DNA from: an uncultured Methanosarcinales archaeon | GTDB lineage: Archaea > Nanobdellota > Nanobdellia > Woesearchaeales > GW2011-AR9 | Direction: 5' to 3' | Length of the DNA: 53,945 nt | Assembly: GCA_964460195.1 (NCBI GenBank) | Contig: CAYWPJ010000006.1 | Location: forward strand, 1-53,945 | Shown: piece by piece, positions 1-53,945 of the stretch | How positions within the stretch are numbered: the stretch's first letter is position 1 | Layout of the letters: every line of letters starts with the position of its first letter | Translations under genes and position numbers: made by a program | The notes under the pieces: generated by a model | What the model saw: only the letters and a program-made list of their open reading frames with translations | Database searches by the model: none | What the model was told of the DNA's origin: nothing

Positions 1-101
1 CAATTCGTTTAACCAGATCCTAAGCTATTGTTTGAATTAGGCTTCGGAGATACTGTTAATCAGCGAAAGTTTTATTATCATCTGCTTTTTTGAACCAAAG
101 T

Positions 102-1112
102 ATGCTGCACACCCCCGAAATAAAAGCCCAATTAGCCGCACAGAAAGCCCAATGCCTCTTCTGTAAGCTCATCGCCAAAGAGATCGAAAGCAAGATTGTC
201 TTTGAAGATGATGCGGCCATCGCCGTCTTGGACATCAATCCCGCCCTGAAAGGGCACACCCTCTTTTTGCTGAAAGAGCATTATCCCATCATGCCCTATA
301 TCCCCCCGGACGAGTTCAGGCATTACTTCGGTTTGATTCCCAAATTAAGCCGGGCCGTTAAGGAAGGAATAGTCAGGACGGGGATGAGCCTCTTTATCGC
401 CAACGGCGGCATCGCCGGACAGCAAAGCTCCCATTTCTTGATTCATTTGCTGCCGCGGGAGAACGGCGACGGCTTCTTTAATTTTCTTTTCAGCGGCGGA
501 AGAGAAGAACTAACCGGGGAAGGAAAGAAAGTCCTGGTCCGGAATTTTCCTTTGGTTATGGAGAATCATTTCCGGAGAATTCCGGCCGTCTGGCATCGGG
601 GGAAGGGAAATATTCCTCCTTTCCTGGAAAAAATTTATGAAAGCTCCCCTCTTCTCTATGAAGATGAGAGAGTTTTAGTGGTCTTAGCCAAGAGAGGCAT
701 GGTCCCCGGCCATGTTGAAATATACAGCAAAACTGAGGTCAAGCTAATCGAAAATCTTTCTGAAGAAGAGGTAGTTCATTTATTCTACACTGCTTCTTGC
801 GCTGCCTCCCTGCTCTTCGAAGGGCTGAAAGCCCAGGGGACGAACATCATTTTAAAATCCGGCCGTTCCGACGACAACCCGGAAGGGGGGCTGGTCGTCC
901 ACGTCCTGCCGCGGAAGGAAGGGGACGGTTTGCCGGATTTGTGCTGGAAACCCCGGTCGGCCGATTACGACTTGGATTCTGTTGCTTCCAAAATCAAGGA
1001 CAGGACATGGAAAATTAATTACCAAGAGGAAAAGAAGAAAGTAGTGGTCGAGACAAAGAGTGTTTCTAATGATGATGAAATTGGTAAGGCGATTGTCAGG
1101 ATAAAAAAGTAA
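102..1112 (+). CDS. Double HIT-domain (histidine triad) nucleotide hydrolase/transferase
   Basis: ORF 90..1112 starts at TTG; the first ATG is at 102. N-half has CLFCKLIAKE..VFEDD and SSHFLIHLLPR. C-half has PGHVEIYS and GGLVVHVLPRKEGD. Two HIT-like halves lie in one chain. Confidence 0.75.
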   Translation: MLHTPEIKAQLAAQKAQCLFCKLIAKEIESKIVFEDDAAIAVLDINPALKGHTLFLLKEHYPIMPYIPPDEFRHYFGLIPKLSRAVKEGIVRTGMSLFIANGGIAGQQSSHFLIHLLPRENGDGFFNFLFSGGREELTGEGKKVLVRNFPLVMENHFRRIPAVWHRGKGNIPPFLEKIYESSPLLYEDERVLVVLAKRGMVPGHVEIYSKTEVKLIENLSEEEVVHLFYTASCAASLLFEGLKAQGTNIILKSGRSDDNPEGGLVVHVLPRKEGDGLPDLCWKPRSADYDLDSVASKIKDRTWKINYQEEKKKVVVETKSVSNDDEIGKAIVRIKK

Positions 1113-1133
1113 AGTTGCCTAAAATTAATTTTT

Positions 1134-2447
1134 CTATTCTCTTTTAAATTCAACTAAAGAAAAAATATCATAGCTTTGTAACTTCTCCCGGCCTCTCAAA
1201 TCCGGCAGCTCAATGACGAAAGCAATGCCTTCCACTCTTCCTCCCAATTTCTCGACCAGCCGGCAGGCCGCCTGCATTGTCCCACCCGTCGCCAGCAGAT
1301 CGTCAACCATCAGGACTCTTTCCCCGGGGAGAACCGCATCCCGGTGGATCTCTACTGTATCCGTCCCGTATTCTAATTCATACTCGTGGGAAACCGTCTC
1401 CGCCGGCAATTTGCCCTTCTTCCGCACCAAAACAAAAGGCAAATTTAATTCCCACGCTAAAGCCGCCCCAAAAATAAATCCTCTCGACTCAATCCCGGCA
1501 ATCTTGGAAAGGTTCCGGTTTTGGTATCTCTCCTTAAACTTCTGAATGCAGTAATTGAAAGCCGGCGGGTCTTTCAGCAGGGTGGTGATATCCCGAAACA
1601 TCACCCCCGGCCGGGGCCAGTCGGGGATAGTTCTGATCGTGCTTTTCAAATCAATTTCAGGATGATGACAATTACTACCATGACCTTCATGAGAAACTTC
1701 TTTGATTTTCGGAATCGTCTTAACCAATAAATCAGCCACTTTACCGACATTTTCTTTGAAAACCTTGAGAACTTCTTCCCAGGTGACGGCTTTTTCTCCT
1801 TCCCGCCAGCAGTCATAGTCCGTTGACATGGCCACGGCCGCATAAGGAATGCCTATTTCGTTAGCGAGGACGGCTTCAGGGGCCAGACTCATGTTAATGA
1901 CGTCAGCCCCCCAAGCACGAAACAGATGCGATTCTGCTTTCGTCGAGAAACGAGGACCTTCAATGGTAATTACTGTTCCTTGAGGATGATATTTCAATCT
2001 TAATTCCTGGCAGGCTTTGATTAAATCCTCTCTTAAGGCGGTGGAGAAAGGTTCAGCCATCGGAGTATGCACTATTTTGCCGGGTTTAAATTCTTCATGG
2101 AAAGATATTTTTCTGTGTCTGGTAAAGTCGATCAATTGATCGAGAATGACAAAATCTCCCCGGCCGATTTCTTCTTTTAAAGAACCGCAGGCAGTTGTTG
2201 CCAAGACGTGAGTGCAGCCCGCTTCTTTCAAGGCCCAGATATTGGCCCGGGAATTGACTTGTGTCGGCGGGATGGTATGCTCCCGGCCATGTCTGGCAAT
2301 GAAAACGACATCAACATCATTTATTTTGCCGGATTTTAATGGCGAAGAAGGCTTGCCGTAAGGGGTTTCCACTTCGAGATCTTTTCCTTCCTTGAGGATT
2401 TCCGGGTCATCCAGCCCGGAGCCGCCGATGATGCCTATTTTAATCAT
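1134..2447 (-). CDS. Fusion protein: 5'-methylthioadenosine/purine nucleoside phosphorylase (N) + adenine phosphoribosyltransferase (C)
   Basis: N-terminus MIKIGIIGGSGLDDP.., HGREHTIPP and NMSLAPEAVLANE match the MTAP/PNP family. C-terminus FRDITTLLKDP and the PRPP loop VLMVDDLLATGGT match APRT. It is a single uninterrupted 437-aa ORF with an ATG start. Confidence 0.85.
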   Translation of the reverse strand: MIKIGIIGGSGLDDPEILKEGKDLEVETPYGKPSSPLKSGKINDVDVVFIARHGREHTIPPTQVNSRANIWALKEAGCTHVLATTACGSLKEEIGRGDFVILDQLIDFTRHRKISFHEEFKPGKIVHTPMAEPFSTALREDLIKACQELRLKYHPQGTVITIEGPRFSTKAESHLFRAWGADVINMSLAPEAVLANEIGIPYAAVAMSTDYDCWREGEKAVTWEEVLKVFKENVGKVADLLVKTIPKIKEVSHEGHGSNCHHPEIDLKSTIRTIPDWPRPGVMFRDITTLLKDPPAFNYCIQKFKERYQNRNLSKIAGIESRGFIFGAALAWELNLPFVLVRKKGKLPAETVSHEYELEYGTDTVEIHRDAVLPGERVLMVDDLLATGGTMQAACRLVEKLGGRVEGIAFVIELPDLRGREKLQSYDIFSLVEFKRE

Positions 2448-2550
2448 CGGACTGTTTCAGGGAAGAAATAGTTTATAAGAATTATGACGCTTTAGAATAA
2501 CTGTTCAATCCCAAAATTAGTTTAATGGAGCCTAAGCATAAGGTATATAA

Positions 2551-3861
2551 ATGCTGGAGAGATTACTTCCCGCTATGCCCCAGCCAGGCGACAAAGTCAA
2601 GGTCATCACCGAGAAAGGAAGCGAAGAAGGAGTGCTGATGCCCCGCTCTGGAACCAGCGTCTTCATCAAATTAGGTTCCGGCTACAATGTCGGCTTCCCG
2701 GCCCGGGACGTCAAAAAGATTCTTGTCGTGGAAAAAAAGGAAAAAAGCCAAAAGCTGCCGGCAAAACTCGCGCCGGACAAAAAGCTGCCGACCATCGCCC
2801 TGCTTCATACCGGCGGAACGATCGCCAGCCAGGCCGATTACCGCACCGGGGGAGTCGTTTCCAAGTTCCGCCCGGAAGACTTGGTGGAGATGTTCCCCGA
2901 GCTGAAAGAAATCGCCAACCTAAACTCAGAACTAATCTCCCAGATGTGGAGTGATGACCTGAGGTTTAAGAATTTCACCTTGATTGCCCAAAAGATTGAG
3001 CAGCAGGCTCGGAAAGGAGTTAAAGGGATTATTCTGAGCATGGGAACCGACAACCTGGCCGTGGCTTCCGCCGCTTTGTCTTTCATCATCGAGAAGACAC
3101 CCCTCCCGGTCATTCTCGTCGGGGCGCAGCGCTCTTCCGACCGGGGCAGCAGCGATGCCGGGATGAACTTAGTCTGTGCCGCTGAATTCATCCGGCAGAC
3201 CGATTTTGCCGGCGTGGCCATCTGCATGCATGGGAGCTCGGAGGATGATTACTGCTATATTTTGCCAGCCAATAAGACTTACAAGTTGCATTCGTCGCGA
3301 AGGGATGCTTTCAAAGCGGTCAATGCAGAACCCATCGCCAGAATCGGCTACAGTGACCGGAAAGTCATTTTTCTCAAAGAAAATTATCTTAGGGCAAGCC
3401 AGGAACTAGTCATTAAACCGAAGATGGAAGAGAAAGTCGGGCTGCTGAAAATCCATGTTAACATGTTCCCGGAACAATTTTCTTTCTTTAAAAGATATAA
3501 AGGGCTGATCCTGGAAGGGACTGGCTTGGGGCACACTCCCGGCCAGTCGTCTAACCCGGAGACGGAAATCCACCGGCAGATTTACCCCGCCATCAGGGAA
3601 GTTATCGACTCCGGCTGTGTCGTGGTCATGACAACGCAATGCCTGTTCGGCGGGGTGAACCTGAATGTCTATGATAAAGGACGTGATCTGCTGGCATTAG
3701 GAGTTATTTCCGGGAAGGACATGCTGGCCAATACGGCTTTGGTCAAGCTGTCCTGGCTGCTGGGAAATTACTCCAAGGTGGAGGCGGAAAAATTGGTCTC
3801 CCAGAATTTAAGGGGAGAAATCAATGAACGGCTGAGCTATGAAAAAGATTTTCTGGGATAA
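2551..3861 (+). CDS. gatD: Glu-tRNA(Gln) amidotransferase subunit D (asparaginase-like)
   Basis: N-terminal small barrel domain followed by asparaginase motifs LLHTGGTIAS and GMGTDNLA-like SMGTDNLAV. Length of 436 aa is typical of archaeal GatD. Confidence 0.9.
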   Translation: MLERLLPAMPQPGDKVKVITEKGSEEGVLMPRSGTSVFIKLGSGYNVGFPARDVKKILVVEKKEKSQKLPAKLAPDKKLPTIALLHTGGTIASQADYRTGGVVSKFRPEDLVEMFPELKEIANLNSELISQMWSDDLRFKNFTLIAQKIEQQARKGVKGIILSMGTDNLAVASAALSFIIEKTPLPVILVGAQRSSDRGSSDAGMNLVCAAEFIRQTDFAGVAICMHGSSEDDYCYILPANKTYKLHSSRRDAFKAVNAEPIARIGYSDRKVIFLKENYLRASQELVIKPKMEEKVGLLKIHVNMFPEQFSFFKRYKGLILEGTGLGHTPGQSSNPETEIHRQIYPAIREVIDSGCVVVMTTQCLFGGVNLNVYDKGRDLLALGVISGKDMLANTALVKLSWLLGNYSKVEAEKLVSQNLRGEINERLSYEKDFLG

Positions 3862-3990
3862 GTTTCTTTTAGAGTTGTTAGAATGCGCCACGGTTAGATA
3901 TATACAGTATAGTGTGTATATACATTTATAGAAATGTTTATAAATAAAATGCTTGATTAAGCCCATTACTGAAGTATATCACTATTAAAA

Positions 3991-4389
3991 ATGAAAATTG
4001 TGACTCCTTATGATAATTCCGGGAGGGATGACCGGAACGGAAAGTTTTACCGAACTAGAGCCGGGGGCCGAGATCTAAGAGAAGATTACAATCTATTCCG
4101 AGTTTTGCAGCGGGTGGAAGAGGATTATTTTAATTTAAAACGTACCAAACGGGAATTAAACGCCGTTCACCCCGTTCAGATAATTAAAGATTTTATTCCT
4201 GGCCTGAAGAGAATAGCTCTTCCCCTAGGTTATGCCGGCCAACAATCGGACAATCATGATCCTGTCGCTTTCTGGGTGCAGGATTACCACGCCCGCCAGG
4301 CTGGCGGCCCGCTGCGGAAAGCTAAACCTGGCCGCGAAACTATTCAGGAGCTAGAAAAAATATTATCCGTCGCTAAAAGCCGATGGTGA
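3991..4389 (+). CDS. Hypothetical protein
   Basis: 132-aa ORF with ATG start and host-like composition. No motif recognised. Confidence 0.4.
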   Translation: MKIVTPYDNSGRDDRNGKFYRTRAGGRDLREDYNLFRVLQRVEEDYFNLKRTKRELNAVHPVQIIKDFIPGLKRIALPLGYAGQQSDNHDPVAFWVQDYHARQAGGPLRKAKPGRETIQELEKILSVAKSRW

Positions 4390-4405
4390 GAACAAAAATT
4401 AAAAC

Positions 4406-4957
4406 ATGATTAATATGGAATTTGACACCGAATGCACTCCGGCCATGCCGGCCGGTCATAACTATATAACGCCGGGAAAAAAAGCTGAGCTTAAAGAGGG
4501 ACCCCTGGCCGAAGAAGGAATCCTGGCGGCATACCGGCAGAATCCCGCCCGCTTAGTGGGGTTATGCTATACACCTTACCGGATTGAAAAGTTTGAAGGG
4601 CTGGGAGAAAAAGTGGACAACGTCCATATTGTCGTCGTTAATGATTTCAATCAGGCCAATAGACTATTCCAAAGCCGCAAATACGACTTTATCATCCTCG
4701 CCGGGAAAAAGAGAGAAAAGGAACGCTTGCTCGGCAGCCTTTGCACCGAAGCGGCGAAATTCAGCCAAAATCTGAGTCCGTACCACCCTGTTTCTATGGT
4801 AGATGTTGAAAACGAAACCAATCTCACTTTAGGGTTAATCCAACGAATGGCGGAAGCCCACGACTTAAGGTTGGTTTTTGGCTCAAAGAAGGATGGAGTA
4901 ATTGATGCCGGCCTGTCAAAGTGCCTGGATGAGCGGCGCGAATCTAAAAATTTATAA
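4406..4957 (+). CDS. Hypothetical protein
   Basis: 183-aa ORF lying 17 nt after the previous ORF. No motif recognised. Confidence 0.4.
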   Translation: MINMEFDTECTPAMPAGHNYITPGKKAELKEGPLAEEGILAAYRQNPARLVGLCYTPYRIEKFEGLGEKVDNVHIVVVNDFNQANRLFQSRKYDFIILAGKKREKERLLGSLCTEAAKFSQNLSPYHPVSMVDVENETNLTLGLIQRMAEAHDLRLVFGSKKDGVIDAGLSKCLDERRESKNL

Positions 4958-4981
4958 AGAACCTGCCTTCTTGACAGATAA

Positions 4982-5290
4982 ATGAAAATTCCTAAGACCA
5001 TCAAGCGTTATTGTAAATACTGCCGGAAACACACCGAGCAGAAAGTCGCCCAAACCAAGAAGAAAAATCCCAGCTCATTAAGCCGGGGATCAAAATACCG
5101 GGCGAGAAAAAGGGGCCGGGCGAGGGGCACCGGCAACTGGGGACGCTACTCAAAACCGGCCGTGACCAAATTCAAGCGGACCGGCGCCAAAAACACCAAG
5201 AAAACCGACTTGCGCTACACCTGCAGCCTCTGCAAGAAAGCAACTTCCCAGGCTTATGGGATCCGGTCAAAAAAGGTTGAATTCGTATGA
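4982..5290 (+). CDS. rpl44e: 50S ribosomal protein L44e (eL42)
   Basis: [22 protein letters not shown].. has a zinc-ribbon CxxC...CxxC in a very basic protein. It is first in the conserved archaeal L44e-S27e-aIF2alpha-Nop10 order. Confidence 0.9.
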
Positions 5291-5460
5291 TTACTAAAAG
5301 CAAATTTATCAAAGTCCGGTGCGCTAAATGCAAGAATGAGCAAATCATCTTTGGCAATGCCAGCAGCATCGTGACCTGCCTCGTCTGCAATAAAGAGTTG
5401 GCTTATCCCACCGGCGGCAAATCAAAGATTTCCGCCAGGGTTCTCGAAGTGCTGGAGTGA
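5287..5460 (+). CDS. rps27e: 30S ribosomal protein S27e (eS27)
   Basis: Not in the ORF track (57 aa). Hand translation gives [57 protein letters not shown], with a C-x2-C..C-x2-C zinc ribbon. It overlaps the L44e stop by ATGA. Confidence 0.85.
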
Positions 5461-5515
5461 TTGGGCTTGGTTGGGGGAAGCTAAACAAACGCCCAAAAAC
5501 ATTTACACAAAAACA

Positions 5516-5523
5516 TTTATAAA
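5516..5523 (+). promoter_or_regulatory. TATA box (TTTATAAA) for the aIF2-alpha transcript
   Basis: TTTATAAA is centred about 27 nt upstream of the ATG at 5546, which suggests a leaderless mRNA. Confidence 0.55.
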
Positions 5524-5545
5524 ATACTTCCCTTCCCGGCCATAA

Positions 5546-6322
5546 ATGCTCTACCGACGCACCGGCATGCCGGAAACTGATGAAATCGTCCTTTGCAAAG
5601 TGACGAGTATTTTCCCTAATTCTGTCTTCGTCGAACTGGTTGAATACGATAAGCCGGGCATGGTCCACATTTCGGAGATCTCACCGGGAAGAATCCGGAA
5701 CCTGAGAGATTTTGTCAGCATCGGCCGGGAAATCGTTTGCAAGGTCCTGAGGATTGACCGGGAAAAAGGGCATATCGACCTTTCCTTAAGGAGGGTCAAT
5801 TCCACCCAGCACCAAGCCAAGCTGGACGAAATCAAGCAGGAATTGAAAGCCGAAAGCCTGATCAAAAACCTTTCCAAAAAACTGAAAATCCCAGCGGAAA
5901 AGCTTTACCAACTGCTCAGCGAGAAGATCTTCAAGGAATATTCCCATCTTTACCTCTGCTTTTGGGAGATCGTCAACGGGCAGGCGGATCTGGAAAAGTT
6001 GGGCGTAGAAAAAAAGCTGGCTCAGGAAATCACAGCGGCGGTCCTGGAGAAATTCAAGCCGGAGAAAATCACTCTCAAAGGCGAGATTCGACTGCAAACT
6101 TACAGCAGTGACGGCCTGGACAAGATCAAAAAGACTTTGGCGGAAATAGGGAAAATATCTGAAAGCCTGTCCTTAAGCTACCTTGGCGCCGGCCGGTACC
6201 GGCTGATCATTGAGGATTCTGACTACAAGCCGGCGGAGAAGAAATTAAAGAAAGTCGAGGGGATCCTGGAGAAGTTCGTTGACAAACTCTCGACGGCTGA
6301 ACTGAAAAGAGATGACCAATAA
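5546..6322 (+). CDS. eif2a: Translation initiation factor aIF2 alpha subunit
   Basis: N-terminal S1 domain (EIVLCKVTSI..GMVHISEISPGRIRNLRDF..GHIDLSLRRV). Length and operon context fit. Confidence 0.9.
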   Translation: MLYRRTGMPETDEIVLCKVTSIFPNSVFVELVEYDKPGMVHISEISPGRIRNLRDFVSIGREIVCKVLRIDREKGHIDLSLRRVNSTQHQAKLDEIKQELKAESLIKNLSKKLKIPAEKLYQLLSEKIFKEYSHLYLCFWEIVNGQADLEKLGVEKKLAQEITAAVLEKFKPEKITLKGEIRLQTYSSDGLDKIKKTLAEIGKISESLSLSYLGAGRYRLIIEDSDYKPAEKKLKKVEGILEKFVDKLSTAELKRDDQ

Positions 6323-6324
6323 GG

Positions 6325-6501
6325 ATGGTCGAGCATATCCACCAATGCCCTTCCTGCCGGAAGTATACTCTGGAAGAAAAGTGCTCCTGCGGCAAAAAGA
6401 CCCTGATTCCCCGGCCGCCCAAATTTTCCCTGGAAGACAAGTATGCCGGGATAAGGAGGCAGGCTAAAAAGAAAGAATGGCAAGAGAGCGGCCGGCTGTG
6501 A
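6325..6501 (+). CDS. nop10: H/ACA RNP protein Nop10
   Basis: Not in the ORF track (58 aa). Hand translation gives MVEHIHQCPSCRKYTLEEKCSCGKKTLIPRPPKFSLEDKYAGIRRQAKK.., with the zinc ribbon plus the P.KFS.EDKY hallmark. Confidence 0.85.
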   Translation: MVEHIHQCPSCRKYTLEEKCSCGKKTLIPRPPKFSLEDKYAGIRRQAKKKEWQESGRL

Positions 6502-6570
6502 GAGGTGATTCTTAGCGTTTGGTATAACTTTGCGTTACCATTAAACTCTTCCGGCAACGAAGGGAGAGAT

Positions 6571-6594
6571 ACGAGGAGCGTAGCAACGAAGAGT
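6571..6594. repeat. 24-nt motif copy A (ACGAGGAGCGTAGCAACGAAGAGT)
   Basis: 22/24 identical to 41431..41454. A partial copy lies at 23695..23712. Confidence 0.7.
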
Positions 6595-6625
6595 CAGGTG
6601 CGAGCCTTAGAAAAATACTTATCTT

Positions 6626-6934
6626 TCAATCGTTTATATTTCCAAGAACTATTTTTTCAACCTCTCCAATATCTTCTTTAGAACCAAATAAAGTTATACT
6701 TTGATGGCGATATTCACGCTCATCGCGAAAGACAAGATATTGAAGAACTACGTTCCGTGTGGGAATATGATACATAGAAAAACATGTCTTTCCCATATCT
6801 TGAACATGCGCATTTTCAACTATAGGTTCTGCTCTGACTCCAGGTCTTAATTCATATTTATTCTTCATAAATCTAAATGGACCTTCAGCAGCAAGTGGTT
6901 TCGCGCATATTGTTTTTTTAATATATTCGCTCAT
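6626..6934 (-). CDS. Hypothetical protein (AT-rich island ORF)
   Basis: The track ORF is 6626..7015. The internal ATG at 6934 is preceded by AAGGAGAT 5 nt upstream and by a TATA-like TTTATATA near 6966-6973. No motif recognised. Confidence 0.5.
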   Translation of the reverse strand: MSEYIKKTICAKPLAAEGPFRFMKNKYELRPGVRAEPIVENAHVQDMGKTCFSMYHIPTRNVVLQYLVFRDEREYRHQSITLFGSKEDIGEVEKIVLGNIND

Positions 6935-7174
6935 TTGAATCTCCTTGTGAAGGAAATAAGCTTCAGTATATAAATATTTTGGCCTGTTACTATAAATTAG
7001 TAGCACATAAGGCATTGGAAAATAGAGGAGCGAACAGCCGGTTGCATATAACGATGTGATCGCTGGTTATACCCCGAGACCATATCTTGTCTCTACGAAG
7101 TCTCAATCCATGGCCTGTCCCTTCAATTATTCAAATCCACAACTTTTATTAACTCTTCCCGCTTCTCCCGGTCG

Positions 7175-7447
7175 ATGCCCCTCAAACAAGAGCTTCTGAA
7201 GAAAGTCCCCCAGCACCTGAAAGAAGAGCCTTATTTCGCCGCCCTGCTGGACAGCATCAAAGAAAACAAGATTGAAAGCAAAACCCACCTGGCCGAGTTT
7301 CTCCATGCGGAAATCAGCCGGGTGGAAAAATGGCTGGAAGAAAACAAGGCTCAGGGGGCGACGGCGGTAAAGACCATCCGCGACAAAGCTATCAAATTAA
7401 ACGTGCTCCGGAGATGCGCCAAGCTGACGCAGGAATTCCTTTTTTGA
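7175..7447 (+). CDS. Hypothetical protein
   Basis: 90-aa ORF, predicted helical, no motif recognised. Confidence 0.35.
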   Translation: MPLKQELLKKVPQHLKEEPYFAALLDSIKENKIESKTHLAEFLHAEISRVEKWLEENKAQGATAVKTIRDKAIKLNVLRRCAKLTQEFLF

Positions 7448-7583
7448 CTCTAATTCACTTTGACTTTTTTTCTCTTTTTCCAAAGGGCTTTACTAAATGT
7501 AGAAGATAGATGTAAAGAATGTATGCAATTGCGGTTATGTGTTTTTCTGCAAGATTTCTGCAAGAAAAAATCACCGAAGGCAA

Positions 7584-7605
7584 CAGTATGGCACAGGGGC
7601 GTGCC
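7584..7605. repeat. Inverted-repeat arm (stop-codon-proximal) of the HIT cassette
   Basis: CAGTATGGCACAGGGGCGTGCC ends 1 nt before the stop codon (7606-7608). Its partner is at 8057..8077. Confidence 0.55.
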
Positions 7606-8019
7606 TTAAATAGCTCGTTGAATATCTTCTTTTATTCTTAATAATAAATCTAAAGACATTTTTCTTTTTGGATAAGGAGAATAATTTCCTTTTGGATTGG
7701 GATCAATAAAATCAATTTCGTAAAAATGTTTGGTGTCTTGAAATCTTGGGATTAAATGTGCGTGAAGATGAGGCCATTCGTTTCCTAATATTGCGACATT
7801 AGGCCGGGATTCACCAAATAATTTTGAAACTGCTTTGTGCCATTCAGGAACTACTATTGAAAACAACTCTTCTGATTCAGCAGGTACCATATCTGTAACT
7901 AAACCCGCATCTTCTCGAATGGCCGAAGCATAGCATCGGCCGAGATAAGGGAATTGAGTTTTATGCAGATATAAATCCCAAAGGTCAAATCTTTTTATTT
8001 TAAATTGTTCGTAATCCAT
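7606..8019 (-). CDS. HIT family (histidine triad) protein
   Basis: NEWPHLHAHLIPRF carries the HxHxHxx triad. ATG start; AT-rich relative to neighbours. Confidence 0.75.
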   Translation of the reverse strand: MDYEQFKIKRFDLWDLYLHKTQFPYLGRCYASAIREDAGLVTDMVPAESEELFSIVVPEWHKAVSKLFGESRPNVAILGNEWPHLHAHLIPRFQDTKHFYEIDFIDPNPKGNYSPYPKRKMSLDLLLRIKEDIQRAI

Positions 8020-8056
8020 GTACTAAGAAAAATTTCTATTTACTTAAATACTTATT

Positions 8057-8077
8057 GGCATGCCCAGAGTGATACTG
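8057..8077. repeat. Inverted-repeat arm (promoter-distal) of the HIT cassette
   Basis: The reverse complement of GGCATGCCCAGAGTGATACTG is CAGTATCACTCTGGGCATGCC. It shares the blocks CAGTAT, CAC, GGGC and TGCC in order with 7584..7605. Confidence 0.5.
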
Positions 8078-8124
8078 CACATAACTTGTATTATTGAATC
8101 TGAAGGATTTTACGGGATATGATT

Positions 8125-8934
8125 CTACTGGATATTAAAGTTCAGAATCGCCCCGCTGATGCCGATGCCGCGGGCGATGCCTTCCATCTGCAGCATTGAC
8201 TCCGCCTCAAAATCGGCGATTACCAGGCCGTTAAAATAATACATTTCCAGCACATCCTGCTCCAGGCCATAGGTTAATTTCTCCCCGACCGTCACTTCCC
8301 CGTTCCCCCTCGGCAGCTTGAGCATCGTCAATTCGATGTCATCCAAACTGAGGAAACTGTACTCCAGGTTCTCAAAAGAGATTTCAATTTCACTCGTTGA
8401 GGAAAGGGCGATGTTATTGATGGCCAGGCCCTTGGCGCTCCCGTCAAGGGAAAAGGCCTGCCGGTCGAACTCAATCTTCCCTTCAAAATCCCGAATCTGC
8501 AGGACGACCTCCTGGAGGTTGTTCAGTTCCAGGCGATCACCATTGACATTGATATTGGTGCTTAAATCATCGAATTCCAGAACGATTTCCCCCACTCCTG
8601 TCTCCTGGCTGATGCTGGGGATCTGGCTGTAGAACAGCAGGAAACTGACTTCTTTGAAATTTTTGCCGGCCGTCTTCCGGGGAGCTTTCTTGTTAAATTC
8701 CGTTCCAAAGCCTTCGGCAACTTCCGGCTCTTCTTCGCTATCTTCCTGGTTCTGATCTTCTAACTCGGCTGCCGGCACAGAACTGTCATTGACCACGCCG
8801 ATCATCGCGCTGGTCAGGCTGAAGTTCTGGGAATCGTTGGCCAGGAGAAGGAAAAAAATCCCCAAAATCACAAGAGTGATCATAATCACATAGAATCTGA
8901 CATGGTGGTGCTGTCCCGGTTGTTGTTGGTACAT
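8125..8934 (-). CDS. Membrane-anchored hypothetical protein
   Basis: The track ORF starts at TTG (8943); the ATG is at 8934. N-terminal TM segment FYVIMITLVILGIFFLLLA is followed by an acidic linker and an extracytoplasmic domain. Confidence 0.5.
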   Translation of the reverse strand: MYQQQPGQHHHVRFYVIMITLVILGIFFLLLANDSQNFSLTSAMIGVVNDSSVPAAELEDQNQEDSEEEPEVAEGFGTEFNKKAPRKTAGKNFKEVSFLLFYSQIPSISQETGVGEIVLEFDDLSTNINVNGDRLELNNLQEVVLQIRDFEGKIEFDRQAFSLDGSAKGLAINNIALSSTSEIEISFENLEYSFLSLDDIELTMLKLPRGNGEVTVGEKLTYGLEQDVLEMYYFNGLVIADFEAESMLQMEGIARGIGISGAILNFNIQ

Positions 8935-9046
8935 GTTAATCAAGCCTCTCTTTTAGTGATAATCCCGGATATGTTCAAATATTAATAAACTTTTTGGTTC
9001 TGGGGTGCTTTGATTGATGCCTGAAGCCGCTTTATATATAATTAGC

Positions 9047-9595
9047 CTACCCGCCCCTTCTGGTCTTCTCAATCAGGCCTTCCACCAGTTCCATGACTTC
9101 TTTAGGGCGGTCGACATCCTTAATTTCAATCGAAGTGGAGCCCGATTCAATGAAGACCGTCCCATAATTAAGGAGCCGCTGGAGGTGCGACTGTTTCATG
9201 CTGATATCCGGGACGAAAGCCAAAGGATGATAATTGACATTTTTCCTGGACTGCTTAATAATCCCTTTAATGATGCTTATTTTGGATTCAGAGATGACAT
9301 AGCAGAGGAAGAGCCGGGAAATTTCTCCGTAAGCCAGGGCAAATAAGCCCGCCCCAATGGCCAGATTCCTCAGGAAAGGCATTAGAGGAACCTGCTGAAG
9401 GTAAAAAAAGCCCACGCCGCCCAGCAGAATCAGGCCGCAGCCGTACTCAACCAAAAAATTTTTCCGTGATTTCCTCAGAACAGCCACAATTTGCGGCTCC
9501 GCTGGTTCAGCCTCCCGGCTTTTTCTTTGGTTCCCCTTTCTCTGGTCCTCTTTTTCTTCACTTTCAAACTTTCGTTCCATAAATCCGCTGGGCAT
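9047..9595 (-). CDS. Membrane protein with bacterial PH-like (YdbT/DUF304-like) domain
   Basis: Two TM helices are followed by ..QRLLNYGTVFIESGSTSIEIKDVDRPKEV, resembling bPH_2 domains. Confidence 0.55.
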   Translation of the reverse strand: MPSGFMERKFESEEKEDQRKGNQRKSREAEPAEPQIVAVLRKSRKNFLVEYGCGLILLGGVGFFYLQQVPLMPFLRNLAIGAGLFALAYGEISRLFLCYVISESKISIIKGIIKQSRKNVNYHPLAFVPDISMKQSHLQRLLNYGTVFIESGSTSIEIKDVDRPKEVMELVEGLIEKTRRGG

Positions 9596-9646
9596 AAATG
9601 GTCTTATTTCCTAAATCTTTATATATTTTATTATCATTCTTCATTC

Positions 9647-10456
9647 ATGCCTGAGCTGCCGGAAGTTGAGACCATTGTCAGACAACTGAACGAAAAAATT
9701 AAGGATCAAACCATTTCCCAGATTAAGGTCATTGATTATGCCCGGAATGTGCATGGCAATCTGGCAGAAAAAGCCCGGGCCAGGATTAAGGAAGTGGTGA
9801 GGAGGGCCAAGCTGCTCATTTTTCACCTTTCCAACGGTTATTCTTTTATCCTCCACCTCAAGCTGACGGGGCAGCTGCTCTACCACCGGAAGCTGCCGGA
9901 AGAGCTCCCTAAAGCAACGCACGTTATCTTTTCTTTTAAGGACGGCTCAGCCCTGCTATTCAATGATTTCCGGAAATTCGGGTATGTCAAACTGATGGAA
10001 ACCAAAGAGGTTGACGGCTACCTGATCCGGCAGGGGCTCGGCCCCGAGCCGCTGGAAACCAGCTTAAAAGCATTTAAAATGCGGCTGGAGGAGAAGCCAA
10101 AGGCAAAAATCAAGCCCTTGCTGATGGACCAGTCATTCATCGCCGGACTGGGCAACATCTATGCCCAGGAAGCTTGTTACCTGGCCGGCCTTTTACCGAC
10201 GAGAAAAATCTCTTCCTTAAGTGAGGGAGAAATTGAGAGGCTTTACCGGGTGATCCAGGAGCTCCTCCGCTCAGCCATTAAGCATCAGGGAACTTCCTTT
10301 GACACAATTTATGTCACCCCCGAGAATAAACGGGGAAGCTTCGACACTTTTTTGAAAGTTTACCATCAGCTGAAGTGCCATCAGTGCGGCTCGGCTCTGA
10401 AAAGAATAGCCCTGGCGGGGCGGGGAACATACTATTGCCCGAAGTGCCAGAGGTAA
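9647..10456 (+). CDS. Formamidopyrimidine/Nei-family DNA glycosylase (Fpg/MutM-like)
   Basis: The hallmark N-terminus MPELPEVE begins at the ATG at 9647; the track ORF begins upstream at TTG 9491. C-terminal zinc finger is CHQCGS..x16..CPKCQ. Confidence 0.85.
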   Translation: MPELPEVETIVRQLNEKIKDQTISQIKVIDYARNVHGNLAEKARARIKEVVRRAKLLIFHLSNGYSFILHLKLTGQLLYHRKLPEELPKATHVIFSFKDGSALLFNDFRKFGYVKLMETKEVDGYLIRQGLGPEPLETSLKAFKMRLEEKPKAKIKPLLMDQSFIAGLGNIYAQEACYLAGLLPTRKISSLSEGEIERLYRVIQELLRSAIKHQGTSFDTIYVTPENKRGSFDTFLKVYHQLKCHQCGSALKRIALAGRGTYYCPKCQR

Positions 10457-10464
10457 AATTCAAA

Positions 10465-10923
10465 TTATTCATGCTTTTTCACTTTTTCTTCCAAAGAGTC
10501 TGACACAGAAACTTCCGGCGGATCAGATTTAGCATCACGATTTTTAACTTTCGGCAGGTAAACGGACTCTTCTTCAAGTTTTTTCGTATAAAAATAACCG
10601 GCCGGAAACTCTTCTAGATTAAAGAATTTACCTAAAGCCTGTTTTTCCCTCTCAATCATGTCTGCCTGAAGGTAAATTGTACCTAAAAACCGGGGATCAA
10701 GGTGGTAAGTCCATACACTTTTTGCCATGTGCACTCCTTGACCCCTCCCTTTCAAAATAAATTTTCTTTCTAAGACTAAAGAGCGCTCTGCTCTTCCCAA
10801 CGCCTCGTTGAAAAGCCAGAAAGCCTGTTCTGTATCACTTTGCTTTTTGACAGAAAGAATGTAAGTCATATATTTTGGAAGAGCGTCAGGTGTATAAATG
10901 GTTTCCTTTTTTCTTTTTTTCAT
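10465..10923 (-). CDS. Hypothetical protein
   Basis: 152-aa ORF, no motif recognised. Confidence 0.4.
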   Translation of the reverse strand: MKKRKKETIYTPDALPKYMTYILSVKKQSDTEQAFWLFNEALGRAERSLVLERKFILKGRGQGVHMAKSVWTYHLDPRFLGTIYLQADMIEREKQALGKFFNLEEFPAGYFYTKKLEEESVYLPKVKNRDAKSDPPEVSVSDSLEEKVKKHE

Positions 10924-10956
10924 TTGATTATCTTCCGGGAATTCTCTTCCCTGCGG

Positions 10957-11703
10957 CTAGTCTCTTCTTCTGGCATGGCTGCCAATCTTTTTAATCTTTT
11001 TAATATCATTCACTTTTCCAAAATCAAAGGTTTTTTCCCTGTGAATTACATACACTTTATAGGGATTTATATTCTGCAAAAAAGGGCTTAGCAACTCCTC
11101 TTTCAGGATGTCAGTCCCTTCCAGCAGAGAGTTGAAGCTGGGGAGGACAATCAGTTCCCGGCTTTTCCATTTTCCTTTAAGAAAACATTTATACTTTTCG
11201 CACTTGCTGCCTTCCCGGAAAGTGATGGCCGGATGCCCGTGGCCGATAATGACCTTTTTCACGCCCCGACCCATCTTTTTAACCGGCTCGTCGCCGTGGA
11301 CAATCAAAGCACCACCAAGCTGATATTCCCTGATTACCCTGACACCTCTTTTCTCTGTGACCCTTTCCGTGAGCGGATCATGGTTCCCCTTAATAATTAT
11401 TATCTGCATCCCTTTCGCCAAAATAAAGTCAATCAGATGCAGGACATCCTTCCATTCCTGCCCGAGGACCGCGCCGAATTCGTGTTTCAGGTCGCCGTTG
11501 ATGACAATCATTTTCGGCTTGACTTTTTTGAGGATCCTTTCCAGGCTTCTGATGATCTCATCCCGCTGGAACTTGGGCACCAAGACTCCTTTCCTCTGCA
11601 GGGCTTCCTCATAGCCAAGGTGGAGATCGCTGATGACCAAGACCTTCTCCTTCTTGAAATAAAGGGCGGCGCTAATGATTTCCATGCCTGGGCTGATTTG
11701 CAT
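10957..11703 (-). CDS. Metallophosphoesterase (archaeal SbcD/Mre11-related small phosphoesterase family)
   Basis: Motifs LVISDLHLG, NGDLKHEFG, KGNHD and IGHGHP match the calcineurin-like phosphoesterase signature. Confidence 0.8.
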   Translation of the reverse strand: MQISPGMEIISAALYFKKEKVLVISDLHLGYEEALQRKGVLVPKFQRDEIIRSLERILKKVKPKMIVINGDLKHEFGAVLGQEWKDVLHLIDFILAKGMQIIIIKGNHDPLTERVTEKRGVRVIREYQLGGALIVHGDEPVKKMGRGVKKVIIGHGHPAITFREGSKCEKYKCFLKGKWKSRELIVLPSFNSLLEGTDILKEELLSPFLQNINPYKVYVIHREKTFDFGKVNDIKKIKKIGSHARRRD

Positions 11704-11833
11704 TTTATTTTTGTAAATAAAGCTTTATTTACAGCTTAAAAATGGCTATGCTTTAATTGCATAGCAATTTTTCTTGTTTCCCGGTCGGGAACAACCATTT
11801 TTCTCAACCATTCCCCTGTTTGAGAAAGAAATC

Positions 11834-11841
11834 TTTATAAA
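11834..11841 (+). promoter_or_regulatory. TATA box (TTTATAAA) upstream of the tRNA
   Basis: Centred about 30 nt upstream of the tRNA 5' end at 11867. Confidence 0.6.
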
Positions 11842-11866
11842 CAATTTGGATAAAGAGATTGATTAA

Positions 11867-12018
11867 GCCCTGGTAGCTTAGCGGTAGAGCACACGGACTT
11901 CAGGCGGCAAAGCTCCGGTTTTGAAGCTGAGGTGGTGAAGCTGTTACTCGTTAAGCAGTCACCGTGAAGCATGGAAAGTGCTCGGGAACGGTCGCCGGTT
12001 CGATCCCGGCCCAGGGCG
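11867..12018 (+). tRNA. tRNA, probably Asn(GTT), with three putative introns
   Basis: Acceptor GCCCTGG/CCAGGGC. D arm GCTT-AGCGGTA-GAGC. T arm GCCGG-TTCGATC-CCGGC. Anticodon stem CACGG/CCGTG. The 152 nt need about 80 nt of introns. The best parse removes 11897-11940, 11947-11960 and 11968-11989. That leaves loop CTGTTAA, variable loop AGGTC and discriminator G. Confidence 0.7.
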
Positions 12019-12019
12019 C

Positions 12020-12030
12020 TTTTTATTTAT
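12020..12030 (+). terminator. Oligo-T terminator after the tRNA
   Basis: TTTTTATTTAT lies directly after the discriminator base. Confidence 0.5.
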
Positions 12031-12050
12031 ATCTTTCGCTATACCTTAGC

Positions 12051-12314
12051 CTAAGATAGTCCCATTTCATAAATCCTCTCCGCCACCTTTTCAATCAGCC
12101 CGGTATCTTCACATTTCTTGAAGATCAGCTCCCCGTAGCCGTGGACAATGACCTCTCCTGCCTCCGTCCTGACAACCAAGAGAATCGGTGTTTCCAGGAT
12201 AACCTTAAACTTCTTCTTAATTGCCGCCAGATCCAGCTTCTGCTGCTTCCTTAATTTAACTGAATAAGCTGCTTTAGTCCTGCATCGGCCCACGGAAAAT
12301 TCAGCTACCATCAC
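12051..12314 (-). CDS. Hypothetical small protein
   Basis: 87-aa ORF downstream of psmA on the same strand. No confident motif. Confidence 0.35.
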   Translation of the reverse strand: MMVAEFSVGRCRTKAAYSVKLRKQQKLDLAAIKKKFKVILETPILLVVRTEAGEVIVHGYGELIFKKCEDTGLIEKVAERIYEMGLS

Positions 12315-12347
12315 TTTACTGAACCATCACGGCCATCTCCCGTCACC

Positions 12348-13076
12348 CTACTGAATATACTTTTTCAGTTCGTCATTGCTCAGCTTAGTCAGCCGCCTCC
12401 CTTCCGTATCAATGTAAGCGGCATCGACCCGGTCGAAGTTGAACTCGTTCTTCAAAAACTCTTTCAGGGCCTGCAGCCCCAGCCTGATCCCTTCCTCGAC
12501 GCTCAGGCTCGCCCGGTACTTCTTCTGCAGGATGGCTTCCACTTCCGCTTCCCCTTCGCCAATCACGGCGGCCCGGTGCTGGAAATAAAGACCGTAAGGC
12601 TCAGTCAGGAACAGCTTGACCTGGCCGTCCTCTTCCACTCCTCCGACCAGCATGGAAACGCCAAAAGGCCGCAGGCCGGCCGACTGGGTGCAGATCTGCT
12701 TGAGGTCGCAGATGTCCTTGACGATTGAGAGAATATCAATCTTAGAATCGTAAGTGACGGCATGCTGCTGCGCCTTCAGCTGGGCCCGGTCGACTAAAAT
12801 GCGGGCGTCAGCAATCAGGCCGGCGGCGGTCGCTCCGATGTGATCATCGATGCGGAACATCTTTTCGATGGCTTCCGGGATGACTAATTTGCTGATGATT
12901 CTTTTGTCAGTGATGAAGACCACTCCGTTCTTGCAGACGATCCCCATGGCGGTCGGCCCCTGCCGGACCGTCTTCTTGGCATATTCTACCTGAAGCAGCC
13001 TCCCATCCGGGGAGAACATTGTGATGCTTCGGTCATAACCCATCTTATCAATCATTTGTTTCTGATTCATTTTCAC
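12348..13076 (-). CDS. psmA: Proteasome subunit alpha
   Basis: YDRSITMFSPDGRLLQVEYA is the alpha-subunit signature. The 242 aa length fits. Confidence 0.92.
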   Translation of the reverse strand: MKMNQKQMIDKMGYDRSITMFSPDGRLLQVEYAKKTVRQGPTAMGIVCKNGVVFITDKRIISKLVIPEAIEKMFRIDDHIGATAAGLIADARILVDRAQLKAQQHAVTYDSKIDILSIVKDICDLKQICTQSAGLRPFGVSMLVGGVEEDGQVKLFLTEPYGLYFQHRAAVIGEGEAEVEAILQKKYRASLSVEEGIRLGLQALKEFLKNEFNFDRVDAAYIDTEGRRLTKLSNDELKKYIQ

Positions 13077-13212
13077 ACCTCATCTATTATAATTTATGAT
13101 AATTTTCTTTTTATAATTATTTTTCTTATTTTCTTACTTATTGTTTAGATTAAGTTTTTATTTCACTCTTGCTTATTGTTTTAGGCTTTATCTTACTCTT
13201 CCTTTCTTCCGG

Positions 13213-13548
13213 TTATTCCAGGCGGGGGCGGAGCTTCTTAAGCGTTCCGGAAGTGATGACTGACCGGATAATGATGGGGGTATTTTTAATCTTTTTGCTC
13301 AAAGACAGGGCGGCTCTCAATTCATTGACAAACTGATGGTTCACCCTGATGACAAACTTTTGCTTTTCCTGGTTAAACTTTTCCCTCAGGAAGAGCGGAG
13401 AAGCTTTGGAGAGGCCCCACTGCCCGAAGAAAGCGGCAAGGGAACGCCTGATTTCCTCCTCGACTTCCGCCAGGGAATGTTTTTTGTCTGAAACAATCTC
13501 AAAAACAACATACCTTTTTCTCTGTTTCAAAGAGGGCAAAAGCTTCAT
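13213..13548 (-). CDS. RNase P protein component Pop5 (Rnp2)
   Basis: MKLLPSLKQRKRYVVFEI.. is the typical Pop5 N-terminus. The Pop5-psmA neighbourhood is conserved in archaea. Confidence 0.7.
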   Translation of the reverse strand: MKLLPSLKQRKRYVVFEIVSDKKHSLAEVEEEIRRSLAAFFGQWGLSKASPLFLREKFNQEKQKFVIRVNHQFVNELRAALSLSKKIKNTPIIIRSVITSGTLKKLRPRLE

Positions 13549-13583
13549 TTTTATCCCCTGCCAACCCGCTCGGCAAATTATTT

Positions 13584-14015
13584 TTATTCTACAAACTCTT
13601 CATCTTCGATCGGCCCGCTCTCCTCATCGGAAACATCTTCATCCGTCCCTTCCTCACCGGGCTGCCCCTGCCCCAAGAAACTTGGGTCGTTGGTCAGCAC
13701 TTCTTTGGGCTTGGTCATGCCGGCGGCCTTCTCAATGATTTCAATCTTGCCGAATTTCCCGGCGGAGATCTGTTTCTCGCCTTTAAATTCAGAGCACCAG
13801 CCGTTCTGGAGATGAATCTTGTCGCCGACGCCGACTTTATCAATATCATCATTCCAGAGGGTCATCTTGACTTCTCCGGAATCATCCTTGGCGGTAGCAT
13901 TGCAGACCCGGCCGGCCTTGCCGAACTTCTCAAAGGAGCGGGGCTCTTCCTTTTCGACGACTTCAAAAACCAGGTCGACATTTCCTGTATTTGCTCGTAA
14001 ATCTTTAATTTCCAT
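13584..14015 (-). CDS. OB-fold single-stranded DNA-binding protein (SSB/RPA-like) with acidic C-terminal tail
   Basis: Single OB fold (..RVCNATAKDDSGEVKMTLWNDDIDKV..GDKIHLQNGW..) followed by the tail GEEGTDEDVSDEESGPIEDEEFVE. Confidence 0.65.
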   Translation of the reverse strand: MEIKDLRANTGNVDLVFEVVEKEEPRSFEKFGKAGRVCNATAKDDSGEVKMTLWNDDIDKVGVGDKIHLQNGWCSEFKGEKQISAGKFGKIEIIEKAAGMTKPKEVLTNDPSFLGQGQPGEEGTDEDVSDEESGPIEDEEFVE

Positions 14016-14094
14016 GGTAGCCTGGCTTTACGGGAGATGTTTTATATATTTTTCTATGATTTTTGTATTATATTTGTCAATCATTTTCGGTTGT

Positions 14095-14757
14095 TCAATC
14101 TCTGTCCGGCCGGCTTCTCCGGCACCGGAAGAACCATAATCCCTCTTTTTCATCAAGAACAACGGAAAAACCACTCTCTTCAAGCCTTTTCCTCCACTGC
14201 CTGGCACTAAAATGACTGACCTCTTTCTGCCCCTGCCATTGATTGATCTTTTTAGACGACAAAACCATGGCAAAAATCCCTTTGCTTTTCAGGATCCTTT
14301 TGATCTCCAACAACAACTGCCGGTAATTCCTGACATAATTTAAGACGAAGACGGCCGTCACCGAATCAAACTGGCCGCCGGGGAAAGGCAGTTTCTCCTC
14401 CAGGTCGCCGATGAGCTTCTTCCGGCAGCAGCCGTTCAGCTGCAGCATCTTTTCGGAAAGGTCAAGGCCAAGGGAAGGGAGATAGCTGTAAGCTCCGCAT
14501 CCTAAGTCGAGGTTCTCTCCTCCCCTGAGGAACAGCAGCTCTTTCTCAATCAGCCGCCTTTTCTCCTTCTCTACCTTCCTTCTCCACATGAACGCTTCGG
14601 CATTCCAGAAAGCCTTTTTGTCATCCGGCCAGCCCTTGGCCCAGGGAATCTCTTGAGTAATTCTCCTTAATTTATCTTCTACCTTCAGGCCGTGCTGCAG
14701 TTCAATTAAGCACTTAAAGAGTTCAGTTTCTGGATCCGTTGCCGGCTGACGATTCAT
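14095..14757 (-). CDS. Class I SAM-dependent methyltransferase
   Basis: Motif I is NLDLGCGAYSY. The post-I acidic residue and FDSVTAVFVLNYV fit the Methyltransf_11 type. Confidence 0.7.
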   Translation of the reverse strand: MNRQPATDPETELFKCLIELQHGLKVEDKLRRITQEIPWAKGWPDDKKAFWNAEAFMWRRKVEKEKRRLIEKELLFLRGGENLDLGCGAYSYLPSLGLDLSEKMLQLNGCCRKKLIGDLEEKLPFPGGQFDSVTAVFVLNYVRNYRQLLLEIKRILKSKGIFAMVLSSKKINQWQGQKEVSHFSARQWRKRLEESGFSVVLDEKEGLWFFRCRRSRPDRD

Positions 14758-14895
14758 TGTTTAAATAGAGTCCCCGCACTTATAGTAATGGTGAAATATT
14801 TTCGAACATTAGTTCACAATTACTAATAAGCAAATGTGTAAATTAATGCTCGAATATTAGTTACATTTGCTATATCGATAACTGGACACTAAAAT

Positions 14896-14903
14896 TTATA
14901 AAT
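14896..14903 (+). promoter_or_regulatory. TATA box (TTTATAAA) upstream of the tRNA
   Basis: Centred about 30 nt upstream of the tRNA 5' end at 14929. Confidence 0.6.
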
Positions 14904-14928
14904 TGTTTGCTTTTTGCAGTTACAGGTG

Positions 14929-15068
14929 GGCCTGTGGTCTAGTGGCTACCGGCAGGGGCTTTCATGCCGCTGATGGCCGCAAATGACATCGCCTCGACAT
15001 GAGCCGGCGCTTAAACACCGGTTGAGTGGAACGGCGGGGTTCAAGGGTTCGAGTCCCTTCAGGCCCAT
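14929..15068 (+). tRNA. tRNA, Val(GAC)-like body, with two putative introns (D-loop and anticodon loop)
   Basis: Acceptor GGGCCTG/CAGGCCC with discriminator A. T arm AAGGG-TTCGAGT-CCCTT. Anticodon stem TCGCC/GGCGG. GTC..GAC D stem is split by about 35 nt (about 14947-14981). About 32 nt (15001-15032) follow TCGACA. The isotype is uncertain because position 33 reads C. Confidence 0.65.
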
Positions 15069-15078
15069 TATTTTTTTG
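15069..15078 (+). terminator. Oligo-T terminator after the tRNA
   Basis: TTATTTTTTT lies directly after the tRNA 3' end. Confidence 0.5.
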
Positions 15079-15383
15079 AATAGGCCGAAAGTTCCGCACT
15101 TGAGTGTGGAGATTAAGGCTTTACGTCCTGGAGAGAAACACTGACACCGTTCGAGTCAATAGTCGTCAGGGGGTCGGCACTGCATAACTCGCTGCCAGAG
15201 CTAAAGCCGCCAAAGTTCTTTTGCTGCTTTTCCACAACGAATCTACCGCCTGTGAAAGATTCATGATTAAAAAAGCTAGTGGCAAACGTCGTTTATAAGA
15301 TTTTCCACAGAAAAAAGTTTTAGGATAGAAAACCCCCTTAATTCCATCGTAACTTTTATATTCTCATCAGCAATCCGGCCGAT

Positions 15384-17363
15384 ATGAAAAAAACAGCCAA
15401 GACGAGAACACTGATTTACTTTCTCTTCCTTGCCCTGCTGGCCAGCCCTTCCCTGGCCGACGACAACCCTTACCTTTATGACTCCCTGAAGCTCCAGCTT
15501 GATCTTCAGGGCTCTTTCAACCTGACAGCAGAAAGCGGCTCCTCCCGCACTGAAGAGGTCAACGTTGAGCTGCTGCTCTTCCCGGTAGAGGACTATCGGC
15601 AGGAAATCACCGGGCTGAATCATCGGGGGGAAAAAAGAAACCAGTCAATCTTCTTCCGTTGGGAAGAGCCCGGCTTCGGAAAGAAAGAATTCGGCTACAC
15701 CGCCCTGGTTTGGACAAATGACCGCCGGAAAGAAGTCAAGGAAAAAATCCCTTTCCCTCTGGAAAATGTCACGGGATATGAAGAATACCTCCGGCCGACG
15801 GAAACCATTGACTCCGACCATAAGAAAATCATTGCCCGGGCCAGCGAACTGGCGGAAGGCGAGGAAGACTTATTCAAGGTTGTCTTTATCATTGCCGACT
15901 GGGTCGAAAGAAACGTCGACTATGACCTGAGCACCCTGACGGTCGGCACGTCGCAGAAAGCCAGTTGGGTGCTGGAAAATCGGCAGGGCGCCTGCGACGA
16001 GATGACTTCCCTCTTCGTCGCCATGGTTCGCTCGCTAGGCATCCCCACCCGGTTCGTTTCCGGAGTCAGCTTCAGCACTTCCGACCTCTTTACCCGGCCC
16101 TGGCAGCCCCACGGCTGGGCGGAAGTCTTTTTCCCGGGAGTCGGCTGGGTCAGTTTTGACATCACCTTCGGAGAATACGGCTACGTCGACGTCACCCACA
16201 TCAAACTGCGGCACGGTTTTGACCCGCAGGAAGCCGCTACCCGGTATGAATGGATCGCCAACAGGGTCAGCCTGCAGGCCGGGGAGCTGGAATTAACGAC
16301 GGAAATCAAAAGTTTTGGCTCCCTTCAGGCGGGCGAAATCGCCTTAGAGATGGAGCTCCTGGCTGAAGAGACCGACTTCGGCAGCTACAACCTGGTCAAG
16401 GGAACACTCCGGAACCTGAAAGATTATTATGCTGCGGTAACCCTGCAGCTGGCCGCCCCATCGGAAATGGAGATTCAGGGAAGAAACAAAAGGACCATTC
16501 TCCTTTCGCCGGGGGAAACCAGGGAAACGTACTGGATCATCAAGGTCAGCGGGGGCCTCAATCCAAAATACAATTACCGCTTCCCCCTGATTTTGTATTC
16601 GGAAAAGAACGTCAGCGTCAGCGCTTCTTTCCATACCCAGGAAGGCAGGATGTTCTATTCTGAGGAGGAAATCGAGGAACTGGTGGTCCATGATGAAGAG
16701 AAAATCTATTCCCGGAAAATCAATTTTGACTGCGATTACCGGGAGGAAATAAGAATAGGAGAAGAAATGCAAATCAGTTGCCAAGTTCATAATGCCGGGA
16801 ATGCCAACTTACGGGAGATTAATTTCTGCCTTAAAGGGGTCTGTGAACTGATCGACCTGCCGATAAACCAGAAAGAAAGCCTCTCGGTCATGGTTCGCGG
16901 CGGGCAGCCCGGCTGGGAGAAGGCCGTCGTCAGCGCCGAGAATGAGCAGATTGAGAAAAAGACCGCTCTGAATTATGCCGTGCTGGATGAGCCGCAGGTG
17001 GAAATGACTGTCGATTTCCCCGAAGAGCTGAATCTGGGGCAGACTGCCGAGGGGGAAATAAAATTAAGGAAAAGCTCCTTCTCCATCCCGCAGAATGTCC
17101 GGCTGAAAGTTTCCTGGCTGGGCACGGAGAATTTCCTGGAGATGGATGCTTTGAACACGGAACAGGTTTTCACCCTTGACCTGCCTGCCCAGCGCCTGAG
17201 TTGGAAGAACAAGGTTAAAGTAGAGGTTTCCTGGGAAGATGGGGAAGGAAAGGCCTATTCTGAGGAAAAGGAATTGCTTATCCAAGGGAGAGCGCGGTCT
17301 TCAGGAGAGAAAATAAGGTTTTCCCTGAATGTGCTGCTGAAGGCTTTTGATTTGCTTTATTGA
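15384..17363 (+). CDS. Secreted transglutaminase-like domain protein
   Basis: Signal peptide MKKTAKTRTLIYFLFLALLASPSLA. Transglutaminase core is QGACDEMTSLFVAMVRSLGIPTR .. HGWAEVF .. GWVSFD (Cys-His-Asp). A long C-terminal beta-rich region follows. Confidence 0.8.
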   Translation: MKKTAKTRTLIYFLFLALLASPSLADDNPYLYDSLKLQLDLQGSFNLTAESGSSRTEEVNVELLLFPVEDYRQEITGLNHRGEKRNQSIFFRWEEPGFGKKEFGYTALVWTNDRRKEVKEKIPFPLENVTGYEEYLRPTETIDSDHKKIIARASELAEGEEDLFKVVFIIADWVERNVDYDLSTLTVGTSQKASWVLENRQGACDEMTSLFVAMVRSLGIPTRFVSGVSFSTSDLFTRPWQPHGWAEVFFPGVGWVSFDITFGEYGYVDVTHIKLRHGFDPQEAATRYEWIANRVSLQAGELELTTEIKSFGSLQAGEIALEMELLAEETDFGSYNLVKGTLRNLKDYYAAVTLQLAAPSEMEIQGRNKRTILLSPGETRETYWIIKVSGGLNPKYNYRFPLILYSEKNVSVSASFHTQEGRMFYSEEEIEELVVHDEEKIYSRKINFDCDYREEIRIGEEMQISCQVHNAGNANLREINFCLKGVCELIDLPINQKESLSVMVRGGQPGWEKAVVSAENEQIEKKTALNYAVLDEPQVEMTVDFPEELNLGQTAEGEIKLRKSSFSIPQNVRLKVSWLGTENFLEMDALNTEQVFTLDLPAQRLSWKNKVKVEVSWEDGEGKAYSEEKELLIQGRARSSGEKIRFSLNVLLKAFDLLY

Positions 17364-17414
17364 AGATTGTTTGGGCAGGATGAAAATTGTTATTGAAGAT
17401 TATAAAAGAAATTT

Positions 17415-17452
17415 AATCAGTTTAATAAAATTTTAATCCATTTAATAAAATT
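17415..17452. repeat. Tandem 20-nt direct repeat (AATCAGTTTAATAAAATT / AATCCATTTAATAAAATT)
   Basis: Two 18-nt cores, 16/18 identical, are spaced 20 nt apart. A degenerate third unit follows at 17453-17470. They lie within an 850-nt non-coding stretch. Confidence 0.6.
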
Positions 17453-18216
17453 AAACAGTTAATAATAAAAACAAAAATCAAATTTTTGATAAGAAATCAA
17501 ATATAAAAATAAAAAATAAGAAATTTATCTTCGTTTTTTCTTAGCTGCTTTTTTCTTTTTAGCCATGAACATTCACCCCTTTAATTTTTCTAATCGGAAG
17601 GAAGTTCTTTTCCTTTTTAAAGCTTTCTAAAAAGTCTAAATTTTTTTGTTCTTATTTTCGTTTTTACCGACGTGAAAAGAAGAAAGAGGAAAAAAACGGA
17701 AAAATTATTTTTTAACCGCGGCCGTTCTTCTTTTGCCTCGCCCGGAAGCCGGGGGAACTTTGCCCTTCCGTGTTCTCGACGGGAATCATTTAACAACAGC
17801 TTCTCACACGATAGTTTCTCCCTCAATCGTTTCTCGCGTTTTAAGGCATCTAAGGTGTCTTGAAAGGCATTTAATAGGTCTTAAGATCAGTGTGCGCTGG
17901 GAAGTTACTACCGTTAATCATCTCCCGCAGGGGATCATTGGGTGTTCACCACCGTCATCGCGCATTACACTCTTTGGATCATCTCCAGATGATTGATCAG
18001 ATTAATCTTTTGAGACGGATAAAATTAATCTTCTGATGGCCGCTCATCTTCTAATTGTTGATGATCTCCTAAGAGGCAGAGTGGAGCGGTTTATAAAATT
18101 TATGGGTAAAATTTATAAAACAGGGCTATATTTAACCCTAAAAACAAAGCACCTGAGTAAACAGAGAGCAAGAGCAAACCTCTTTCTTGAAGTTCCGGGT
18201 GGAGGAAAGAAAGAAA

Positions 18217-18513
18217 ATGGAAGGAACAGTAAAGTTTTTTAACCGAAAAAAAGGGTTTGGGTTCATCAGCGGAACTGACGGCAAGGACTATTTTGTCCAC
18301 GTCTCAGCCTTACAGGGCGTGACCTTTCTCCGCGACAATGACAAAGTGTCATTCAGCGGCGCGGAAGGGGACCGGGGCCTGAAAGCCGAGAACGTCAAGC
18401 TTCTGCAGAAAGCGTCCGAGCTGGCACCAAGCGAAGGCAACGGAGGCGAAGAAGAAGAGCCTGACGAAGAAGAATCAGACGGCGAAGAACCAGTGGAAGC
18501 AGTGGAAGAATAA
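18217..18513 (+). CDS. Cold-shock domain protein (CspA-like) with acidic C-terminal tail
   Basis: MEGTVKFFNRKKGFGFISGTDGKDYFVHVSAL carries RNP1/RNP2-like motifs. The ATG at 18217 is preceded by GGTGGAGG; the track ORF begins at TTG 18187. The tail is GGEEEEPDEEESDGEEP. Confidence 0.85.
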   Translation: MEGTVKFFNRKKGFGFISGTDGKDYFVHVSALQGVTFLRDNDKVSFSGAEGDRGLKAENVKLLQKASELAPSEGNGGEEEEPDEEESDGEEPVEAVEE

Positions 18514-18617
18514 GCCACGGCAGAAGAAAAGAAAGATGAACCGAGTGTTTTAAATATTTTTTATTTTTTGTTTGATTTTTTTTAGTTTAATATTGTTTTA
18601 TCCCTGTTCTGATAGAT

Positions 18618-19670
18618 TTATTTTAATACTTTCAAATCAAAACAGACCCGGAAAACTCCCGGCGAGAACTGCCCACACCGGACTTTCCTTAAGACCTTGA
18701 CCGGATGCCGGTAACGCCGGCAGAGCCTGCTGAGCTCTTCCGCCCGCTGACTAATCTTTTCTTCCTCGACAAAGTCATAAAAGTGGATTGTCCCTTTCGG
18801 CTTGGCCTTCCTCAGGGCCAGATCGAGGAAAAGCTCGCCGGTCTTGGGCAGGGGCATGACGACGCGGTCAAATCTTATTCTAAGTTTGGGCGCAATCAGG
18901 CGGGCATCGCCTTCATAAATGATGATTTTATCCTGGAAACCGTTCAAAGCGACGTTCTCTAAAGCGTATTGATGAGCCAAGGGATTGATTTCTATCCCGT
19001 AAATTTTTTTCGCCGGCGAATGCCTGGCCAGCACCAAAGGATAAGGCGCAGCTCCGGAGAACATCACCAAGACTTCTTCGCCCTTCTTCACCTGCCTGGC
19101 AATCCTCAGCCTTTCGTTGCCCAGCCGGGCGGAAAAATAGGTTTTCTCCAGGTCCAGCTTGATCCGGACGCCGTTTTCATAGTGGACCGTTTCTTTTGTC
19201 CTTTTCCCGGCGAGGATCTTGACTTTTCTCAGGCGGTAATCGCCTTCATGAATTTCCGCCTTCCTGACGACGGTCTCCACCTGCCGGCTCCGCGCTAGAT
19301 AAGCCTGGGCAATCAGTTTTTCCTTCTTCTTCAATTTATCAGGGATTTCCAAAATCATGATTTTGCCGACGATTTCCTGCGACTTAGGGAGTAACTCCAT
19401 CTCTTTTTCAGTTAATTTGCTCCGGAGAAGCTCCTCAACTGCCATTGGCCTATCCCTTTTCGGGAAAGAGAATTTGGTGTTGATTATCCTGGCCTGAGGG
19501 ACTCGCCGGGGAAGACCCTCCCTTTTCCCGGCTTCAGCCTTTTCGGCGAGAGGGAAATAGATGTAACCAAATTCCTTGACGGGGAGGTAGTCAGGATTAA
19601 TCAGGTGGCGTGCTTTAAGGAATTCTTTGACTTTTTCTGCCTGTTTCAGGTCCGTCTGGGCGGCGAGCAT
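18618..19670 (-). CDS. trm5: tRNA (m1G37) methyltransferase Trm5 / Met-10+ family
   Basis: C-terminal class I MTase with VLVMFSGAAPYPLVLA and IYGIEINPLAHQYALENVALNG. The architecture is typical of Trm5/Taw22. Confidence 0.75.
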   Translation of the reverse strand: MLAAQTDLKQAEKVKEFLKARHLINPDYLPVKEFGYIYFPLAEKAEAGKREGLPRRVPQARIINTKFSFPKRDRPMAVEELLRSKLTEKEMELLPKSQEIVGKIMILEIPDKLKKKEKLIAQAYLARSRQVETVVRKAEIHEGDYRLRKVKILAGKRTKETVHYENGVRIKLDLEKTYFSARLGNERLRIARQVKKGEEVLVMFSGAAPYPLVLARHSPAKKIYGIEINPLAHQYALENVALNGFQDKIIIYEGDARLIAPKLRIRFDRVVMPLPKTGELFLDLALRKAKPKGTIHFYDFVEEEKISQRAEELSRLCRRYRHPVKVLRKVRCGQFSPGVFRVCFDLKVLK

Positions 19671-19691
19671 ACCAAAGAGAATAAGTTTTGA

Positions 19692-20408
19692 TTATATAAA
19701 ATTATCGAGAAAGCTCTTCCCTGATTCGTTATAGCAGAGATCGCCGGCATCTCCTAACCCGGGAACGATATAGGCATTCTCATTTAGTTCATCGTCGATT
19801 GCCGCGGCATATATCCGGCAGTGGGGTATCTTTTTAATGACCTGCTCGATTCCCGGCCTGGCGGCAATGACTGAATTGACGGCTACCTGCCGGGGCCGGC
19901 CATGCTTTTTAGTTAAGAACTGATAAGCTTCAACCAGGCTGGAGCCGCTGGCCAGCATAATGTCGGGGATTAATAAGACTCTTCCCTCAAATGAAGCAAC
20001 CGGAATACTGGCGTACTGCAACTCTATATCGATGCGGCATTCAGCTGGATGGTAAGTTCCTTCTTTCCGTTTAGCGTCGAGAAAAGCCACGGGAGATTCA
20101 CGAAACACTTCCTCTGCTCCGGCCACTAGAGGATTTGCCGCCCGCAGGATGTTGAGAATGATAGGATCTTCTGACCGTAAGGTATGTTTTGCCGTTCCCA
20201 TGGTTGTTTTGACTTCCAGATTAGTTCTTTTAAAATCTTCCCTCTTCTCGGTTTCATAAGCCAGAAAACGGCCGATTTCATAGGCATTATGCCTAAACCG
20301 GTGCCCGTCCTGCTGTATCTTTGCATCACGCATCTCGGCCACTAACCGGCTGATATGGGGGCTATCCGAGACAAGAACCAAGCCTTCGTATCCCTCTACT
20401 TCTTTCAT
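19692..20408 (-). CDS. upp: Uracil phosphoribosyltransferase
   Basis: PRPP loop LLIPDIMLASGSS and C-terminal YIVPGLGDAGDLCYN. The ATG is at 20408; the track start at 20420 is TTG. Confidence 0.85.
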   Translation of the reverse strand: MKEVEGYEGLVLVSDSPHISRLVAEMRDAKIQQDGHRFRHNAYEIGRFLAYETEKREDFKRTNLEVKTTMGTAKHTLRSEDPIILNILRAANPLVAGAEEVFRESPVAFLDAKRKEGTYHPAECRIDIELQYASIPVASFEGRVLLIPDIMLASGSSLVEAYQFLTKKHGRPRQVAVNSVIAARPGIEQVIKKIPHCRIYAAAIDDELNENAYIVPGLGDAGDLCYNESGKSFLDNFI

Positions 20409-20703
20409 TAAAAATATCAAGAGACGGTGAGATTATAAATAGATTATTGTATTCAAATAGCCATTTTCTAGAGGGATGTAAATTAAGATGTCATCAAAAG
20501 AGTTTTGGGGGAATATCGATAAATGTGGTGATAATGTTATGGGAAATTGCGCCGGGTCTAAAACCCCACCCTTCAGATTACTAGCCTGCATGAACACGAA
20601 GCAAACTCAAAAACAGCTCTCCATTTATAAATATTAAATTTATCATTTGCCTCTTTTATGTCATTTGTAAGAATCACTTAAAAGTGGTAAGCCAACCAAA
20701 AAA

Positions 20704-20711
20704 TTTATAAA
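20704..20711 (+). promoter_or_regulatory. TATA box (TTTATAAA) for ORF 20756
   Basis: Lies 45 nt upstream of the ATG. GGAG sits 11 nt upstream of the ATG. Confidence 0.45.
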
Positions 20712-20755
20712 TCACCCCCTCTTTTAACTCCAAAATAAGCTCACGGAGACTTAGA

Positions 20756-21454
20756 ATGACTATTGAAAGCGTTGTTGGTTCATTGCAGGAAACATACAAA
20801 TTACTTCGTCCAGAAACTATACTTCACGTTGATCAATTAACGACAGAACGACGAACAAACCACGAATTACGTTCACAGTGGTTTCACACTGCCGATGGCG
20901 AAGTCTATTTTCTTCAAGGTGAAAAGAAAACCCCTACCTTAGCAATGACACGAGGTGCAAATAATCCCTTATTTCAGGATTCTACTATTGATACTTATTG
21001 TGAGCAGTTGCGGCGTGATGGAAACTATCATCCTTCTGCTGAAGAAACGCAGCGAGCATTGAAAGCATCAGATACGGTTTTGATTGATCTCACGGAATTA
21101 AAATTATCCGGAGACGAAACTGAATGGAGACACCTTGCTCTCGATCCTCGGGAATGGGAGAAACTAAACACAGAACAGCAAAAGTTAGCGCAGCGAGTCT
21201 ATGGTCCGGCGGCAGAATTCGCTGCCAATATGAAAATGCTTGCCGATGCAGGAATTTCAGAAACTAAAATTTTTGTGTTAAATCCTGAATATGTTCGAGA
21301 ACATGCACAACAAGGTGCGTTGGGGCGGGCGTCGTGGCTGGGTAGTTTCCACGACAACTCTGACTTCAGTGCCAATGTTCGCAACGTAGATAGTCGCGGC
21401 CGTGCGCGTGGGGTACGTCGTGAGTCGTTATCTCCCTTGTTACCAAATCAATGA
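20756..21454 (+). CDS. Hypothetical protein (AT-rich island ORFan)
   Basis: 232-aa ORF with its own TATA and SD. No motif recognised. Confidence 0.5.
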   Translation: MTIESVVGSLQETYKLLRPETILHVDQLTTERRTNHELRSQWFHTADGEVYFLQGEKKTPTLAMTRGANNPLFQDSTIDTYCEQLRRDGNYHPSAEETQRALKASDTVLIDLTELKLSGDETEWRHLALDPREWEKLNTEQQKLAQRVYGPAAEFAANMKMLADAGISETKIFVLNPEYVREHAQQGALGRASWLGSFHDNSDFSANVRNVDSRGRARGVRRESLSPLLPNQ

Positions 21455-21543
21455 GTTTTCTCCTTATGATTTATATCTGTAAGCATTAAATCAAATATTT
21501 CGCAGCTTTCATCACATTTCTTCCCGTATTGGAATTGGCAACA

Positions 21544-22581
21544 CTAAAAAAAATTACCTAACCCTTTCTGCTTCAGCTTGCCTTGTTCAGACTTTAATCT
21601 CTCCAATTTACCCCTCACTCTCTCTTCACTGAAATCATGTTTTCTCACCAATAGCTCAATCAGCTCTTCTTCATCAATCTTTTTCCATTCTAAAGAATAA
21701 TCATCAGTCACCGGCATATTTTTAACAGTATTAAATATTTTTTTCCAATCCAGCTCAGGATAATGTTCTTTCCACTTAACGGCGTCAAAAACAGCCTCAA
21801 ATTCTTTTCCCTGCTTTTTTACTAATTTCAAGGCTGTCTTCGGCCCGATTCCCTTGACCCCGCCGGGATTGTAATCCGTGCCGACCAAGATGGCCAAAAC
21901 AATCAGCTGGTCTAAATTTAACTCAAGATGGCTCAATACTTCCTTCAAAGAGATCATCTCTGGCTTGACTGTCTGGAAAGCCAGCCGGCCCGCTCTCTTT
22001 CTTTTCCCGGTGATGGAAAGGTTCCTGATTAGGAGGGGGCAGCCAAAAATCAGGTTGTCGTAATCCTGGGAGAGGGAAGCATAAGCGTCCTTCTTCTTGG
22101 CCATGTAAGCCGCCTGCGCCTCCCCTTCGGAAGGGGCCTGGACGATGGGCAGGCCTAGGGCAGCAATCACTTTCTGGGCGTCCGCCAGCATCTCTTTAGT
22201 CAGGACGGCCGTCCGGGAAGCAAATTTTTTCATTCCTTCAATGTCGCCGGCTTTCTCTGCTTCTTTTAATTTCAGGAGCGCTTCCTTCTTGACCGCCGTC
22301 CTTTTCTCCCAGGTCTTCAGTTTAATCTCCGGCGGTTTGCCGTCGAAGACAAAGACTAATTTCAGGCCCTGCTCCATCAGGGCAGTGGTTCGGTTGAAGA
22401 GTCCGATCAGATGGGAAGTGATGTTGCCGTGCCGGTCAGTCAGGGCTGAACCGTCGGCGCCCCGAATGGTCGTCAGGAACTGGTAAAGGTAATTGTAGGC
22501 ATCGACGGCCAGCACTTTACCTTTAAGATCCTTTATTTCAATTTCCCGTTTGACCACCAGGTCTTTGAATTGAAGGCCCAT
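21544..22581 (-). CDS. fen: Flap endonuclease 1
   Basis: MGLQFKDLV.., AVDAYNYLYQFL, VFVFDGKPP, and H3TH LVGTDYNPGGVKGIGPKTA. C-terminal PIP-like motif is KQKGLGNFF. Confidence 0.92.
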   Translation of the reverse strand: MGLQFKDLVVKREIEIKDLKGKVLAVDAYNYLYQFLTTIRGADGSALTDRHGNITSHLIGLFNRTTALMEQGLKLVFVFDGKPPEIKLKTWEKRTAVKKEALLKLKEAEKAGDIEGMKKFASRTAVLTKEMLADAQKVIAALGLPIVQAPSEGEAQAAYMAKKKDAYASLSQDYDNLIFGCPLLIRNLSITGKRKRAGRLAFQTVKPEMISLKEVLSHLELNLDQLIVLAILVGTDYNPGGVKGIGPKTALKLVKKQGKEFEAVFDAVKWKEHYPELDWKKIFNTVKNMPVTDDYSLEWKKIDEEELIELLVRKHDFSEERVRGKLERLKSEQGKLKQKGLGNFF

Positions 22582-22582
22582 T

Positions 22583-23605
22583 TTATTCCACTTTCCGGAC
22601 TACGGTATTTTCAAAGGCGCCCGATTCCAGCATCTCTTCGGCTTTCTTGCCCAGCTCCTGGGTATACAAAAACAATAAGGGCAGCTTTTTCACCTGGGCT
22701 TCCATGTAAGCTGAGGAGAGGTCCTTCTCGTCGCACCTTTTCTTCTGCTTGGCCTTGCAGAAATAAGTCATTCGGCCGACTGCCGTCGGAACTTTTAAGA
22801 TAAAATTCATCTCGGCATTCTTCCGGAGGGTCTCCTTCTGCTCGATGTTTATCTTCAGCCGGCTGAAGAGGGCTTCAATCTGAGGGAAAAACTCATCGGT
22901 TTTCTTTTTCCGGGCGACTTTCTCCCTGACTTTCTGTAAGAAAAATCTTTTCTCCCATTTAACCGGCTCTTCTTTGGCAATCTCCTCTTTTTTTGTTTCT
23001 TCCCTTCGGACCTCCTCCTGAGCTCTCTCTTCCTCGATTTTTTCCGCCACCGCAGAACTGGGCGATGGGAGAACGGCTTTGGCCGATTCTTCCGCTGCCT
23101 GGGCCGGCAGCCGGGAAGCCGGCCTGAGCGGCTCCTCGGCCGGCAAAACCTGCTGCATGATTATTTCATTGGTTTCCTTTTCCGGCAGGAGATGCCATTT
23201 CCAGAAAAGCTCTTTCGTCCCGTTGGCAGTAACGTGCAGGGGGACAGCAAAATCTTTCAGGGAGCGCAGGGAAACCTTGGTCAGCAGGTCAGCCTGGGCT
23301 TCCCGCAGGACTTTCTTCTCTTTGAGCGTCTGCAGGACCTGCAGATCTTTCGGGTTAAGGTTGCCGGCGGCGAACTGGTAGAGCCTTTCCTTCTGCGGCG
23401 GCAGGTAATATAAAGGCGAACCGCCGACTTTCAGGCAGGAAACCCTGACCTTTCCCTGGGAGACTAAATCAGAAAGAAGGGCGGAAGCCAGGAGAATATT
23501 GCTGCCGATGGCTTTAGCGACTTTAACGGGCAGGGAAGGGCCGTTCGACTGGAGAAAGCTGATGATTTTATCCATAACATTAATCTTGTTCGGAGCGTCC
23601 ATCAA
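22583..23605 (-). CDS. Hypothetical protein with N-terminal winged-helix-like domain and Lys/Glu-rich linker
   Basis: ISFLQSNGPSLPVKVAKAIGSNILLASALLSDLVSQGKV looks like a wHTH. The C-terminal domain is unassigned. The stop lies 1 nt from the fen start, so the two are probably co-transcribed. Confidence 0.45.
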   Translation of the reverse strand: MMDAPNKINVMDKIISFLQSNGPSLPVKVAKAIGSNILLASALLSDLVSQGKVRVSCLKVGGSPLYYLPPQKERLYQFAAGNLNPKDLQVLQTLKEKKVLREAQADLLTKVSLRSLKDFAVPLHVTANGTKELFWKWHLLPEKETNEIIMQQVLPAEEPLRPASRLPAQAAEESAKAVLPSPSSAVAEKIEEERAQEEVRREETKKEEIAKEEPVKWEKRFFLQKVREKVARKKKTDEFFPQIEALFSRLKINIEQKETLRKNAEMNFILKVPTAVGRMTYFCKAKQKKRCDEKDLSSAYMEAQVKKLPLLFLYTQELGKKAEEMLESGAFENTVVRKVE

Positions 23606-23694
23606 AGCACAGGAGAGGGAGAAGTTTAAATAATTTGTGGGTGGGGGGCACAGTCAAGTTAACAATTGACTCTCCTCCACTTTATGTGAAGGTC

Positions 23695-23712
23695 GGAGCA
23701 TCAGCGACGAAG
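23695..23712. repeat. Partial copy C of the 24-nt motif (GGAGCATCAGCGACGAAG)
   Basis: Matches GGAGCAT-AGCGACGAAG of 41435..41451 with one inserted C. Confidence 0.55.
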
Positions 23713-23780
23713 TTTTTTGCCACCGGATGTAGAGATTGACACCGTAGCATTAGGTTGAGTTAAGTTTTTCGTTAGTAAGG

Positions 23781-23794
23781 CGAGGAGGGGCGTT
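23781..23794. repeat. Inverted-repeat arm (promoter-distal) of the two-gene cassette
   Basis: CGAGGAGGGGCGTT. Its partner at 25723..25737 is the reverse complement with one extra G/C. Confidence 0.65.
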
Positions 23795-23852
23795 GAAAGT
23801 GGTAGTAATCTTTTTAAGGTGGGGCGTGCTTTTCTATTGAAAAGAGGCTGAA

Positions 23853-25226
23853 ATGAAAGAACAAGAAAATCTGCGGATTTTCGGTTCCAGAAATGCGACA
23901 CATTTCTCGGAATCAGAAATACTTGAGTTAAAGACATCAACATCCGAACTGAAAGAGGCGATAATCTCAATAGTTTCTATTCTCAATAAGCATCAGAAAG
24001 GAGAGCTGTATTTTGGTGTTAAGCCGAATGGAGAAGTAATTGGTCAATTTGTCGCCGAGAAGACCATGCGGGATATATCCAAGACTATCTCTGACAATAT
24101 TGAACCAAAAATATTTCCTAAGATTAATGAAGTACATTTGGAAGGAAAGAAATGTGTTCAGGTTGAGTTTTCTGGAGAACACGTTCCCTATTATGCTTTT
24201 GGAAGAGCGTATATCCGCGTCGGAGATGAAGACAAAAAGATTAGCTCGCAAGAGTTAGAAAAGCTGATTTTGAAGAAAAACAGAATCCTATGGGAAGAAG
24301 AAATTTCTGAGAAAAATCCGAAAGACGTTAATGAAGAAACACTGAGAGATTTTGTTGAGAGAGCAAATGCAGCAAAACGAATAGATTTCAAGTTTACCAA
24401 TGCGAAAGCGGTACTGAACAAGTTAGGCTTGTTGAAAGATGGAAAATTACTGAAAGCCGCTGAAGTCTTGTTTTGCGATGAAAACCAACACGAAGTACAG
24501 GCAGCGGTATTTGCAGGAACTGATAAACTGACTTTTCTAGATATTCGGCAGTTTAAGGGAAATATTTTTCAATTGCTACAACAGTCTGAATCATACATTA
24601 AAGAACATATCAATTGGCGGGCTGAACTGAAAGAGCGTATTCGGAAAGAAATTCCCGAAATTCCCATTAGAGCGATTACAGAATCATTAGTAAACTCTCT
24701 CTGCCATAGGGATTATGAAAACAGGAAAGGCAATGAAGTTGCCATCTTCAAAGACAGGGTAGAGATTTACAATCCAGGATTATTTCCGGAGGGTTATGAT
24801 CCAAGAGATTTCTTTACCGGGACTGAAAGATCAATTTTGAGAAATCCGCTAATAGCCAATACACTTTATTTGAGCAAAGATATTGAGCGTTGGGGGTCTG
24901 GAATTAAAAGGATTCATGACGCTTGTAAAGAAGAAAAGGTTAAAGTTGAGTTTAAGAAGCTCAAAAGCGGGTTTTTGGTAGTCTTTGATAGGAAGTTCGA
25001 AGTTATGGGCGGTGTAAAGTTCGGAGATGGTTCGGAGAAAAGTTCGGAGAAAATTTTGGCTTTAATTAAAGAGAATAAATCTATTTCTGCACGAGAGATG
25101 GCTACAATTATTGGAATTTCACAGAGGGCGGTAGAAAAGCAACTTGCCATCCTAAGAAAGGAAAGACGTATTAAAAGAATTGGCGGAGCGAAAGGGGGAT
25201 ATTGGGAAGTTGCGAGTACCACTTGA
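23853..25226 (+). CDS. Schlafen/AlbA_2 domain + HATPase_c_4-like ATP-binding domain + C-terminal wHTH protein
   Basis: N-terminus SESEILELKTS..ELYFGVKPNGEVIGQ is AlbA_2-like. CHRDYENRKGNEVAIFKDRVEIYNPG resembles the ATPase-like module. C-terminus ISAREMATIIGISQRAVEKQLAILRKERRI is a wHTH. Confidence 0.8.
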   Translation: MKEQENLRIFGSRNATHFSESEILELKTSTSELKEAIISIVSILNKHQKGELYFGVKPNGEVIGQFVAEKTMRDISKTISDNIEPKIFPKINEVHLEGKKCVQVEFSGEHVPYYAFGRAYIRVGDEDKKISSQELEKLILKKNRILWEEEISEKNPKDVNEETLRDFVERANAAKRIDFKFTNAKAVLNKLGLLKDGKLLKAAEVLFCDENQHEVQAAVFAGTDKLTFLDIRQFKGNIFQLLQQSESYIKEHINWRAELKERIRKEIPEIPIRAITESLVNSLCHRDYENRKGNEVAIFKDRVEIYNPGLFPEGYDPRDFFTGTERSILRNPLIANTLYLSKDIERWGSGIKRIHDACKEEKVKVEFKKLKSGFLVVFDRKFEVMGGVKFGDGSEKSSEKILALIKENKSISAREMATIIGISQRAVEKQLAILRKERRIKRIGGAKGGYWEVASTT

Positions 25227-25239
25227 GAAAGACGAAAGA

Positions 25240-25247
25240 TTTATAAA
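25240..25247 (+). promoter_or_regulatory. TATA box (TTTATAAA) for ORF 25281
   Basis: Lies 34-41 nt upstream of the ATG at 25281. Confidence 0.4.
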
Positions 25248-25280
25248 TGGGGGTGTTTTTAGGGGTGTTAGGGGTTAAAA

Positions 25281-25718
25281 ATGGTTCATTTAAAATATCA
25301 CATTAGGAAGCTTCGGTACGGATCTAATGGTAGATGGAACTCTTGGGAATACGAAGCATTTTCCGATAAACCAGATTATAAAGCCTACTATGGTGAACAA
25401 AGTGGAATATCCGCAAGACACCTTACTATTGACTCACTTGCCCGAGAATTATCAACGTATCCTGGTATTACTAATACCAGTTTTGTCCCAGAAGAAAGAT
25501 TAACATTTCCTGGCGTTACTAATGTAAGTTATTTGGCTTCAGAAAAAATAAGGGACTGTGTAAAGGGAGTCCAAATTGTAACTTCTACTCCTACTAATAC
25601 CACATTCATGCAATGGAGTACCGTCAGCGATGAGGAACTAGGCGAATTGACATCAAAGATTTTTGAACACTATAAAGAACGTAGAGAAAAGACTGGTGAA
25701 TTTGTTGCCTGTATATAA
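25281..25718 (+). CDS. Hypothetical protein
   Basis: 145-aa AT-rich ORF downstream of the Schlafen-like gene. No motif recognised. Confidence 0.45.
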   Translation: MVHLKYHIRKLRYGSNGRWNSWEYEAFSDKPDYKAYYGEQSGISARHLTIDSLARELSTYPGITNTSFVPEERLTFPGVTNVSYLASEKIRDCVKGVQIVTSTPTNTTFMQWSTVSDEELGELTSKIFEHYKERREKTGEFVACI

Positions 25719-25722
25719 GTAA

Positions 25723-25737
25723 AACGCCCCCTCCTCG
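25723..25737. repeat. Inverted-repeat arm (stop-codon-proximal) of the two-gene cassette
   Basis: AACGCCCCCTCCTCG starts 4 nt after the stop codon at 25716-25718. Confidence 0.65.
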
Positions 25738-25874
25738 TTAATAATTCTACCTTTTTTACGTCGTTTAGCGTAGGTGCCAATCTCAAAGTTTATCCAAAAG
25801 AACGTCAGCACAAGAAGGTCAAAGGTGGCCAAAAAATTGAAGTTAACGGTCTTTATCGTCCGCCCAGGCAGTCA

Positions 25875-26519
25875 TCAGGGCCTCACCCATTTAATCTCCC
25901 AGTAAGTCACATCGGCTTCTTCATCGACGCACCCGATCAGCAGCCTTTTCTTGGTGCTGTGCGCCACCCGGTTCTTGGCTGAGAATTCATGCCAGGTCAG
26001 AGTGCTGCCTTCATGCACCGGAAAGACAATCCATTTAGCATGGTCCTCCCCCGGCTTGATGCCCCGCTCATAAACCCGGAAATCGGCGCCGAATTTCAGG
26101 GCGGTCTTGATGATATAACCCCGGTTTCTCATATCCTTGAAGACACAGTACCGGATCCAGAAATTGGGCTCGACTTTGCGCGCCTTTTTCAGGAAAGCCT
26201 CAAAGGTTAGTATCTTTCCGGCATCGCTCCTGACTTCCAGGCGGCCTTTTTCCATCAGGTAAAGGGCTTCCAGGAGCGACAGTTCGAGGCTCCCGTTTTC
26301 TGCCAGGGAGCCGAACCGGGACTGGTTATAGAATTCCCTTGCCTCATCCGAGGATTCGGTGATGGCCTTCTCTCCGCCGAGAACCGCCTTAACAACCGGT
26401 TTTTTCTTTACTTCTTTCTCTTCCGGTTTCTCGGCGCTTGGTTTCTCTGTGTTCTCATCTTTCCCAAAAGAAGTTTCAGGCAAAGCTGCTTCTTGGGGTT
26501 TCTTTTTCTTTCCACCCAT
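25875..26519 (-). CDS. endA: tRNA-splicing endonuclease (EndA, single alpha-type unit) with Lys/Glu-rich N-terminal extension
   Basis: LSLLEALYLMEKGRLEV, RGYIIKTALKFGADFRVYERG, HAKWIV and VAHSTKKRLLIG align by eye with M. jannaschii EndA, including the catalytic Y/H/K. Confidence 0.9.
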   Translation of the reverse strand: MGGKKKKPQEAALPETSFGKDENTEKPSAEKPEEKEVKKKPVVKAVLGGEKAITESSDEAREFYNQSRFGSLAENGSLELSLLEALYLMEKGRLEVRSDAGKILTFEAFLKKARKVEPNFWIRYCVFKDMRNRGYIIKTALKFGADFRVYERGIKPGEDHAKWIVFPVHEGSTLTWHEFSAKNRVAHSTKKRLLIGCVDEEADVTYWEIKWVRP

Positions 26520-26669
26520 GATTCTGGGAAATTACCTCCCTTGTTTTTAAACGTTTCTGAAAAAAACGTCCCGACCGAAAAGTTGGGAGAGCGAACATTC
26601 CGCCCGGCCATCATAATTCAAGACTATAATATCACAAACCTTTTAAGCCAGGCTCCTGCTTCCTTCCCG

Positions 26670-27575
26670 ATGCCGATGATGAAAAAGAGCCGGAAAAGGA
26701 AAGTAATTATTTCTATCCCTGCTTACAATGAAGAGCAGACCCTCCCCAGAGTGATTAGTGAGATTAAGGAAGTGATGAAAGATTCCCCTTATCACTGGCG
26801 AATCTTAGTCCTAGATGACGGCTCTCGGGACAGGACGGCGGAAATCGCCCGGCTGTCGGGGGCCATTGTCCTATCCCACCGCCGGAACCGGGGCCTAGCC
26901 GAGGCCTTCCGCAGCGAGATGGGAGAATGCCTCAGACTGAAAGCGGAGATTATTATTCATACCGACGCTGACGGGCAGTATCTCCCCCAGCATATCCCCC
27001 AAATGATTGAAAAAGTTGAAGAAGGTTATGATTTGGTCCTGGGAAGCCGTTTCCGCGGGAGAATCCAGTCCATGCCTCTCCTGAAAAAGCTCGGAAATGT
27101 CGCTTTCTCTAAAGCTTTAAGTTCGCTGACCCGGACGAGAATCACCGACTCGACGACCGGCTTCCGGGCCTTCACGGCGGAAGTCGCTCGGGAAATAAGT
27201 TATATCAACACTTTCACTTACACGCAGGAGCAGATCATCAAGGCCGCCAAGCAGGGATTCCGGATTACTGAAATACCCATCACCGCCCGAAGAACAAGGG
27301 AAAGCCGCCTTTTTAAAAACCCCTTCCAATACGCCCTCAAGGCCTGGATTAACATCTTAAGGATTTACCGGGATTACGAGCCCCTGATGTTTTTTGGCCG
27401 CATTGGGCTGGCCCTGTTCGCTCTGGGATTGACCATTGGGGTCTGGCTGATTTATCGTTTCCTAACTTTGGGCTACATTGGGAAGATCCCGTCCACCATC
27501 CTCAGCATGCTCCTAATCCTAGTCGGGCTGCAAGTGATCGTCTTCGGCTTTTTAGCGGATATGATGAGGAAGTAA
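26670..27575 (+). CDS. Family 2 glycosyltransferase (dolichyl-phosphate hexose synthase-like) with C-terminal TM helices
   Basis: VIISIPAYNEE, LVLDDGSRD and IHTDADGQ carry the DxD. There are two C-terminal TM helices. The ATG at 26670 is chosen; the track ORF begins at 26493. Confidence 0.8.
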   Translation: MPMMKKSRKRKVIISIPAYNEEQTLPRVISEIKEVMKDSPYHWRILVLDDGSRDRTAEIARLSGAIVLSHRRNRGLAEAFRSEMGECLRLKAEIIIHTDADGQYLPQHIPQMIEKVEEGYDLVLGSRFRGRIQSMPLLKKLGNVAFSKALSSLTRTRITDSTTGFRAFTAEVAREISYINTFTYTQEQIIKAAKQGFRITEIPITARRTRESRLFKNPFQYALKAWINILRIYRDYEPLMFFGRIGLALFALGLTIGVWLIYRFLTLGYIGKIPSTILSMLLILVGLQVIVFGFLADMMRK

Positions 27576-27707
27576 ACCCTAGGAAAATGATTAAGAGGAA
27601 ATAATTAAAAAGAGATGAGGAGAATGATTATTGAAAATTATGACGAGAACCTTCGGCCGTAAACAAATTCCACACACGAAAACGGTGATTTACACAGAAA
27701 CCGGTTC

Positions 27708-28547
27708 TTATGGTGACAAAAGAGGAAGTAGATGCCTAAGATCCGATGATGGTCCTTTAGCATCAATATAATAGATACGTTCCCGCAGATCTGGGTTTGC
27801 CAGTACTTTTTCCTCAAGAAAATCCTGTAATGGTTTGTTATAATTAAAAGCTATTCCTATACCTCCCTTTTCTGCTATTCCAAGAATTCCACCACTATCC
27901 CCCATAGTGTCCCCAATATGAGCAATTTGTGCTGATGATATTTCGGGGAAATATTTTTGTGCATATTCGACAACCAACAGAGCTTTTGCAGTCTCATCAA
28001 CGATGCCTAATTCTATTATGCCGGTGGCTTGAAGAGAGTCATAAATACCACTTCTCGTTGCTTCACTATTGTTGAAATAATCTCGGACAATTTTTTCCAA
28101 TTCAACCTCATTTAACGTAGCTTGGACATCACCATCCCAACCAAATTTCAAATAATTTCCAATAAAGCCATTAATTCTGTAAAATCCAATTTGTTCCCGA
28201 ATAGAATAGAAAGTAACAGAGTATCCGGTGGAATTGATGACAAAGGGAATGCTCCTCATCCCTAATGCATTGACAAAATCAAAAAAACCTGTAACATATT
28301 CCATACGTGTCTTTGTATAATCTATTGCTTGCCGTAGTGTAAGGCCTTTAGTTAACGGGCCAGCATTAGAAAAAGCTTCTTCCATCGATGCCATGCCGGA
28401 AGTTTGTTTCTTAAAAACAGCATCTGCTTCCCTAAACTTTTCTTCACCGATGTACTGTCGAATCATATCACTCATGGTGTGTTGATGCACTAACGTTCCG
28501 TTTAAATCCGAAGAGACAAGACTGATTGGAAGTACTTTTTGTTTCAT
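27708..28547 (-). CDS. HAD-superfamily (subfamily IB-like) protein with D-x-N motif I
   Basis: Motif I is SSDLNGTLV, motif II VINSTG, motif IV IGDTMGDSGG. AT-rich. Confidence 0.55.
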   Translation of the reverse strand: MKQKVLPISLVSSDLNGTLVHQHTMSDMIRQYIGEEKFREADAVFKKQTSGMASMEEAFSNAGPLTKGLTLRQAIDYTKTRMEYVTGFFDFVNALGMRSIPFVINSTGYSVTFYSIREQIGFYRINGFIGNYLKFGWDGDVQATLNEVELEKIVRDYFNNSEATRSGIYDSLQATGIIELGIVDETAKALLVVEYAQKYFPEISSAQIAHIGDTMGDSGGILGIAEKGGIGIAFNYNKPLQDFLEEKVLANPDLRERIYYIDAKGPSSDLRHLLPLLSP

Positions 28548-28715
28548 GATGGAACAGAGAAAACAATATATTAAAAGCGAAGAACGTGAAGCTTTCTTGA
28601 ACTGCTTAAGAGTTTAGGGTCATAGACTCCTGTATGATAATACCACCCATAGATAGTATGAAGGTATAGTTATAATCATAGAAACATTTTTAAATAACTA
28701 CTCAAAAGTAGAATT

Positions 28716-30317
28716 ATGATTAGTAAATTAGCCAAATGGCTCAAACTGACGGCACAGCAAGCTACCCTTCTTCATCTTATGTATTCCCTTCAGGAACAAC
28801 ATTTACCGACAAACCCTATCTCTTTAGAAAAGGCATATCTGCAGCAAACAAAAGTATTTATCCAAAAATCAAACTTATTCACCCAGCTGAAGATTCTACA
28901 AGAGCGAGGCATTGTCACTAAAACCATTAAATCCAACTATATCCTTAATCTTCGGGGTATCCAAGAAGCATTGTTTGTGCAAAAGCAGGAGTTTACCAAA
29001 GACATTGATGAATTAAACCTTTTTATTTCAGATGCTAAAGCTTTCTTTGAGAAAATAATAAAACCAACCGGTGCTTCAGTAACGTACCTCACTGCGGAAG
29101 ATCTCTATAAAAAGTTAGCATTTAATCTTAAAAATGCAACTGCGTATTACTTTGGTTGCGATTTTCCACACTATGCATACACACTTGCATTGTGCACTAA
29201 TGCACAAGAAGCCGCGTATGTTGAAGTGCTTACAGCGAAGATACAGGACAATAATTTTTCATTATTCTGCCTTTCACCGTACCGAATAGAAAGTTTGTCC
29301 TATCGCTTACAAGAGAGGTATAAAAATAAAGAATTCATTAAGGAAGAGCTTAAAGAAGTCTGTACTCGTGCACGGGGGATAACTATTCAATATCAGAATA
29401 TAGAGCTGCGAAAATCTCCCATTCCATTCAATGTTGCTCTAATCGAAAACCCTGCTGAGGGGAATACTTTTTTTATGTTCTTAAAAGATTCAAAAGGGAT
29501 TATTACCGGCGGAATTTTCGTAAATTCCTATGAGACAACAAAACATACGAAACAACACTTTCTGACTCAACTTGGACTAAATCAAGTAATAAAAAAGAGT
29601 GAGGATTTTCCAATCTTCTCTGACACGGAATTTTTGCCAGTTCCTGAAAGTAATAGAAGAAAACTCGTCGCTTTTGATGTCAATCGTATTTTTACTGTTA
29701 ACCATACAACAGTAGAACTCGCAAACCTTGTTGGAAGAGAGAAAGCTGTATTTGGTTTTATTACAAAGCAAATAGAAGGTAATTTAAGTATGCAAGAAGC
29801 TATTTTAGAGAGTGCTCGGCTATTGAAAGGCCTATCGGTAAAAAAAATAGAATCTTTATTACCGAGCATAGCTCTGATAAAGAATGTTAAAAATGGACTT
29901 GTTAAGTTAAAAGAAGCCGGTTATTACATTCTTGCGATATCTTCAGGCTTTAGTCACTTAGTAACTCCAATCTGTAAAGATCTTGGCGTTGATGAAATTT
30001 ACTGCAACGTTTTGGGTGAAAAAGATAGAAAATTAACTGGCGAAGTCATTGAAAGAAGTGTCCTTACTGATGACGTAAAATATTATATTGTAAAATACGT
30101 TCAAGAACGCCTCTCAATACCTCCTGAGAACAGTATTGGTGTAGGAGACGGCTACTCTGATCTTCCACTACTAAAATCCTCAAAAAAGAGAATTTGCTTT
30201 AACCCGAGCAAAAAGATGAAAGAATTATTTGAGGCTGGAGATGAACGTATAACTCATCTCGTAGAAGAACCTGATTTTATGAAAGTAGTAGACTTGATTC
30301 TTGCAGATAAAGATTAA
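28716..30317 (+). CDS. wHTH (TrmB-like) N-terminal domain fused to a SerB-like HAD domain with D-x-N motif I
   Basis: The N-terminus ..LFTQLKILQERGIVTK.. is wHTH-like. The C-terminus has VAFDVNRIFT (motif I variant), AISSGFS and GVGDGYSDLPLL. Confidence 0.55.
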   Translation: MISKLAKWLKLTAQQATLLHLMYSLQEQHLPTNPISLEKAYLQQTKVFIQKSNLFTQLKILQERGIVTKTIKSNYILNLRGIQEALFVQKQEFTKDIDELNLFISDAKAFFEKIIKPTGASVTYLTAEDLYKKLAFNLKNATAYYFGCDFPHYAYTLALCTNAQEAAYVEVLTAKIQDNNFSLFCLSPYRIESLSYRLQERYKNKEFIKEELKEVCTRARGITIQYQNIELRKSPIPFNVALIENPAEGNTFFMFLKDSKGIITGGIFVNSYETTKHTKQHFLTQLGLNQVIKKSEDFPIFSDTEFLPVPESNRRKLVAFDVNRIFTVNHTTVELANLVGREKAVFGFITKQIEGNLSMQEAILESARLLKGLSVKKIESLLPSIALIKNVKNGLVKLKEAGYYILAISSGFSHLVTPICKDLGVDEIYCNVLGEKDRKLTGEVIERSVLTDDVKYYIVKYVQERLSIPPENSIGVGDGYSDLPLLKSSKKRICFNPSKKMKELFEAGDERITHLVEEPDFMKVVDLILADKD

Positions 30318-30613
30318 CCGCGATAGTGTTTAATCTGCGGGATATATTTAAATTATTCGATTTGATTAAACAGGTATATCCCTAAGAGTAAAAAAATCCA
30401 AATTCCATAACCTATTTAAACCTTGATTTAAACTTGTTTTAGAGAAAGAGAAGGGAAGCAGCAAAAAAAAGTCAGGAGGCAGCAAAAAAAGTGGCTGATC
30501 AAAAAATCAAAAACCCAATCGCAGCAAGCTGCGGGGTATGCGCTAGTCATCCCAAAAGTGATTGTGTTTTTGGTGTTTCCTCTGACATCGATGGTCACAG
30601 CAAGCTGTTGGGT

Positions 30614-32875
30614 ATGCACCCAGAGGAAACAATCAAAATCATCGTCACCTTAGGCCCTTCCTGCAATAAAGAAGAAGACCTGCGGACGATCAAAGACAAA
30701 GGAGTGGATTTCGTCCGCATCAATATGTCCCATTCTTCCCTGGAAGACTTAAAATATTTCATCGGCCTGGCAAAGAAGGCCGGCCTGGCTTTCATCATCG
30801 ACACGGAAGGATCGCAGATCCGGTCCGGTGAGCTGGCTTCCGGCTCCCTTGAACTCGAGGAAAACGACGAAGTGAAGATCTACGCCGAACCGGTTGTCGG
30901 CGATAAAACTAAGCTCTCCTTAAAGCCGGGCCAGGCGGTCCGGCAGCTGGAAGAAGGCGACCTTGTTTACATTGACTTTGACACCCTGAGCTTGAGGGTT
31001 TCCGACACTTCCACCCTTAATCAGGGCTACATTCTTGCCAAAGCCATCACTAAAGGTATCATGGACAGCAACAAAGCGGTCAGCCTGGTCTGCGGAACGG
31101 AAAAAAAGGTCTCTCTGCCGACCTTGTCCGAGAAAGACTTCCAATCCATCCAGTTAGGCCTGCAGGAAGGCATCGGCTACATCGCCGCCTCTTTCATCCG
31201 CTCGGGAAAGGCCGTCGATGAAGTCAGGCAGGCGACGCAGAACACGATGAAGATCATTTCCAAGATCGAATGCATCGAGGCGCTGGAGAACCTGGATGAA
31301 ATCATCCGCAAATCTGATTACCTTCTCATCGACCGGGGAGACCTGAGCAAGGAGATCCCCGTGGAAAAGATTCCCTTCACTCAGAACATCATCATCAGGA
31401 AAGCCCGGAAGGAAGGGGTGGGTGTTTTTGTCGCCACCAACCTTCTGGAGACAATGATTGAAAAAAAGAAACCGACCCGGGCGGAAGTTCATGACATCAT
31501 GCGGACAATCGTCGACGGAGCTGCCGGGCTGACGCTGGCCGCCGAAACCGCCATCGGCAAATATCCCATGGAATGCATCAATATGCTTAACAAGCTGATT
31601 CGGCATTCCCAGCTCCTGACCCGGCAGGGAAAGAAAGCTGAACCGGTGCCGGATTGTTTCACTGAAGCTCTGGAAAAAAATAATTATCTTCTTGATCAGG
31701 AAGTCTCTTCCTCTTTGATCCCGCCCCACGGGGGCAGATTAGTCAACCGCGTTCTGAAAAAACCGCCCGAGCCGGAATCCCTCAATTCCCTGCCCCGGCT
31801 GACCCTTCCGGAAACCGCCCAGATGGATGTTGAGCAGATTGCCATAGGCGCCTACAGCCCGATTGAAGGTTTCTTAGGCAAAGAAGACCTGCAAAATGTC
31901 CTGGACAACATGCGGCTGGCCAGCGGGATTGTCTGGCCGATTCCCATTATCTTAGATGTTCCTGAGGAAGAAGCAGCGAAACTTTCCCTGGGAAAGGACG
32001 TGCTTCTGGTCGACGGAGAGAACGAAGCCATGGCCATCCTCCACCTGGAAGAAAAATATTATTTTGACCGGCAGGAGATGGCAGGAAAGATGTACGGCAC
32101 GGAAAACGACGAGCATCCCGGCGTCAGGATGATTAGGAGCCTGAACCCGGTCTTCCTGGCCGGGAAGATTGATTTGCTCCGGCGGAGGAAGGCTGAGTTC
32201 AAAGAGTATCAGCTGACTCCCCGGCAAACTCGGAGAGTTTTCGAGGAAAGAGGCTGGGCTAAAGTCGTCGGTTTCCATACCCGCAACGTCATCCACCGCA
32301 GCCATGAATTCCTCCAGCTCCGAGCCCTGGAGAAAGAGCACGGCGACGGCTTGTTTGTCCATCCCATCGTCGGGAAAAAGAAAAAAGGTGATTTCCATGC
32401 CTCTTACATCATCAAATCATATGAAATGATGAAAAAAGATTTTTATCCAAAGGACAAGGTCGTTTTCGGCACTTTCTGCAGCTATTCCCGCTACGCCGGG
32501 CCGCGGGAATCCTTATTCACCGCCCTTTGCCGGAAGAATTTCGGCTGCAGCCACTTTATTGTCGGCCGGGACCATACCGGCGTCGGCAATTTTTACCACC
32601 CTAAAGCGGCGCACACCATCTACCAGCGGTTTCCTGACTTGGGGATCAAGCCGATTTTCTTCGACCAGGTTTTTTATTCCGGGAAGCTGGACAAATATAT
32701 CCATGAAAAAGATTCCCCTGACCATCCGGAAGAGGACAAGCGGCAAATCAGCGGGACGCAGGCCAGGGAGATGCTGGAGCGGGGAGAACTGCCGCCAGCC
32801 TGGTTCATGCGCCCGGAGATCTCCCGGATGATCGTTGACAGCCTTAAGAGGGGCGAGGAGGTTTTCGTCAGATGA
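30614..32875 (+). CDS. Fusion protein: pyruvate kinase catalytic (A/B) domains + ATP sulfurylase (sulfate adenylyltransferase)
   Basis: PK motifs: IVTLGPS, RINMSHS, KIISKIECIEALENLDEI, DRGDLSKEIP, ATNLLETM, PTRAEVHDI, AAETAIGKYP. Sat motifs: PPHGGRLV, SPIEGFL, FHTRNVIHRSHE, HPIVGKKKKGDF, GRDHTGVG. The ATG at 30614 is preferred over the GTG at 30491. Confidence 0.85.
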   Translation: MHPEETIKIIVTLGPSCNKEEDLRTIKDKGVDFVRINMSHSSLEDLKYFIGLAKKAGLAFIIDTEGSQIRSGELASGSLELEENDEVKIYAEPVVGDKTKLSLKPGQAVRQLEEGDLVYIDFDTLSLRVSDTSTLNQGYILAKAITKGIMDSNKAVSLVCGTEKKVSLPTLSEKDFQSIQLGLQEGIGYIAASFIRSGKAVDEVRQATQNTMKIISKIECIEALENLDEIIRKSDYLLIDRGDLSKEIPVEKIPFTQNIIIRKARKEGVGVFVATNLLETMIEKKKPTRAEVHDIMRTIVDGAAGLTLAAETAIGKYPMECINMLNKLIRHSQLLTRQGKKAEPVPDCFTEALEKNNYLLDQEVSSSLIPPHGGRLVNRVLKKPPEPESLNSLPRLTLPETAQMDVEQIAIGAYSPIEGFLGKEDLQNVLDNMRLASGIVWPIPIILDVPEEEAAKLSLGKDVLLVDGENEAMAILHLEEKYYFDRQEMAGKMYGTENDEHPGVRMIRSLNPVFLAGKIDLLRRRKAEFKEYQLTPRQTRRVFEERGWAKVVGFHTRNVIHRSHEFLQLRALEKEHGDGLFVHPIVGKKKKGDFHASYIIKSYEMMKKDFYPKDKVVFGTFCSYSRYAGPRESLFTALCRKNFGCSHFIVGRDHTGVGNFYHPKAAHTIYQRFPDLGIKPIFFDQVFYSGKLDKYIHEKDSPDHPEEDKRQISGTQAREMLERGELPPAWFMRPEISRMIVDSLKRGEEVFVR

Positions 32876-33438
32876 AACCCCTGATTATCACCTGCGGCTT
32901 GTCCGGCTCGGGCAAGACCTTCCATTCAAAGAAACTGAAGGAAAAGCTGGCTGGTTACCGTTTGATCAACCTGGGCCAGTTCCGGGAGCAGCTGGGCATT
33001 ACTACTTATTCCCGCAAAGATACGCCTAAAATGCTGGCCCTGGCCATCGAGGAGATTGAAAAGAACCATCATCTCGGCTTCGGCTCCCTCCTCGACGCTA
33101 ATTTAAAGACCAATGACTTGAGGCAGTGCTTCTATGACCTGGCCAAATATTTAGGAACGGAAGTCCTCCTCATCGAGATGAGCTGCTCTGACGAAGCCGC
33201 CCGCCGGAGGATGGAAGAACGGGAGCAGACGACTCTGGCTGAGAACCCGAAATTGTTCTCTGTCTATCTCGAGCAGAAGAAGGTCTGGCAGGACACTTTA
33301 ATGGACTTAGAGTTGGCCGGGAATGAGCATCTGACGGTCATCAAATACAATACTGAAAGCCATTCCTTAGAATTAATTAAGGGGAATCTGGCTGGTTCTG
33401 CTCTGGTTGGGCAAATCGTGGAAGTGTTGGCTGGTTGA
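32872..33438 (+). CDS. P-loop kinase (AAA_33/APS-kinase-like fold; substrate unknown)
   Basis: Walker A is CGLSGSGKT. LLDANLKTNDLRQ resembles the DxTN motif of AAA_33 kinases. The ATG overlaps the upstream stop (ATGA at 32872-32875). Confidence 0.6.
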   Translation: MKPLIITCGLSGSGKTFHSKKLKEKLAGYRLINLGQFREQLGITTYSRKDTPKMLALAIEEIEKNHHLGFGSLLDANLKTNDLRQCFYDLAKYLGTEVLLIEMSCSDEAARRRMEEREQTTLAENPKLFSVYLEQKKVWQDTLMDLELAGNEHLTVIKYNTESHSLELIKGNLAGSALVGQIVEVLAG

Positions 33439-33561
33439 ATGATGAAAAAGCCGGCTGGCTGAGCAAGAGGTAAAAAGCATAAACGTATGCGTCGCTGTTA
33501 AGTGAGCCAAGCCGGAGGTGAGAGTGCAATGTGCCGCCTCATCCCGAAGGAGTGAGAAAAG

Positions 33562-33576
33562 TTGCCCAAAGCCCGC
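33562..33576. repeat. Inverted-repeat arm (stop-codon-proximal) of the MazG-like cassette
   Basis: TTGCCCAAAGCCCGC ends 1 nt before the stop codon (33577-33579). Its partner is at 33972..33986, 13/15 complementary. Confidence 0.7.
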
Positions 33577-33927
33577 CTATTTTTTAACAAGATTATTTTC
33601 AGGATTTTTATGATTATATTTTGCTAGAATTTCTTTTTTAACAAGATTAAACGCTTCTTCAATATCAACATCAAGTTGATTCGCAAGGCGACAAGTGCCG
33701 AAAAACAAATCTCCTATCCCATCAACAAAAATATCTTTATTTTCCTCTACAAATTTTTTGCGTTCTTCTTCTGATTTATATCTCAAATGTTGTGACATTT
33801 CAACAAGTTCTTCATGTAAATGGTCAAACTTATCAACACTTGGCACATCTTTCCAATTGTTACGCTCAGCAAAAAATTTGAGTGATTTCTGAGCTTCTTT
33901 CATTGTGGTGATTTGTTTTTCTTCCAT
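33577..33927 (-). CDS. MazG-like nucleoside triphosphate pyrophosphohydrolase (small, all-alpha)
   Basis: FAERNNW..FDHLHEELVEMSQH and GIGDLFFGTCRLANQLDVDIEEAF match the EExxE/D metal-binding helices of the MazG family. AT-rich. Confidence 0.7.
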   Translation of the reverse strand: MEEKQITTMKEAQKSLKFFAERNNWKDVPSVDKFDHLHEELVEMSQHLRYKSEEERKKFVEENKDIFVDGIGDLFFGTCRLANQLDVDIEEAFNLVKKEILAKYNHKNPENNLVKK

Positions 33928-33950
33928 CTGATTAAATTAAAATCCTAAAC

Positions 33951-33958
33951 TTTATAAA
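33951..33958 (-). promoter_or_regulatory. TATA box (TTTATAAA) for the MazG-like gene
   Basis: Centred about 27 nt upstream of the ATG at 33927 (leaderless geometry). It lies between the ORF and the distal IR arm. Confidence 0.55.
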
Positions 33959-33971
33959 CCAATTGCTTTTA

Positions 33972-33986
33972 GCGGGCGTAGGGCAA
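33972..33986. repeat. Inverted-repeat arm (promoter-distal) of the MazG-like cassette
   Basis: The reverse complement of GCGGGCGTAGGGCAA is TTGCCCTACGCCCGC, compared with TTGCCCAAAGCCCGC. Confidence 0.7.
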
Positions 33987-33999
33987 TTTCAAACAAAAG

Positions 34000-34752
34000 C
34001 TAATTCCTCTCCCGATCTTCCTTCAGCAGACTGAGGGACTGGCTGAGCAGTTTCCTCAAAAATTCTAAAAAGTTGACCAGGGAATAGGCAATTAAAGTGT
34101 AATGAGGCAGATCAAAAATTATTCCAAAAAAAAGCAGGTTCCCCAGATGCTCGACCCGGAAGAAGTCAAAGAGCCGCTGTTTCCAGTTAAACCGCCCCGT
34201 CAGCGATCCGGAGCGGAGAGCCGACTGCTGCATCAGCTCAAAAACCTTGTTTCTTTCCTCTTCGGTCTTCGAATACCAGGCCGGGTTTAGAGTAATCGCC
34301 TTGTTAAGCAGATAAAAAAGAGCGGCAGCGAAACCAAAAATCAGGTAGAGGGGGCCGAAGCGGAGGGAAGTGCCTATACCTAAGCAGACGAAGAGGAAAG
34401 GATTGTTGACATAGTGCCCCAGCTGATCAAGATATTTCGGGAAAAGCTTCTTCCGCAGCGGGCGTTGGGGATGGTGATAGCGGTAGAGTTTCCCGTCCGA
34501 CAGGTCAAGGACAAACATCAGCTGGAAAAGGACAATCCCCAGGACGAAGTAGCGGTATTCCCCGCTCAGGAAAAGCAGGGGGATAAAAAACTGGAAGATG
34601 ACCCAGAAAAAAGTCAGCTGGGTAGGAGTAACCTTCAAAAGGAGGGCTAGTTTAACAATATAATTGGCAAAGTAATCTAAAACTCTTTCATAACCCCATC
34701 TTTTAGTTTGGGTTTGTTCACGAATGGTTTTTATTGACGGAAGTTTCATCAC
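34000..34752 (-). CDS. Divergent CDP-alcohol phosphatidyltransferase-like membrane protein
   Basis: Polytopic. DLSDGKLYR corresponds to DxxDGxxAR, followed by KYLDQLGHY. It is a paralog of 36401..37234. Confidence 0.55.
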   Translation of the reverse strand: MMKLPSIKTIREQTQTKRWGYERVLDYFANYIVKLALLLKVTPTQLTFFWVIFQFFIPLLFLSGEYRYFVLGIVLFQLMFVLDLSDGKLYRYHHPQRPLRKKLFPKYLDQLGHYVNNPFLFVCLGIGTSLRFGPLYLIFGFAAALFYLLNKAITLNPAWYSKTEEERNKVFELMQQSALRSGSLTGRFNWKQRLFDFFRVEHLGNLLFFGIIFDLPHYTLIAYSLVNFLEFLRKLLSQSLSLLKEDRERN

Positions 34753-36272
34753 TCCACTCTTTTCTCTCCCTTTTCTCCTGTTTTCGCTCTGCGTTTAAAA
34801 ATTTTCTGAACAAAAAGCCAATCTTCCTTCCTGATCTCCCCAAATAAGTACAAAAATAGCAGGTAGATTGAAAACAAAGCGAAGTAATTCACCAGTAAAA
34901 GTATTCCCGAGTATTGCCAGAAAGAAGCCAGGATAAAAATTAACAGAGAGAGAGCGGTTATTTTCAGGAAAGAAGAAAGACCAACCAGGGTTTTCCATTT
35001 CCCATACGTGTAGGCCAGAGCGGCCAGCAGGGCGATTAAAGCAGCTGACAGGAAGGACCAGGCCGCCCCGATTAAGCCTAGTTTAGGAATTAACAGCCAG
35101 CTGATCAAAAACAGGGCGGCTAAAATGATGATGGTCATGCCCATTTCCACTTTCGGCCGGCCGCTGCCGGTAATCACTGAAGCCAGCAGGGTAAAGACAG
35201 CCAGGGCGCCGGAGCCTAAAGCCAGAAGGGTAAAAACCGGCGCCGCCGGAAGATAATCCGGCGGATAAAATAAGACGACTAATTTTTCCGAGGTGGCTGT
35301 AATCAGGGCCAGGCAGGGGAAAAGAAGCAGCAGAAGGTAACGCAGCGAGCCGGAAAGATATTTCTTTGCCTGCTCAACTTTTCCCGCCGAGAAAGCCCGG
35401 GAGACGGAGGGCATTAAAGTGATGGCCACAACGGAAAAGACCATGAAAGGGAACTGGGAAAGGGTCAAAGCGGCTGTATAGTAGCCCATCAATTCGTTGC
35501 TCACCAGAAAATATTTGACTAAAAAAGTGTTAAGATTTCTCACTAAGGTCAGAGCCAGGGCAGCAACCGTGACCGGCAGGGAAAATTTTAAGATTTCAAC
35601 CCATCCGAAAGTTCTTCCCGAGCTAAAAGCCCGCGCCGGACCGCTTTTCTGGGGCAGGTTCCGCTGCAGAAGCCAGGCGCCGGCCAGAAAAGAAACGACG
35701 GCGGCTAACAAATAACCGGTTAAAACCCCCCAAAGCTGGAATCCCAGAAAAACCAAAACGACGACCAAGATCATTCTCAGGAAGGGATAGCCGACCCTGA
35801 GGATGAACTGCTGCCGGAAAAGACGCAGTCCGTTAAGATAACCGTTGGGATAGAGAGAATTGAGAGCCAAAGGAAAAACGATTACCCCTAAAAGGATCAG
35901 GTAACCTTTCAGCAGGGGCTCTTTGAGAAAGGAAGCCAGGAATCCGGCAGAGAGGATATAGATTAAAGAAAGAGAAATACCTAAAATAACCTGCAGCCGG
36001 AAGGAAGTTTTGATCAGTGATTGTGCGTTAACCTTTGTCTCGGAAAGGAATTTGGCCACCGCTTTAGGTATCCCGGTATTGAGAAAAGCGCGGTTGAAGA
36101 GATAGAGGGACATCAGCAGGCCGAAAATACCGTACATTTCCACTCCCAATTGCCGGGCTAAGATAATGTGTAAAAGATAGTTGGAAAGGATGAAAACCAG
36201 TTCGGAAACCATCATGTAAAAAGTAGCGACTCCCATTGACTGGGCTCTCTTTGGCTGGCTCGACTGGCTCAT
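34749..36272 (-). CDS. MOP-superfamily polysaccharide/oligosaccharide flippase (Wzx-like)
   Basis: 507 aa with about 12-14 TM helices and an N-terminus typical of polysaccharide biosynthesis protein families. It overlaps the downstream gene by 4 nt. Confidence 0.75.
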   Translation of the reverse strand: MSQSSQPKRAQSMGVATFYMMVSELVFILSNYLLHIILARQLGVEMYGIFGLLMSLYLFNRAFLNTGIPKAVAKFLSETKVNAQSLIKTSFRLQVILGISLSLIYILSAGFLASFLKEPLLKGYLILLGVIVFPLALNSLYPNGYLNGLRLFRQQFILRVGYPFLRMILVVVLVFLGFQLWGVLTGYLLAAVVSFLAGAWLLQRNLPQKSGPARAFSSGRTFGWVEILKFSLPVTVAALALTLVRNLNTFLVKYFLVSNELMGYYTAALTLSQFPFMVFSVVAITLMPSVSRAFSAGKVEQAKKYLSGSLRYLLLLLFPCLALITATSEKLVVLFYPPDYLPAAPVFTLLALGSGALAVFTLLASVITGSGRPKVEMGMTIIILAALFLISWLLIPKLGLIGAAWSFLSAALIALLAALAYTYGKWKTLVGLSSFLKITALSLLIFILASFWQYSGILLLVNYFALFSIYLLFLYLFGEIRKEDWLFVQKIFKRRAKTGEKGEKRVE

Positions 36273-36400
36273 GGGAAATTTTCGGCGGCTAAAAAGTATT
36301 TAAGCCTGCTGGAAGAAAGAGACATAAAAAGCTTTCAAAGGCGTGTTGAAATATATATTCAGATAAGTATTGGGAGCCTTCATTTTAGCTCTTTTTCATT

Positions 36401-37234
36401 TTAGCTCTTCTTTATTTTCAGTTTCATTCCTTTGTCAAAACGGCCCAACATCTTTAACTGCACGTAGATCACCCGCAGCATTTTCAAAAGATAGATGGGA
36501 GTATAAACAAAAATAGCCCATTGGGGCAGGTTGACCAGGATCAGGAGAGTCATCAGATTCAAAGGATTGCTCCTCCGGAAAATGAGGAAAAGATTGATTA
36601 ATTTCTGGCTTTTGGGCCGGGTGGACAGCTTTTCTTTAATGATTAAGACTTTTTTTCTCATATCCTTTGCGTAATAAAAAGGATCAGTGATCGCCAGTTG
36701 GCTGTAAAGAATGCTGAAAGCGGCAACTAGCCCGAGGATAAGATACAGATAGTCGTCGTAAGCGAGGGACGTGCCGAGCGACAGGCAGAGGAAAAAGATC
36801 GGCCCGCCGAAATATAACCCCAACTCTTCCAGAAAGATGCCCCGATAGCTTCTGATCTTCTTTATTCTGGCCAGCTGCCCGTCGATATAGTCCAGCAGGG
36901 CGGCGGACGTGTAGAGAAGCACGCCAATGACGTTGAATTTGTATGTCCCAAAGACCATCAAGAAGGAAGCAAATAGCTGCAGGAAAACCCAAAAGGCAGT
37001 GATTTGGTTGGGGGTGATATTTGTCTTTAAGATAATTCTGGTCACGTAGAGCAGCGAATGATGCATCAGGACGCTGAACCAGGAATAATAATCTTTCTTG
37101 CAAAGTTCCCGCAGCTCGGCCATGGAAATATCTTTATAAGGCTTGGATGGATAAGGTTTAGGGGGATCTGATTTAGAAGGATGTGATTTTGAGAGGTAAG
37201 GTTTAGGCGGCTCTTTTTTGGCTGGTTTGGGCAT
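36401..37234 (-). CDS. CDP-alcohol phosphatidyltransferase family protein (divergent second half-motif)
   Basis: LLDYIDGQLAR-x8-GIFLEELGL means D1, D2, G and AR are present, D3 is Glu and D4 is absent. The N-terminus is proline/lysine-rich with PKPY/PSKS repeats. Confidence 0.65.
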   Translation of the reverse strand: MPKPAKKEPPKPYLSKSHPSKSDPPKPYPSKPYKDISMAELRELCKKDYYSWFSVLMHHSLLYVTRIILKTNITPNQITAFWVFLQLFASFLMVFGTYKFNVIGVLLYTSAALLDYIDGQLARIKKIRSYRGIFLEELGLYFGGPIFFLCLSLGTSLAYDDYLYLILGLVAAFSILYSQLAITDPFYYAKDMRKKVLIIKEKLSTRPKSQKLINLFLIFRRSNPLNLMTLLILVNLPQWAIFVYTPIYLLKMLRVIYVQLKMLGRFDKGMKLKIKKS

Positions 37235-37426
37235 GGACTGGCCGGCGGCAATATTATTTAAAAGGCTTTCGTTCCTGTGTTCTATTGTGTTATCCCGAAA
37301 CTATTTCCCCGCGATTAAATCTGAGAACTTCCTATCTCTGAGAACCATTACTTATTTAAACCAGCAGTTTTTAAAAGAAAATTGTAGGTTAATAAACGAT
37401 GGATTAAATAAATGGTGAATTAAACA

Positions 37427-37909
37427 ATGATTGGCACAATCCAGCTTTTCCTTTCCCGCTGCCTCCGCCCCTTTTGGAAACCCGGCCTGCCGGTGATTTT
37501 TCCCTTAGCCCAGCTGATGCGGGAACTGCTTCTTTTCATCTTCAAATGCGATATCTCTCCCCTGGCTAAAGTTCCCTATTCGACCAAATTTCCCCATCAT
37601 ATCGGCATTGTCATCGGCGCCTGCACCATGGGCGAGAACTGCCTCATCCGGCCTAACGTGGTGATCGGAAGAAAAGATGTCGAGGGGGAAAAGGAAACCC
37701 TGGCGGAAAAAAGAGCTAAATTTCCCATGCTTGGTTCTAATATCATCATCGGCTCCAATGTTTCCATCCTTGGCCCGATCCGGATCGGCGACAATTCCAT
37801 CATCGGGGCGGGAAGCGTCGTTCTGAAGGACGTTGAGGAGAATGGGATATATGCCGGCGTGCCGGCGAAAAAAGTCGGTGAGGTTAATGTTAAGCGAGCG
37901 ATATATTAA
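37427..37909 (+). CDS. Hexapeptide-repeat acyltransferase, serine O-acetyltransferase (CysE)-like C-terminal domain
   Basis: HHIGIVIGACTMGENCLIRPNVVIG .. KFPMLGSNIIIGSNVSILGPIRIGDNSIIGAGSVVLKDV..AGVPAKKV forms a left-handed beta-helix. Confidence 0.7.
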   Translation: MIGTIQLFLSRCLRPFWKPGLPVIFPLAQLMRELLLFIFKCDISPLAKVPYSTKFPHHIGIVIGACTMGENCLIRPNVVIGRKDVEGEKETLAEKRAKFPMLGSNIIIGSNVSILGPIRIGDNSIIGAGSVVLKDVEENGIYAGVPAKKVGEVNVKRAIY

Positions 37910-38933
37910 CGACGATAAGAGTACAGTCTATCTAGGTGAATCCGCCCTGTCCGGGAAGCAGGCTTTGCTGGCGAAAGCAGCTCAAGGGATATACCCCACA
38001 GAAGAAGCGCCTTGCTCTATCTGCCAGAGCGGCCATTTTAAAGTCCTTTCCAAAAAGGAGCGAAGAGGAATCCCCTTATCCGTAGTTATCTGCCAGAATT
38101 GCGGTTTGGTCCAAGCTAACCCCCGGTTGGATAAGGAAGCTTACGTCCAGTTTTATAACAACGAATACGAGCTGCTTCAAGCTGAAGCAGACGGAGAAAA
38201 TGAAACTTTCTTCAGCATCGAACGGAAGCGGGGGAAAAAAATTTATGAATTTCTAAAAGGACAGCTGGGAAGGGGAATTAAGGATAAATTTATCGTCGAG
38301 ATTGGTGCCGGGGCCGGGGGGATTCTCTCTTATTTTCAGGAACAGGGAAACGAGGTTTACGGTCTCGACTTGGGAGAGGAATATGTTAGATTTGGCCAAA
38401 AGAAAGGTGTCCGCCTGGAGGTAGGGGGGATAGAAAAACTTAAGCAGCTAAAGAAAAAACCTTACTTAGTCATCTACAATCACGTTTTGGAGCATCTTCT
38501 CGATCCTCTTAAAGAATTGCAAGAGGTAAAAAAACACCTGAGAGAAGGAACTTTTTTGTACCTCGCTGTACCGGGAATTAAAAACATCCCTTACTCCCAT
38601 CAATCAGACTTTCTAAAATACTTAACCATCACTCACGTCAATTATTTCACTAAGACAACTGTATCTAATTTGTTTAAGATGGCCGGGGGGTTAAGAATTG
38701 TCCATGTTGATGAAAAAATAGAAGCCTTCCTCCAGCTGGATTCAAGGGTTAAACCGAACAAGATTCAAAACGACTATGAGTCCTGCTGGGAATTTCTTCA
38801 GAAGCTTGAAAATAGCCGACCAGGGAATTTTTCCTGGCAAAGGATTAAAAACGCTCTGATGAACTTTTTAAAGAGAATAGGGCTGTACCGTTATTTAAAA
38901 TCGGCTTATTCCAAAATAAGCAATTTCCTATAA
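37887..38933 (+). CDS. Class I SAM-dependent methyltransferase with N-terminal Cys4 zinc ribbon
   Basis: CSICQS..x..CQNCG, then motif I VEIGAGAGG and YGLDLGEE. The ATG at 37887 is preceded by GGTGAGGT; the track ORF begins at 37833. Confidence 0.7.
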   Translation: MLSERYINDDKSTVYLGESALSGKQALLAKAAQGIYPTEEAPCSICQSGHFKVLSKKERRGIPLSVVICQNCGLVQANPRLDKEAYVQFYNNEYELLQAEADGENETFFSIERKRGKKIYEFLKGQLGRGIKDKFIVEIGAGAGGILSYFQEQGNEVYGLDLGEEYVRFGQKKGVRLEVGGIEKLKQLKKKPYLVIYNHVLEHLLDPLKELQEVKKHLREGTFLYLAVPGIKNIPYSHQSDFLKYLTITHVNYFTKTTVSNLFKMAGGLRIVHVDEKIEAFLQLDSRVKPNKIQNDYESCWEFLQKLENSRPGNFSWQRIKNALMNFLKRIGLYRYLKSAYSKISNFL

Positions 38934-39079
38934 CGGAAGACATAATTATTTATACAAATTAGTTATGTCTTCCGAATATAGTAACTGATACTTTGTATAA
39001 ATATTTAAGTCAGTTACTATATAACAAAAACCGCACTAATCCCGGACAATTTTCAATAAACAAATGTCTGTCAAGACAA

Positions 39080-40366
39080 TTACAAAAGATAATCACCTTC
39101 CAAGAAATGCTGCAGCACTTCCCGGCAATATTCCTCATTCATCTCCTTGACGTCGACGACCGTAAATCTTCCTTTCTTCATCCCATAACTCCGGCAGCGC
39201 TGCATCGCCGCGACGGCCTGCTCGGGGCTCAAACCAATCTCTTCAAGGGAAAGGGGCAAACCCAGGCGGGCAACCAAACGATTAATCTCACTAATTTCAC
39301 GACTATCTCTTCCCTGCACATAGCTCATCAGCTGGGAGCCTAGGGCGACCAGCTCGCCATGCAAGGGCGGGCAGGCAAAACCTTCCTCTGCCTCCTTGGC
39401 AAAGAGATGCTCCGAACCGCTGGCCGGAGCGCTCCCGACCCAGCCAGTGATATGGCAAAGAAGCACCTGATGGAAAACATAATCGGCAATCCATTCCGCC
39501 AGCGGCCGGCGGGAGTCAACCTGTCCCAGCCAGTCAAGCGTCCCACGGCACATGTCAATAACAACCTCATTTGTTTTAGCCCGGCCATATTTTTCAGCGA
39601 GCTTCCAGTCCTCAACCGCCGTCGTATAAGCCATCAAATCGCCTAATCCAGCTCTGATCAGGCGGGGGTTGTTTTCCTGGAGCCCTTCAAGGAAATTAGT
39701 GTCGACCAAAGCCAAATTAGGAACGGTTCCATCAATCGTTTTTTCATGGCCTAATTCTTTGATCGCCGGCAGACAATGAATTTTGGGAGAAGCATAAACG
39801 TGGCTCGCTAAACTGGTGGGAACAGCGATCGTGAAATTCCCCGCCTGCATCTGCACGTATTTGAGGATGTCCATAACCCTTCCCCCGCCGATGCCGATGA
39901 GACGGCTTTCCCGGCTCTCCGCAGTAGCGGTGATGATTTCCTGTAAATCCCTTCCGCTGAGGGCATCAATCAGATAAACCCGGCTCCGGTTGAAGATGCC
40001 GGAACCGAAAGATTCCCGGAAGAGGGAATGGACATTCCGGTCAGTGATGACAATAGCGGAATTCATCTCCGGAACGATTTTCTGAATCATCCCCTGTCCG
40101 ACAACTACTTCCTCAGAGATATAACTCCCGACAGGAAGATTCCGGAGCAAATCTTCTTTTAAATGCTCTTTTTTCTGCCCCTCTATCCCTTGCGGCCGGA
40201 GAAAAGTTTTTTGCCAGATCTCCTCGAGCTCGGCTCGTTTCCGCAAAGACAAGTCATCGTTTGAAAGATAAAGCCGCTCGTGCAGCCCCAGCAGGTAGCT
40301 TCCCAGCCGGGTTCTCCGGATAATTTCCCTGGGCACGAAAAGGGAAGAAGGAAGTCCCTCAGCCAT
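39080..40366 (-). CDS. egsA: sn-glycerol-1-phosphate dehydrogenase family (EgsA/AraM-like) with about 80-aa N-terminal extension
   Basis: GIGGGRVMDILKY, AVPTSLASH, GLGDLMAYTTAVEDWKLA, SAPASGSEHLFAKE and PLHGELVALG align by eye with archaeal G1PDH. Confidence 0.75.
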   Translation of the reverse strand: MAEGLPSSLFVPREIIRRTRLGSYLLGLHERLYLSNDDLSLRKRAELEEIWQKTFLRPQGIEGQKKEHLKEDLLRNLPVGSYISEEVVVGQGMIQKIVPEMNSAIVITDRNVHSLFRESFGSGIFNRSRVYLIDALSGRDLQEIITATAESRESRLIGIGGGRVMDILKYVQMQAGNFTIAVPTSLASHVYASPKIHCLPAIKELGHEKTIDGTVPNLALVDTNFLEGLQENNPRLIRAGLGDLMAYTTAVEDWKLAEKYGRAKTNEVVIDMCRGTLDWLGQVDSRRPLAEWIADYVFHQVLLCHITGWVGSAPASGSEHLFAKEAEEGFACPPLHGELVALGSQLMSYVQGRDSREISEINRLVARLGLPLSLEEIGLSPEQAVAAMQRCRSYGMKKGRFTVVDVKEMNEEYCREVLQHFLEGDYLL

Positions 40367-40446
40367 TTTTCAACATCACTCCTTTCGGCATCACTCCGGA
40401 ACTGAGGCTCAATAATTTTATAAACCTTGTGAAAAAGAGGGTAAGG

Positions 40447-41295
40447 ATGAAGGAAGAGGCAGTAGAAATTCGAGAAGAGGCAGCAGAAACTCCCCGGCCC
40501 GAAGCAAAAAAAGTAGAGGAAATCAACCTCAAAAAAGCAGAGGAAGTCAACATTAAAGAAGCAGGAGAAATCGACATCAGTCAGTTCAGCCGGACAAAAA
40601 AAAAGTTTGCGCTGGTATGCCAAAACGATATTCCTTATTTAATCAAGGAAATCAGCCTTAAAAACCTGGCCGGCAAACATTCCCTTCAATTTTTCTATGA
40701 GCAGATTTTGGAATATATCTACCTCATCCGGCAGGCCGGGATTCCCCTTCCGGAGATAGCTGAACATTCTCGGAAAGATGACAAACTGTCTTTTACCTGC
40801 CGGTACCACGGGAAAAATTTCCTCCAGCTGGCCCAAAATCCGGCCAGGCTTGTCGGGGAAATGCTGCCTTTGGTGAAAAAAGCCGTGCGCATCCTGCGGC
40901 AGGCACAGGAAGCAAACCTCTCCCTGGACCCCAACCTTAAGTACTTTTGTTCTGACGAAGAGGGGAAAGTTTATTTTGTTGATTTTTCCCCCCCTTACGG
41001 GCTGGACTACCGGGAGCAGAACTATGATCAAATAGTCATCAGGGCCACGGCGCCAGAGCACCAGGCAATCGTCGCCCAAAACTTAGAGTGCTTTAAGCCG
41101 GAAAATTTAGGGTTTCATTTCGCCGGCGATTTGCTGAAAGAAGATCCGGCCTATGAAGAGATCATGCCCGGCCTATACCAGCTCTTGGTGGAAGAGAGAG
41201 TTGTTTCGGTTCCCTACCATGAATTCCTGCAGAGGGCCCATCAGGTCAAAAAGATTGAATTGGACCGGATTGGCCGCGGTCTCCGGCTGAGCTGA
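40447..41295 (+). CDS. Hypothetical protein (acidic N-terminus; possible kinase-like fold, unproven)
   Basis: ATG at 40447; the track start at 40429 is GTG. LSLDPNLKYF..KVYFVDFSPP only vaguely recalls kinase catalytic and DFG-like segments. Confidence 0.4.
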   Translation: MKEEAVEIREEAAETPRPEAKKVEEINLKKAEEVNIKEAGEIDISQFSRTKKKFALVCQNDIPYLIKEISLKNLAGKHSLQFFYEQILEYIYLIRQAGIPLPEIAEHSRKDDKLSFTCRYHGKNFLQLAQNPARLVGEMLPLVKKAVRILRQAQEANLSLDPNLKYFCSDEEGKVYFVDFSPPYGLDYREQNYDQIVIRATAPEHQAIVAQNLECFKPENLGFHFAGDLLKEDPAYEEIMPGLYQLLVEERVVSVPYHEFLQRAHQVKKIELDRIGRGLRLS

Positions 41296-41430
41296 GGGTG
41301 CCAAGGGGCTTTAGACCCACTAATTCTTTGTAAAGTACCGACCGCAATGAATTAAATGCCGTTAAGTCCTCGGGGCTTTAAGCGAGCCAGACTAAAATTT
41401 GTTTATCAGATATCTGGCGAGCGTGCCCCG

Positions 41431-41454
41431 ACGAGGAGCATAGCGACGAAGAGT
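41431..41454. repeat. 24-nt motif copy B (ACGAGGAGCATAGCGACGAAGAGT)
   Basis: 22/24 identical to 6571..6594. It directly abuts the outer IR arm at 41454. Confidence 0.7.
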
Positions 41455-41468
41455 AAAATTTGAGTTCT
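41454..41468. repeat. Outer inverted-repeat arm, left (TAAAATTTGAGTTCT)
   Basis: Perfect 15/15 reverse complement of 42116..42130. Confidence 0.85.
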
Positions 41469-41500
41469 CATTGGTTTTGTTTAAAGAAATAAGTATAGTG

Positions 41501-41511
41501 GGGGAAGTTCT
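41501..41511. repeat. Inner inverted-repeat arm, left (GGGGAAGTTCT)
   Basis: Perfect 11/11 reverse complement of 42093..42103. It lies upstream of the TATA box. Confidence 0.8.
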
Positions 41512-41528
41512 CAATATTGGGGGTAATC

Positions 41529-41538
41529 TTTATATAAA
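41529..41538 (+). promoter_or_regulatory. TATA box (TTTATATAAA) for ORF 41560
   Basis: Centred about 26 nt upstream of the ATG (leaderless geometry). Confidence 0.55.
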
Positions 41539-41559
41539 AGTAGTAATTTTTATTGTTTT

Positions 41560-42093
41560 ATGGGGGATGAATTATATAGGGCGATTTTGGAAAGAGTAAA
41601 GTTAGTTCCTAATGTTCATATTAGAAAGGATTATTTTATTCCAACAGAAACAAAACTTGATCTCCCAGACATTGTAGGTAACACAACGTATAATGGGTAT
41701 GATGTTCATTGCAGTACTACTTGTGAGGTTATTGTTGGATTTGACACCAGAACAGAAAGAGTAAAAAAATTTGGTTTTCTTCCGTGGGGAAAACGAGAAG
41801 AACCTCTTGCAAGCTTGGACGATATTAGAGAAGAATTGGCAAGTGTTCCAGAAATTGGAGAACCATTAAGTCATAATGAACGCTTCTTGGTTTATGAGAG
41901 AAAGGTAGGAACAGGAGTTTCATTAAAGTTGTTTGATTTAGTTGTTGTTGGCGTAGGGTCTTTCTTAGGTCAACACTGTGAAGCTATCCAACAATGGGAT
42001 GGACAACGTTTTGGAGCTTACGAATGGTTAAAGATTGATACTCCATTTGCCGCACAGTTGAAGCAGGCTCATGTAGCGAGTTACGGACGATAA
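41560..42093 (+). CDS. Hypothetical protein (AT-rich cassette ORFan)
   Basis: 177-aa ORF, no motif recognised, flanked by nested perfect inverted repeats. Confidence 0.5.
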   Translation: MGDELYRAILERVKLVPNVHIRKDYFIPTETKLDLPDIVGNTTYNGYDVHCSTTCEVIVGFDTRTERVKKFGFLPWGKREEPLASLDDIREELASVPEIGEPLSHNERFLVYERKVGTGVSLKLFDLVVVGVGSFLGQHCEAIQQWDGQRFGAYEWLKIDTPFAAQLKQAHVASYGR

Positions 42094-42103
42094 GAACTTC
42101 CCC
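42093..42103. repeat. Inner inverted-repeat arm, right (AGAACTTCCCC)
   Basis: Overlaps the last base of the stop codon TAA (42091-42093). Confidence 0.8.
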
Positions 42104-42115
42104 TACGTACTTCTT

Positions 42116-42130
42116 AGAACTCAAATTTTA
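42116..42130. repeat. Outer inverted-repeat arm, right (AGAACTCAAATTTTA)
   Basis: Perfect reverse complement of 41454..41468. Confidence 0.85.
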
Positions 42131-42134
42131 TTGG

Positions 42135-42152
42135 ACATAATTTAAATTATGT
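42135..42152. repeat. Perfect 18-bp palindrome ACATAATTTAAATTATGT
   Basis: Self-complementary over all 18 nt. It lies 5 nt outside the outer IR arm. Confidence 0.8.
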
Positions 42153-42316
42153 TGAATCCCGGATATTTTAAGGGTATAAGGCCTGAAAGGAAGGAATTTC
42201 GCATCTCGTAATCAAATAACCCCAAACTACCCATTAGTAGATTTAACGTGAACCATTGCGGGCCTCTGCGGCTCAACCACACCCAATGTTCTGGTGCACC
42301 CGCTTGTAAAGAAGAT

Positions 42317-43528
42317 TCAGCAGCAGAAACTTCTCATCTGCTCGAGATTGTCCTTAAACGTTCCGGCTTTAAACAGTCCGGAAGTTCCGCCGACAAAAAT
42401 CCTCGCTCCCGCCTGGTAGAGATGGGGCAGGGTTCTTGGCCCGACCGAGCCGTCAACCATAATGGAAACCGGCTGTGCGTGCTCCCGGGCGTATTCGCTG
42501 AAAGCCCGGATGCGCTCAATGACGGAAGGAACAAATTCGTTGCCCTTAAACCCCGGTTCGACACCCATGAAGAGAACCAGACTAATCTTTCCCAGGAAAG
42601 GGTATAATTTTTCCACCGGCGTCCCGGGATTAATGGCCAGCCCGGCTTTCATCCCTCTGGCTTTGATATCGTCAAGAACGCCGTCAATGCCCGCTTCACT
42701 TTCCAGATGGACGATGACAATGTCCGCGCCGGCTTCCGCCAGGCGGGAGATGTAAGAGGCAGGGTATTTAACCATCAGATGAACATCAATCGGCAGGTAG
42801 GTGTGGGACCTTAAGGCGGCGATATGATCGATGTTCAGGGAAATATTGCGGCTGAAATCGCCGTCGATAATATCGATGTGGAACATATCGACATCGGCTT
42901 CAGCTAGTTTTCTGATGTCATCAAGCAGATGAAGCTGGTTGGCGCACATCAGCGAAGCGGAGATTTTCACTTCCCGGCCCCGGGTGTCATTCAACATGGC
43001 TGAGGAGAGGATCTCTCCGGAACTTTGGTCCCGGCCTTCGATGATATGCTTTTCGATGATGGAAATCTGGTTTCTCCGCCTCTGATGCCTTTCCCCTTCG
43101 GCTTCAGTGAAAAGCCAGGTTCTGACGATTTCTTTCGCCTGCTGGCTGGAGAGGTGGCCGGCCCCCAAAGCGAGGATGTTGCTGTCGGTATGCCGGCGGC
43201 TTAACTCGGCCACTTCATGATTGTAAGCCAGGGCGGCTCGGATACGGGGGAACTTATTGTCGACGATGGAGACTCCCACCCCGGTTTTACAGACGACAAT
43301 TCCCCTTCGGTACTGTCCTTTGGATACTTTGTCGGCGACGGAAAGGGCATAGATGGGGAAATCAACGCTTTCTTGAGAATAAGTACCCAAGTCCAGGGGC
43401 TGGAAACCGAGCTGGGTGAGATACTGCTTGAGTTCCTCTTTAAGCTCAAAAGCCGGGTGGTCACTGGCGATAGGTATGACTTCGGGCATGACCTCTTTTG
43501 TCATGATGGGGAAGGCCGGACAGAGCAT
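42317..43528 (-). CDS. Fusion protein: ribose-5-phosphate isomerase B (N) + ribulose-phosphate 3-epimerase family (C)
   Basis: RpiB motifs: IPIASDHPAFELKEEL, GIVVCKTGVGVSIVDNKFPRIRAAL, RRHTDSNILALG, EGERHQRR. Rpe motifs: SASLMCAN, FHIDIIDGDF, IDVHLMV, MGVEPGFKG, MVDGSV. Start could be 43528, 43504 or 43489. Confidence 0.85.
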   Translation of the reverse strand: MLCPAFPIMTKEVMPEVIPIASDHPAFELKEELKQYLTQLGFQPLDLGTYSQESVDFPIYALSVADKVSKGQYRRGIVVCKTGVGVSIVDNKFPRIRAALAYNHEVAELSRRHTDSNILALGAGHLSSQQAKEIVRTWLFTEAEGERHQRRRNQISIIEKHIIEGRDQSSGEILSSAMLNDTRGREVKISASLMCANQLHLLDDIRKLAEADVDMFHIDIIDGDFSRNISLNIDHIAALRSHTYLPIDVHLMVKYPASYISRLAEAGADIVIVHLESEAGIDGVLDDIKARGMKAGLAINPGTPVEKLYPFLGKISLVLFMGVEPGFKGNEFVPSVIERIRAFSEYAREHAQPVSIMVDGSVGPRTLPHLYQAGARIFVGGTSGLFKAGTFKDNLEQMRSFCC

Positions 43529-43652
43529 ATTTAAACGTTGTGGAACATTATAAAAGATTTGAAGTTAAATGTTCTCTAACGGAAGTTGAAAAAGGTATAA
43601 GTTAAATATTTGAAGTTGCACCCCGCCGAAAGGGGGAACTTCTAAAAAATAT

Positions 43653-45197
43653 TTAACCTGAAGAATATTTGAACAAAAGTATCTTATTGAATTCCTTCAA
43701 CTCGCCCGGCGGAAAACGGGCTTCCAGCTTCTCTTTAACTCCCTGATAATCCTTGAATTGGGGCGTAACCAGCAGCCAAATATTCTTTGGCGCATCCGGC
43801 GGCATATTTTTTGAGGCATCCAGTGGCAGGAACCGGTCAACTTCTTTATCGACTTCCTCCCCGCTTTTAACCGCAATCAGGTTATACTCCGGTCCGGGAC
43901 CGCCGGCATCATGTCCGGCATAATAATTAAACAGAAAGAGGGTTGAAGGGCTGTCATCAATAATCACCATACTTCCGGCCGGCGCCTTCTCTGCCAGGTA
44001 AGCGATGGCCCCCTTCCAGTCCGGCTTGGTCGATGATTCATAATAGGTATGCAGGGCAAAGCCGTTGACAACAAGAATGATCACCACAACTAAGACTTTT
44101 AATTTCCGGCTCTTCAGCTGCAGGATGCCTTTAGCCATCAAGACATAAAGCACAGGGACGATAAAATAAGAATGCCGCACCAGGGAAAGGGATTCGACGG
44201 TGAATTTAAGGGAGAAAAGGTAGACAATGCCCAAAGCGGCCAGGCCAGCCAGGAATAACATCTCTTTTTTTTCTTTAAACCATGTGAACCACGCTCCGGA
44301 AAAAAAATCGGTTTTTTTCTTCAGGAAGAGGATCAAGGCCAGGAAACCAATCACTAAGGCCAGGGGCAGGATAAAAAAGAAGAGCCCCAGGCTAGCCAGA
44401 GCTTCGGGAACTCCCCGCACCGTCAAGGCATTCAACAGATGATGATGTCTGGTGAAGAACTGCCTCAGCAGGAGGCGGGCTAAAGGAAGGGACAGCAGGA
44501 AAAATACCCAAACGGAACAAGCCCACTCTTTTAAGAAAGGTTTCCGGTTGAGGAAACAGATCAGCAGCCAATGAAGGAAAACCAGGAAAAGAGTCAGGTA
44601 GTTGACATACATAGCCAAAACTAAAGTTAAAATGTAAGCAATTAAAAATTTCCTGTTCCTTTGGCTGTTATTATTGTTATTGTCATAATTATCACTAATT
44701 TTATCATCAATCTTTTTATTCCTCATCGCTTCAACCAGGAAATAAGTTGAAAGCAAAGCCAGGAAGCCAAACAAGCTGTATAATCTTGCTTCCTGTGAAT
44801 AGAGCACCTGAAGCATCGCCGTGGCCATCAGCAGGGAGCTGAGCAAAGCGGTGGGGCGGTCGAAAAAAGGATCCAAGCCTTTGACCAGGAAAAAAAACAC
44901 TAAAATGGAGAGCAGCCCAAAGAAAGCAGAAGTAAACCGGAGGGAAAATTCCGAATCGCCAAACAATTTGATCCAATAATGCAGAAGGAGGTGATGCCCG
45001 TAAGGAGAGCCTTCCAGCTGGGCGACCTTTGCCATCACCTTCGCCGGGCTTTCTTCCCCGGCTTCCATCAGGGAGACAGCTTCGTCCGTCCATAAGCTCT
45101 CGGCGTCCAACTGGTAAAAACGCAGGATCCCCCCCGCCAGGAGGATCAACAGCAGCAGCCATAAGTATATTTTTTTCATGGTGTTTTTCTTCTTCAA
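43653..45197 (-). CDS. GT39/ArnT-like (PMT_2) polyprenyl-phosphate-sugar-dependent glycosyltransferase
   Basis: Polytopic, 514 aa. The N-terminus LLILLAGGILRFYQLDAESLWTDEAVSL is the typical first-loop DE motif. Confidence 0.75.
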   Translation of the reverse strand: MKKKNTMKKIYLWLLLLILLAGGILRFYQLDAESLWTDEAVSLMEAGEESPAKVMAKVAQLEGSPYGHHLLLHYWIKLFGDSEFSLRFTSAFFGLLSILVFFFLVKGLDPFFDRPTALLSSLLMATAMLQVLYSQEARLYSLFGFLALLSTYFLVEAMRNKKIDDKISDNYDNNNNNSQRNRKFLIAYILTLVLAMYVNYLTLFLVFLHWLLICFLNRKPFLKEWACSVWVFFLLSLPLARLLLRQFFTRHHHLLNALTVRGVPEALASLGLFFFILPLALVIGFLALILFLKKKTDFFSGAWFTWFKEKKEMLFLAGLAALGIVYLFSLKFTVESLSLVRHSYFIVPVLYVLMAKGILQLKSRKLKVLVVVIILVVNGFALHTYYESSTKPDWKGAIAYLAEKAPAGSMVIIDDSPSTLFLFNYYAGHDAGGPGPEYNLIAVKSGEEVDKEVDRFLPLDASKNMPPDAPKNIWLLVTPQFKDYQGVKEKLEARFPPGELKEFNKILLFKYSSG

Positions 45198-45226
45198 GAT
45201 GTTTTCTTTAAGGAGTTTCTTCCGGG

Positions 45227-45982
45227 CTACATCACAGAACCGCCGCAGACCGGGATGTTAACTCCGGTAATCCCTTTAGACTTTTCTGAAGCCAGAAAAA
45301 GAATGGTTCTGGCCGTATCTTCCGCCTCCGCCAACCGCCTCAGCGGAGTCTGCATACCTAGGACTTCAAACATCTTTTCCGGGAGGTGCTCGGTGAATCT
45401 GGTCCTGGTCACCCCGGGAGAAACCATATTGACACTGATGCCCAAAGGGCCCAGTTCAGCTGCCAGCGCTTTGGAAAAGCCTTCCAGGGCATGCTTGGCG
45501 ACGAGATAAGGTGAAAGTTTAGGCGGCGGAACACTGAAAACGTAGGAAGTCAGGACATTAATCAGCTTCCCCTCTTTCCGCTCAACCATCTGCGGCAGGG
45601 CCTGTTTTGCCAGATGGTAAGCTCCTTTGACGACGACATCTATAAATTTCTGGTAATCCTCCCAGTTTAGCTCCGGCACGCCGGCCGGCTGGGGCTTCGG
45701 GCAGGCATTATTGACAATGACATCAATCCGGCCGTATTTTTCCATCACGATTTCCACCATTTTTTTTACCTGCTCTTCTTCCGCCACATCCGCCGGCACG
45801 GCCAGGGCGCTGTCCGGACTGCCCGTTTCTCGCTGAATTTCGGAAACCAGCCGGGCGGCGGTAGACTCGTCTGCCCGGTAATTAACAATCACTTTTGCCC
45901 CGTTCATCGCCAGAAGGCGGGCGGTAGCCGCTCCGATGCCGGTATTTCCTCCGGTAATCAGGACAACCTTATCTTTGACCAT
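45227..45982 (-). CDS. Short-chain dehydrogenase/reductase (3-oxoacyl-ACP reductase FabG-like)
   Basis: VVLITGGNTGIGAATA (TGxxxGxG), NNAC and catalytic YLVAK. The ATG is at 45982; the track start at 45997 is TTG. Confidence 0.85.
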   Translation of the reverse strand: MVKDKVVLITGGNTGIGAATARLLAMNGAKVIVNYRADESTAARLVSEIQRETGSPDSALAVPADVAEEEQVKKMVEIVMEKYGRIDVIVNNACPKPQPAGVPELNWEDYQKFIDVVVKGAYHLAKQALPQMVERKEGKLINVLTSYVFSVPPPKLSPYLVAKHALEGFSKALAAELGPLGISVNMVSPGVTRTRFTEHLPEKMFEVLGMQTPLRRLAEAEDTARTILFLASEKSKGITGVNIPVCGGSVM

Positions 45983-46081
45983 TTTTATAATCCTCAATTA
46001 TCTTTAATTTTATTTAATCATTTATTGTATCTTAACTATTTCTACTGTTTTTATTTTTAAAGCATGTTCTTAAAGCATATC

Positions 46082-46519
46082 CTAAAGCACCCTGACCCTG
46101 GCTTCGCCTTCCACCAGCAATTTATCCCCTTCCCAGACAGTTGTTCTCAACTCGAGGAGGCGCAGGGCGTCAACTTTTTTGGTCACTTCCCCGCGGACGA
46201 CGATGGTCTGCCCGATCTTCACCGGCCGCCGGAAATTTAAACTCTGTGAAAGATAAAGACATCTTTTTCCCGGCAGGTGCATCCCAACCAAAGCCGAAAA
46301 GAGCGAACCGACCAGCATCCCGTGAGCGATCTTCCCGCCAAAGGGGGTCGTCCGGGCAAAATCCCCGTCAACGTGCAAAGGATTAAAATCACCGGTCAAA
46401 CGGGCAAAACAATTGATTTCCTCTTCACCAATCAGCTTGCTGAAACTGGCCTGATCGCCGACTTGGATCTTTTCGTAACTTAAGTCTGCCGCCTTTAAGC
46501 CGGCTTGGTCAATCATCAA
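46082..46519 (-). CDS. MaoC-like (R)-specific enoyl hydratase/dehydratase (hot-dog fold)
   Basis: FARLTGDFNPLHVD..IAHGMLVGSLFS is the hydratase 2 motif. Confidence 0.85.
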   Translation of the reverse strand: MMIDQAGLKAADLSYEKIQVGDQASFSKLIGEEEINCFARLTGDFNPLHVDGDFARTTPFGGKIAHGMLVGSLFSALVGMHLPGKRCLYLSQSLNFRRPVKIGQTIVVRGEVTKKVDALRLLELRTTVWEGDKLLVEGEARVRVL

Positions 46520-46749
46520 ATTTTCACCCCGTGCCGGCGCAGGGACTCCTTGATGTCGCGGACCGTTCTTACCAGCATGATCTCTTCCATGGTGAACTTG
46601 ACGTTAAAACTTTTCTCCAGCTCAGTCACCATTATCAGGCCGTTGAAAGAATCCCAGCTGGCAATGTTGTCCGGCGAGCTCTCTTCATTAATGGCTGAGG
46701 GATCAACCTTGAGGACTTCTGACAGTATTCGGTAAAGTTTTTCTTCCAT
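46516..46749 (-). CDS. Acyl/peptidyl carrier protein (phosphopantetheine attachment site)
   Basis: 77 aa. SWDSFNGLIMVTELEKSFNVKF carries the DS attachment serine. It overlaps the MaoC gene by 4 nt. Confidence 0.8.
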   Translation of the reverse strand: MEEKLYRILSEVLKVDPSAINEESSPDNIASWDSFNGLIMVTELEKSFNVKFTMEEIMLVRTVRDIKESLRRHGVKI

Positions 46750-46829
46750 CTTTTATCTTCTGTTCCCTTTTTTTATTCTCCATTTTTATTTTCCTGCCTC
46801 CCGCCGGTCTCTTTAGCCAGCCTTGACTT

Positions 46830-48578
46830 TTAATCCTTAACCTCAAGGTAATCGGGATAAGCCGGATGATCATTTTCCAAATCAAGGGACCACAAAATAG
46901 AGCTTTCTTTCTCTTCGTAAAGGGCAAAGCCGTGAGCTTTATAAAAGTCCCTGGTCTGGATGTTCTTCCCAGTCGGGATATATTCTCCAATCACTTTTTT
47001 TGCTCCCCGCTCCCGGGCTTTCTTCAGGAGGTGAACCAGCAGGACCTCTTCGATTGACCGTCCCAGGATGCGGCAGCTCATCAGGAAAGAGTCAATTAAC
47101 ACGGTCTCTCCCGCCATCCTGAGGATCGCCACGCCGACAATCCCGTTCTCCCCCAGCTTGTCCCAGGACCTGATTGAGCAGACATAATACCGGGAAGAAC
47201 GGCTAAATTCTTCAATCTCGGCTTCAGAATACCGCCGGGCAGTCAAATTGAACTGGTTGGTGCGGTTAGTCAGCTGGGAGATGCGGGGAATGGTGAAACT
47301 GTCTGCTAGCTTGATTTCCACTTTCATCTCCAGGCTTCGGAGGAAATCGGCCGGATTCTTAAATTCCTTCCTCATTTCCTTTCTCTGCCTCTCTTCAGCA
47401 TACATCTTCCCCCTAGCTTTATCTACTTCCGTCAGCTGCAGGGAATTGAATTCCTTCAGATTCATCAGGGTCTCGGCGTAGAGCGAAGGATCACCGGGAA
47501 GGCCAACCACTGTCACTTCCGGCAGGAGCTCTTTGACCAGCAGGCGGTTAAGCTGATCGTCGTCGACGAAGACCAGGCTGTCCGTGCCGATGTTCAGCTC
47601 TTCAGCGATCTCCTTGAGGTTAGCGGCTTTGTCCAGCCAATTAAGGCGCATCGCCGAGAAATGCTCTTCTCTCAGGAGCATGTAAGGATGCCGGCGGAGC
47701 ACTTCCAGGGCGTCATCGGGATTGTTCTTGCTGTTGATGGCCAGGATCACCCCTTTATGGAATAAGGAAAGGATAACTTTCTGGAATTCTAAAAAAGCGT
47801 TGCCCGGAGGGGTCAAGCCAAGTTTGAGATTGTCCAGCCCCTCTTCGCCGACGACTCCGCCCCACAAAGTATTGTCCAAGTCCAGGACGAGACATTTTTT
47901 CGGCTTGCGCCGGATGGCCGCCAGATAAGTAAAGTACTGCTCGGCCAGGGCAGGGTAATAATCGGGATGCAGTTTCATGTCTGCCAGGTAATACAGGCGG
48001 GAATCAAAACTGTTCTTCTTGCCCTGGGCGCTCAGAAAGAGGTCATAATCAAAGATGAGGACATTTTTGTTTCCCCGGAAGGCCTCTTCCAGCTCCCCGT
48101 TCATCCGGCGGACAAAACTCCTCAGCCCCATTTCTTCCTTGTGGTCGATGATTCCTAAGGGGGAATAAAGAGGAACTTCAAAGTTGTGGACGATGATAAA
48201 AGTCCGGGGGTGCCGCTGGGAAAAGTTTGACAGCAATTCCCGGAGATAACAAATTTTCTCGCCAATCAGCTCTTCCTTCTGCGCCCGGCTCTTCCGGAGC
48301 AGCTCCAGGTAGTCCGGAAAATAAGACTTAAAATCAAGGAAATAAAAAAGTATCCCCGGCTGGTATTGGGACAGCCCGCTCTCCGGATGGCTCAGCTCCT
48401 GAACACCAAAATTGTAAGAGGTATAAAGCCGGATTTCCGCCGGCAGGTTTTCCTGGAAGCATAATTTTTCCATCACCTTGGGGAAATTGTTTAAAGTGAA
48501 ACTGGCCAGGATGGCGACTTTAATCTTATCCTGGGAATCCTTATCCTGAGAGTCCTGAGCGCCGGAATTGTTTCCCAT
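46830..48578 (-). CDS. FkbH-like HAD-IIIC domain protein with C-terminal GNAT-like domain
   Basis: CLVLDLDNTLWGGVVGEEGLDNLKLG is the diagnostic HAD-IIIC/FkbH motif. The length of 582 aa and a C-terminal acyltransferase-like fold fit. Confidence 0.85.
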   Translation of the reverse strand: MGNNSGAQDSQDKDSQDKIKVAILASFTLNNFPKVMEKLCFQENLPAEIRLYTSYNFGVQELSHPESGLSQYQPGILFYFLDFKSYFPDYLELLRKSRAQKEELIGEKICYLRELLSNFSQRHPRTFIIVHNFEVPLYSPLGIIDHKEEMGLRSFVRRMNGELEEAFRGNKNVLIFDYDLFLSAQGKKNSFDSRLYYLADMKLHPDYYPALAEQYFTYLAAIRRKPKKCLVLDLDNTLWGGVVGEEGLDNLKLGLTPPGNAFLEFQKVILSLFHKGVILAINSKNNPDDALEVLRRHPYMLLREEHFSAMRLNWLDKAANLKEIAEELNIGTDSLVFVDDDQLNRLLVKELLPEVTVVGLPGDPSLYAETLMNLKEFNSLQLTEVDKARGKMYAEERQRKEMRKEFKNPADFLRSLEMKVEIKLADSFTIPRISQLTNRTNQFNLTARRYSEAEIEEFSRSSRYYVCSIRSWDKLGENGIVGVAILRMAGETVLIDSFLMSCRILGRSIEEVLLVHLLKKARERGAKKVIGEYIPTGKNIQTRDFYKAHGFALYEEKESSILWSLDLENDHPAYPDYLEVKD

Positions 48579-48595
48579 TTTTTAATCTCTTTTCT

Positions 48596-49039
48596 TCAAT
48601 CCTCTGGTACTTGGCTAGCCAAAGCGACGGCCGTCGCATAATCCGAAGTATGGGAAAAGCTGACTTTAATTTGATATTTAGCTAATCCCGGCCGGCGGAT
48701 TCTGGCGGCAGGCGCGGGGCTGCCGGCTTCAGCTTCAATCTCAATCTCTTTCAGGGAAAGGTTAAGGGAAGGAATCGCCTTAATGATTGCTTCCTTAGCC
48801 GCAAAACGGGCGGCAAAAGACTGCGCCGGGCTGGGCTTGGTCAGGCAGGTCCTGATCTCCTCTTCAGTGAAGAGCTTAAAGTAAAATTCTTTGTTTTCCG
48901 AATATGGCCGCTGCTCAAAGCGGGCGACTGATTCAATGTCCGTCCCTATCCCCGGCATTCCCTTAAGTATTTTCTCAGACGCATCTTCGGATACTTCCCC
49001 GAGTACTCCTTTAGGCATTCTTCCTGGTCTCTTAGGCAT
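48596..49039 (-). CDS. 4'-phosphopantetheinyl transferase, AcpS type (holo-ACP synthase)
   Basis: GIGTDIESVARFE, FAAKEAIIKA and SFSHTSDYATAVA. The true start may be the internal Met at 48958 (MPGIGTDIE). Confidence 0.8.
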   Translation of the reverse strand: MPKRPGRMPKGVLGEVSEDASEKILKGMPGIGTDIESVARFEQRPYSENKEFYFKLFTEEEIRTCLTKPSPAQSFAARFAAKEAIIKAIPSLNLSLKEIEIEAEAGSPAPAARIRRPGLAKYQIKVSFSHTSDYATAVALASQVPED

Positions 49040-49628
49040 TCCTTCTCACCTCTTTGACATAAAACAGCCTTTTATTTTCCCCCCGCCCTAAAGAGTGGGT
49101 TTCCTTAAATCCGAAATATCGGTAAAGCTGGTTAGCGGTTAAATTATTTTCCTTAACTTCCAGGGCATACTTTTTCACGCCCAGCTCTCGGTACTTTTGG
49201 TCAACCATCTTCATCAGGTTCAGGGCAATGTAAAGATTCCGGTACTTCGGAGCGACAAAAAAAAGGATGAACTCTTCCTTGATTTCCGCCTTCTGGTTCC
49301 CCGCTGGATAAAGCTGACGCAGGCGGAAAATCCTCTTTAGCAGGCCTATGAGGAAAAGCGGTTTCATCAGCAAACGCCGGTAAAGCTGGTTGATATCCCT
49401 GGTCGAGACGGCCGCGCCGACGACCTGCCCTGCCTCATTCAGCGCCGCAAAGCCAAAACAGTTGCCGCTGCCTATCCCGGCATCATAGAACAGGCGGGCA
49501 TATTTTTCTCCCATGTCATAGAGCAACCCCTCCTGCAGAGAGCGCAAATGCAGGGAAGCAATCTCCCAAACATCATTTCGGTCGAGAGGACGATAACTTA
49601 TTTTACTTTCGACTTTTCCCATCTTCAT
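49032..49628 (-). CDS. GNAT-family N-acetyltransferase
   Basis: The core VVGAAV..., YRNLYIALNLM and ANQLYRYFGFK is weakly GNAT-like. It overlaps both neighbours, so it is internal to the operon. Confidence 0.6.
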   Translation of the reverse strand: MKMGKVESKISYRPLDRNDVWEIASLHLRSLQEGLLYDMGEKYARLFYDAGIGSGNCFGFAALNEAGQVVGAAVSTRDINQLYRRLLMKPLFLIGLLKRIFRLRQLYPAGNQKAEIKEEFILFFVAPKYRNLYIALNLMKMVDQKYRELGVKKYALEVKENNLTANQLYRYFGFKETHSLGRGENKRLFYVKEVRRNA

Positions 49629-50461
49629 TCCCCGCCCAGCCGCAGGCTGACCACCCTTTTGAAATAGACCCAGCCGAATTTCAGCAGCGAGGTTAAACTG
49701 CCGGCCGTCTTTGAGCTGCCTTCCAGGCGGTCAATAAAATAATAAGGCACTTCTTTGATTTTATATCCTTTCCGCCCGGCCCGGTAAAGAAAGGCAATGC
49801 AATATTCCCCATAAGTAGAATCGGGCAGGGGGAGCTGGGCCAGGACTTCCCGTCTGGCGGCAATGAAACCGCTGGTGTAATCTAAAACCTTAAAGTTAAG
49901 GATGAAGTTGGCCGCCAGGTTGATCATCCGGCTGGTGACTAAACGCAGCCTTGGCCGGAGATCCTTTCCTCCCTGGGCATACCTCGAAGCGACGGCAATA
50001 TGATTGTTCTCCAGCTCGGCGAGAAGCCGGGGAATGGTTTCGGGAGGCATGGATAAGTCGGCATCCATCCAAACAATAAATTTTCCCTTCGACTCGGCGA
50101 TGCCCCGTTTCAGTGAATTTGCCAGGCCCTTATTTTCTGTCCTCCGGATGACCCTGACCCCTTTCTCTTTGTGCCCGGCACCTGCCGCGATCTGCCAGGT
50201 TTTGTCAGGGCTGTCGTCGTCGATGACAATGATTTCTTTACGGCGCCCGGTGAGAGCCCGATCAATCCTTTCGATTAAATGGGTGATATTACCGGACTCG
50301 TTATAGGTCGGCAGGATAACTGAGATTTCCACTTCCTCTTTTATTCCATCTTTTACTCCCTTGTTTACCTCCTCTTTTATCTCATCTTTTACCCAGCTTT
50401 TTACTTCATCCTTTACTCCACCTTTTACTTCACCTTCTCCCTTCAACTCTTTGCTTTTCAT
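49625..50461 (-). CDS. Family 2 glycosyltransferase (polyprenyl-phosphate hexose synthase-like) with Lys/Glu/Val repeat N-terminus
   Basis: SVILPTYNE, IVIDDDSPD, WMDADLS and YTSGF. The N-terminal 45 aa are VKD/E-x-V/I-K repeats. Confidence 0.85.
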   Translation of the reverse strand: MKSKELKGEGEVKGGVKDEVKSWVKDEIKEEVNKGVKDGIKEEVEISVILPTYNESGNITHLIERIDRALTGRRKEIIVIDDDSPDKTWQIAAGAGHKEKGVRVIRRTENKGLANSLKRGIAESKGKFIVWMDADLSMPPETIPRLLAELENNHIAVASRYAQGGKDLRPRLRLVTSRMINLAANFILNFKVLDYTSGFIAARREVLAQLPLPDSTYGEYCIAFLYRAGRKGYKIKEVPYYFIDRLEGSSKTAGSLTSLLKFGWVYFKRVVSLRLGGE

Positions 50462-50746
50462 CTAAAGAAGAACTGAATCCAAGCCTTTAAATAACTTTTG
50501 AAAGAGTGACACTACCGTCCTCCATACTTTTCTTATAAGGAGTCGCTACCCCCTTATTTCATTTGCCCTTCTTTATTGCTTTATGTTTTTTATAGTAATT
50601 GGTGTAGTACCTGTTAGTTGCCCTAAGCCAGAGGCGGAAGCGCAGCGTGGTCTGAGGTTCGGGTGTTTTAGGAGAAGGAGTATTGTAACTTGAGAGTAGT
50701 TAATAACCGAAAGGTTTAAATACTTGCGGTTAAAATTAGATTAAAT

Positions 50747-51430
50747 ATGGCAGATTCAATATTTAGAGAACTCTTACAGTCAGGAGGGATAGACCCCAAA
50801 CAATTTGCAATTCCTCAAAGTGTACTTAATCAGGGAGTACAATCCCAATTGGATGTTCTTAAAAATAGTTATAAGTGGGGTGATCCTTCATTAGCTGTTG
50901 TGTATGATGAGTTGCCTCTAGAGCAAACTCTTTCCAAAATTAAATTAACCTTGAGGGATATGTTTAACTGTGTAGATTTTCCTTATATTGAAACAAGAGG
51001 AAAGAAGAAAGCTCAAAGTGCACCATCTGCGGATAAGCCTACCTCAGGTTTATTAAGCCACCTTTTTGACGCTGAGGAAACAGACTTTAATCAACCCACT
51101 TTAATTTTATATCATAGTTTTGATGGCATCCCTAGGGGAGTGATCAAATTGATAAAAAGAGAACCGCTTAATGTTGGGGAAGATGCTTGGGAACAGATCA
51201 CACAAATGACTAATTATTTAGATGGTGGCTGTGGTAGGCACTGGACACATGCACACAGTCGTATGCAAAGCCCCCGTTTACCAAAACTTTCCGGAAACGG
51301 CTCTCTTATTAGAACTGCAATTGTAATGTCAATGGATGAAAAGGTAGCTAATAATTGGTATAACGAACACCACACTAGCTGCACTAGATCACATATTGGT
51401 CGTGATTTTCGAGCAAATTATATTTTCTAA
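50747..51430 (+). CDS. Hypothetical protein (AT-rich island ORFan)
   Basis: 227-aa ORF, no motif recognised. Confidence 0.5.
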   Translation: MADSIFRELLQSGGIDPKQFAIPQSVLNQGVQSQLDVLKNSYKWGDPSLAVVYDELPLEQTLSKIKLTLRDMFNCVDFPYIETRGKKKAQSAPSADKPTSGLLSHLFDAEETDFNQPTLILYHSFDGIPRGVIKLIKREPLNVGEDAWEQITQMTNYLDGGCGRHWTHAHSRMQSPRLPKLSGNGSLIRTAIVMSMDEKVANNWYNEHHTSCTRSHIGRDFRANYIF

Positions 51431-51536
51431 AATGAAGTATTAAATCATTGGTATTTTGAGATGCCCCACTTTTAGGATAACAGAAGTATTACCCACCACC
51501 ACAATCCATATAAACATTTCCCTGCTTAAAATAAAG

Positions 51537-52775
51537 ATGAAATACGCCCACCTGGCCGACGCCCACTTAGGCGCCTGGCGGGAACCGAAAATGCGGGATC
51601 TCTCCATGGAAGCTTTCCTGACCGCCATCGACGACTGCCTTAAGCAGGAAGTCGACTTCATTCTCTTCGCCGGCGACTTATTCAACACTTCCCTTCCCTC
51701 CCTGGACATCCTCAAGACGGCTACCCATAAACTGAAAGAGCTGAACGATAAAGAAATTCCTTTTTACGCCATCGCCGGCTCGCATGACTTCTCGCCTTCC
51801 GGAAAGACGATGATTGACGTCCTGGAAAAGGCCGGCCTGCTCATTAATGTCAGCAAAGGGAGCGCCGAAGGGGAAGCCCAGTTGCTCCGCTTAAGCTTTA
51901 CCATTGATCAAAAAACCGGAGCCAAGATCACCGGCATCCTCGGCCGGAAGGGCCAGCTGGACTGGTCATGCTACGAAAACCTGGATTTAAGCTCCTTGGA
52001 GCAGGAGCCGGGTTACAAAATCTTCCTCTTTCATACCACTCTAACCGAACTGAAGCCAAAGGACTTGGAGAAAGTCGAATCCCGCCCGGCTTCTCTCTTG
52101 CCCAAAGGATTTAATTACTACGCCGGCGGCCACGTCCACCATCCGGTTAAGATTGAATTAGATGGTTACGGCCCTTTAGCTTATCCGGGAGCCTTGTTCC
52201 CCACCGATTTCGGCGAGGTGGAAAAATACGGCCACGGCGGCTATTATCTAATCTCGGCCGAAGGCCCGGCGGAAAACTACCGGCAAAAAGTCGAATGGCG
52301 GCCGGTGAAAGTCCGGGAGCGTCATTCTTTAATTCTTGACTGCCGGCATCGGACGCCGGAAGCCATCAATACCCAGCTTAGGGAGCATTTCGAGCAGTTG
52401 GACATTGAGCAGGGGCTGGTGACAATCCGGCTTGCCGGAAAGATTGAACAGGGGAAAATCTCCAACATCAATTTCAAAGAGATTTTTCAGCAAGTTTATT
52501 CTAAAGGAGCTTATTTCGTCATGAAGAACACTTCTCAGCTGATCTCACCGGAATTTGAAGAAATAAAAATTGTCCAGTCCAGTCCGGAACTGATGGAAGA
52601 AGAGCTGATCAAAGAGCATCTGCAGCAGAACAAGCTGTTTGAGCGGGAAAAGGAGTTCTACCTGACCAAGGCTCTCCTGGCTGCCCTGAACACGGCCAAA
52701 AAGGAGGGGGAAACCATGGCCGATTTCCAGACCAGAGTGGAAAGCGAAATCAATCAGCTGCTGGAAATAGATTAA
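51537..52775 (+). CDS. mre11: DNA double-strand break repair nuclease Mre11 (metallophosphoesterase)
   Basis: MKYAHLADAHLG, FAGDLFN, IAGSHD and GGHVHH. The ATG at 51537 is preferred; the track ORF begins at 51456. Confidence 0.8.
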   Translation: MKYAHLADAHLGAWREPKMRDLSMEAFLTAIDDCLKQEVDFILFAGDLFNTSLPSLDILKTATHKLKELNDKEIPFYAIAGSHDFSPSGKTMIDVLEKAGLLINVSKGSAEGEAQLLRLSFTIDQKTGAKITGILGRKGQLDWSCYENLDLSSLEQEPGYKIFLFHTTLTELKPKDLEKVESRPASLLPKGFNYYAGGHVHHPVKIELDGYGPLAYPGALFPTDFGEVEKYGHGGYYLISAEGPAENYRQKVEWRPVKVRERHSLILDCRHRTPEAINTQLREHFEQLDIEQGLVTIRLAGKIEQGKISNINFKEIFQQVYSKGAYFVMKNTSQLISPEFEEIKIVQSSPELMEEELIKEHLQQNKLFEREKEFYLTKALLAALNTAKKEGETMADFQTRVESEINQLLEID

Positions 52776-52837
52776 TAAATAATGTCCTCCACTAAACAAT
52801 CGAAAATAATAAATACCCCCCTGCCTTCTGCCCAAGG

Positions 52838-53029
52838 ATGGAGCTGTTTTCCCTCCTGGGAATGCTGATCATTGCCATCATTGTCATTTTTTTAATTTAT
52901 TCCCTTTTAAGTTCTGTTCGTTTCCTCTTTTTCTTCCTCCTGGTCGTCATGCTGGCCGTCTTCTATTTCAGGGTTTCCCTGACTGATATCTTCAGGTGGC
53001 TGGTTGACCTGCTGCTGGTTGTCTTTTAG
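52838..53029 (+). CDS. Small hydrophobic protein (two predicted TM helices)
   Basis: 63-aa ORF, very hydrophobic. Support is only ORF presence and its position between mre11 and rfc. Confidence 0.3.
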   Translation: MELFSLLGMLIIAIIVIFLIYSLLSSVRFLFFFLLVVMLAVFYFRVSLTDIFRWLVDLLLVVF

Positions 53030-53105
53030 CTTTCCAAAAGTGCTTAACCCATTTGAGGTAAAACTTATAAAAGAGAGGCCTTTGAGCCTAAGAAGGGGGT
53101 AAATA

Positions 53106-53945
53106 ATGGTTTCATCCATCTGGACCGAGAAATACCGGCCGAACAAATTCGAAGAAGTGAAAGGACAGAAAGAGATAGTTAATAAAGTCAAAGCGTTCAT
53201 CGAAACTAAAAGCATGCCCCATCTTTTGTTCAGCGGGCCGGCCGGCTGCGGGAAAAGCACCCTGGCCATCGTCGCCGCCAAGGAGCTGTACGGGGATAGC
53301 TGGCGGCAGAACTTTCTGGAACTCAATGCCAGCGACACTCGGGGAATCGACACGATCCGGGGCCAGGTGAAAGATTTTGCCCGGACCAAAGCCATCGGCG
53401 ACGTCCCTTTCAAGATTATTTTCCTGGACGAGTGCGATGCCCTGACCAGGGAAGCGCAGCAGGCCATGAGGCGGACGATGGAAAATTATACCCAAACCAC
53501 CCGGATGATCCTTTCCTGCAACTTTTCGTCGAAGATTATCGATCCGGTGCAGTCAAGATGCGCCGTTTTCCGGTTCAAGCCTTTAAGTCCAGAGGAAATT
53601 GAAAAAGTTATTTATAATGTAGCTAAAAATGAAGGAGGAGAAATACAGCAAGCTGTTTTGCCTGATGTTAAAAGAGCTCTAGTTGAAGTTAGTGATGGTG
53701 ATTGCCGAAGATTGATAAATATCATGCAAAGTTGTTTTGCGGTGAAACGAGAGGGAGAATATCTTACGGTAGAAGATGTTTATACCATGGCGTCCGTCGC
53801 CAAGCCGAAGGAAGTTAATGAGGTGTTAAGCGTTGCGGCGAAGGGAGATTTTTTAACTGCCCGTAAGAAACTATTGTCCTTAATGTTGGATTATGGATTA
53901 TCCGGCTTGGACATCATCAAGCAGGTCCAGAAAGAGATCTGGAAT
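53106..53945 (+). CDS. rfcS: Replication factor C small subunit (3' end beyond the window)
   Basis: Not in the track because it is open at the window end. Hand translation gives MVSSIWTEKYRPNKFEEVKGQKEIV.., Walker A GPAGCGKST, DEAD-like FLDECDAL, SRC motif VQSRCAVFRF. The frame stays open to 53945. Confidence 0.9.
   Translation, partial: MVSSIWTEKYRPNKFEEVKGQKEIVNKVKAFIETKSMPHLLFSGPAGCGKSTLAIVAAKELYGDSWRQNFLELNASDTRGIDTIRGQVKDFARTKAIGDVPFKIIFLDECDALTREAQQAMRRTMENYTQTTRMILSCNFSSKIIDPVQSRCAVFRFKPLSPEEIEKVIYNVAKNEGGEIQQAVLPDVKRALVEVSDGDCRRLINIMQSCFAVKREGEYLTVEDVYTMASVAKPKEVNEVLSVAAKGDFLTARKKLLSLMLDYGLSGLDIIKQVQKEIWN

Follow-up and report, generated by a model that had tools for sequence, protein, structure and literature searches.

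The window, i.e. the whole 53,945-nt stretch of DNA that was analysed, had an archaeal context with intron-bearing tRNAs. As shown in Table 1, an ORF for a 177-aa protein was preceded by a TATA-like sequence and a leaderless-spaced ATG, and was enclosed by two nested pairs of inverted repeats. The ORF lay between two convergent genes (40429–41295 on the + strand and 42317–43528 on the − strand). An earlier note on this DNA had described such a cassette between convergent host genes, with the inner repeat sharing the last base of the stop codon, and all of these features were confirmed. Both repeat pairs were also perfect, as it had reported: 41454–41468 with 42116–42130, and GGGGAAGTTCT (41501–41511) with AGAACTTCCCC (42093–42103; 11/11).

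Table 1. Positions of the cassette features and junction sites in the window
Feature	Position	Strand	Sequence	Remark
Degenerate left half-site	41346–41360	+	AATGAATTAAAT + GCC	Directly before R' box
R' box (GTTRRRY type)	41361–41369	+	GTTAAGTCC	Cassette 5' boundary; exchange point within GTTA
5' module	41370–41453	+	...GACGAAGAG	Imperfect hairpin, then the sequence given; travels with the cassette (common to L001)
Left arm, middle tier	41454–41468	+	TAAAATTTGAGTTCT	15/15 with 42116–42130
Inner left arm	41498–41511	+	GTGGGGGAAGTTCT	G-rich inner-tier repeat; pairs with 42093–42106
TATA-like sequence	41529–41538	+	TTTATATAAA	21 nt before ATG (leaderless spacing)
Cargo ORF, 177 aa	41560–42093	+		ATG at 41560, stop at 42091–42093
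Inner right arm	42093–42106	+	AGAACTTCCCCTAC	Overlaps last base of stop codon (42093)
Right arm	42116–42130	+	AGAACTCAAATTTTA	Last A is first base of dif-like site
dif-like/minimal attC-like site	42130–42157	+	ATTGGACATAA-TTTAAA-TTATGTTGAAT	11-6-11 layout
R'' box	42133–42141	+	GGACATAAT	Inside dif-like site
Perfect 18-bp palindrome	42135–42152	+	ACATAATTTAAATTATGT	Centre of dif-like site
Next R' box	42151–42157	+	GTTGAAT	Inside dif-like site

The inner pair could be extended to 14 nt at 93% (41498–41511/42093–42106). The 15-mers were the only perfect inverted repeat of ≥15 nt with a 50–1500-nt loop in the 54-kb window, where shuffled sequences gave an average of 0.07. When the flanks were shuffled, a repeat of ≥15 nt occurred in 0 of 2000 cases and one of ≥11 nt in 30 of 2000, in agreement with the note's view that the repeats exceeded chance. 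As for a dispersed repeat, neither arm recurred in the window beyond chance.

The ORF had no match in Pfam, PHROG, NCBIfam or a PDB sequence profile, Pfam was also negative for 21 family members, and an exact-sequence look-up of the window ORF returned no record. It was not an ORFan in the strict sense, as previously thought: its relatives comprised five close homologs and ~29 distant clusters, none of known family or fold. Remote homology searching and structure prediction, which had been suggested, yielded a confident AF2 model (pLDDT 87.8) and no known family or fold; none of the structural neighbours of this model was significant, and the only ones were Pol-beta-like (E ~0.02, TM ~0.3). 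The ORF had dN/dS ratios of 0.15–0.44 and appeared to be cargo under purifying selection. The TATA-like block was largely invariant in an alignment of all homolog upstream regions and is probably a promoter. One distant homolog occurred without any arms.

Extent and setting of the mobile unit

Comparison with 11 related loci placed a mobile unit of ~790 bp at ~41362–42151, from a GTTRRRY box to a 28-bp dif-like site. The window and locus L001 shared 91% identity over 780 bp (41361–42140) and had unrelated flanks, indicating that the unit continued past each arm, as far as the R' box on the left and into the dif-like site on the right. The homology began exactly at the R' box, which precedes the left arm by 93 nt, and stopped inside the dif-like site, 10 nt past the right arm. 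Thus, the 15-mers were not the termini that the note had taken them for, and the palindrome that it had placed outside the right arm was part of the element's recombination site. Loci L003 and L004 were identical through the cassette and its hairpin site to ...CCTGTTA, and unrelated beyond. The exchange point was located within TAAC...GTTA, no finer, and two comparisons gave conflicting answers as to the side with which the central hairpin moves. The G|TT rule put the 3' end of the cassette at 42151.

The site at 42130–42157 was identical to the dif sequence of Pyrococcus abyssi (PMC2958812) at 18 of 28 positions (10 of 11 in the left arm) and to that of E. coli at 21 of 28. In the window copy, the boxes at 41361 and 42151 read GTTAAGT and GTTGAAT, and the R'' box was a mutated one (ACATAAT). 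The right site was good, and the left site combined a good right arm with a degenerate left arm. This degenerate half-site matched the family consensus TTGAAYWTAAY at 8 of 11 positions, occupied the position of TTGAACCTAAC-GAT in L001, and might perhaps be the host-side or an older half of the left junction. The hairpin of the 5' module was formed by CGGGGC (41371–41376) pairing with GCCCCG (41425–41430); when this 93-nt module was searched as a tRNA fragment or an att site within a tRNA gene, ARAGORN and Rfam gave no match.

The GC content was 32–42% in the cassette and ~52% in the flanks; the cassette unit is foreign and AT-rich. In a syntenic distant relative (54% identity), which had neither intergenic DNA nor a dif-like site at this locus, the two convergent genes overlapped by 4 nt, versus a spacing of 1,021 nt in the window. 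The AT-rich island between the two host genes is likely to be a captured cassette. Neither a circular junction nor an exact empty site was seen, this distant relative being the sole “empty” comparison.

The window copy was a lone cassette with no recombinase gene nearby, and its sole ORF, the 177-aa protein, had no recombinase domain. Since neither a tyrosine recombinase nor a second good site was found within the 54-kb window, activity of this copy is only putative. The cassette may be fixed in place, because the left half-site is degenerate and the R'' box carries two changes (7/9).

Cassette family and linked recombinases

Searching for further copies gave both arms and ORF homologs in other loci. 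At least 17 cassettes of the same build, including that of the window, were found in 12 loci, most of them by searching with the arm sequence itself, which determined their ascertainment. At least 16 further cassettes carried unrelated cargo, and the cargo was as small as 92-aa membrane proteins and as large as a block of six genes spanning 5.3 kb. A scan of a genome collection gave L010 and L011 plus two chance matches in bacterial coding sequences (L009 and L012), and 6 of the 13 matches in a metagenome scan were by chance. Four motif scans of IMG/VR for association with viruses or plasmids gave nothing or chance matches in coding regions.

The left arm was identical in L001 and L003–L006 despite near-saturated synonymous sites (dS 0.95), and the arms therefore appeared to be under strong constraint. 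The same arm bounded unrelated cargo in L011, L015, L017, L018, L019, L021, L024 and L025. Two concerns of the earlier note could thereby be set aside: the 15-mer was not a widespread repeat unrelated to ORF boundaries, being always a cassette boundary element elsewhere, and an assembly artefact was excluded, because in many independent assemblies the same arms enclosed cargo, whether homologous or different. The right arm directly abutted (A)TTGNNNNTAAY in all family cassettes, and perfect repeats of ≥12 nt ended at TTGNNNNTAAY-type motifs in 12 of 38 cases versus 73 of 21000 random positions. In every family cassette, the left arm was immediately preceded by a hairpin module with a purine-rich ...AG motif at its end, mostly CCG[CA]A[AG]AG but also variants such as GACGGAG and GAGAGAG; a shared module type contained four compensatory pairs, and none was broken.

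Arm pairs were perfect over 10–17 nt in most cassettes and imperfect in a few. The L025 array contained five different arm sequences. As the arms differed within one array and each pair was perfectly complementary, the conserved feature appeared to be pairing and not a site for a sequence-specific protein. In all cassettes the left arms started T-rich and the right arms ended A-rich; several arms had no run of five or more T. The inner left arm was kept in all loci with ORF homologs except L008, with a compensatory change of C:G to T:A in L007, and most other cassettes with this arm allele also had an inner pair of G4-5/C4-5. The repeats were nested in three tiers, the R'/R'' box pair (outer, resembling the ends of integron cassettes), the 15-mers (middle) and the 11/14-mers (inner), and, taking the cassette ends as reference, cargo was encoded on one strand or the other.

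As judged from their sequences, the cassettes were delimited by dif-like/attC-like sites consisting of an RYYYAAC box, a short central region or hairpin, and a GTTRRRY box (e.g. ACTTAAC...GTTAAGT and GTTTAAC...GTTATAT). They appeared circularly permuted at the exchange point, with their own GTTRRRY box at the 5' end and a complementary RYYYAAC box at the 3' end. In 11 of the 17 tabulated cassettes, R'' was complementary to the 5' R' of its own cassette at all nine positions, and in three more at eight of nine (9/9 in L001, 7/9 in the window copy); its match to the R' immediately downstream was weaker (6–8/9) in 14 of the 17. The central regions of the junctions varied from 5 to ~170 nt. Long sites of the form R''-ATC-L''-loop-L'-T-R' were present in L003, L017, L018, L019 and L030, and the window site and many others were only 24–28 nt; an attC of integrons spans ~55–141 nt and has R and L boxes, extrahelical bases, an unpaired spacer and a variable loop. 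All junction sites had the same orientation along the arrays.

Tandem cassette arrays were anchored beside genes predicted to encode XerA-type tyrosine recombinases. The same conserved hairpin site lay 200–350 nt upstream of XerA-type genes in L019, L029 and L030, and AT-rich DNA of cassette type lay on its far side. Complete cassettes could be resolved in L019 and L030, and only a cassette-type right end in L029; the L031 contig appeared to break inside this site, which was kept together with an XerA-type gene in three loci, probably four. The L001 array ended 1.4 kb from a recombinase gene. A strict filter (perfect arms of ≥11 nt) gave no arrays beside recombinase homologs; manual reading there gave the conserved platform site together with 10-nt or imperfect arms. 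The array-linked recombinases aligned end to end with P. abyssi XerA (4a8e) and skipped ~50 aa of IntI4. Their best NCBIfam model was XerA_Arch, and they scored 167–192 against TIGR02249 (cut-off 265), in two stretches. None of the five recombinases tested (array-adjacent or near, plus close homologs) had the IntI additional domain, and all were below the cut-off for integron integrases. The window segment 41362–42151 is probably a mobile gene cassette that belongs to an integron-like system of site-specific recombination in DPANN (Woesearchaeota-type) archaea.

Single-strand folding and alternative explanations

The circularised junction, folded as single-stranded DNA, formed one branched hairpin of −40.4 kcal/mol (z = −6.8), a fold that follows from the repeats by construction. 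The top strand had 27 hairpins with C-GNA-G triloops, where 3.2 ± 1.9 were expected, and the bottom strand had 2; GNRA loops were not enriched, and the window's own cassette had no GNA hairpin with a stem of ≥4 bp. GNA triloops are classic stable DNA mini-hairpins (PMC13037366, PMC3201870). Mini-hairpins of this kind are typical of single-stranded DNA and are strongly enriched on the top strand. In the module hairpin and the degenerate arms, wobble pairs worked only on the top strand; for the degenerate arms this direction was seen in 5 of 5 cases (p ~0.08), which is only a hint.

A mechanism can be proposed in which an XerA-type recombinase encoded elsewhere in the genome would excise and insert the cassette in circular form. 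Circularisation would bring the three repeat tiers to either side of the recombination core, where they would zip up into a single long, branched hairpin, which might present or stabilise the core as a folded top-strand single-stranded substrate, as attC is folded in integrons. Perfect complementarity would be kept by selection for the fold or by stem repair, and the window cassette would express its 177-aa cargo from its own promoter. We infer a role of the arms in recombination from these arrangements. Tentatively, the system could be a DPANN “proto-integron”, in which a housekeeping-type XerA, with a hairpin-bearing dif-like site beside its gene, would capture and shuffle cassettes via folded top-strand single-stranded DNA rich in GNA mini-hairpins; the private clamp repeats would zip the two ends of a cassette together around the core, and the system would be intermediate between Xer/dif and integrons.

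An IMEX at the chromosomal dif was considered as an alternative; 42130–42157 would then be the true dimer-resolution site, host XerA would have been hijacked by the element, and the arms would be dif-flanking accessory repeats as in Thermococcales. The 11-6-11 layout and the identities to both dif sequences fit this explanation, as do the convergent genes, a local maximum of the cumulative GC skew near 42–45 kb, the lack of a recombinase in the cassette and the XerA-type scores of the array-linked enzymes; adjacency of dif and xer is known for the XerS/difSL module (PMC5357621), and inverted repeats on both sides of archaeal dif sites are reported by Cortez et al. However, the skew was noisy and followed gene orientation, with no clean inversion over 54 kb, the anchored site of the relatives adjoined a recombinase gene that was absent from the window, and the syntenic relative had no site at the locus. 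Moreover, junction centres of such variable length are unlike a classical double-stranded dif, and the integrated arms flanked the cargo, not the site, and differed between neighbouring cassettes; an IMEX at dif is therefore unlikely. It is very unlikely that the unit is a canonical archaeal integron cassette (IntI with the additional domain, and attC) beside which XerA-type genes lie by coincidence. The boxes, the permutation and the variable hairpin sites do follow integron logic, and Ghaly et al. 2022 (PMC9668308) list attC clusters of Woesearchaeales, but the tested recombinases lacked the IntI domain, the platform hairpin site was conserved together with the XerA-type gene, many sites were only 24–28 nt long, and the cargo had its own promoter and lay in either orientation. 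Published archaeal integrons are described as having the same structure as those of bacteria, which have no cassette-flanking arms. Reading the arms themselves as a canonical attC was rejected, because the two arms at one junction belonged to different cassettes and were not complementary.

Other alternatives concerned the repeats. If the unit is still a recombination cassette and the arms are symmetric signals (oligo-T terminators/insulators or sites for a dimeric accessory protein), their T-rich starts and A-rich ends would stop archaeal transcription entering from either side, and the conservation of this arm allele across hosts would be expected. Such a terminator or insulator needs no perfect, cassette-specific complementarity of 12–17 nt, though, the arms without a run of five T are at odds with it, and an array with five different arm sequences speaks against recognition by one sequence-specific protein, which makes this a rather unlikely explanation. 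Pairing at the RNA level, as processing stems of the kind found around archaeal rRNAs or as 5'–3' stability pairing in a long read-through array transcript, is highly improbable: both left arms lay upstream of the conserved TATA box and the leaderless ATG, the cargo orientation was mixed, Rfam gave no match, the spacings of 32 and 12 nt gave no bulge-helix-bulge geometry, the enriched loops were of the DNA-type GNA and not the GNRA type, and the boundaries behaved as DNA recombination joints. Covarying complementarity alone would fit RNA as well as single-stranded DNA, the top strand was the sense strand of the recombinase gene in L019, L029, L030 and L001, and RNA would have G.U pairs at the T.G positions; nevertheless, the note's view of a DNA unit rather than an mRNA structure was upheld. 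Perfect, terminal-looking repeats flanking an AT-rich single-gene unit in different genomic contexts would also suit a MITE-like element or a TIR transposon that ends at the 15-mers and has the 177-aa protein as its transposase or as a passenger. Such an element, which the note implied, is scarcely credible and was contradicted by the homology running past the arms by 93 nt and 10 nt and by the lack of a target-site duplication beside 41454 or 42130, where the note had proposed to look; nothing pointed to transposition, and the layout was one of cassettes for site-specific recombination. In addition, bases outside the arms were conserved family-wide (...AG left, TTGNNNNTAAY right), arms differed within one array, most cassettes encoded no candidate transposase, and the ORF had no transposase signature.

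Comparison with integrons and Xer/dif systems

The integron-like cassette system shared with integrons (IntI/attC) its tandem arrays of small accessory-gene cassettes beside a tyrosine recombinase gene, the RYYYAAC inverse-core and GTTRRRY core boxes bounding the recombination site, and a core box carried by each cassette at its 5' start (permutation at the exchange point). The sites were likewise conserved in structure over sequence, with variable hairpin centres and evidence of one-strand folding. Unlike in integrons, the recombinase was XerA-type without the IntI additional domain and, in the orientation used here, lay 3' of the cassettes, many sites collapsed to a 24–28-nt dif-like sequence, and a 5' hairpin module, a private arm pair and an inner G-rich pair flanked the cargo. 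The cargo had its own promoter and occurred in both orientations, whereas integron cassettes are mostly promoterless and in one orientation. The available part of Ghaly et al. 2022 (PMC9668308) holds no description of the hairpin module, the arm pair or the inner G-rich pair.

With Xer/dif and IMEXs the system had in common a 28-bp 11-6-11 site near archaeal and bacterial dif, the lack of an internal recombinase and an XerA-like enzyme, and, as in difSL-xerS, the site adjoined the recombinase gene. CTX-phi builds its Xer site from a folded single strand. Unlike IMEXs (CTX-phi, TLC-phi, GGI), of which no report in archaea was found in the literature, the system comprised arrays of many small non-viral cassettes; unlike Xer/dif, it had central regions of variable length or with hairpins, and its box complementarity was cassette-specific. 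The pdif modules of Acinetobacter are similar in that accessory genes bounded by Xer-type sites are shuffled between replicons without a dedicated recombinase. The pdif sites, however, are inverted and are the sole boundary feature, whereas the sites here were direct and the inverted repeats were separate, cassette-specific and just inside the sites.

Integron finders keyed to IntI and attC length would probably miss this system, which would give DPANN archaea, a group with poorly known mobile elements, a way to exchange genes. Integron integrases and Xer recombinases are close kin, and the core boxes of attC are similar to dif half-sites. The XerA-type enzyme, the sites grading from plain 28-bp dif-like sequences to attC-like hairpins, and the cassette-specific clamps give concrete sequences for testing the origin of integrons from an Xer-like ancestor and the formation of cassettes and sites; recombination of folded single strands by XerA, and clamps driving excision or re-integration, are testable on them. 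If the proposal is true, the proto-integron would stand, as a living intermediate, between integrons and the resolution of chromosomes by Xer/dif.

Nested repeats around a 177-aa ORF

The coordinates given in an earlier note for two nested inverted-repeat pairs (the arms), a TATA-like element, an ATG, an ORF, a palindrome and the convergent genes on both sides of the cassette were all borne out on re-reading (Table). Apart from the 15-mer pair, the whole window contained no perfect inverted repeats of 15 nt or longer with loops of 50–1500 nt (shuffle mean 0.07), and the arms were not a dispersed repeat within it. Shuffling of the flanks gave a 15-mer repeat in 0 of 2000 trials, agreeing with the note's view that the arms were beyond chance, and reached 11 nt in 1.5% of them. 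The inner pair lengthened to 14 nt at 93% match. GC content of the cassette was 32–42% versus ~52% in the surroundings. The repeat feature is genuine, non-random and far above chance.

Table. Features of the window and recurrent elements of related cassettes
Feature	Sequence	Position	Remark
Outer left arm	TAAAATTTGAGTTCT	41454–41468	15/15 with outer right arm
Outer right arm	AGAACTCAAATTTTA	42116–42130	15/15 with outer left arm
Inner left arm	GGGGAAGTTCT	41501–41511	11/11 with inner right arm
Inner right arm	AGAACTTCCCC	42093–42103	11/11 with inner left arm
TATA-like element	TTTATATAAA	41529–41538	21 nt upstream of ATG
177-aa ORF		ATG 41560, end 42093	
Palindrome		42135–42152	perfect, 18 bp
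dif-like site	ATTGGACATAA-TTTAAA-TTATGTTGAAT	42130–42157	11-6-11 Xer-site layout
tRNA gene with intron		11867–12018	152 nt, Rfam
tRNA gene with intron		14928–15067	140 nt, Rfam
Arms of other cassettes	TTCAGAATTAGACCAAA, TAAATCTGGAGTCC, TTTTTTCGGGGGC, TTCGTTCATCACC, TTTGAAAACTCC, TTTTTGTCCCACC, TTTTGACGGC		
Conserved platform hairpin site	...TTAAC-ACCAATTATATGG...CCATATATTGGTG-TTATT	200–350 nt upstream of recombinase gene	
C-GNA-G triloop hairpins, examples	GTCCGAAGGAC, GTGCGAAGCAC, GGGCGAAGCCC		

Two intron-bearing tRNA genes, detected by Rfam but missed by ARAGORN, indicated that the window was archaeal. Tandem repeats with a 12-nt period (CT-rich, at least 7 copies) and a 15-nt period (50331–50438 and 37143–37219) are probably coding repeats unrelated to the cassette. 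Further AT-rich stretches of the window (~47% GC) lay at 27000–31500 (GC 0.39–0.40) and 38800–39100 (GC 0.28–0.32), and neither showed a junction motif with arms.

No match to the ORF came from the Pfam, PHROG or NCBIfam models. Among 5.8 billion proteins searched there were five homologs (69–89% BLASTP identity), two from Woesearchaeota MAGs and some others from groundwater metagenomes, with a different gene neighbourhood at every locus. The further copies that the note had suggested looking for were found: homolog loci L001 (89% identity) and L003–L006 (69%) kept both 15-mers exactly and retained the inner pair. The outer arms were decayed or missing in L002, L007 and L008, and the inner pair of L007 carried a compensatory C:G to T:A change. 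The ORF evolves under purifying selection, with a dN/dS of 0.15–0.44. Between the window and L003, dS was 0.95 (synonymous sites near saturation) and the inter-arm spacer was unalignable, yet both arms were identical, which points to constraint on the arm sequence as such. About 29 clusters of distant homologs came out of an exhaustive HMM search, and one distant homolog lay at a locus without arms. AlphaFold supplied with these clusters gave a confident alpha/beta model (pLDDT 87.8) with no significant structural neighbours, the best being Pol-beta palm domains (E ~0.02, TM ~0.3). The ORF product is treated here as cargo with no function assigned.

Ends of the unit and junctions of a cassette family

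Homology between the window and L001 covered 41361–42140 (91% over 780 nt) between unrelated flanks, beginning at GTTAAGTCC, 93 nt before the left arm, and stopping within sequence right of the right arm; thus the 15-mers, contrary to what the earlier note implied, are not the ends of the unit. In L027, a distant relative (neighbour protein 54% identical), the local gene order was kept and the convergent genes overlapped by 4 nt, whereas the same pair was 1,021 nt apart in the window.

Genome and metagenome collections were scanned for the left junction (AGAG followed by the 15-mer), which was also present in L011, L015, L017, L018, L019, L021, L024 and L025, besides chance matches within coding regions. 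Cargo differed in every locus, e.g. two unknown ORFs beside mutL, TrmB-type regulators, a radical-SAM protein, a DUF2127 membrane protein, a 1,145-aa helicase-like protein and a six-gene metabolic block. Beside the ORF homolog of L001, a cassette (4894–6055) contained a nucleotidyltransferase gene (NTP_transf_2/Polbeta Pfam matches, 196-aa product) adjoining an unannotated 176-aa ORF; the two might form a toxin-antitoxin-like pair, which is a typical class of integron cargo.

Longer loci were tandem arrays of cassettes with cassette-specific, mostly perfect arm pairs of 10–17 nt. Upstream of the left arm there was always a hairpin module with a purine-rich ...AG end (mostly CCG[CA]A[AG]AG), and directly downstream of the right arm always (A)TTGNNNNTAAY, which was found at the end of 12 of 38 perfect repeats 12 nt or longer versus 73 of 21000 random positions. 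Inter-cassette junctions shared one design: an RYYYAAC box (R''), ~3 nt, a palindrome or hairpin that could be absent or as long as ~170 nt, a T and a GTTRRRY box (R'). The shortest were dif-like with a central region of 5–6 bp, and the longest resembled attC with R and L boxes. In L018 (flipped, left junction on the + strand), an IS-type DDE transposase gene (DUF772/DDE_Tnp_1; 1809–3446) lay inside the array immediately past a long junction hairpin, a position reminiscent of insertion sequences with dif or attC sites as their targets.

The R'' 9-mer after the right arm was a perfect complement of the 5′ R' 9-mer of its own cassette in 11 of 17 cassettes, an 8/9 complement in three further ones and 7/9 in the window, L024 and L011; its match to the next box downstream was weaker (6–8/9, in 14 of 17). 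L003 and L004 contained the same cassette, identical as far as ...CCGTAAAATTCCTGTTA and unrelated beyond. These results indicated a circular permutation of the unit, with the exchange point inside the core box, the same as in integron cassettes. Since the R'/R'' boxes form the outer of three repeat tiers, the two pairs first noticed are the middle and inner tiers. The long hairpin site of the cassette common to L003 (1333–1365) and L004 (1003–1065) differed at its tip only, a segment being replaced within an otherwise identical stem, which suggests that variation or recombination also acts at a second level, within the hairpin loop.

The window's R'' had two substitutions (GGACATAAT in place of GGACTTAAC), and these produced the perfect 18-bp palindrome. 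Positions 42130–42157 were identical at 18 of 28 positions (left arm 10/11) to the P. abyssi dif, predicted by Cortez et al. and used as a XerA substrate in PMC2958812, and at 21 of 28 to E. coli dif (E. coli sequence verified). Because this stretch reads as a Xer site, the palindrome, present but formerly placed outside the right arm, belongs to the element as the centre of its recombination site. The 160 nt that separate the dif-like site from the right host gene (42158–42316) included an R''-like AGATTTAAC (42239–42247), complementary at 7 of 9 positions to the box GTTGAATCC (position 42151); this stretch could be a decayed cassette without a gene. Directly after the left host gene's stop, GGGGCTTTAGACCCACTAATTCTTTG (41305–41330) resembled the start of the 5′ module GGGGCTTTAAGCGAGCCAGACTAAAATTTG (41372–41401); it may be what is left of a previous module or cassette, and may be the "24-nt motif" of the earlier note.

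Recombinases at the array ends

The window itself contained neither a tyrosine recombinase nor another site of the junction type. Arrays ended near recombinase genes in L019 (~200 nt), L030, L029 and L001 (1.4 kb), and the L031 contig seemed to break within the hairpin site. The recombinases of L019, L029 and L030 were 62–73% identical mutually, and in all three loci the platform hairpin site lay between AT-rich cassette-type DNA and high-GC housekeeping genes. Complete cassettes could be delimited in L019 and L030; L029 yielded just a cassette-type right end.

The array-linked recombinases were of 266–285 aa. That of L019 aligned end to end with P. abyssi XerA (4a8e) and in two parts with IntI4 (2a3v), skipping ~50 residues at the IntI-specific domain. 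XerA_Arch was the top NCBIfam model for all five recombinases tested (199–222 bits, cut-off 220), and the integron-integrase model scored well under its cut-off. The C-terminal tail of the L019 protein (residues 251–261, SSTFAGLPNPY), past the end of the XerA alignment, aligned with the IntI4 C-terminal tail, which hints at a place between XerA and IntI.

Proposed folded single strands, rival readings and known systems

In an integrated array, the arms flanking one junction came from different cassettes and were not complementary; in an excised circle, the three tiers of a cassette would flank its single core. Folding the circularised window junction as single-stranded DNA gave a single long hairpin with branches (-40.4 kcal/mol, z = -6.8), an outcome that the repeats impose by construction. 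The L025 array contained five different arm sequences, making a single sequence-specific protein site unlikely; the conserved property of the arms is complementarity. In non-coding cassette ends of L001, L003, L015, L017–L019, L021, L024, L025 and L030, GNA-triloop hairpins closed by C:G numbered 27 (20 distinct sequences) on the top strand versus 3.2 ± 1.9 in shuffles, and 2 on the bottom strand; GNRA tetraloops were not enriched in such ends, and the window's own cassette had no GNA hairpin whose stem reached 4 bp. DNA mini-hairpins with a d(GNA) triloop and a closing C:G pair are a classic case of extraordinary stability (PMC13037366, PMC3201870), and their strand-specific excess lends independent support to a single-stranded stage. 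A module hairpin shared among cassettes had four compensatory pairs, none broken, and one T.G pair, functional on the top strand only. We therefore propose recombination of a folded top strand, in which a XerA-type enzyme would recombine the folded sites and the arms would pair to close the circle's site as a stable hairpin. This role of the arms as clamps is tentative, at best an even call.

The window unit is very probably a site-specific recombination cassette of this integron-like family; it is a lone copy, possibly immobilised. An IMEX sitting at a genuine chromosomal dif is unlikely: in relatives the anchored site adjoins a recombinase gene, absent from the window; GC skew across the 54 kb gave no clean inversion. 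A canonical IntI integron is disfavoured, as the recombinase tests go against it. An RNA structure formed by the repeats is likewise disfavoured by the promoter position, the mixed cargo orientation, the DNA-type loops and the lack of an Rfam match. Symmetric terminator or insulator signals may contribute, given the T-rich outer ends of the arms, but would leave the perfect cassette-specific complementarity unexplained. A TIR transposon was contradicted by the unit boundaries and by the absence of a target-site duplication outside the arms, where the earlier note had advised looking for one.

The family is best filed as an integron-like cassette system with a XerA-type recombinase and dif-like sites. 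The literature searched held no description of cassette-specific complementary end repeats and no link of XerA to attC or cassette arrays. Published archaeal integrons are described (PMC9668308) as possessing an IntI with the additional domain and an array structure as in bacteria; the dataset of that study includes other Woesearchaeales MAGs and none of those found here. The recombinases tested here lack the IntI-specific domain, in contrast to those integrons. In IntI/attC integrons the attC bottom strand is folded, whereas here folding of the top strand and a XerA-type enzyme are proposed.

Follow-up and report, generated by a model that had tools for sequence, protein, structure and literature searches.

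What is the function of an acyl carrier protein (ACP) and of its dedicated 4'-phosphopantetheinyl transferase in a cluster of glycosyltransferase genes of an archaeon? This question is raised by one locus of the 53,945-nucleotide stretch of DNA analyzed here (the window). Inspection of the minus strand between positions 43653 and 50461 revealed eight co-directional open reading frames (ORFs), in the order GT2, GNAT, AcpS, FkbH, ACP, MaoC, SDR, and GT-C (Table 1), each located where the initial annotation had placed it and partly overlapping by 4 to 8 nt, as it had claimed. Three junctions are overlaps (4 nt for GT2/GNAT and ACP/MaoC, 8 nt for GNAT/AcpS) and the others are gaps of 17, 80, 84, and 29 nt. 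In profile searches, all eight proteins exceeded the curated cut-offs with conserved catalytic motifs, and every domain assignment made beforehand held. A TATA-like box upstream of the GT2 gene is a candidate archaeal promoter, which would lead to a near-leaderless transcript; a scan of the same region for sigma-70 promoters gave a chance-level result. Following the stop codon of the GT-C gene, a run of six T residues is a candidate archaeal terminator. Organization of the eight genes in a single operon is the best explanation for the start/stop overlaps, the TATA-like box, the T run, and the conserved synteny (see below). The gene located after the T run has a TATA-like box of its own.

Table 1. 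Features of the eight-gene cluster, listed in the direction of the minus strand (window positions)
Feature	Position	Strand	Length	Profile match or remark
TATA-like box (TTATTTAAA)	50486..50494	-		~29 nt upstream of GT2 ATG; read from sequence
GT2, polyprenyl-phosphate (dolichyl-P) sugar synthase-like	49625..50461	-	278 aa	PF00535 1.5e-38
GNAT-fold acyltransferase	49032..49628	-	198 aa	PF00583 7e-9
AcpS-type (group I) 4'-phosphopantetheinyl transferase	48596..49039	-		PF01648 2e-15
Long-form FkbH-like loader	46830..48578	-	582 aa	TIGR01686 1.1e-90
ACP, acyl carrier protein	46516..46749	-	77 aa	PF00550 8.9e-7
MaoC/PhaJ-type single hot-dog (R)-specific hydratase/dehydratase	46082..46519	-	145 aa	PF01575 1e-21
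SDR, classical, FabG-like	45227..45997	-	256 aa	PF13561 1e-56; PF00106 3.6e-48
GT-C membrane glycosyltransferase, PMT_2 (ArnT/PMT-like)	43653..45197	-	514 aa	PF13231 1.3e-8
T6 run	43644..43649	-	6 nt	4 nt past GT-C stop codon; read from sequence

The gene content of the window identifies the host as an archaeon of the Woesearchaeota/Nanoarchaeota (DPANN). Archaeal markers include GatD, Trm5b/Taw22, Mre11, FEN1, the tRNA-splicing endonuclease, aIF2-alpha, proteasome alpha, and two intron-containing tRNAs, and the best named relatives of GatD all belong to Woesearchaeota/Nanoarchaeota (~70% identity). Mis-assembly or mis-binning of a bacterial fragment with archaeal DNA might account for the slightly elevated GC content of the cluster (0.493 versus ~0.46), for a tetranucleotide profile whose correlation with the remaining window is the third lowest of the stretches compared (r = 0.920, with lower values for 2 of 28 sliding windows), and for the bacterial origin of one close FkbH relative. 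This correlation nonetheless falls within the window's own spread (0.817 to 0.964), archaeal genes are present on both sides of the cluster (Mre11 on one side, a glycerol-1-phosphate-dehydrogenase-like gene and Wzx on the other), and the operon is flanked by the archaeal-type TATA-like box and T run. Moreover, the complete gene order is conserved in further DPANN contigs (38 to 72% identity). Orthologues of all eight proteins, in the same order, are encoded by loci L001 and L006/L007, and locus L089 retains the order GT2-GNAT-AcpS-FkbH. In independent DPANN assemblies, the operon adjoins eIF-1A (L006/L007, from Nanoarchaeia) and the pyruvate-kinase/ATP-sulfurylase fusion gene that is also present in the window. 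Thus, the contig is archaeal and compositionally coherent with no sign of a chimera, and an assembly artifact is very improbable.

The carrier protein (29.5 bits for PF00550 versus a cut-off of 20.8; 72% identity with the ACP of L001) contains the phosphopantetheine site in the motif WDSF (WDSFNGL; Ser34, codon 46648-46650). Alignment with the solved ACPs 2LML and 6LVT matched Ser34 to the phosphopantetheine serine of their DSL motif, in agreement with its proposed role as the carrier serine. AcpS scored 66 bits for TIGR00556 (cut-off of 45), aligned with the yeast FAS phosphopantetheinyl transferase 2WAS and with bacterial AcpS structures (motifs GIGTD, FAAKEA, and SFSH), and displayed 45 to 50% identity with its L001/L006 orthologues. 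Since the catalytic domain begins at about residue 28 to 30, M28 (position 48958) is an alternative start. Based on this domain and its motifs, AcpS is expected to phosphopantetheinylate Ser34 of the dedicated ACP.

The FkbH protein (304 bits for TIGR01686 versus a cut-off of 146.65) also matched TIGR01681 (HAD-IIIC) and PF21211 (FkbH_N). Its three-domain architecture combines FkbH_N at the N terminus with a HAD-IIIC phosphatase domain and, at the C terminus, a GNAT fold. Residues D233 and D235 of the HAD-IIIC domain (LDLDNT) and Cys502 of the C-terminal domain (SCRILGR) are invariant across 28 homologues. The AF2 model matched 3SLR (BF1531) plus a GNAT fold; BF1531, the closest solved relative, is labeled "uncharacterized", and we know of no characterization, beyond the polyketide synthase (PKS) context, of any long-form FkbH bearing the additional N-terminal domain. 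By analogy with OzmB/FkbH, the protein would take glycolytic 1,3-bisphosphoglycerate, which would be dephosphorylated by the HAD domain, hold the resulting glycerate on Cys502, and pass it to holo-ACP to form glyceryl-S-ACP (the OzmB mechanism is summarized in PMC9057759).

The fate of this C3 unit is suggested by the enzymes encoded downstream. MaoC resembles PhaJ and HTD2, aligning with Aeromonas caviae PhaJ (1IQ6, 6e-29) with conservation of the catalytic motif D-x-N-P-L-H. The best solved relatives of the SDR, whose true start is likely an internal ATG (MVKDK), are FabG enzymes (3OSU, 2.6e-39), and the motifs TGxxxGxG, NNAC, and YxxxK were read from its sequence. In Burkholderia sp. FERM BP-3421, the producer of FR901464, the PKS opens with the domains MaoC_dehydratase, adh_short, FkbH-like, ACP, and KS. 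Comparison with the operon revealed 36% identity between MaoC and the N-terminal MaoC domain of this loading region (8e-14), alignment of the SDR with the adh_short domain (residues 280 to 369, 1e-11), and a match of FkbH with the FkbH-like domain (1e-58), in which D233, D235, and C502 are kept. FkbH, ACP, MaoC, and SDR are therefore fused in the PKS, whereas the archaeal operon encodes the identical set as discrete proteins. The DH-KR pair of FR901464-type loading regions is reported to turn glyceryl-S-ACP into lactyl-S-ACP. Because the FR901464/lankacidin DH-KR pair uses the same two domain families, we propose that MaoC is a glyceryl-ACP dehydratase, which would generate enol-pyruvoyl/pyruvoyl-S-ACP, and that the SDR would then reduce the 2-oxo group to afford lactyl-S-ACP. 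The shared domain set makes a discrete factory for lactyl-ACP (or glyceryl-ACP) the best reading of the operon.

The same architecture might support other chemistry, in which the glyceryl unit is kept, to form an N-glyceroyl sugar as in Pse5Am7Gra, or is oxidized by the SDR, then a dehydrogenase, to a 2-hydroxy-3-oxopropionyl or hydroxymalonyl unit (as in the methoxymalonyl-ACP route), so that MaoC would act on another intermediate. About 27 of 87 FkbH loci contain FkbH and ACP alone, implying that glyceryl-ACP itself must be a usable end product. In many loci, MaoC has no SDR beside it or both genes are missing. This variable content indicates that the end product differs among loci and is here possibly not lactyl. 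N-glyceroyl nonulosonic acids exist, although their genetic basis is unknown (PMC5378307), and the flagellar glycosylation locus of Campylobacter jejuni includes an FkbH-domain gene (PMC7099621). Oxidation of glyceryl-ACP does occur in characterized methoxymalonyl-ACP FkbH systems, but it relies on HADH-type and acyl-CoA-dehydrogenase-type enzymes and an O-methyltransferase (PMC9057759), none of which is encoded by the operon. In addition, the lactyl-forming loading region fuses FkbH-ACP to exactly the MaoC plus SDR pair, and the order MaoC-SDR-FkbH-ACP recurs in loci from Nitrospinota and Clostridia. Retention or oxidation of the glyceryl unit is therefore unlikely, if still the strongest competitor of lactyl formation.

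Transfer of the acyl unit is proposed to involve the GNAT protein, as an acyl-ACP:amine (amino-sugar) N-acyltransferase. This protein is rare, with 12 relatives among 5.8e9 proteins and, among 1.84e9 representatives, 317 matches at E<=1e-3, of which 2 reach E<=1e-30. Its AF2 model (pLDDT of 84.7) is closest to AAC(6')-Im and to polyamine/agmatine N-acetyltransferases (TM of ~0.6). AAC(6') enzymes have amino sugars as targets. The usual acyl donor of GNAT enzymes is acyl-CoA; for the enzyme of the operon, we assume that the donor is acyl-ACP. GNAT would thus move lactyl (or glyceryl) onto an amine, most likely that of an amino sugar linked to a nucleotide or to dolichyl phosphate, whose biosynthesis would be encoded elsewhere in the genome.

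The two glycosyltransferases point to a lipid-linked sugar. The best solved relative of GT2 is the Dol-P-Man synthase of Pyrococcus furiosus (5MLZ, 2e-39), followed by ArnC and the GtrB-like sll0501. GT2 contains the motifs DDD and DAD, read from the sequence, and a 45-residue K/E/V-rich N-terminal extension, and hydropathy analysis predicted no transmembrane helix. GT-C (35.7 bits for PF13231, cut-off of 26.1; 38% identity with the L001 orthologue across 492 residues) is predicted from hydropathy to span the membrane ~9 to 10 times (residues 7 to 384) and to end in a soluble domain of ~130 residues; its first loop contains a DE motif (LWTDEA). A sequence search of the PDB with GT-C retrieved no match. 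The initial designation as GT39/ArnT-like is supported for the broader ArnT/PMT-like GT-C family (PMT_2) but not for GT39 in the strict sense, since PF02366 did not match. The DPM1/ArnC-like GT2 would load the sugar on dolichyl phosphate and, following flipping, GT-C would transfer it to an acceptor on the cell surface (e.g., an S-layer protein, a glycan, or a lipid). The operon encodes no small flippase of the GtrA/ArnE type, and the sole flippase-like gene found, encoding a Wzx/MOP protein, is located 8 kb away. Taken together, we estimate at about 0.55 the probability that the operon makes an ACP-bound C3 hydroxy-acyl unit (lactyl or glyceryl) coupled to lipid-linked sugar export, a reading derived from sequence and analogy. 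To our knowledge, no archaeal glycan with an N-lactyl group has been described.

The acyl-ACP module and the glycosyltransferases could also be mere neighbors acting on separate molecules, with GNAT acylating a non-sugar amine (for instance a polyamine, a lipid head group as in archaeal lipids of the ethanolamine or serine type, or the N terminus or a lysine of a protein), and with GT2 and GT-C performing ordinary Dol-P-hexose glycosylation. The nearest GNAT folds do include the above polyamine/agmatine N-acetyltransferases and RimI-like enzymes, the top match of GT2 is a plain Dol-P-mannose synthase, and genes for amino-sugar biosynthesis, including those for an aminotransferase or deacetylase yielding a free sugar amine, are absent from both the operon and the 54-kb window. 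This possibility is doubtful, slightly more so than the glyceryl-based chemistries, since the linkage of GT2, GNAT, and the cassette persists over a sequence divergence of 45 to 64% and in both domains, in many cases with start/stop overlaps. GT2 displays 58 to 64% identity with its L001/L006 orthologues and 45% with that of the bacterium Candidatus Magnetomorum, in which GNAT-FkbH-ACP-MaoC...GT2 are linked. Distant GNAT relatives likewise adjoin GT2, DegT, and PMT_2 genes, in the order DegT-GT2-GNAT in L091 and as GNAT-AcpS with an adjoining PMT_2 gene in L088. Elsewhere, FkbH-ACP cassettes lie in sugar clusters containing other families of sugar N-acyltransferases.

Coupling of the C3 unit to a glycan also agrees with the wider distribution of the FkbH-ACP core, which was detected in Woesearchaeota, Thaumarchaeota, Asgard archaea, Bathyarchaeia, methanogens, CPR, and many bacteria, nearly always within sugar or glycan clusters. 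ACP follows FkbH in nearly all of the 87 loci. In 22 archaeal/CPR loci, the main neighbors are LbH acyltransferases, GT2, methyltransferases, nucleotidyltransferases, sugar dehydratases/epimerases, and Antibiotic_NAT; bacterial loci contain sulfotransferases, glycosyltransferases, and DegT. In a locus from Woesearchaeota (L002), the cassette is embedded in a diamino-uronic-acid-type sugar cluster. This presence in glycan clusters of both domains supports the earlier suggestion that an ACP-tethered C3 hydroxy-acyl unit may decorate a lipid-linked sugar or glycan. The survey also established that the system is widespread in archaeal metagenome-assembled genomes rather than an oddity of one archaeon, which reduces its rarity and increases its generality: carrier-protein chemistry appears common in archaeal envelope gene clusters.

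A remnant or minimal bacterial-type pathway for fatty acids, polyketides, or other secondary metabolites, devoid of any envelope role, is far less probable than the preceding alternatives. It would fit the FabG and PhaJ/HTD2 likeness of the SDR and MaoC, the PKS association of characterized FkbH enzymes, and a DPANN survey in which FabG/FabI/FabZ genes were read as ACP-dependent fatty-acid synthesis (PMC10936187). Yet the scanned ORFs of the window (at least 120 residues) include no ketosynthase, acyltransferase (FabD), enoyl reductase, thioesterase, or PKS/NRPS gene, the cassette neighbors across 84 loci are glycan genes rather than KS/AT genes, and both ends of the operon are occupied by glycosyltransferases.

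Acquisition of the cassette by the archaeon from a bacterial source, as initially suggested, is plausible, but transfer may have run in either direction: the FkbH sequences of archaea and bacteria are intermingled, and Ca. Magnetomorum nests in the otherwise archaeal clade of the window FkbH. AcpS was found inside the cluster in 11 of 12 archaeal/CPR loci versus 2 of 49 other bacterial loci (Fisher p = 2e-9). We propose that the phosphopantetheinyl transferase is part of the cassette because the host lacks a housekeeping AcpS devoted to fatty-acid synthase.

The ORF listing returned eight co-directional minus-strand genes at 43653-50461, the same positions as in the initial annotation. The overlapping junctions were confirmed as three start/stop overlaps of 4, 8 and 4 nt, and the remaining intergenic gaps measured 17 to 84 nt. 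Pfam and NCBIfam searches also recovered the domain assignments, every one over curated thresholds. A TATA-like box, TTATTTAAA, could be read from the sequence ~29 nt upstream of the first ATG of the operon, and a T6 run follows its last stop codon; both would fit an archaeal eight-gene transcription unit. Scans for sigma-70 promoters and intrinsic terminators gave chance-level results, neither scan being pertinent to an archaeal host. The gene directly downstream, which has a TATA-like box of its own, encodes a fusion of RpiB (ribose-5-P isomerase B) and ribulose-phosphate 3-epimerase.

Features of the operon and of the remainder of the window
Feature	Position	Strand	Family match or remark
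GT2	49625-50461	minus	PF00535, 1.5e-38
GT2 N-terminal quasi-repeat	50327-50461	minus	45 residues
GNAT	49032-49628	minus	PF00583, 7e-9
AcpS-type PPTase	48596-49039	minus	PF01648, 2e-15; TIGR00556
AcpS N-terminal extension	48958-49039	minus	27 residues
FkbH	46830-48578	minus	TIGR01686, 1.1e-90; TIGR01681 HAD-IIIC; PF21211 FkbH_N
Carrier protein (ACP)	46516-46749	minus	PF00550, 8.9e-7
MaoC	46082-46519	minus	PF01575, 1e-21
SDR	45227-45997	minus	PF13561, 1e-56
GT-C membrane protein	43653-45197	minus	PF13231 (PMT_2), 1.3e-8
Fused RpiB and ribulose-phosphate 3-epimerase	42317-43528	minus	
Second envelope-gene group	26493-27575 and 34000-38933		
Wzx/MOP flippase	34749-36272		
CDP-alcohol phosphatidyltransferase	36401-37234		
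Hexapeptide acyltransferase	37427-37909		
Methyltransferase	37833-38933		
Pyruvate-kinase-like and ATP sulfurylase fusion	30491-32875		794 aa
P-loop kinase	32872-33438		AAA_33
Low-GC stretch	~23800-30600		GC 0.36-0.41
Schlafen/AlbA_2-HATPase_c_4-HTH protein	23853-25226		
Family-less ORF	27708-28547		
Protein with SerB-like C-terminus	28716-30317		533 aa
tRNA gene	11867-12018	plus	152 nt (Rfam)
tRNA gene	14928-15067	plus	140 nt (Rfam)
tRNA-splicing endonuclease	25875-26519		
Fused methylthioadenosine phosphorylase and adenine phosphoribosyltransferase	1134-2447	minus	

The FkbH protein matched TIGR01686 over residues 227 to 553 (304 bits versus a cut-off of 146.65) and contains a HAD-IIIC core (TIGR01681, 65.8 bits versus 35.75). 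Residues D233 and D235 of the LDLDNT motif and C502 of the SCRILGR motif were invariant in 28 homologues. The aspartates are also kept in the PKS FkbH-like domain of the FR901464 producer, in which the sequence SCRVLGR aligns with the C502 motif. In an AF2 model (pLDDT 79.5), the N-terminal and HAD part resembled BF1531 from Bacteroides fragilis (PDB 3SLR), and Cys502 was located in a C-terminal GNAT fold. We infer that C502 is the cysteine of the glyceryl-S-enzyme intermediate. C229, a second invariant cysteine in close homologues, was dropped as a catalytic residue, since the PKS FkbH-like domain does not share it. FkbH and OzmB form phosphoglyceryl-S-enzyme from 1,3-bisphosphoglycerate, followed by dephosphorylation and delivery of glycerate to an ACP (PMC9057759). 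By analogy, the expected substrate of the window protein would also be 1,3-bisphosphoglycerate, handled via a phosphoglyceryl-S-enzyme intermediate.

Downstream of the FkbH gene, after a gap of 80 nt, comes the ACP gene. Its product scored 29.5 bits with PF00550 (cut-off, 20.8), and the serine noted in the initial annotation is present: Ser34 of the WDSF motif aligned with the DSL serine of the solved ACPs 2LML and 6LVT. All housekeeping AcpP equivalog models of NCBIfam remained under their cut-offs, indicating that the protein is a specialised carrier rather than AcpP. AcpS scored above the cut-offs of PF01648 (57.2 versus 25 bits) and TIGR00556 (66.2 versus 45.35) and kept the GIGTD, FAAKEA and SFSH motifs in an alignment with 2WAS and AcpS structures. 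It is a divergent member of the family, because its score with the acpS equivalog TIGR00516 (49.7) is under the cut-off of 59.8. The AcpS ORF begins with a basic N-terminal extension that is missing from the orthologues (116 to 117 aa) of two DPANN loci with the same gene order (L001 and L006). With M28 as the start, the AcpS and GNAT genes would no longer overlap by 8 nt but be separated by 73 nt.

The hydratase motif GDFNPLH of MaoC is intact and common to PhaJ from A. caviae, and the SDR (adh_short, 3.6e-48) contains the TGxxxGxG and YxxxK motifs. A tblastn search of plasmids produced a match on plasmid p1 of Burkholderia sp. FERM BP-3421, the producer of FR901464/spliceostatin (PMC10190677). 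The matched PKS, WP_273995518.1, starts with a MaoC_dehydratase domain (residues 10 to 98), an adh_short domain (280 to 467) and an FkbH-like domain (498 to 1030), followed by an ACP and a KS. The window FkbH aligned with the FkbH-like domain, N-terminal domain included (29.5% identity over 553 residues, 1e-58), MaoC with the N-terminal MaoC domain (36%, 8e-14) and the SDR with the adh_short domain (residues 280 to 369; 30%, 1e-11). The DxDxT motif, the cysteine of SCRxLGR and DxNPLH are all kept between the two sets. Judging by the strain and by the order of its domains, this gene is probably the fr9 loading module. For the loading of FR901464 and lankacidin, DH*-KR* chemistry has been reported to turn glyceryl-S-ACP to lactyl-S-ACP (PMC4765723). 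Since the four domains are homologous and the reported chemistry forms a lactyl unit, the FkbH, ACP, MaoC and SDR of the window are considered to be a stand-alone counterpart of the loading module. The predicted product, by homology and with moderate strength, is lactyl-S-ACP formed via pyruvoyl-S-ACP; the odds that the unit is specifically lactyl are about even.

The FR901464/lankacidin loading region has a MaoC hot-dog domain, an adh_short SDR, a long-form FkbH and an ACP, as does the window. In the FR901464 PKS, the four domains are fused and feed a ketosynthase, whereas the window encodes four discrete proteins and a dedicated AcpS, with a GNAT and two glycosyltransferases on their flanks, and the host is archaeal. 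No KS or AT domain was detected in any scanned window ORF. The set may act like a loading module, but, its proteins being discrete and KS and AT not having been found, it is not a PKS module. The ACP, the FabG-like SDR and the MaoC dehydratase might alternatively serve fatty acid synthesis. The KS (FabH/F/B), malonyl-CoA:ACP transacylase and enoyl reductase of bacterial type II FAS were not found in the scanned window ORFs and were likewise absent among genes that often adjoin the cassette, that is, the FkbH-ACP core with or without MaoC, SDR and AcpS. The lack of any KS or AT gene among the scanned window ORFs led us to reject both a fatty-acid and a PKS function. The window FkbH belongs to the same TIGR01686 family as FkbH, OzmB and GdmH of the methoxymalonyl-ACP and tetronate pathways and likewise has a dedicated downstream ACP. 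These loaders (~350 to 370 aa) lack the ~220-aa N-terminal domain of the window protein, are followed by HADH, acyl-CoA dehydrogenase and O-methyltransferase, and provide products that enter polyketides and not glycans.

The closest solved relative of the GT2 is an archaeal Dol-P-Man synthase (5MLZ, 2e-39), followed by ArnC (9e-15) and the GtrB-type sll0501 (3e-14). The DDD and DAD motifs are present, and all NCBIfam equivalogs were under cut-off. Ahead of the catalytic domain, the GT2 has a K/E/V-rich quasi-repeat (VKDEVK..., VKDEIKEEV..., VKDGIKEEV); the L001 and L006 orthologues are shorter by about its length. The GT-C protein (PMT_2, 35.7 bits versus a cut-off of 26.1) has ~9 to 10 TM segments according to hydropathy, a DE motif (LWTDEA) after TM1 and a soluble C-terminal domain of ~130 aa. 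A sequence search of the PDB returned no match for it. The GT39 label of the initial annotation could not be retained: only PF13231 (PMT_2) matches, PF02366 and MIR being absent at E ≤ 0.01, and the protein is therefore filed as a PMT_2/ArnT-like GT-C. By analogy, the GT2 and the GT-C would form a two-step scheme: a sugar would be attached to polyprenyl phosphate within the cell and passed on to an acceptor on the outside.

Relatives of the GNAT numbered only 12 in 5.8 billion proteins, a sign of the rarity of the exact operon. An exhaustive search of 1.84 billion representatives gave 317 matches at E ≤ 1e-3 and 2 at E ≤ 1e-30. Remoter relatives occur in the order DegT-GT2-GNAT and as GNAT-AcpS pairs adjoining a PMT_2 gene, and a fold search retrieved generic amine N-acetyltransferases only, a result that fits acyl-ACP and acyl-CoA donors, and sugar and polyamine acceptors, equally well. 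The Arn pathway N-acylates (formylates) the amine of its sugar prior to transfer onto the lipid carrier. On this model, the GNAT would N-acylate a sugar amine before lipid attachment, using the ACP thioester as the donor. N-acylation of a Dol-P-routed amino sugar stands, in our estimate, at an even chance.

The ArnC/ArnT (N-formyl-Ara4N to lipid A), GtrB/GtrA/GtrC and AglD/AglS systems also combine a DPM1/ArnC/GtrB-like GT2 with an outer-face GT-C. The window operon differs from these three-component systems by a GT2 devoid of TM helices and by the lack of a flippase and an aminotransferase. The donors also differ: in place of N10-formyl-THF or acetyl-CoA, the window enzyme would, as proposed, use an ACP thioester. 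Neither an aminotransferase nor a deacetylase was found in the operon or the window, and no small GtrA/ArnE/F-type flippase or other small membrane ORF was found in or adjoining the operon. These negative results weaken the N-acylation proposal, as do the generic fold neighbours of the GNAT. The sole flippase-like gene encodes a Wzx/MOP protein, which could serve the lipid-linked sugar of the operon. This gene belongs to a second group of envelope genes in the window, comprising another GT2, a CDP-alcohol phosphatidyltransferase, a hexapeptide acyltransferase and a methyltransferase.

The three nearest genes on each side of the cassette were counted in 22 archaeal/CPR loci. Left-handed beta-helix (LbH) acyltransferases dominated (15 of 100 proteins), together with GT2, methyltransferases, nucleotidyltransferases, polysaccharide deacetylases, GDP-mannose-dehydratase/epimerase-type proteins, GT1, UDP-GlcNAc 2-epimerase and Antibiotic_NAT. 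Sulfotransferases were the commonest bacterial neighbours, alongside GT2/GT4, LbH acyltransferases and DegT aminotransferases. A woesearchaeotal locus (L002) has AcpS-FkbH-ACP-MaoC-Antibiotic_NAT within a typical diamino-uronic-acid sugar cluster. The cassette is accompanied by an acyltransferase of one fold or another, as expected if the ACP-bound acid ends on a sugar amine. In Vibrio cholerae O1, genes rfbK-O of the O-antigen locus build a short hydroxy-acyl in an ACP-dependent manner, which becomes the N-acyl group of an amino sugar (perosamine N-tetronate). This bacterial system, likened to the window by description, relies on acyl-CoA-ligase/LuxE-like loading instead of FkbH. Long-form FkbH-like proteins are found in surface-glycan loci of Campylobacter jejuni (flagellin glycosylation, cj1299-cj1304) and of B. 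fragilis, BF1531 matching residues 11 to 383 of the window FkbH (1.5e-45). The C. jejuni locus also encodes a FabH-like KS and two ACPs. Both loci are bacterial and have no in-cluster AcpS, in contrast to the window. The fkbH-domain gene of the flagellar glycan locus is cj1302 (PMC7099621), and, according to PMC5378307, the N-glyceroyl groups of nonulosonic acids are still of unknown origin.

Together, the domains, the conserved linkage described below and the glycan-related neighbours support, with the refinements described above, the earlier proposal that an ACP-tethered C3 unit decorates a lipid-linked sugar or glycan. We place at roughly 0.8 the probability that the operon produces a C3 acyl unit, bound to the ACP and destined for the glycan chemistry of the envelope. 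The proposed mechanism as a whole is slightly favoured.

The archaeal origin of the contig was supported by genes for GatD, Trm5b/Taw22, Mre11, a glycerol-1-phosphate-dehydrogenase-like protein, FEN1, tRNA-splicing endonuclease, aIF2-alpha and proteasome alpha, and by two tRNA genes with presumed introns. Every named best relative of GatD was 'Candidatus Woesearchaeota' or 'Nanoarchaeota' (~70% identity), indicating that the host is a DPANN archaeon. A chimeric contig joining bacterial to archaeal DNA was considered as an alternative. The composition spoke for a single archaeal contig, since the tetranucleotide correlation of the cluster with the rest of the window (r = 0.920) was inside the range of other 6.8-kb stretches (0.817 to 0.964). 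The GC content of the operon was 0.493 versus ~0.46. Chimerism was rejected on composition, on the flanking genes and, further, because the operon recurs in independent assemblies.

The most deviant tetranucleotide profile of the window (r = 0.817) belongs to a low-GC stretch, which may be an acquired island and encodes a Schlafen/AlbA_2-HATPase_c_4-HTH protein, a family-less ORF and a protein with a SerB-like C-terminus. The two tRNA genes detected with Rfam models presumably contain introns and were missed by ARAGORN, which reported no tRNAs in the window. Gene fusions are numerous on the contig and include methylthioadenosine phosphorylase with adenine phosphoribosyltransferase. A pyruvate-kinase-like and ATP sulfurylase fusion gene overlaps by 4 nt the gene of a P-loop AAA_33 kinase, perhaps of the APS-kinase type. 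This fusion recurs close to the operon in L001 and may point to a supply of PAPS for sulfated glycans; in bacterial FkbH-ACP loci, sulfotransferases are the most frequent neighbours.

The full order GT2-GNAT-AcpS-FkbH-ACP-MaoC-SDR-PMT_2 was retrieved in a Logan contig (L001; FkbH 53% identical), which also carries the pyruvate-kinase/ATP-sulfurylase fusion near the operon (L001:1-1914), and in Nanoarchaeia (L006/L007), adjoining eIF-1A. Another DPANN contig (L089; FkbH 65% identical) has GT2-GNAT-AcpS-FkbH as far as its end. Orthologues of all eight proteins in DPANN contigs were 38 to 72% identical. The deltaproteobacterial Ca. Magnetomorum HK-1 (L004, JPDT01001688.1) has GNAT-FkbH-ACP-MaoC-(139-aa unknown protein)-GT2, at 45 to 61% identity, and lacks AcpS, the SDR and the GT-C at this locus. 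The conserved linkage across contigs indicates that the glycosyltransferase, the GNAT and the ACP module are inherited and transferred together.

The FkbH-ACP core occurs very often. FkbH homologues numbered at least 7999 at E ≤ 1e-10, and a scan of GTDB species genomes confirmed at least 591 loci. The best 80 of these at least 591 loci include, among archaea, Woesearchaeota, Nanoarchaeota, Micrarchaeota, many Nitrosopumilales/Nitrososphaerales, Bathyarchaeia, Thor-/Heimdallarchaeota, Methanosarcinales and Methanospirillaceae and, among bacteria, CPR, Acidobacteriota, Planctomycetes, Nitrospinota, Clostridia and others. According to HMM annotation of 87 loci, the ACP gene is almost always adjacent to FkbH; ~35 loci have MaoC, ~15 have both MaoC and SDR, often in the order MaoC-SDR-FkbH-ACP, and 22 have an in-cluster AcpS. 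The set FkbH-ACP-MaoC-AcpS is present in many genomes of Nitrosopumilales, which are ammonia-oxidising Thaumarchaeota. ACP, AcpS and FkbH do co-occur in archaea: for loci with complete flanks, an in-cluster AcpS accompanied 11 of 12 archaeal/CPR cassettes versus 2 of 49 from other bacteria (Fisher p = 2e-9). The cassette brings its own activating enzyme precisely where the host is devoid of a fatty-acid-synthase AcpS. With a PPTase on board only where the host has none, the cassette cleanly illustrates a mobile pathway that is self-contained.

The phylogenomic literature reports ACP and holo-ACP synthase in a few archaea only, as scattered transfers (PMC3533463), and FabG/FabZ-like genes were taken as evidence of fatty acid synthesis in a DPANN survey (PMC10936187). 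We found no paper on FkbH-ACP systems in archaea and nothing relevant on FkbH with polysaccharide and ACP or on FkbH with lactyl, and ACP goes unmentioned in a recent Nanobdellota genome paper. Contrary to the textbook view, a dedicated pair of ACP and AcpS is frequent among archaeal genomes, in no fewer than six major lineages, and is tied to surface-sugar clusters and not to lipid synthesis. The component families, the lactyl-ACP chemistry, which has a characterised PKS precedent, and the FkbH-domain genes of bacterial glycan loci were already on record, and many public genomes carry the cassette, which had gone without comment. The novelty lies in the breadth across archaeal phyla and in the combination, within an archaeal host, of discrete FkbH, ACP, MaoC and SDR proteins with an AcpS of their own, a rare GNAT and a Dol-P-sugar synthase with its GT-C partner.

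We tentatively extend this reading to a regular and self-sufficient carrier-protein chemistry in archaeal envelope biogenesis, a possibility to which we give somewhat less than even weight. A mobile FkbH-ACP(-MaoC-SDR) cassette, with its own AcpS where the host lacks one, would convert 1,3-bisphosphoglycerate into lactyl or glyceryl groups N-linked to dolichol-carried sugars across DPANN, Thaumarchaeota, Asgard, Bathyarchaeia and methanogens. If so, this would be the first ACP-dependent pathway with an assigned function in archaea, and the 'FabG/FabZ/ACP fatty-acid genes' of DPANN would be reassigned to glycan decoration. Archaeal carrier proteins would gain a concrete, testable function, and the long-form FkbH or 'HAD-IIIC family phosphatase', very common in bacterial polysaccharide loci, would be linked to glycerate-to-lactyl thioester chemistry. 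DPANN archaea are episymbionts with a minimal metabolism, and a surface decoration made straight from a glycolytic intermediate could be of importance for attachment to the host or for escape from phages.

Archaeal and bacterial FkbH sequences interleave in a crude neighbour-joining tree (84 sequences, without support values, used for domain interleaving only). One clade contains the window and other DPANN sequences with Magnetomorum nested inside and adjoins Nitrospinota; others contain Woesearchaeota/CPR/Clostridia, Thaumarchaeota and Asgard/Bathyarchaeia. This topology points to several inter-domain transfers of FkbH, and the Magnetomorum locus is a candidate for an archaeon-to-bacterium or a recent bacterium-to-DPANN block transfer. 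FkbH from a locus labelled 'uncultured Methanosarcinales' (L010) grouped tightly with that of Woesearchaeota (L002 and L008), which points to a recent transfer or to a mis-binned DPANN contig. The loci of a large bacterial clade, Acidobacteriota and relatives (L028-L063), represent a different variant of the cassette, in which two ACP genes in tandem come after FkbH, without MaoC or SDR, and the commonest neighbours are sulfotransferases and glyoxalase-fold proteins.
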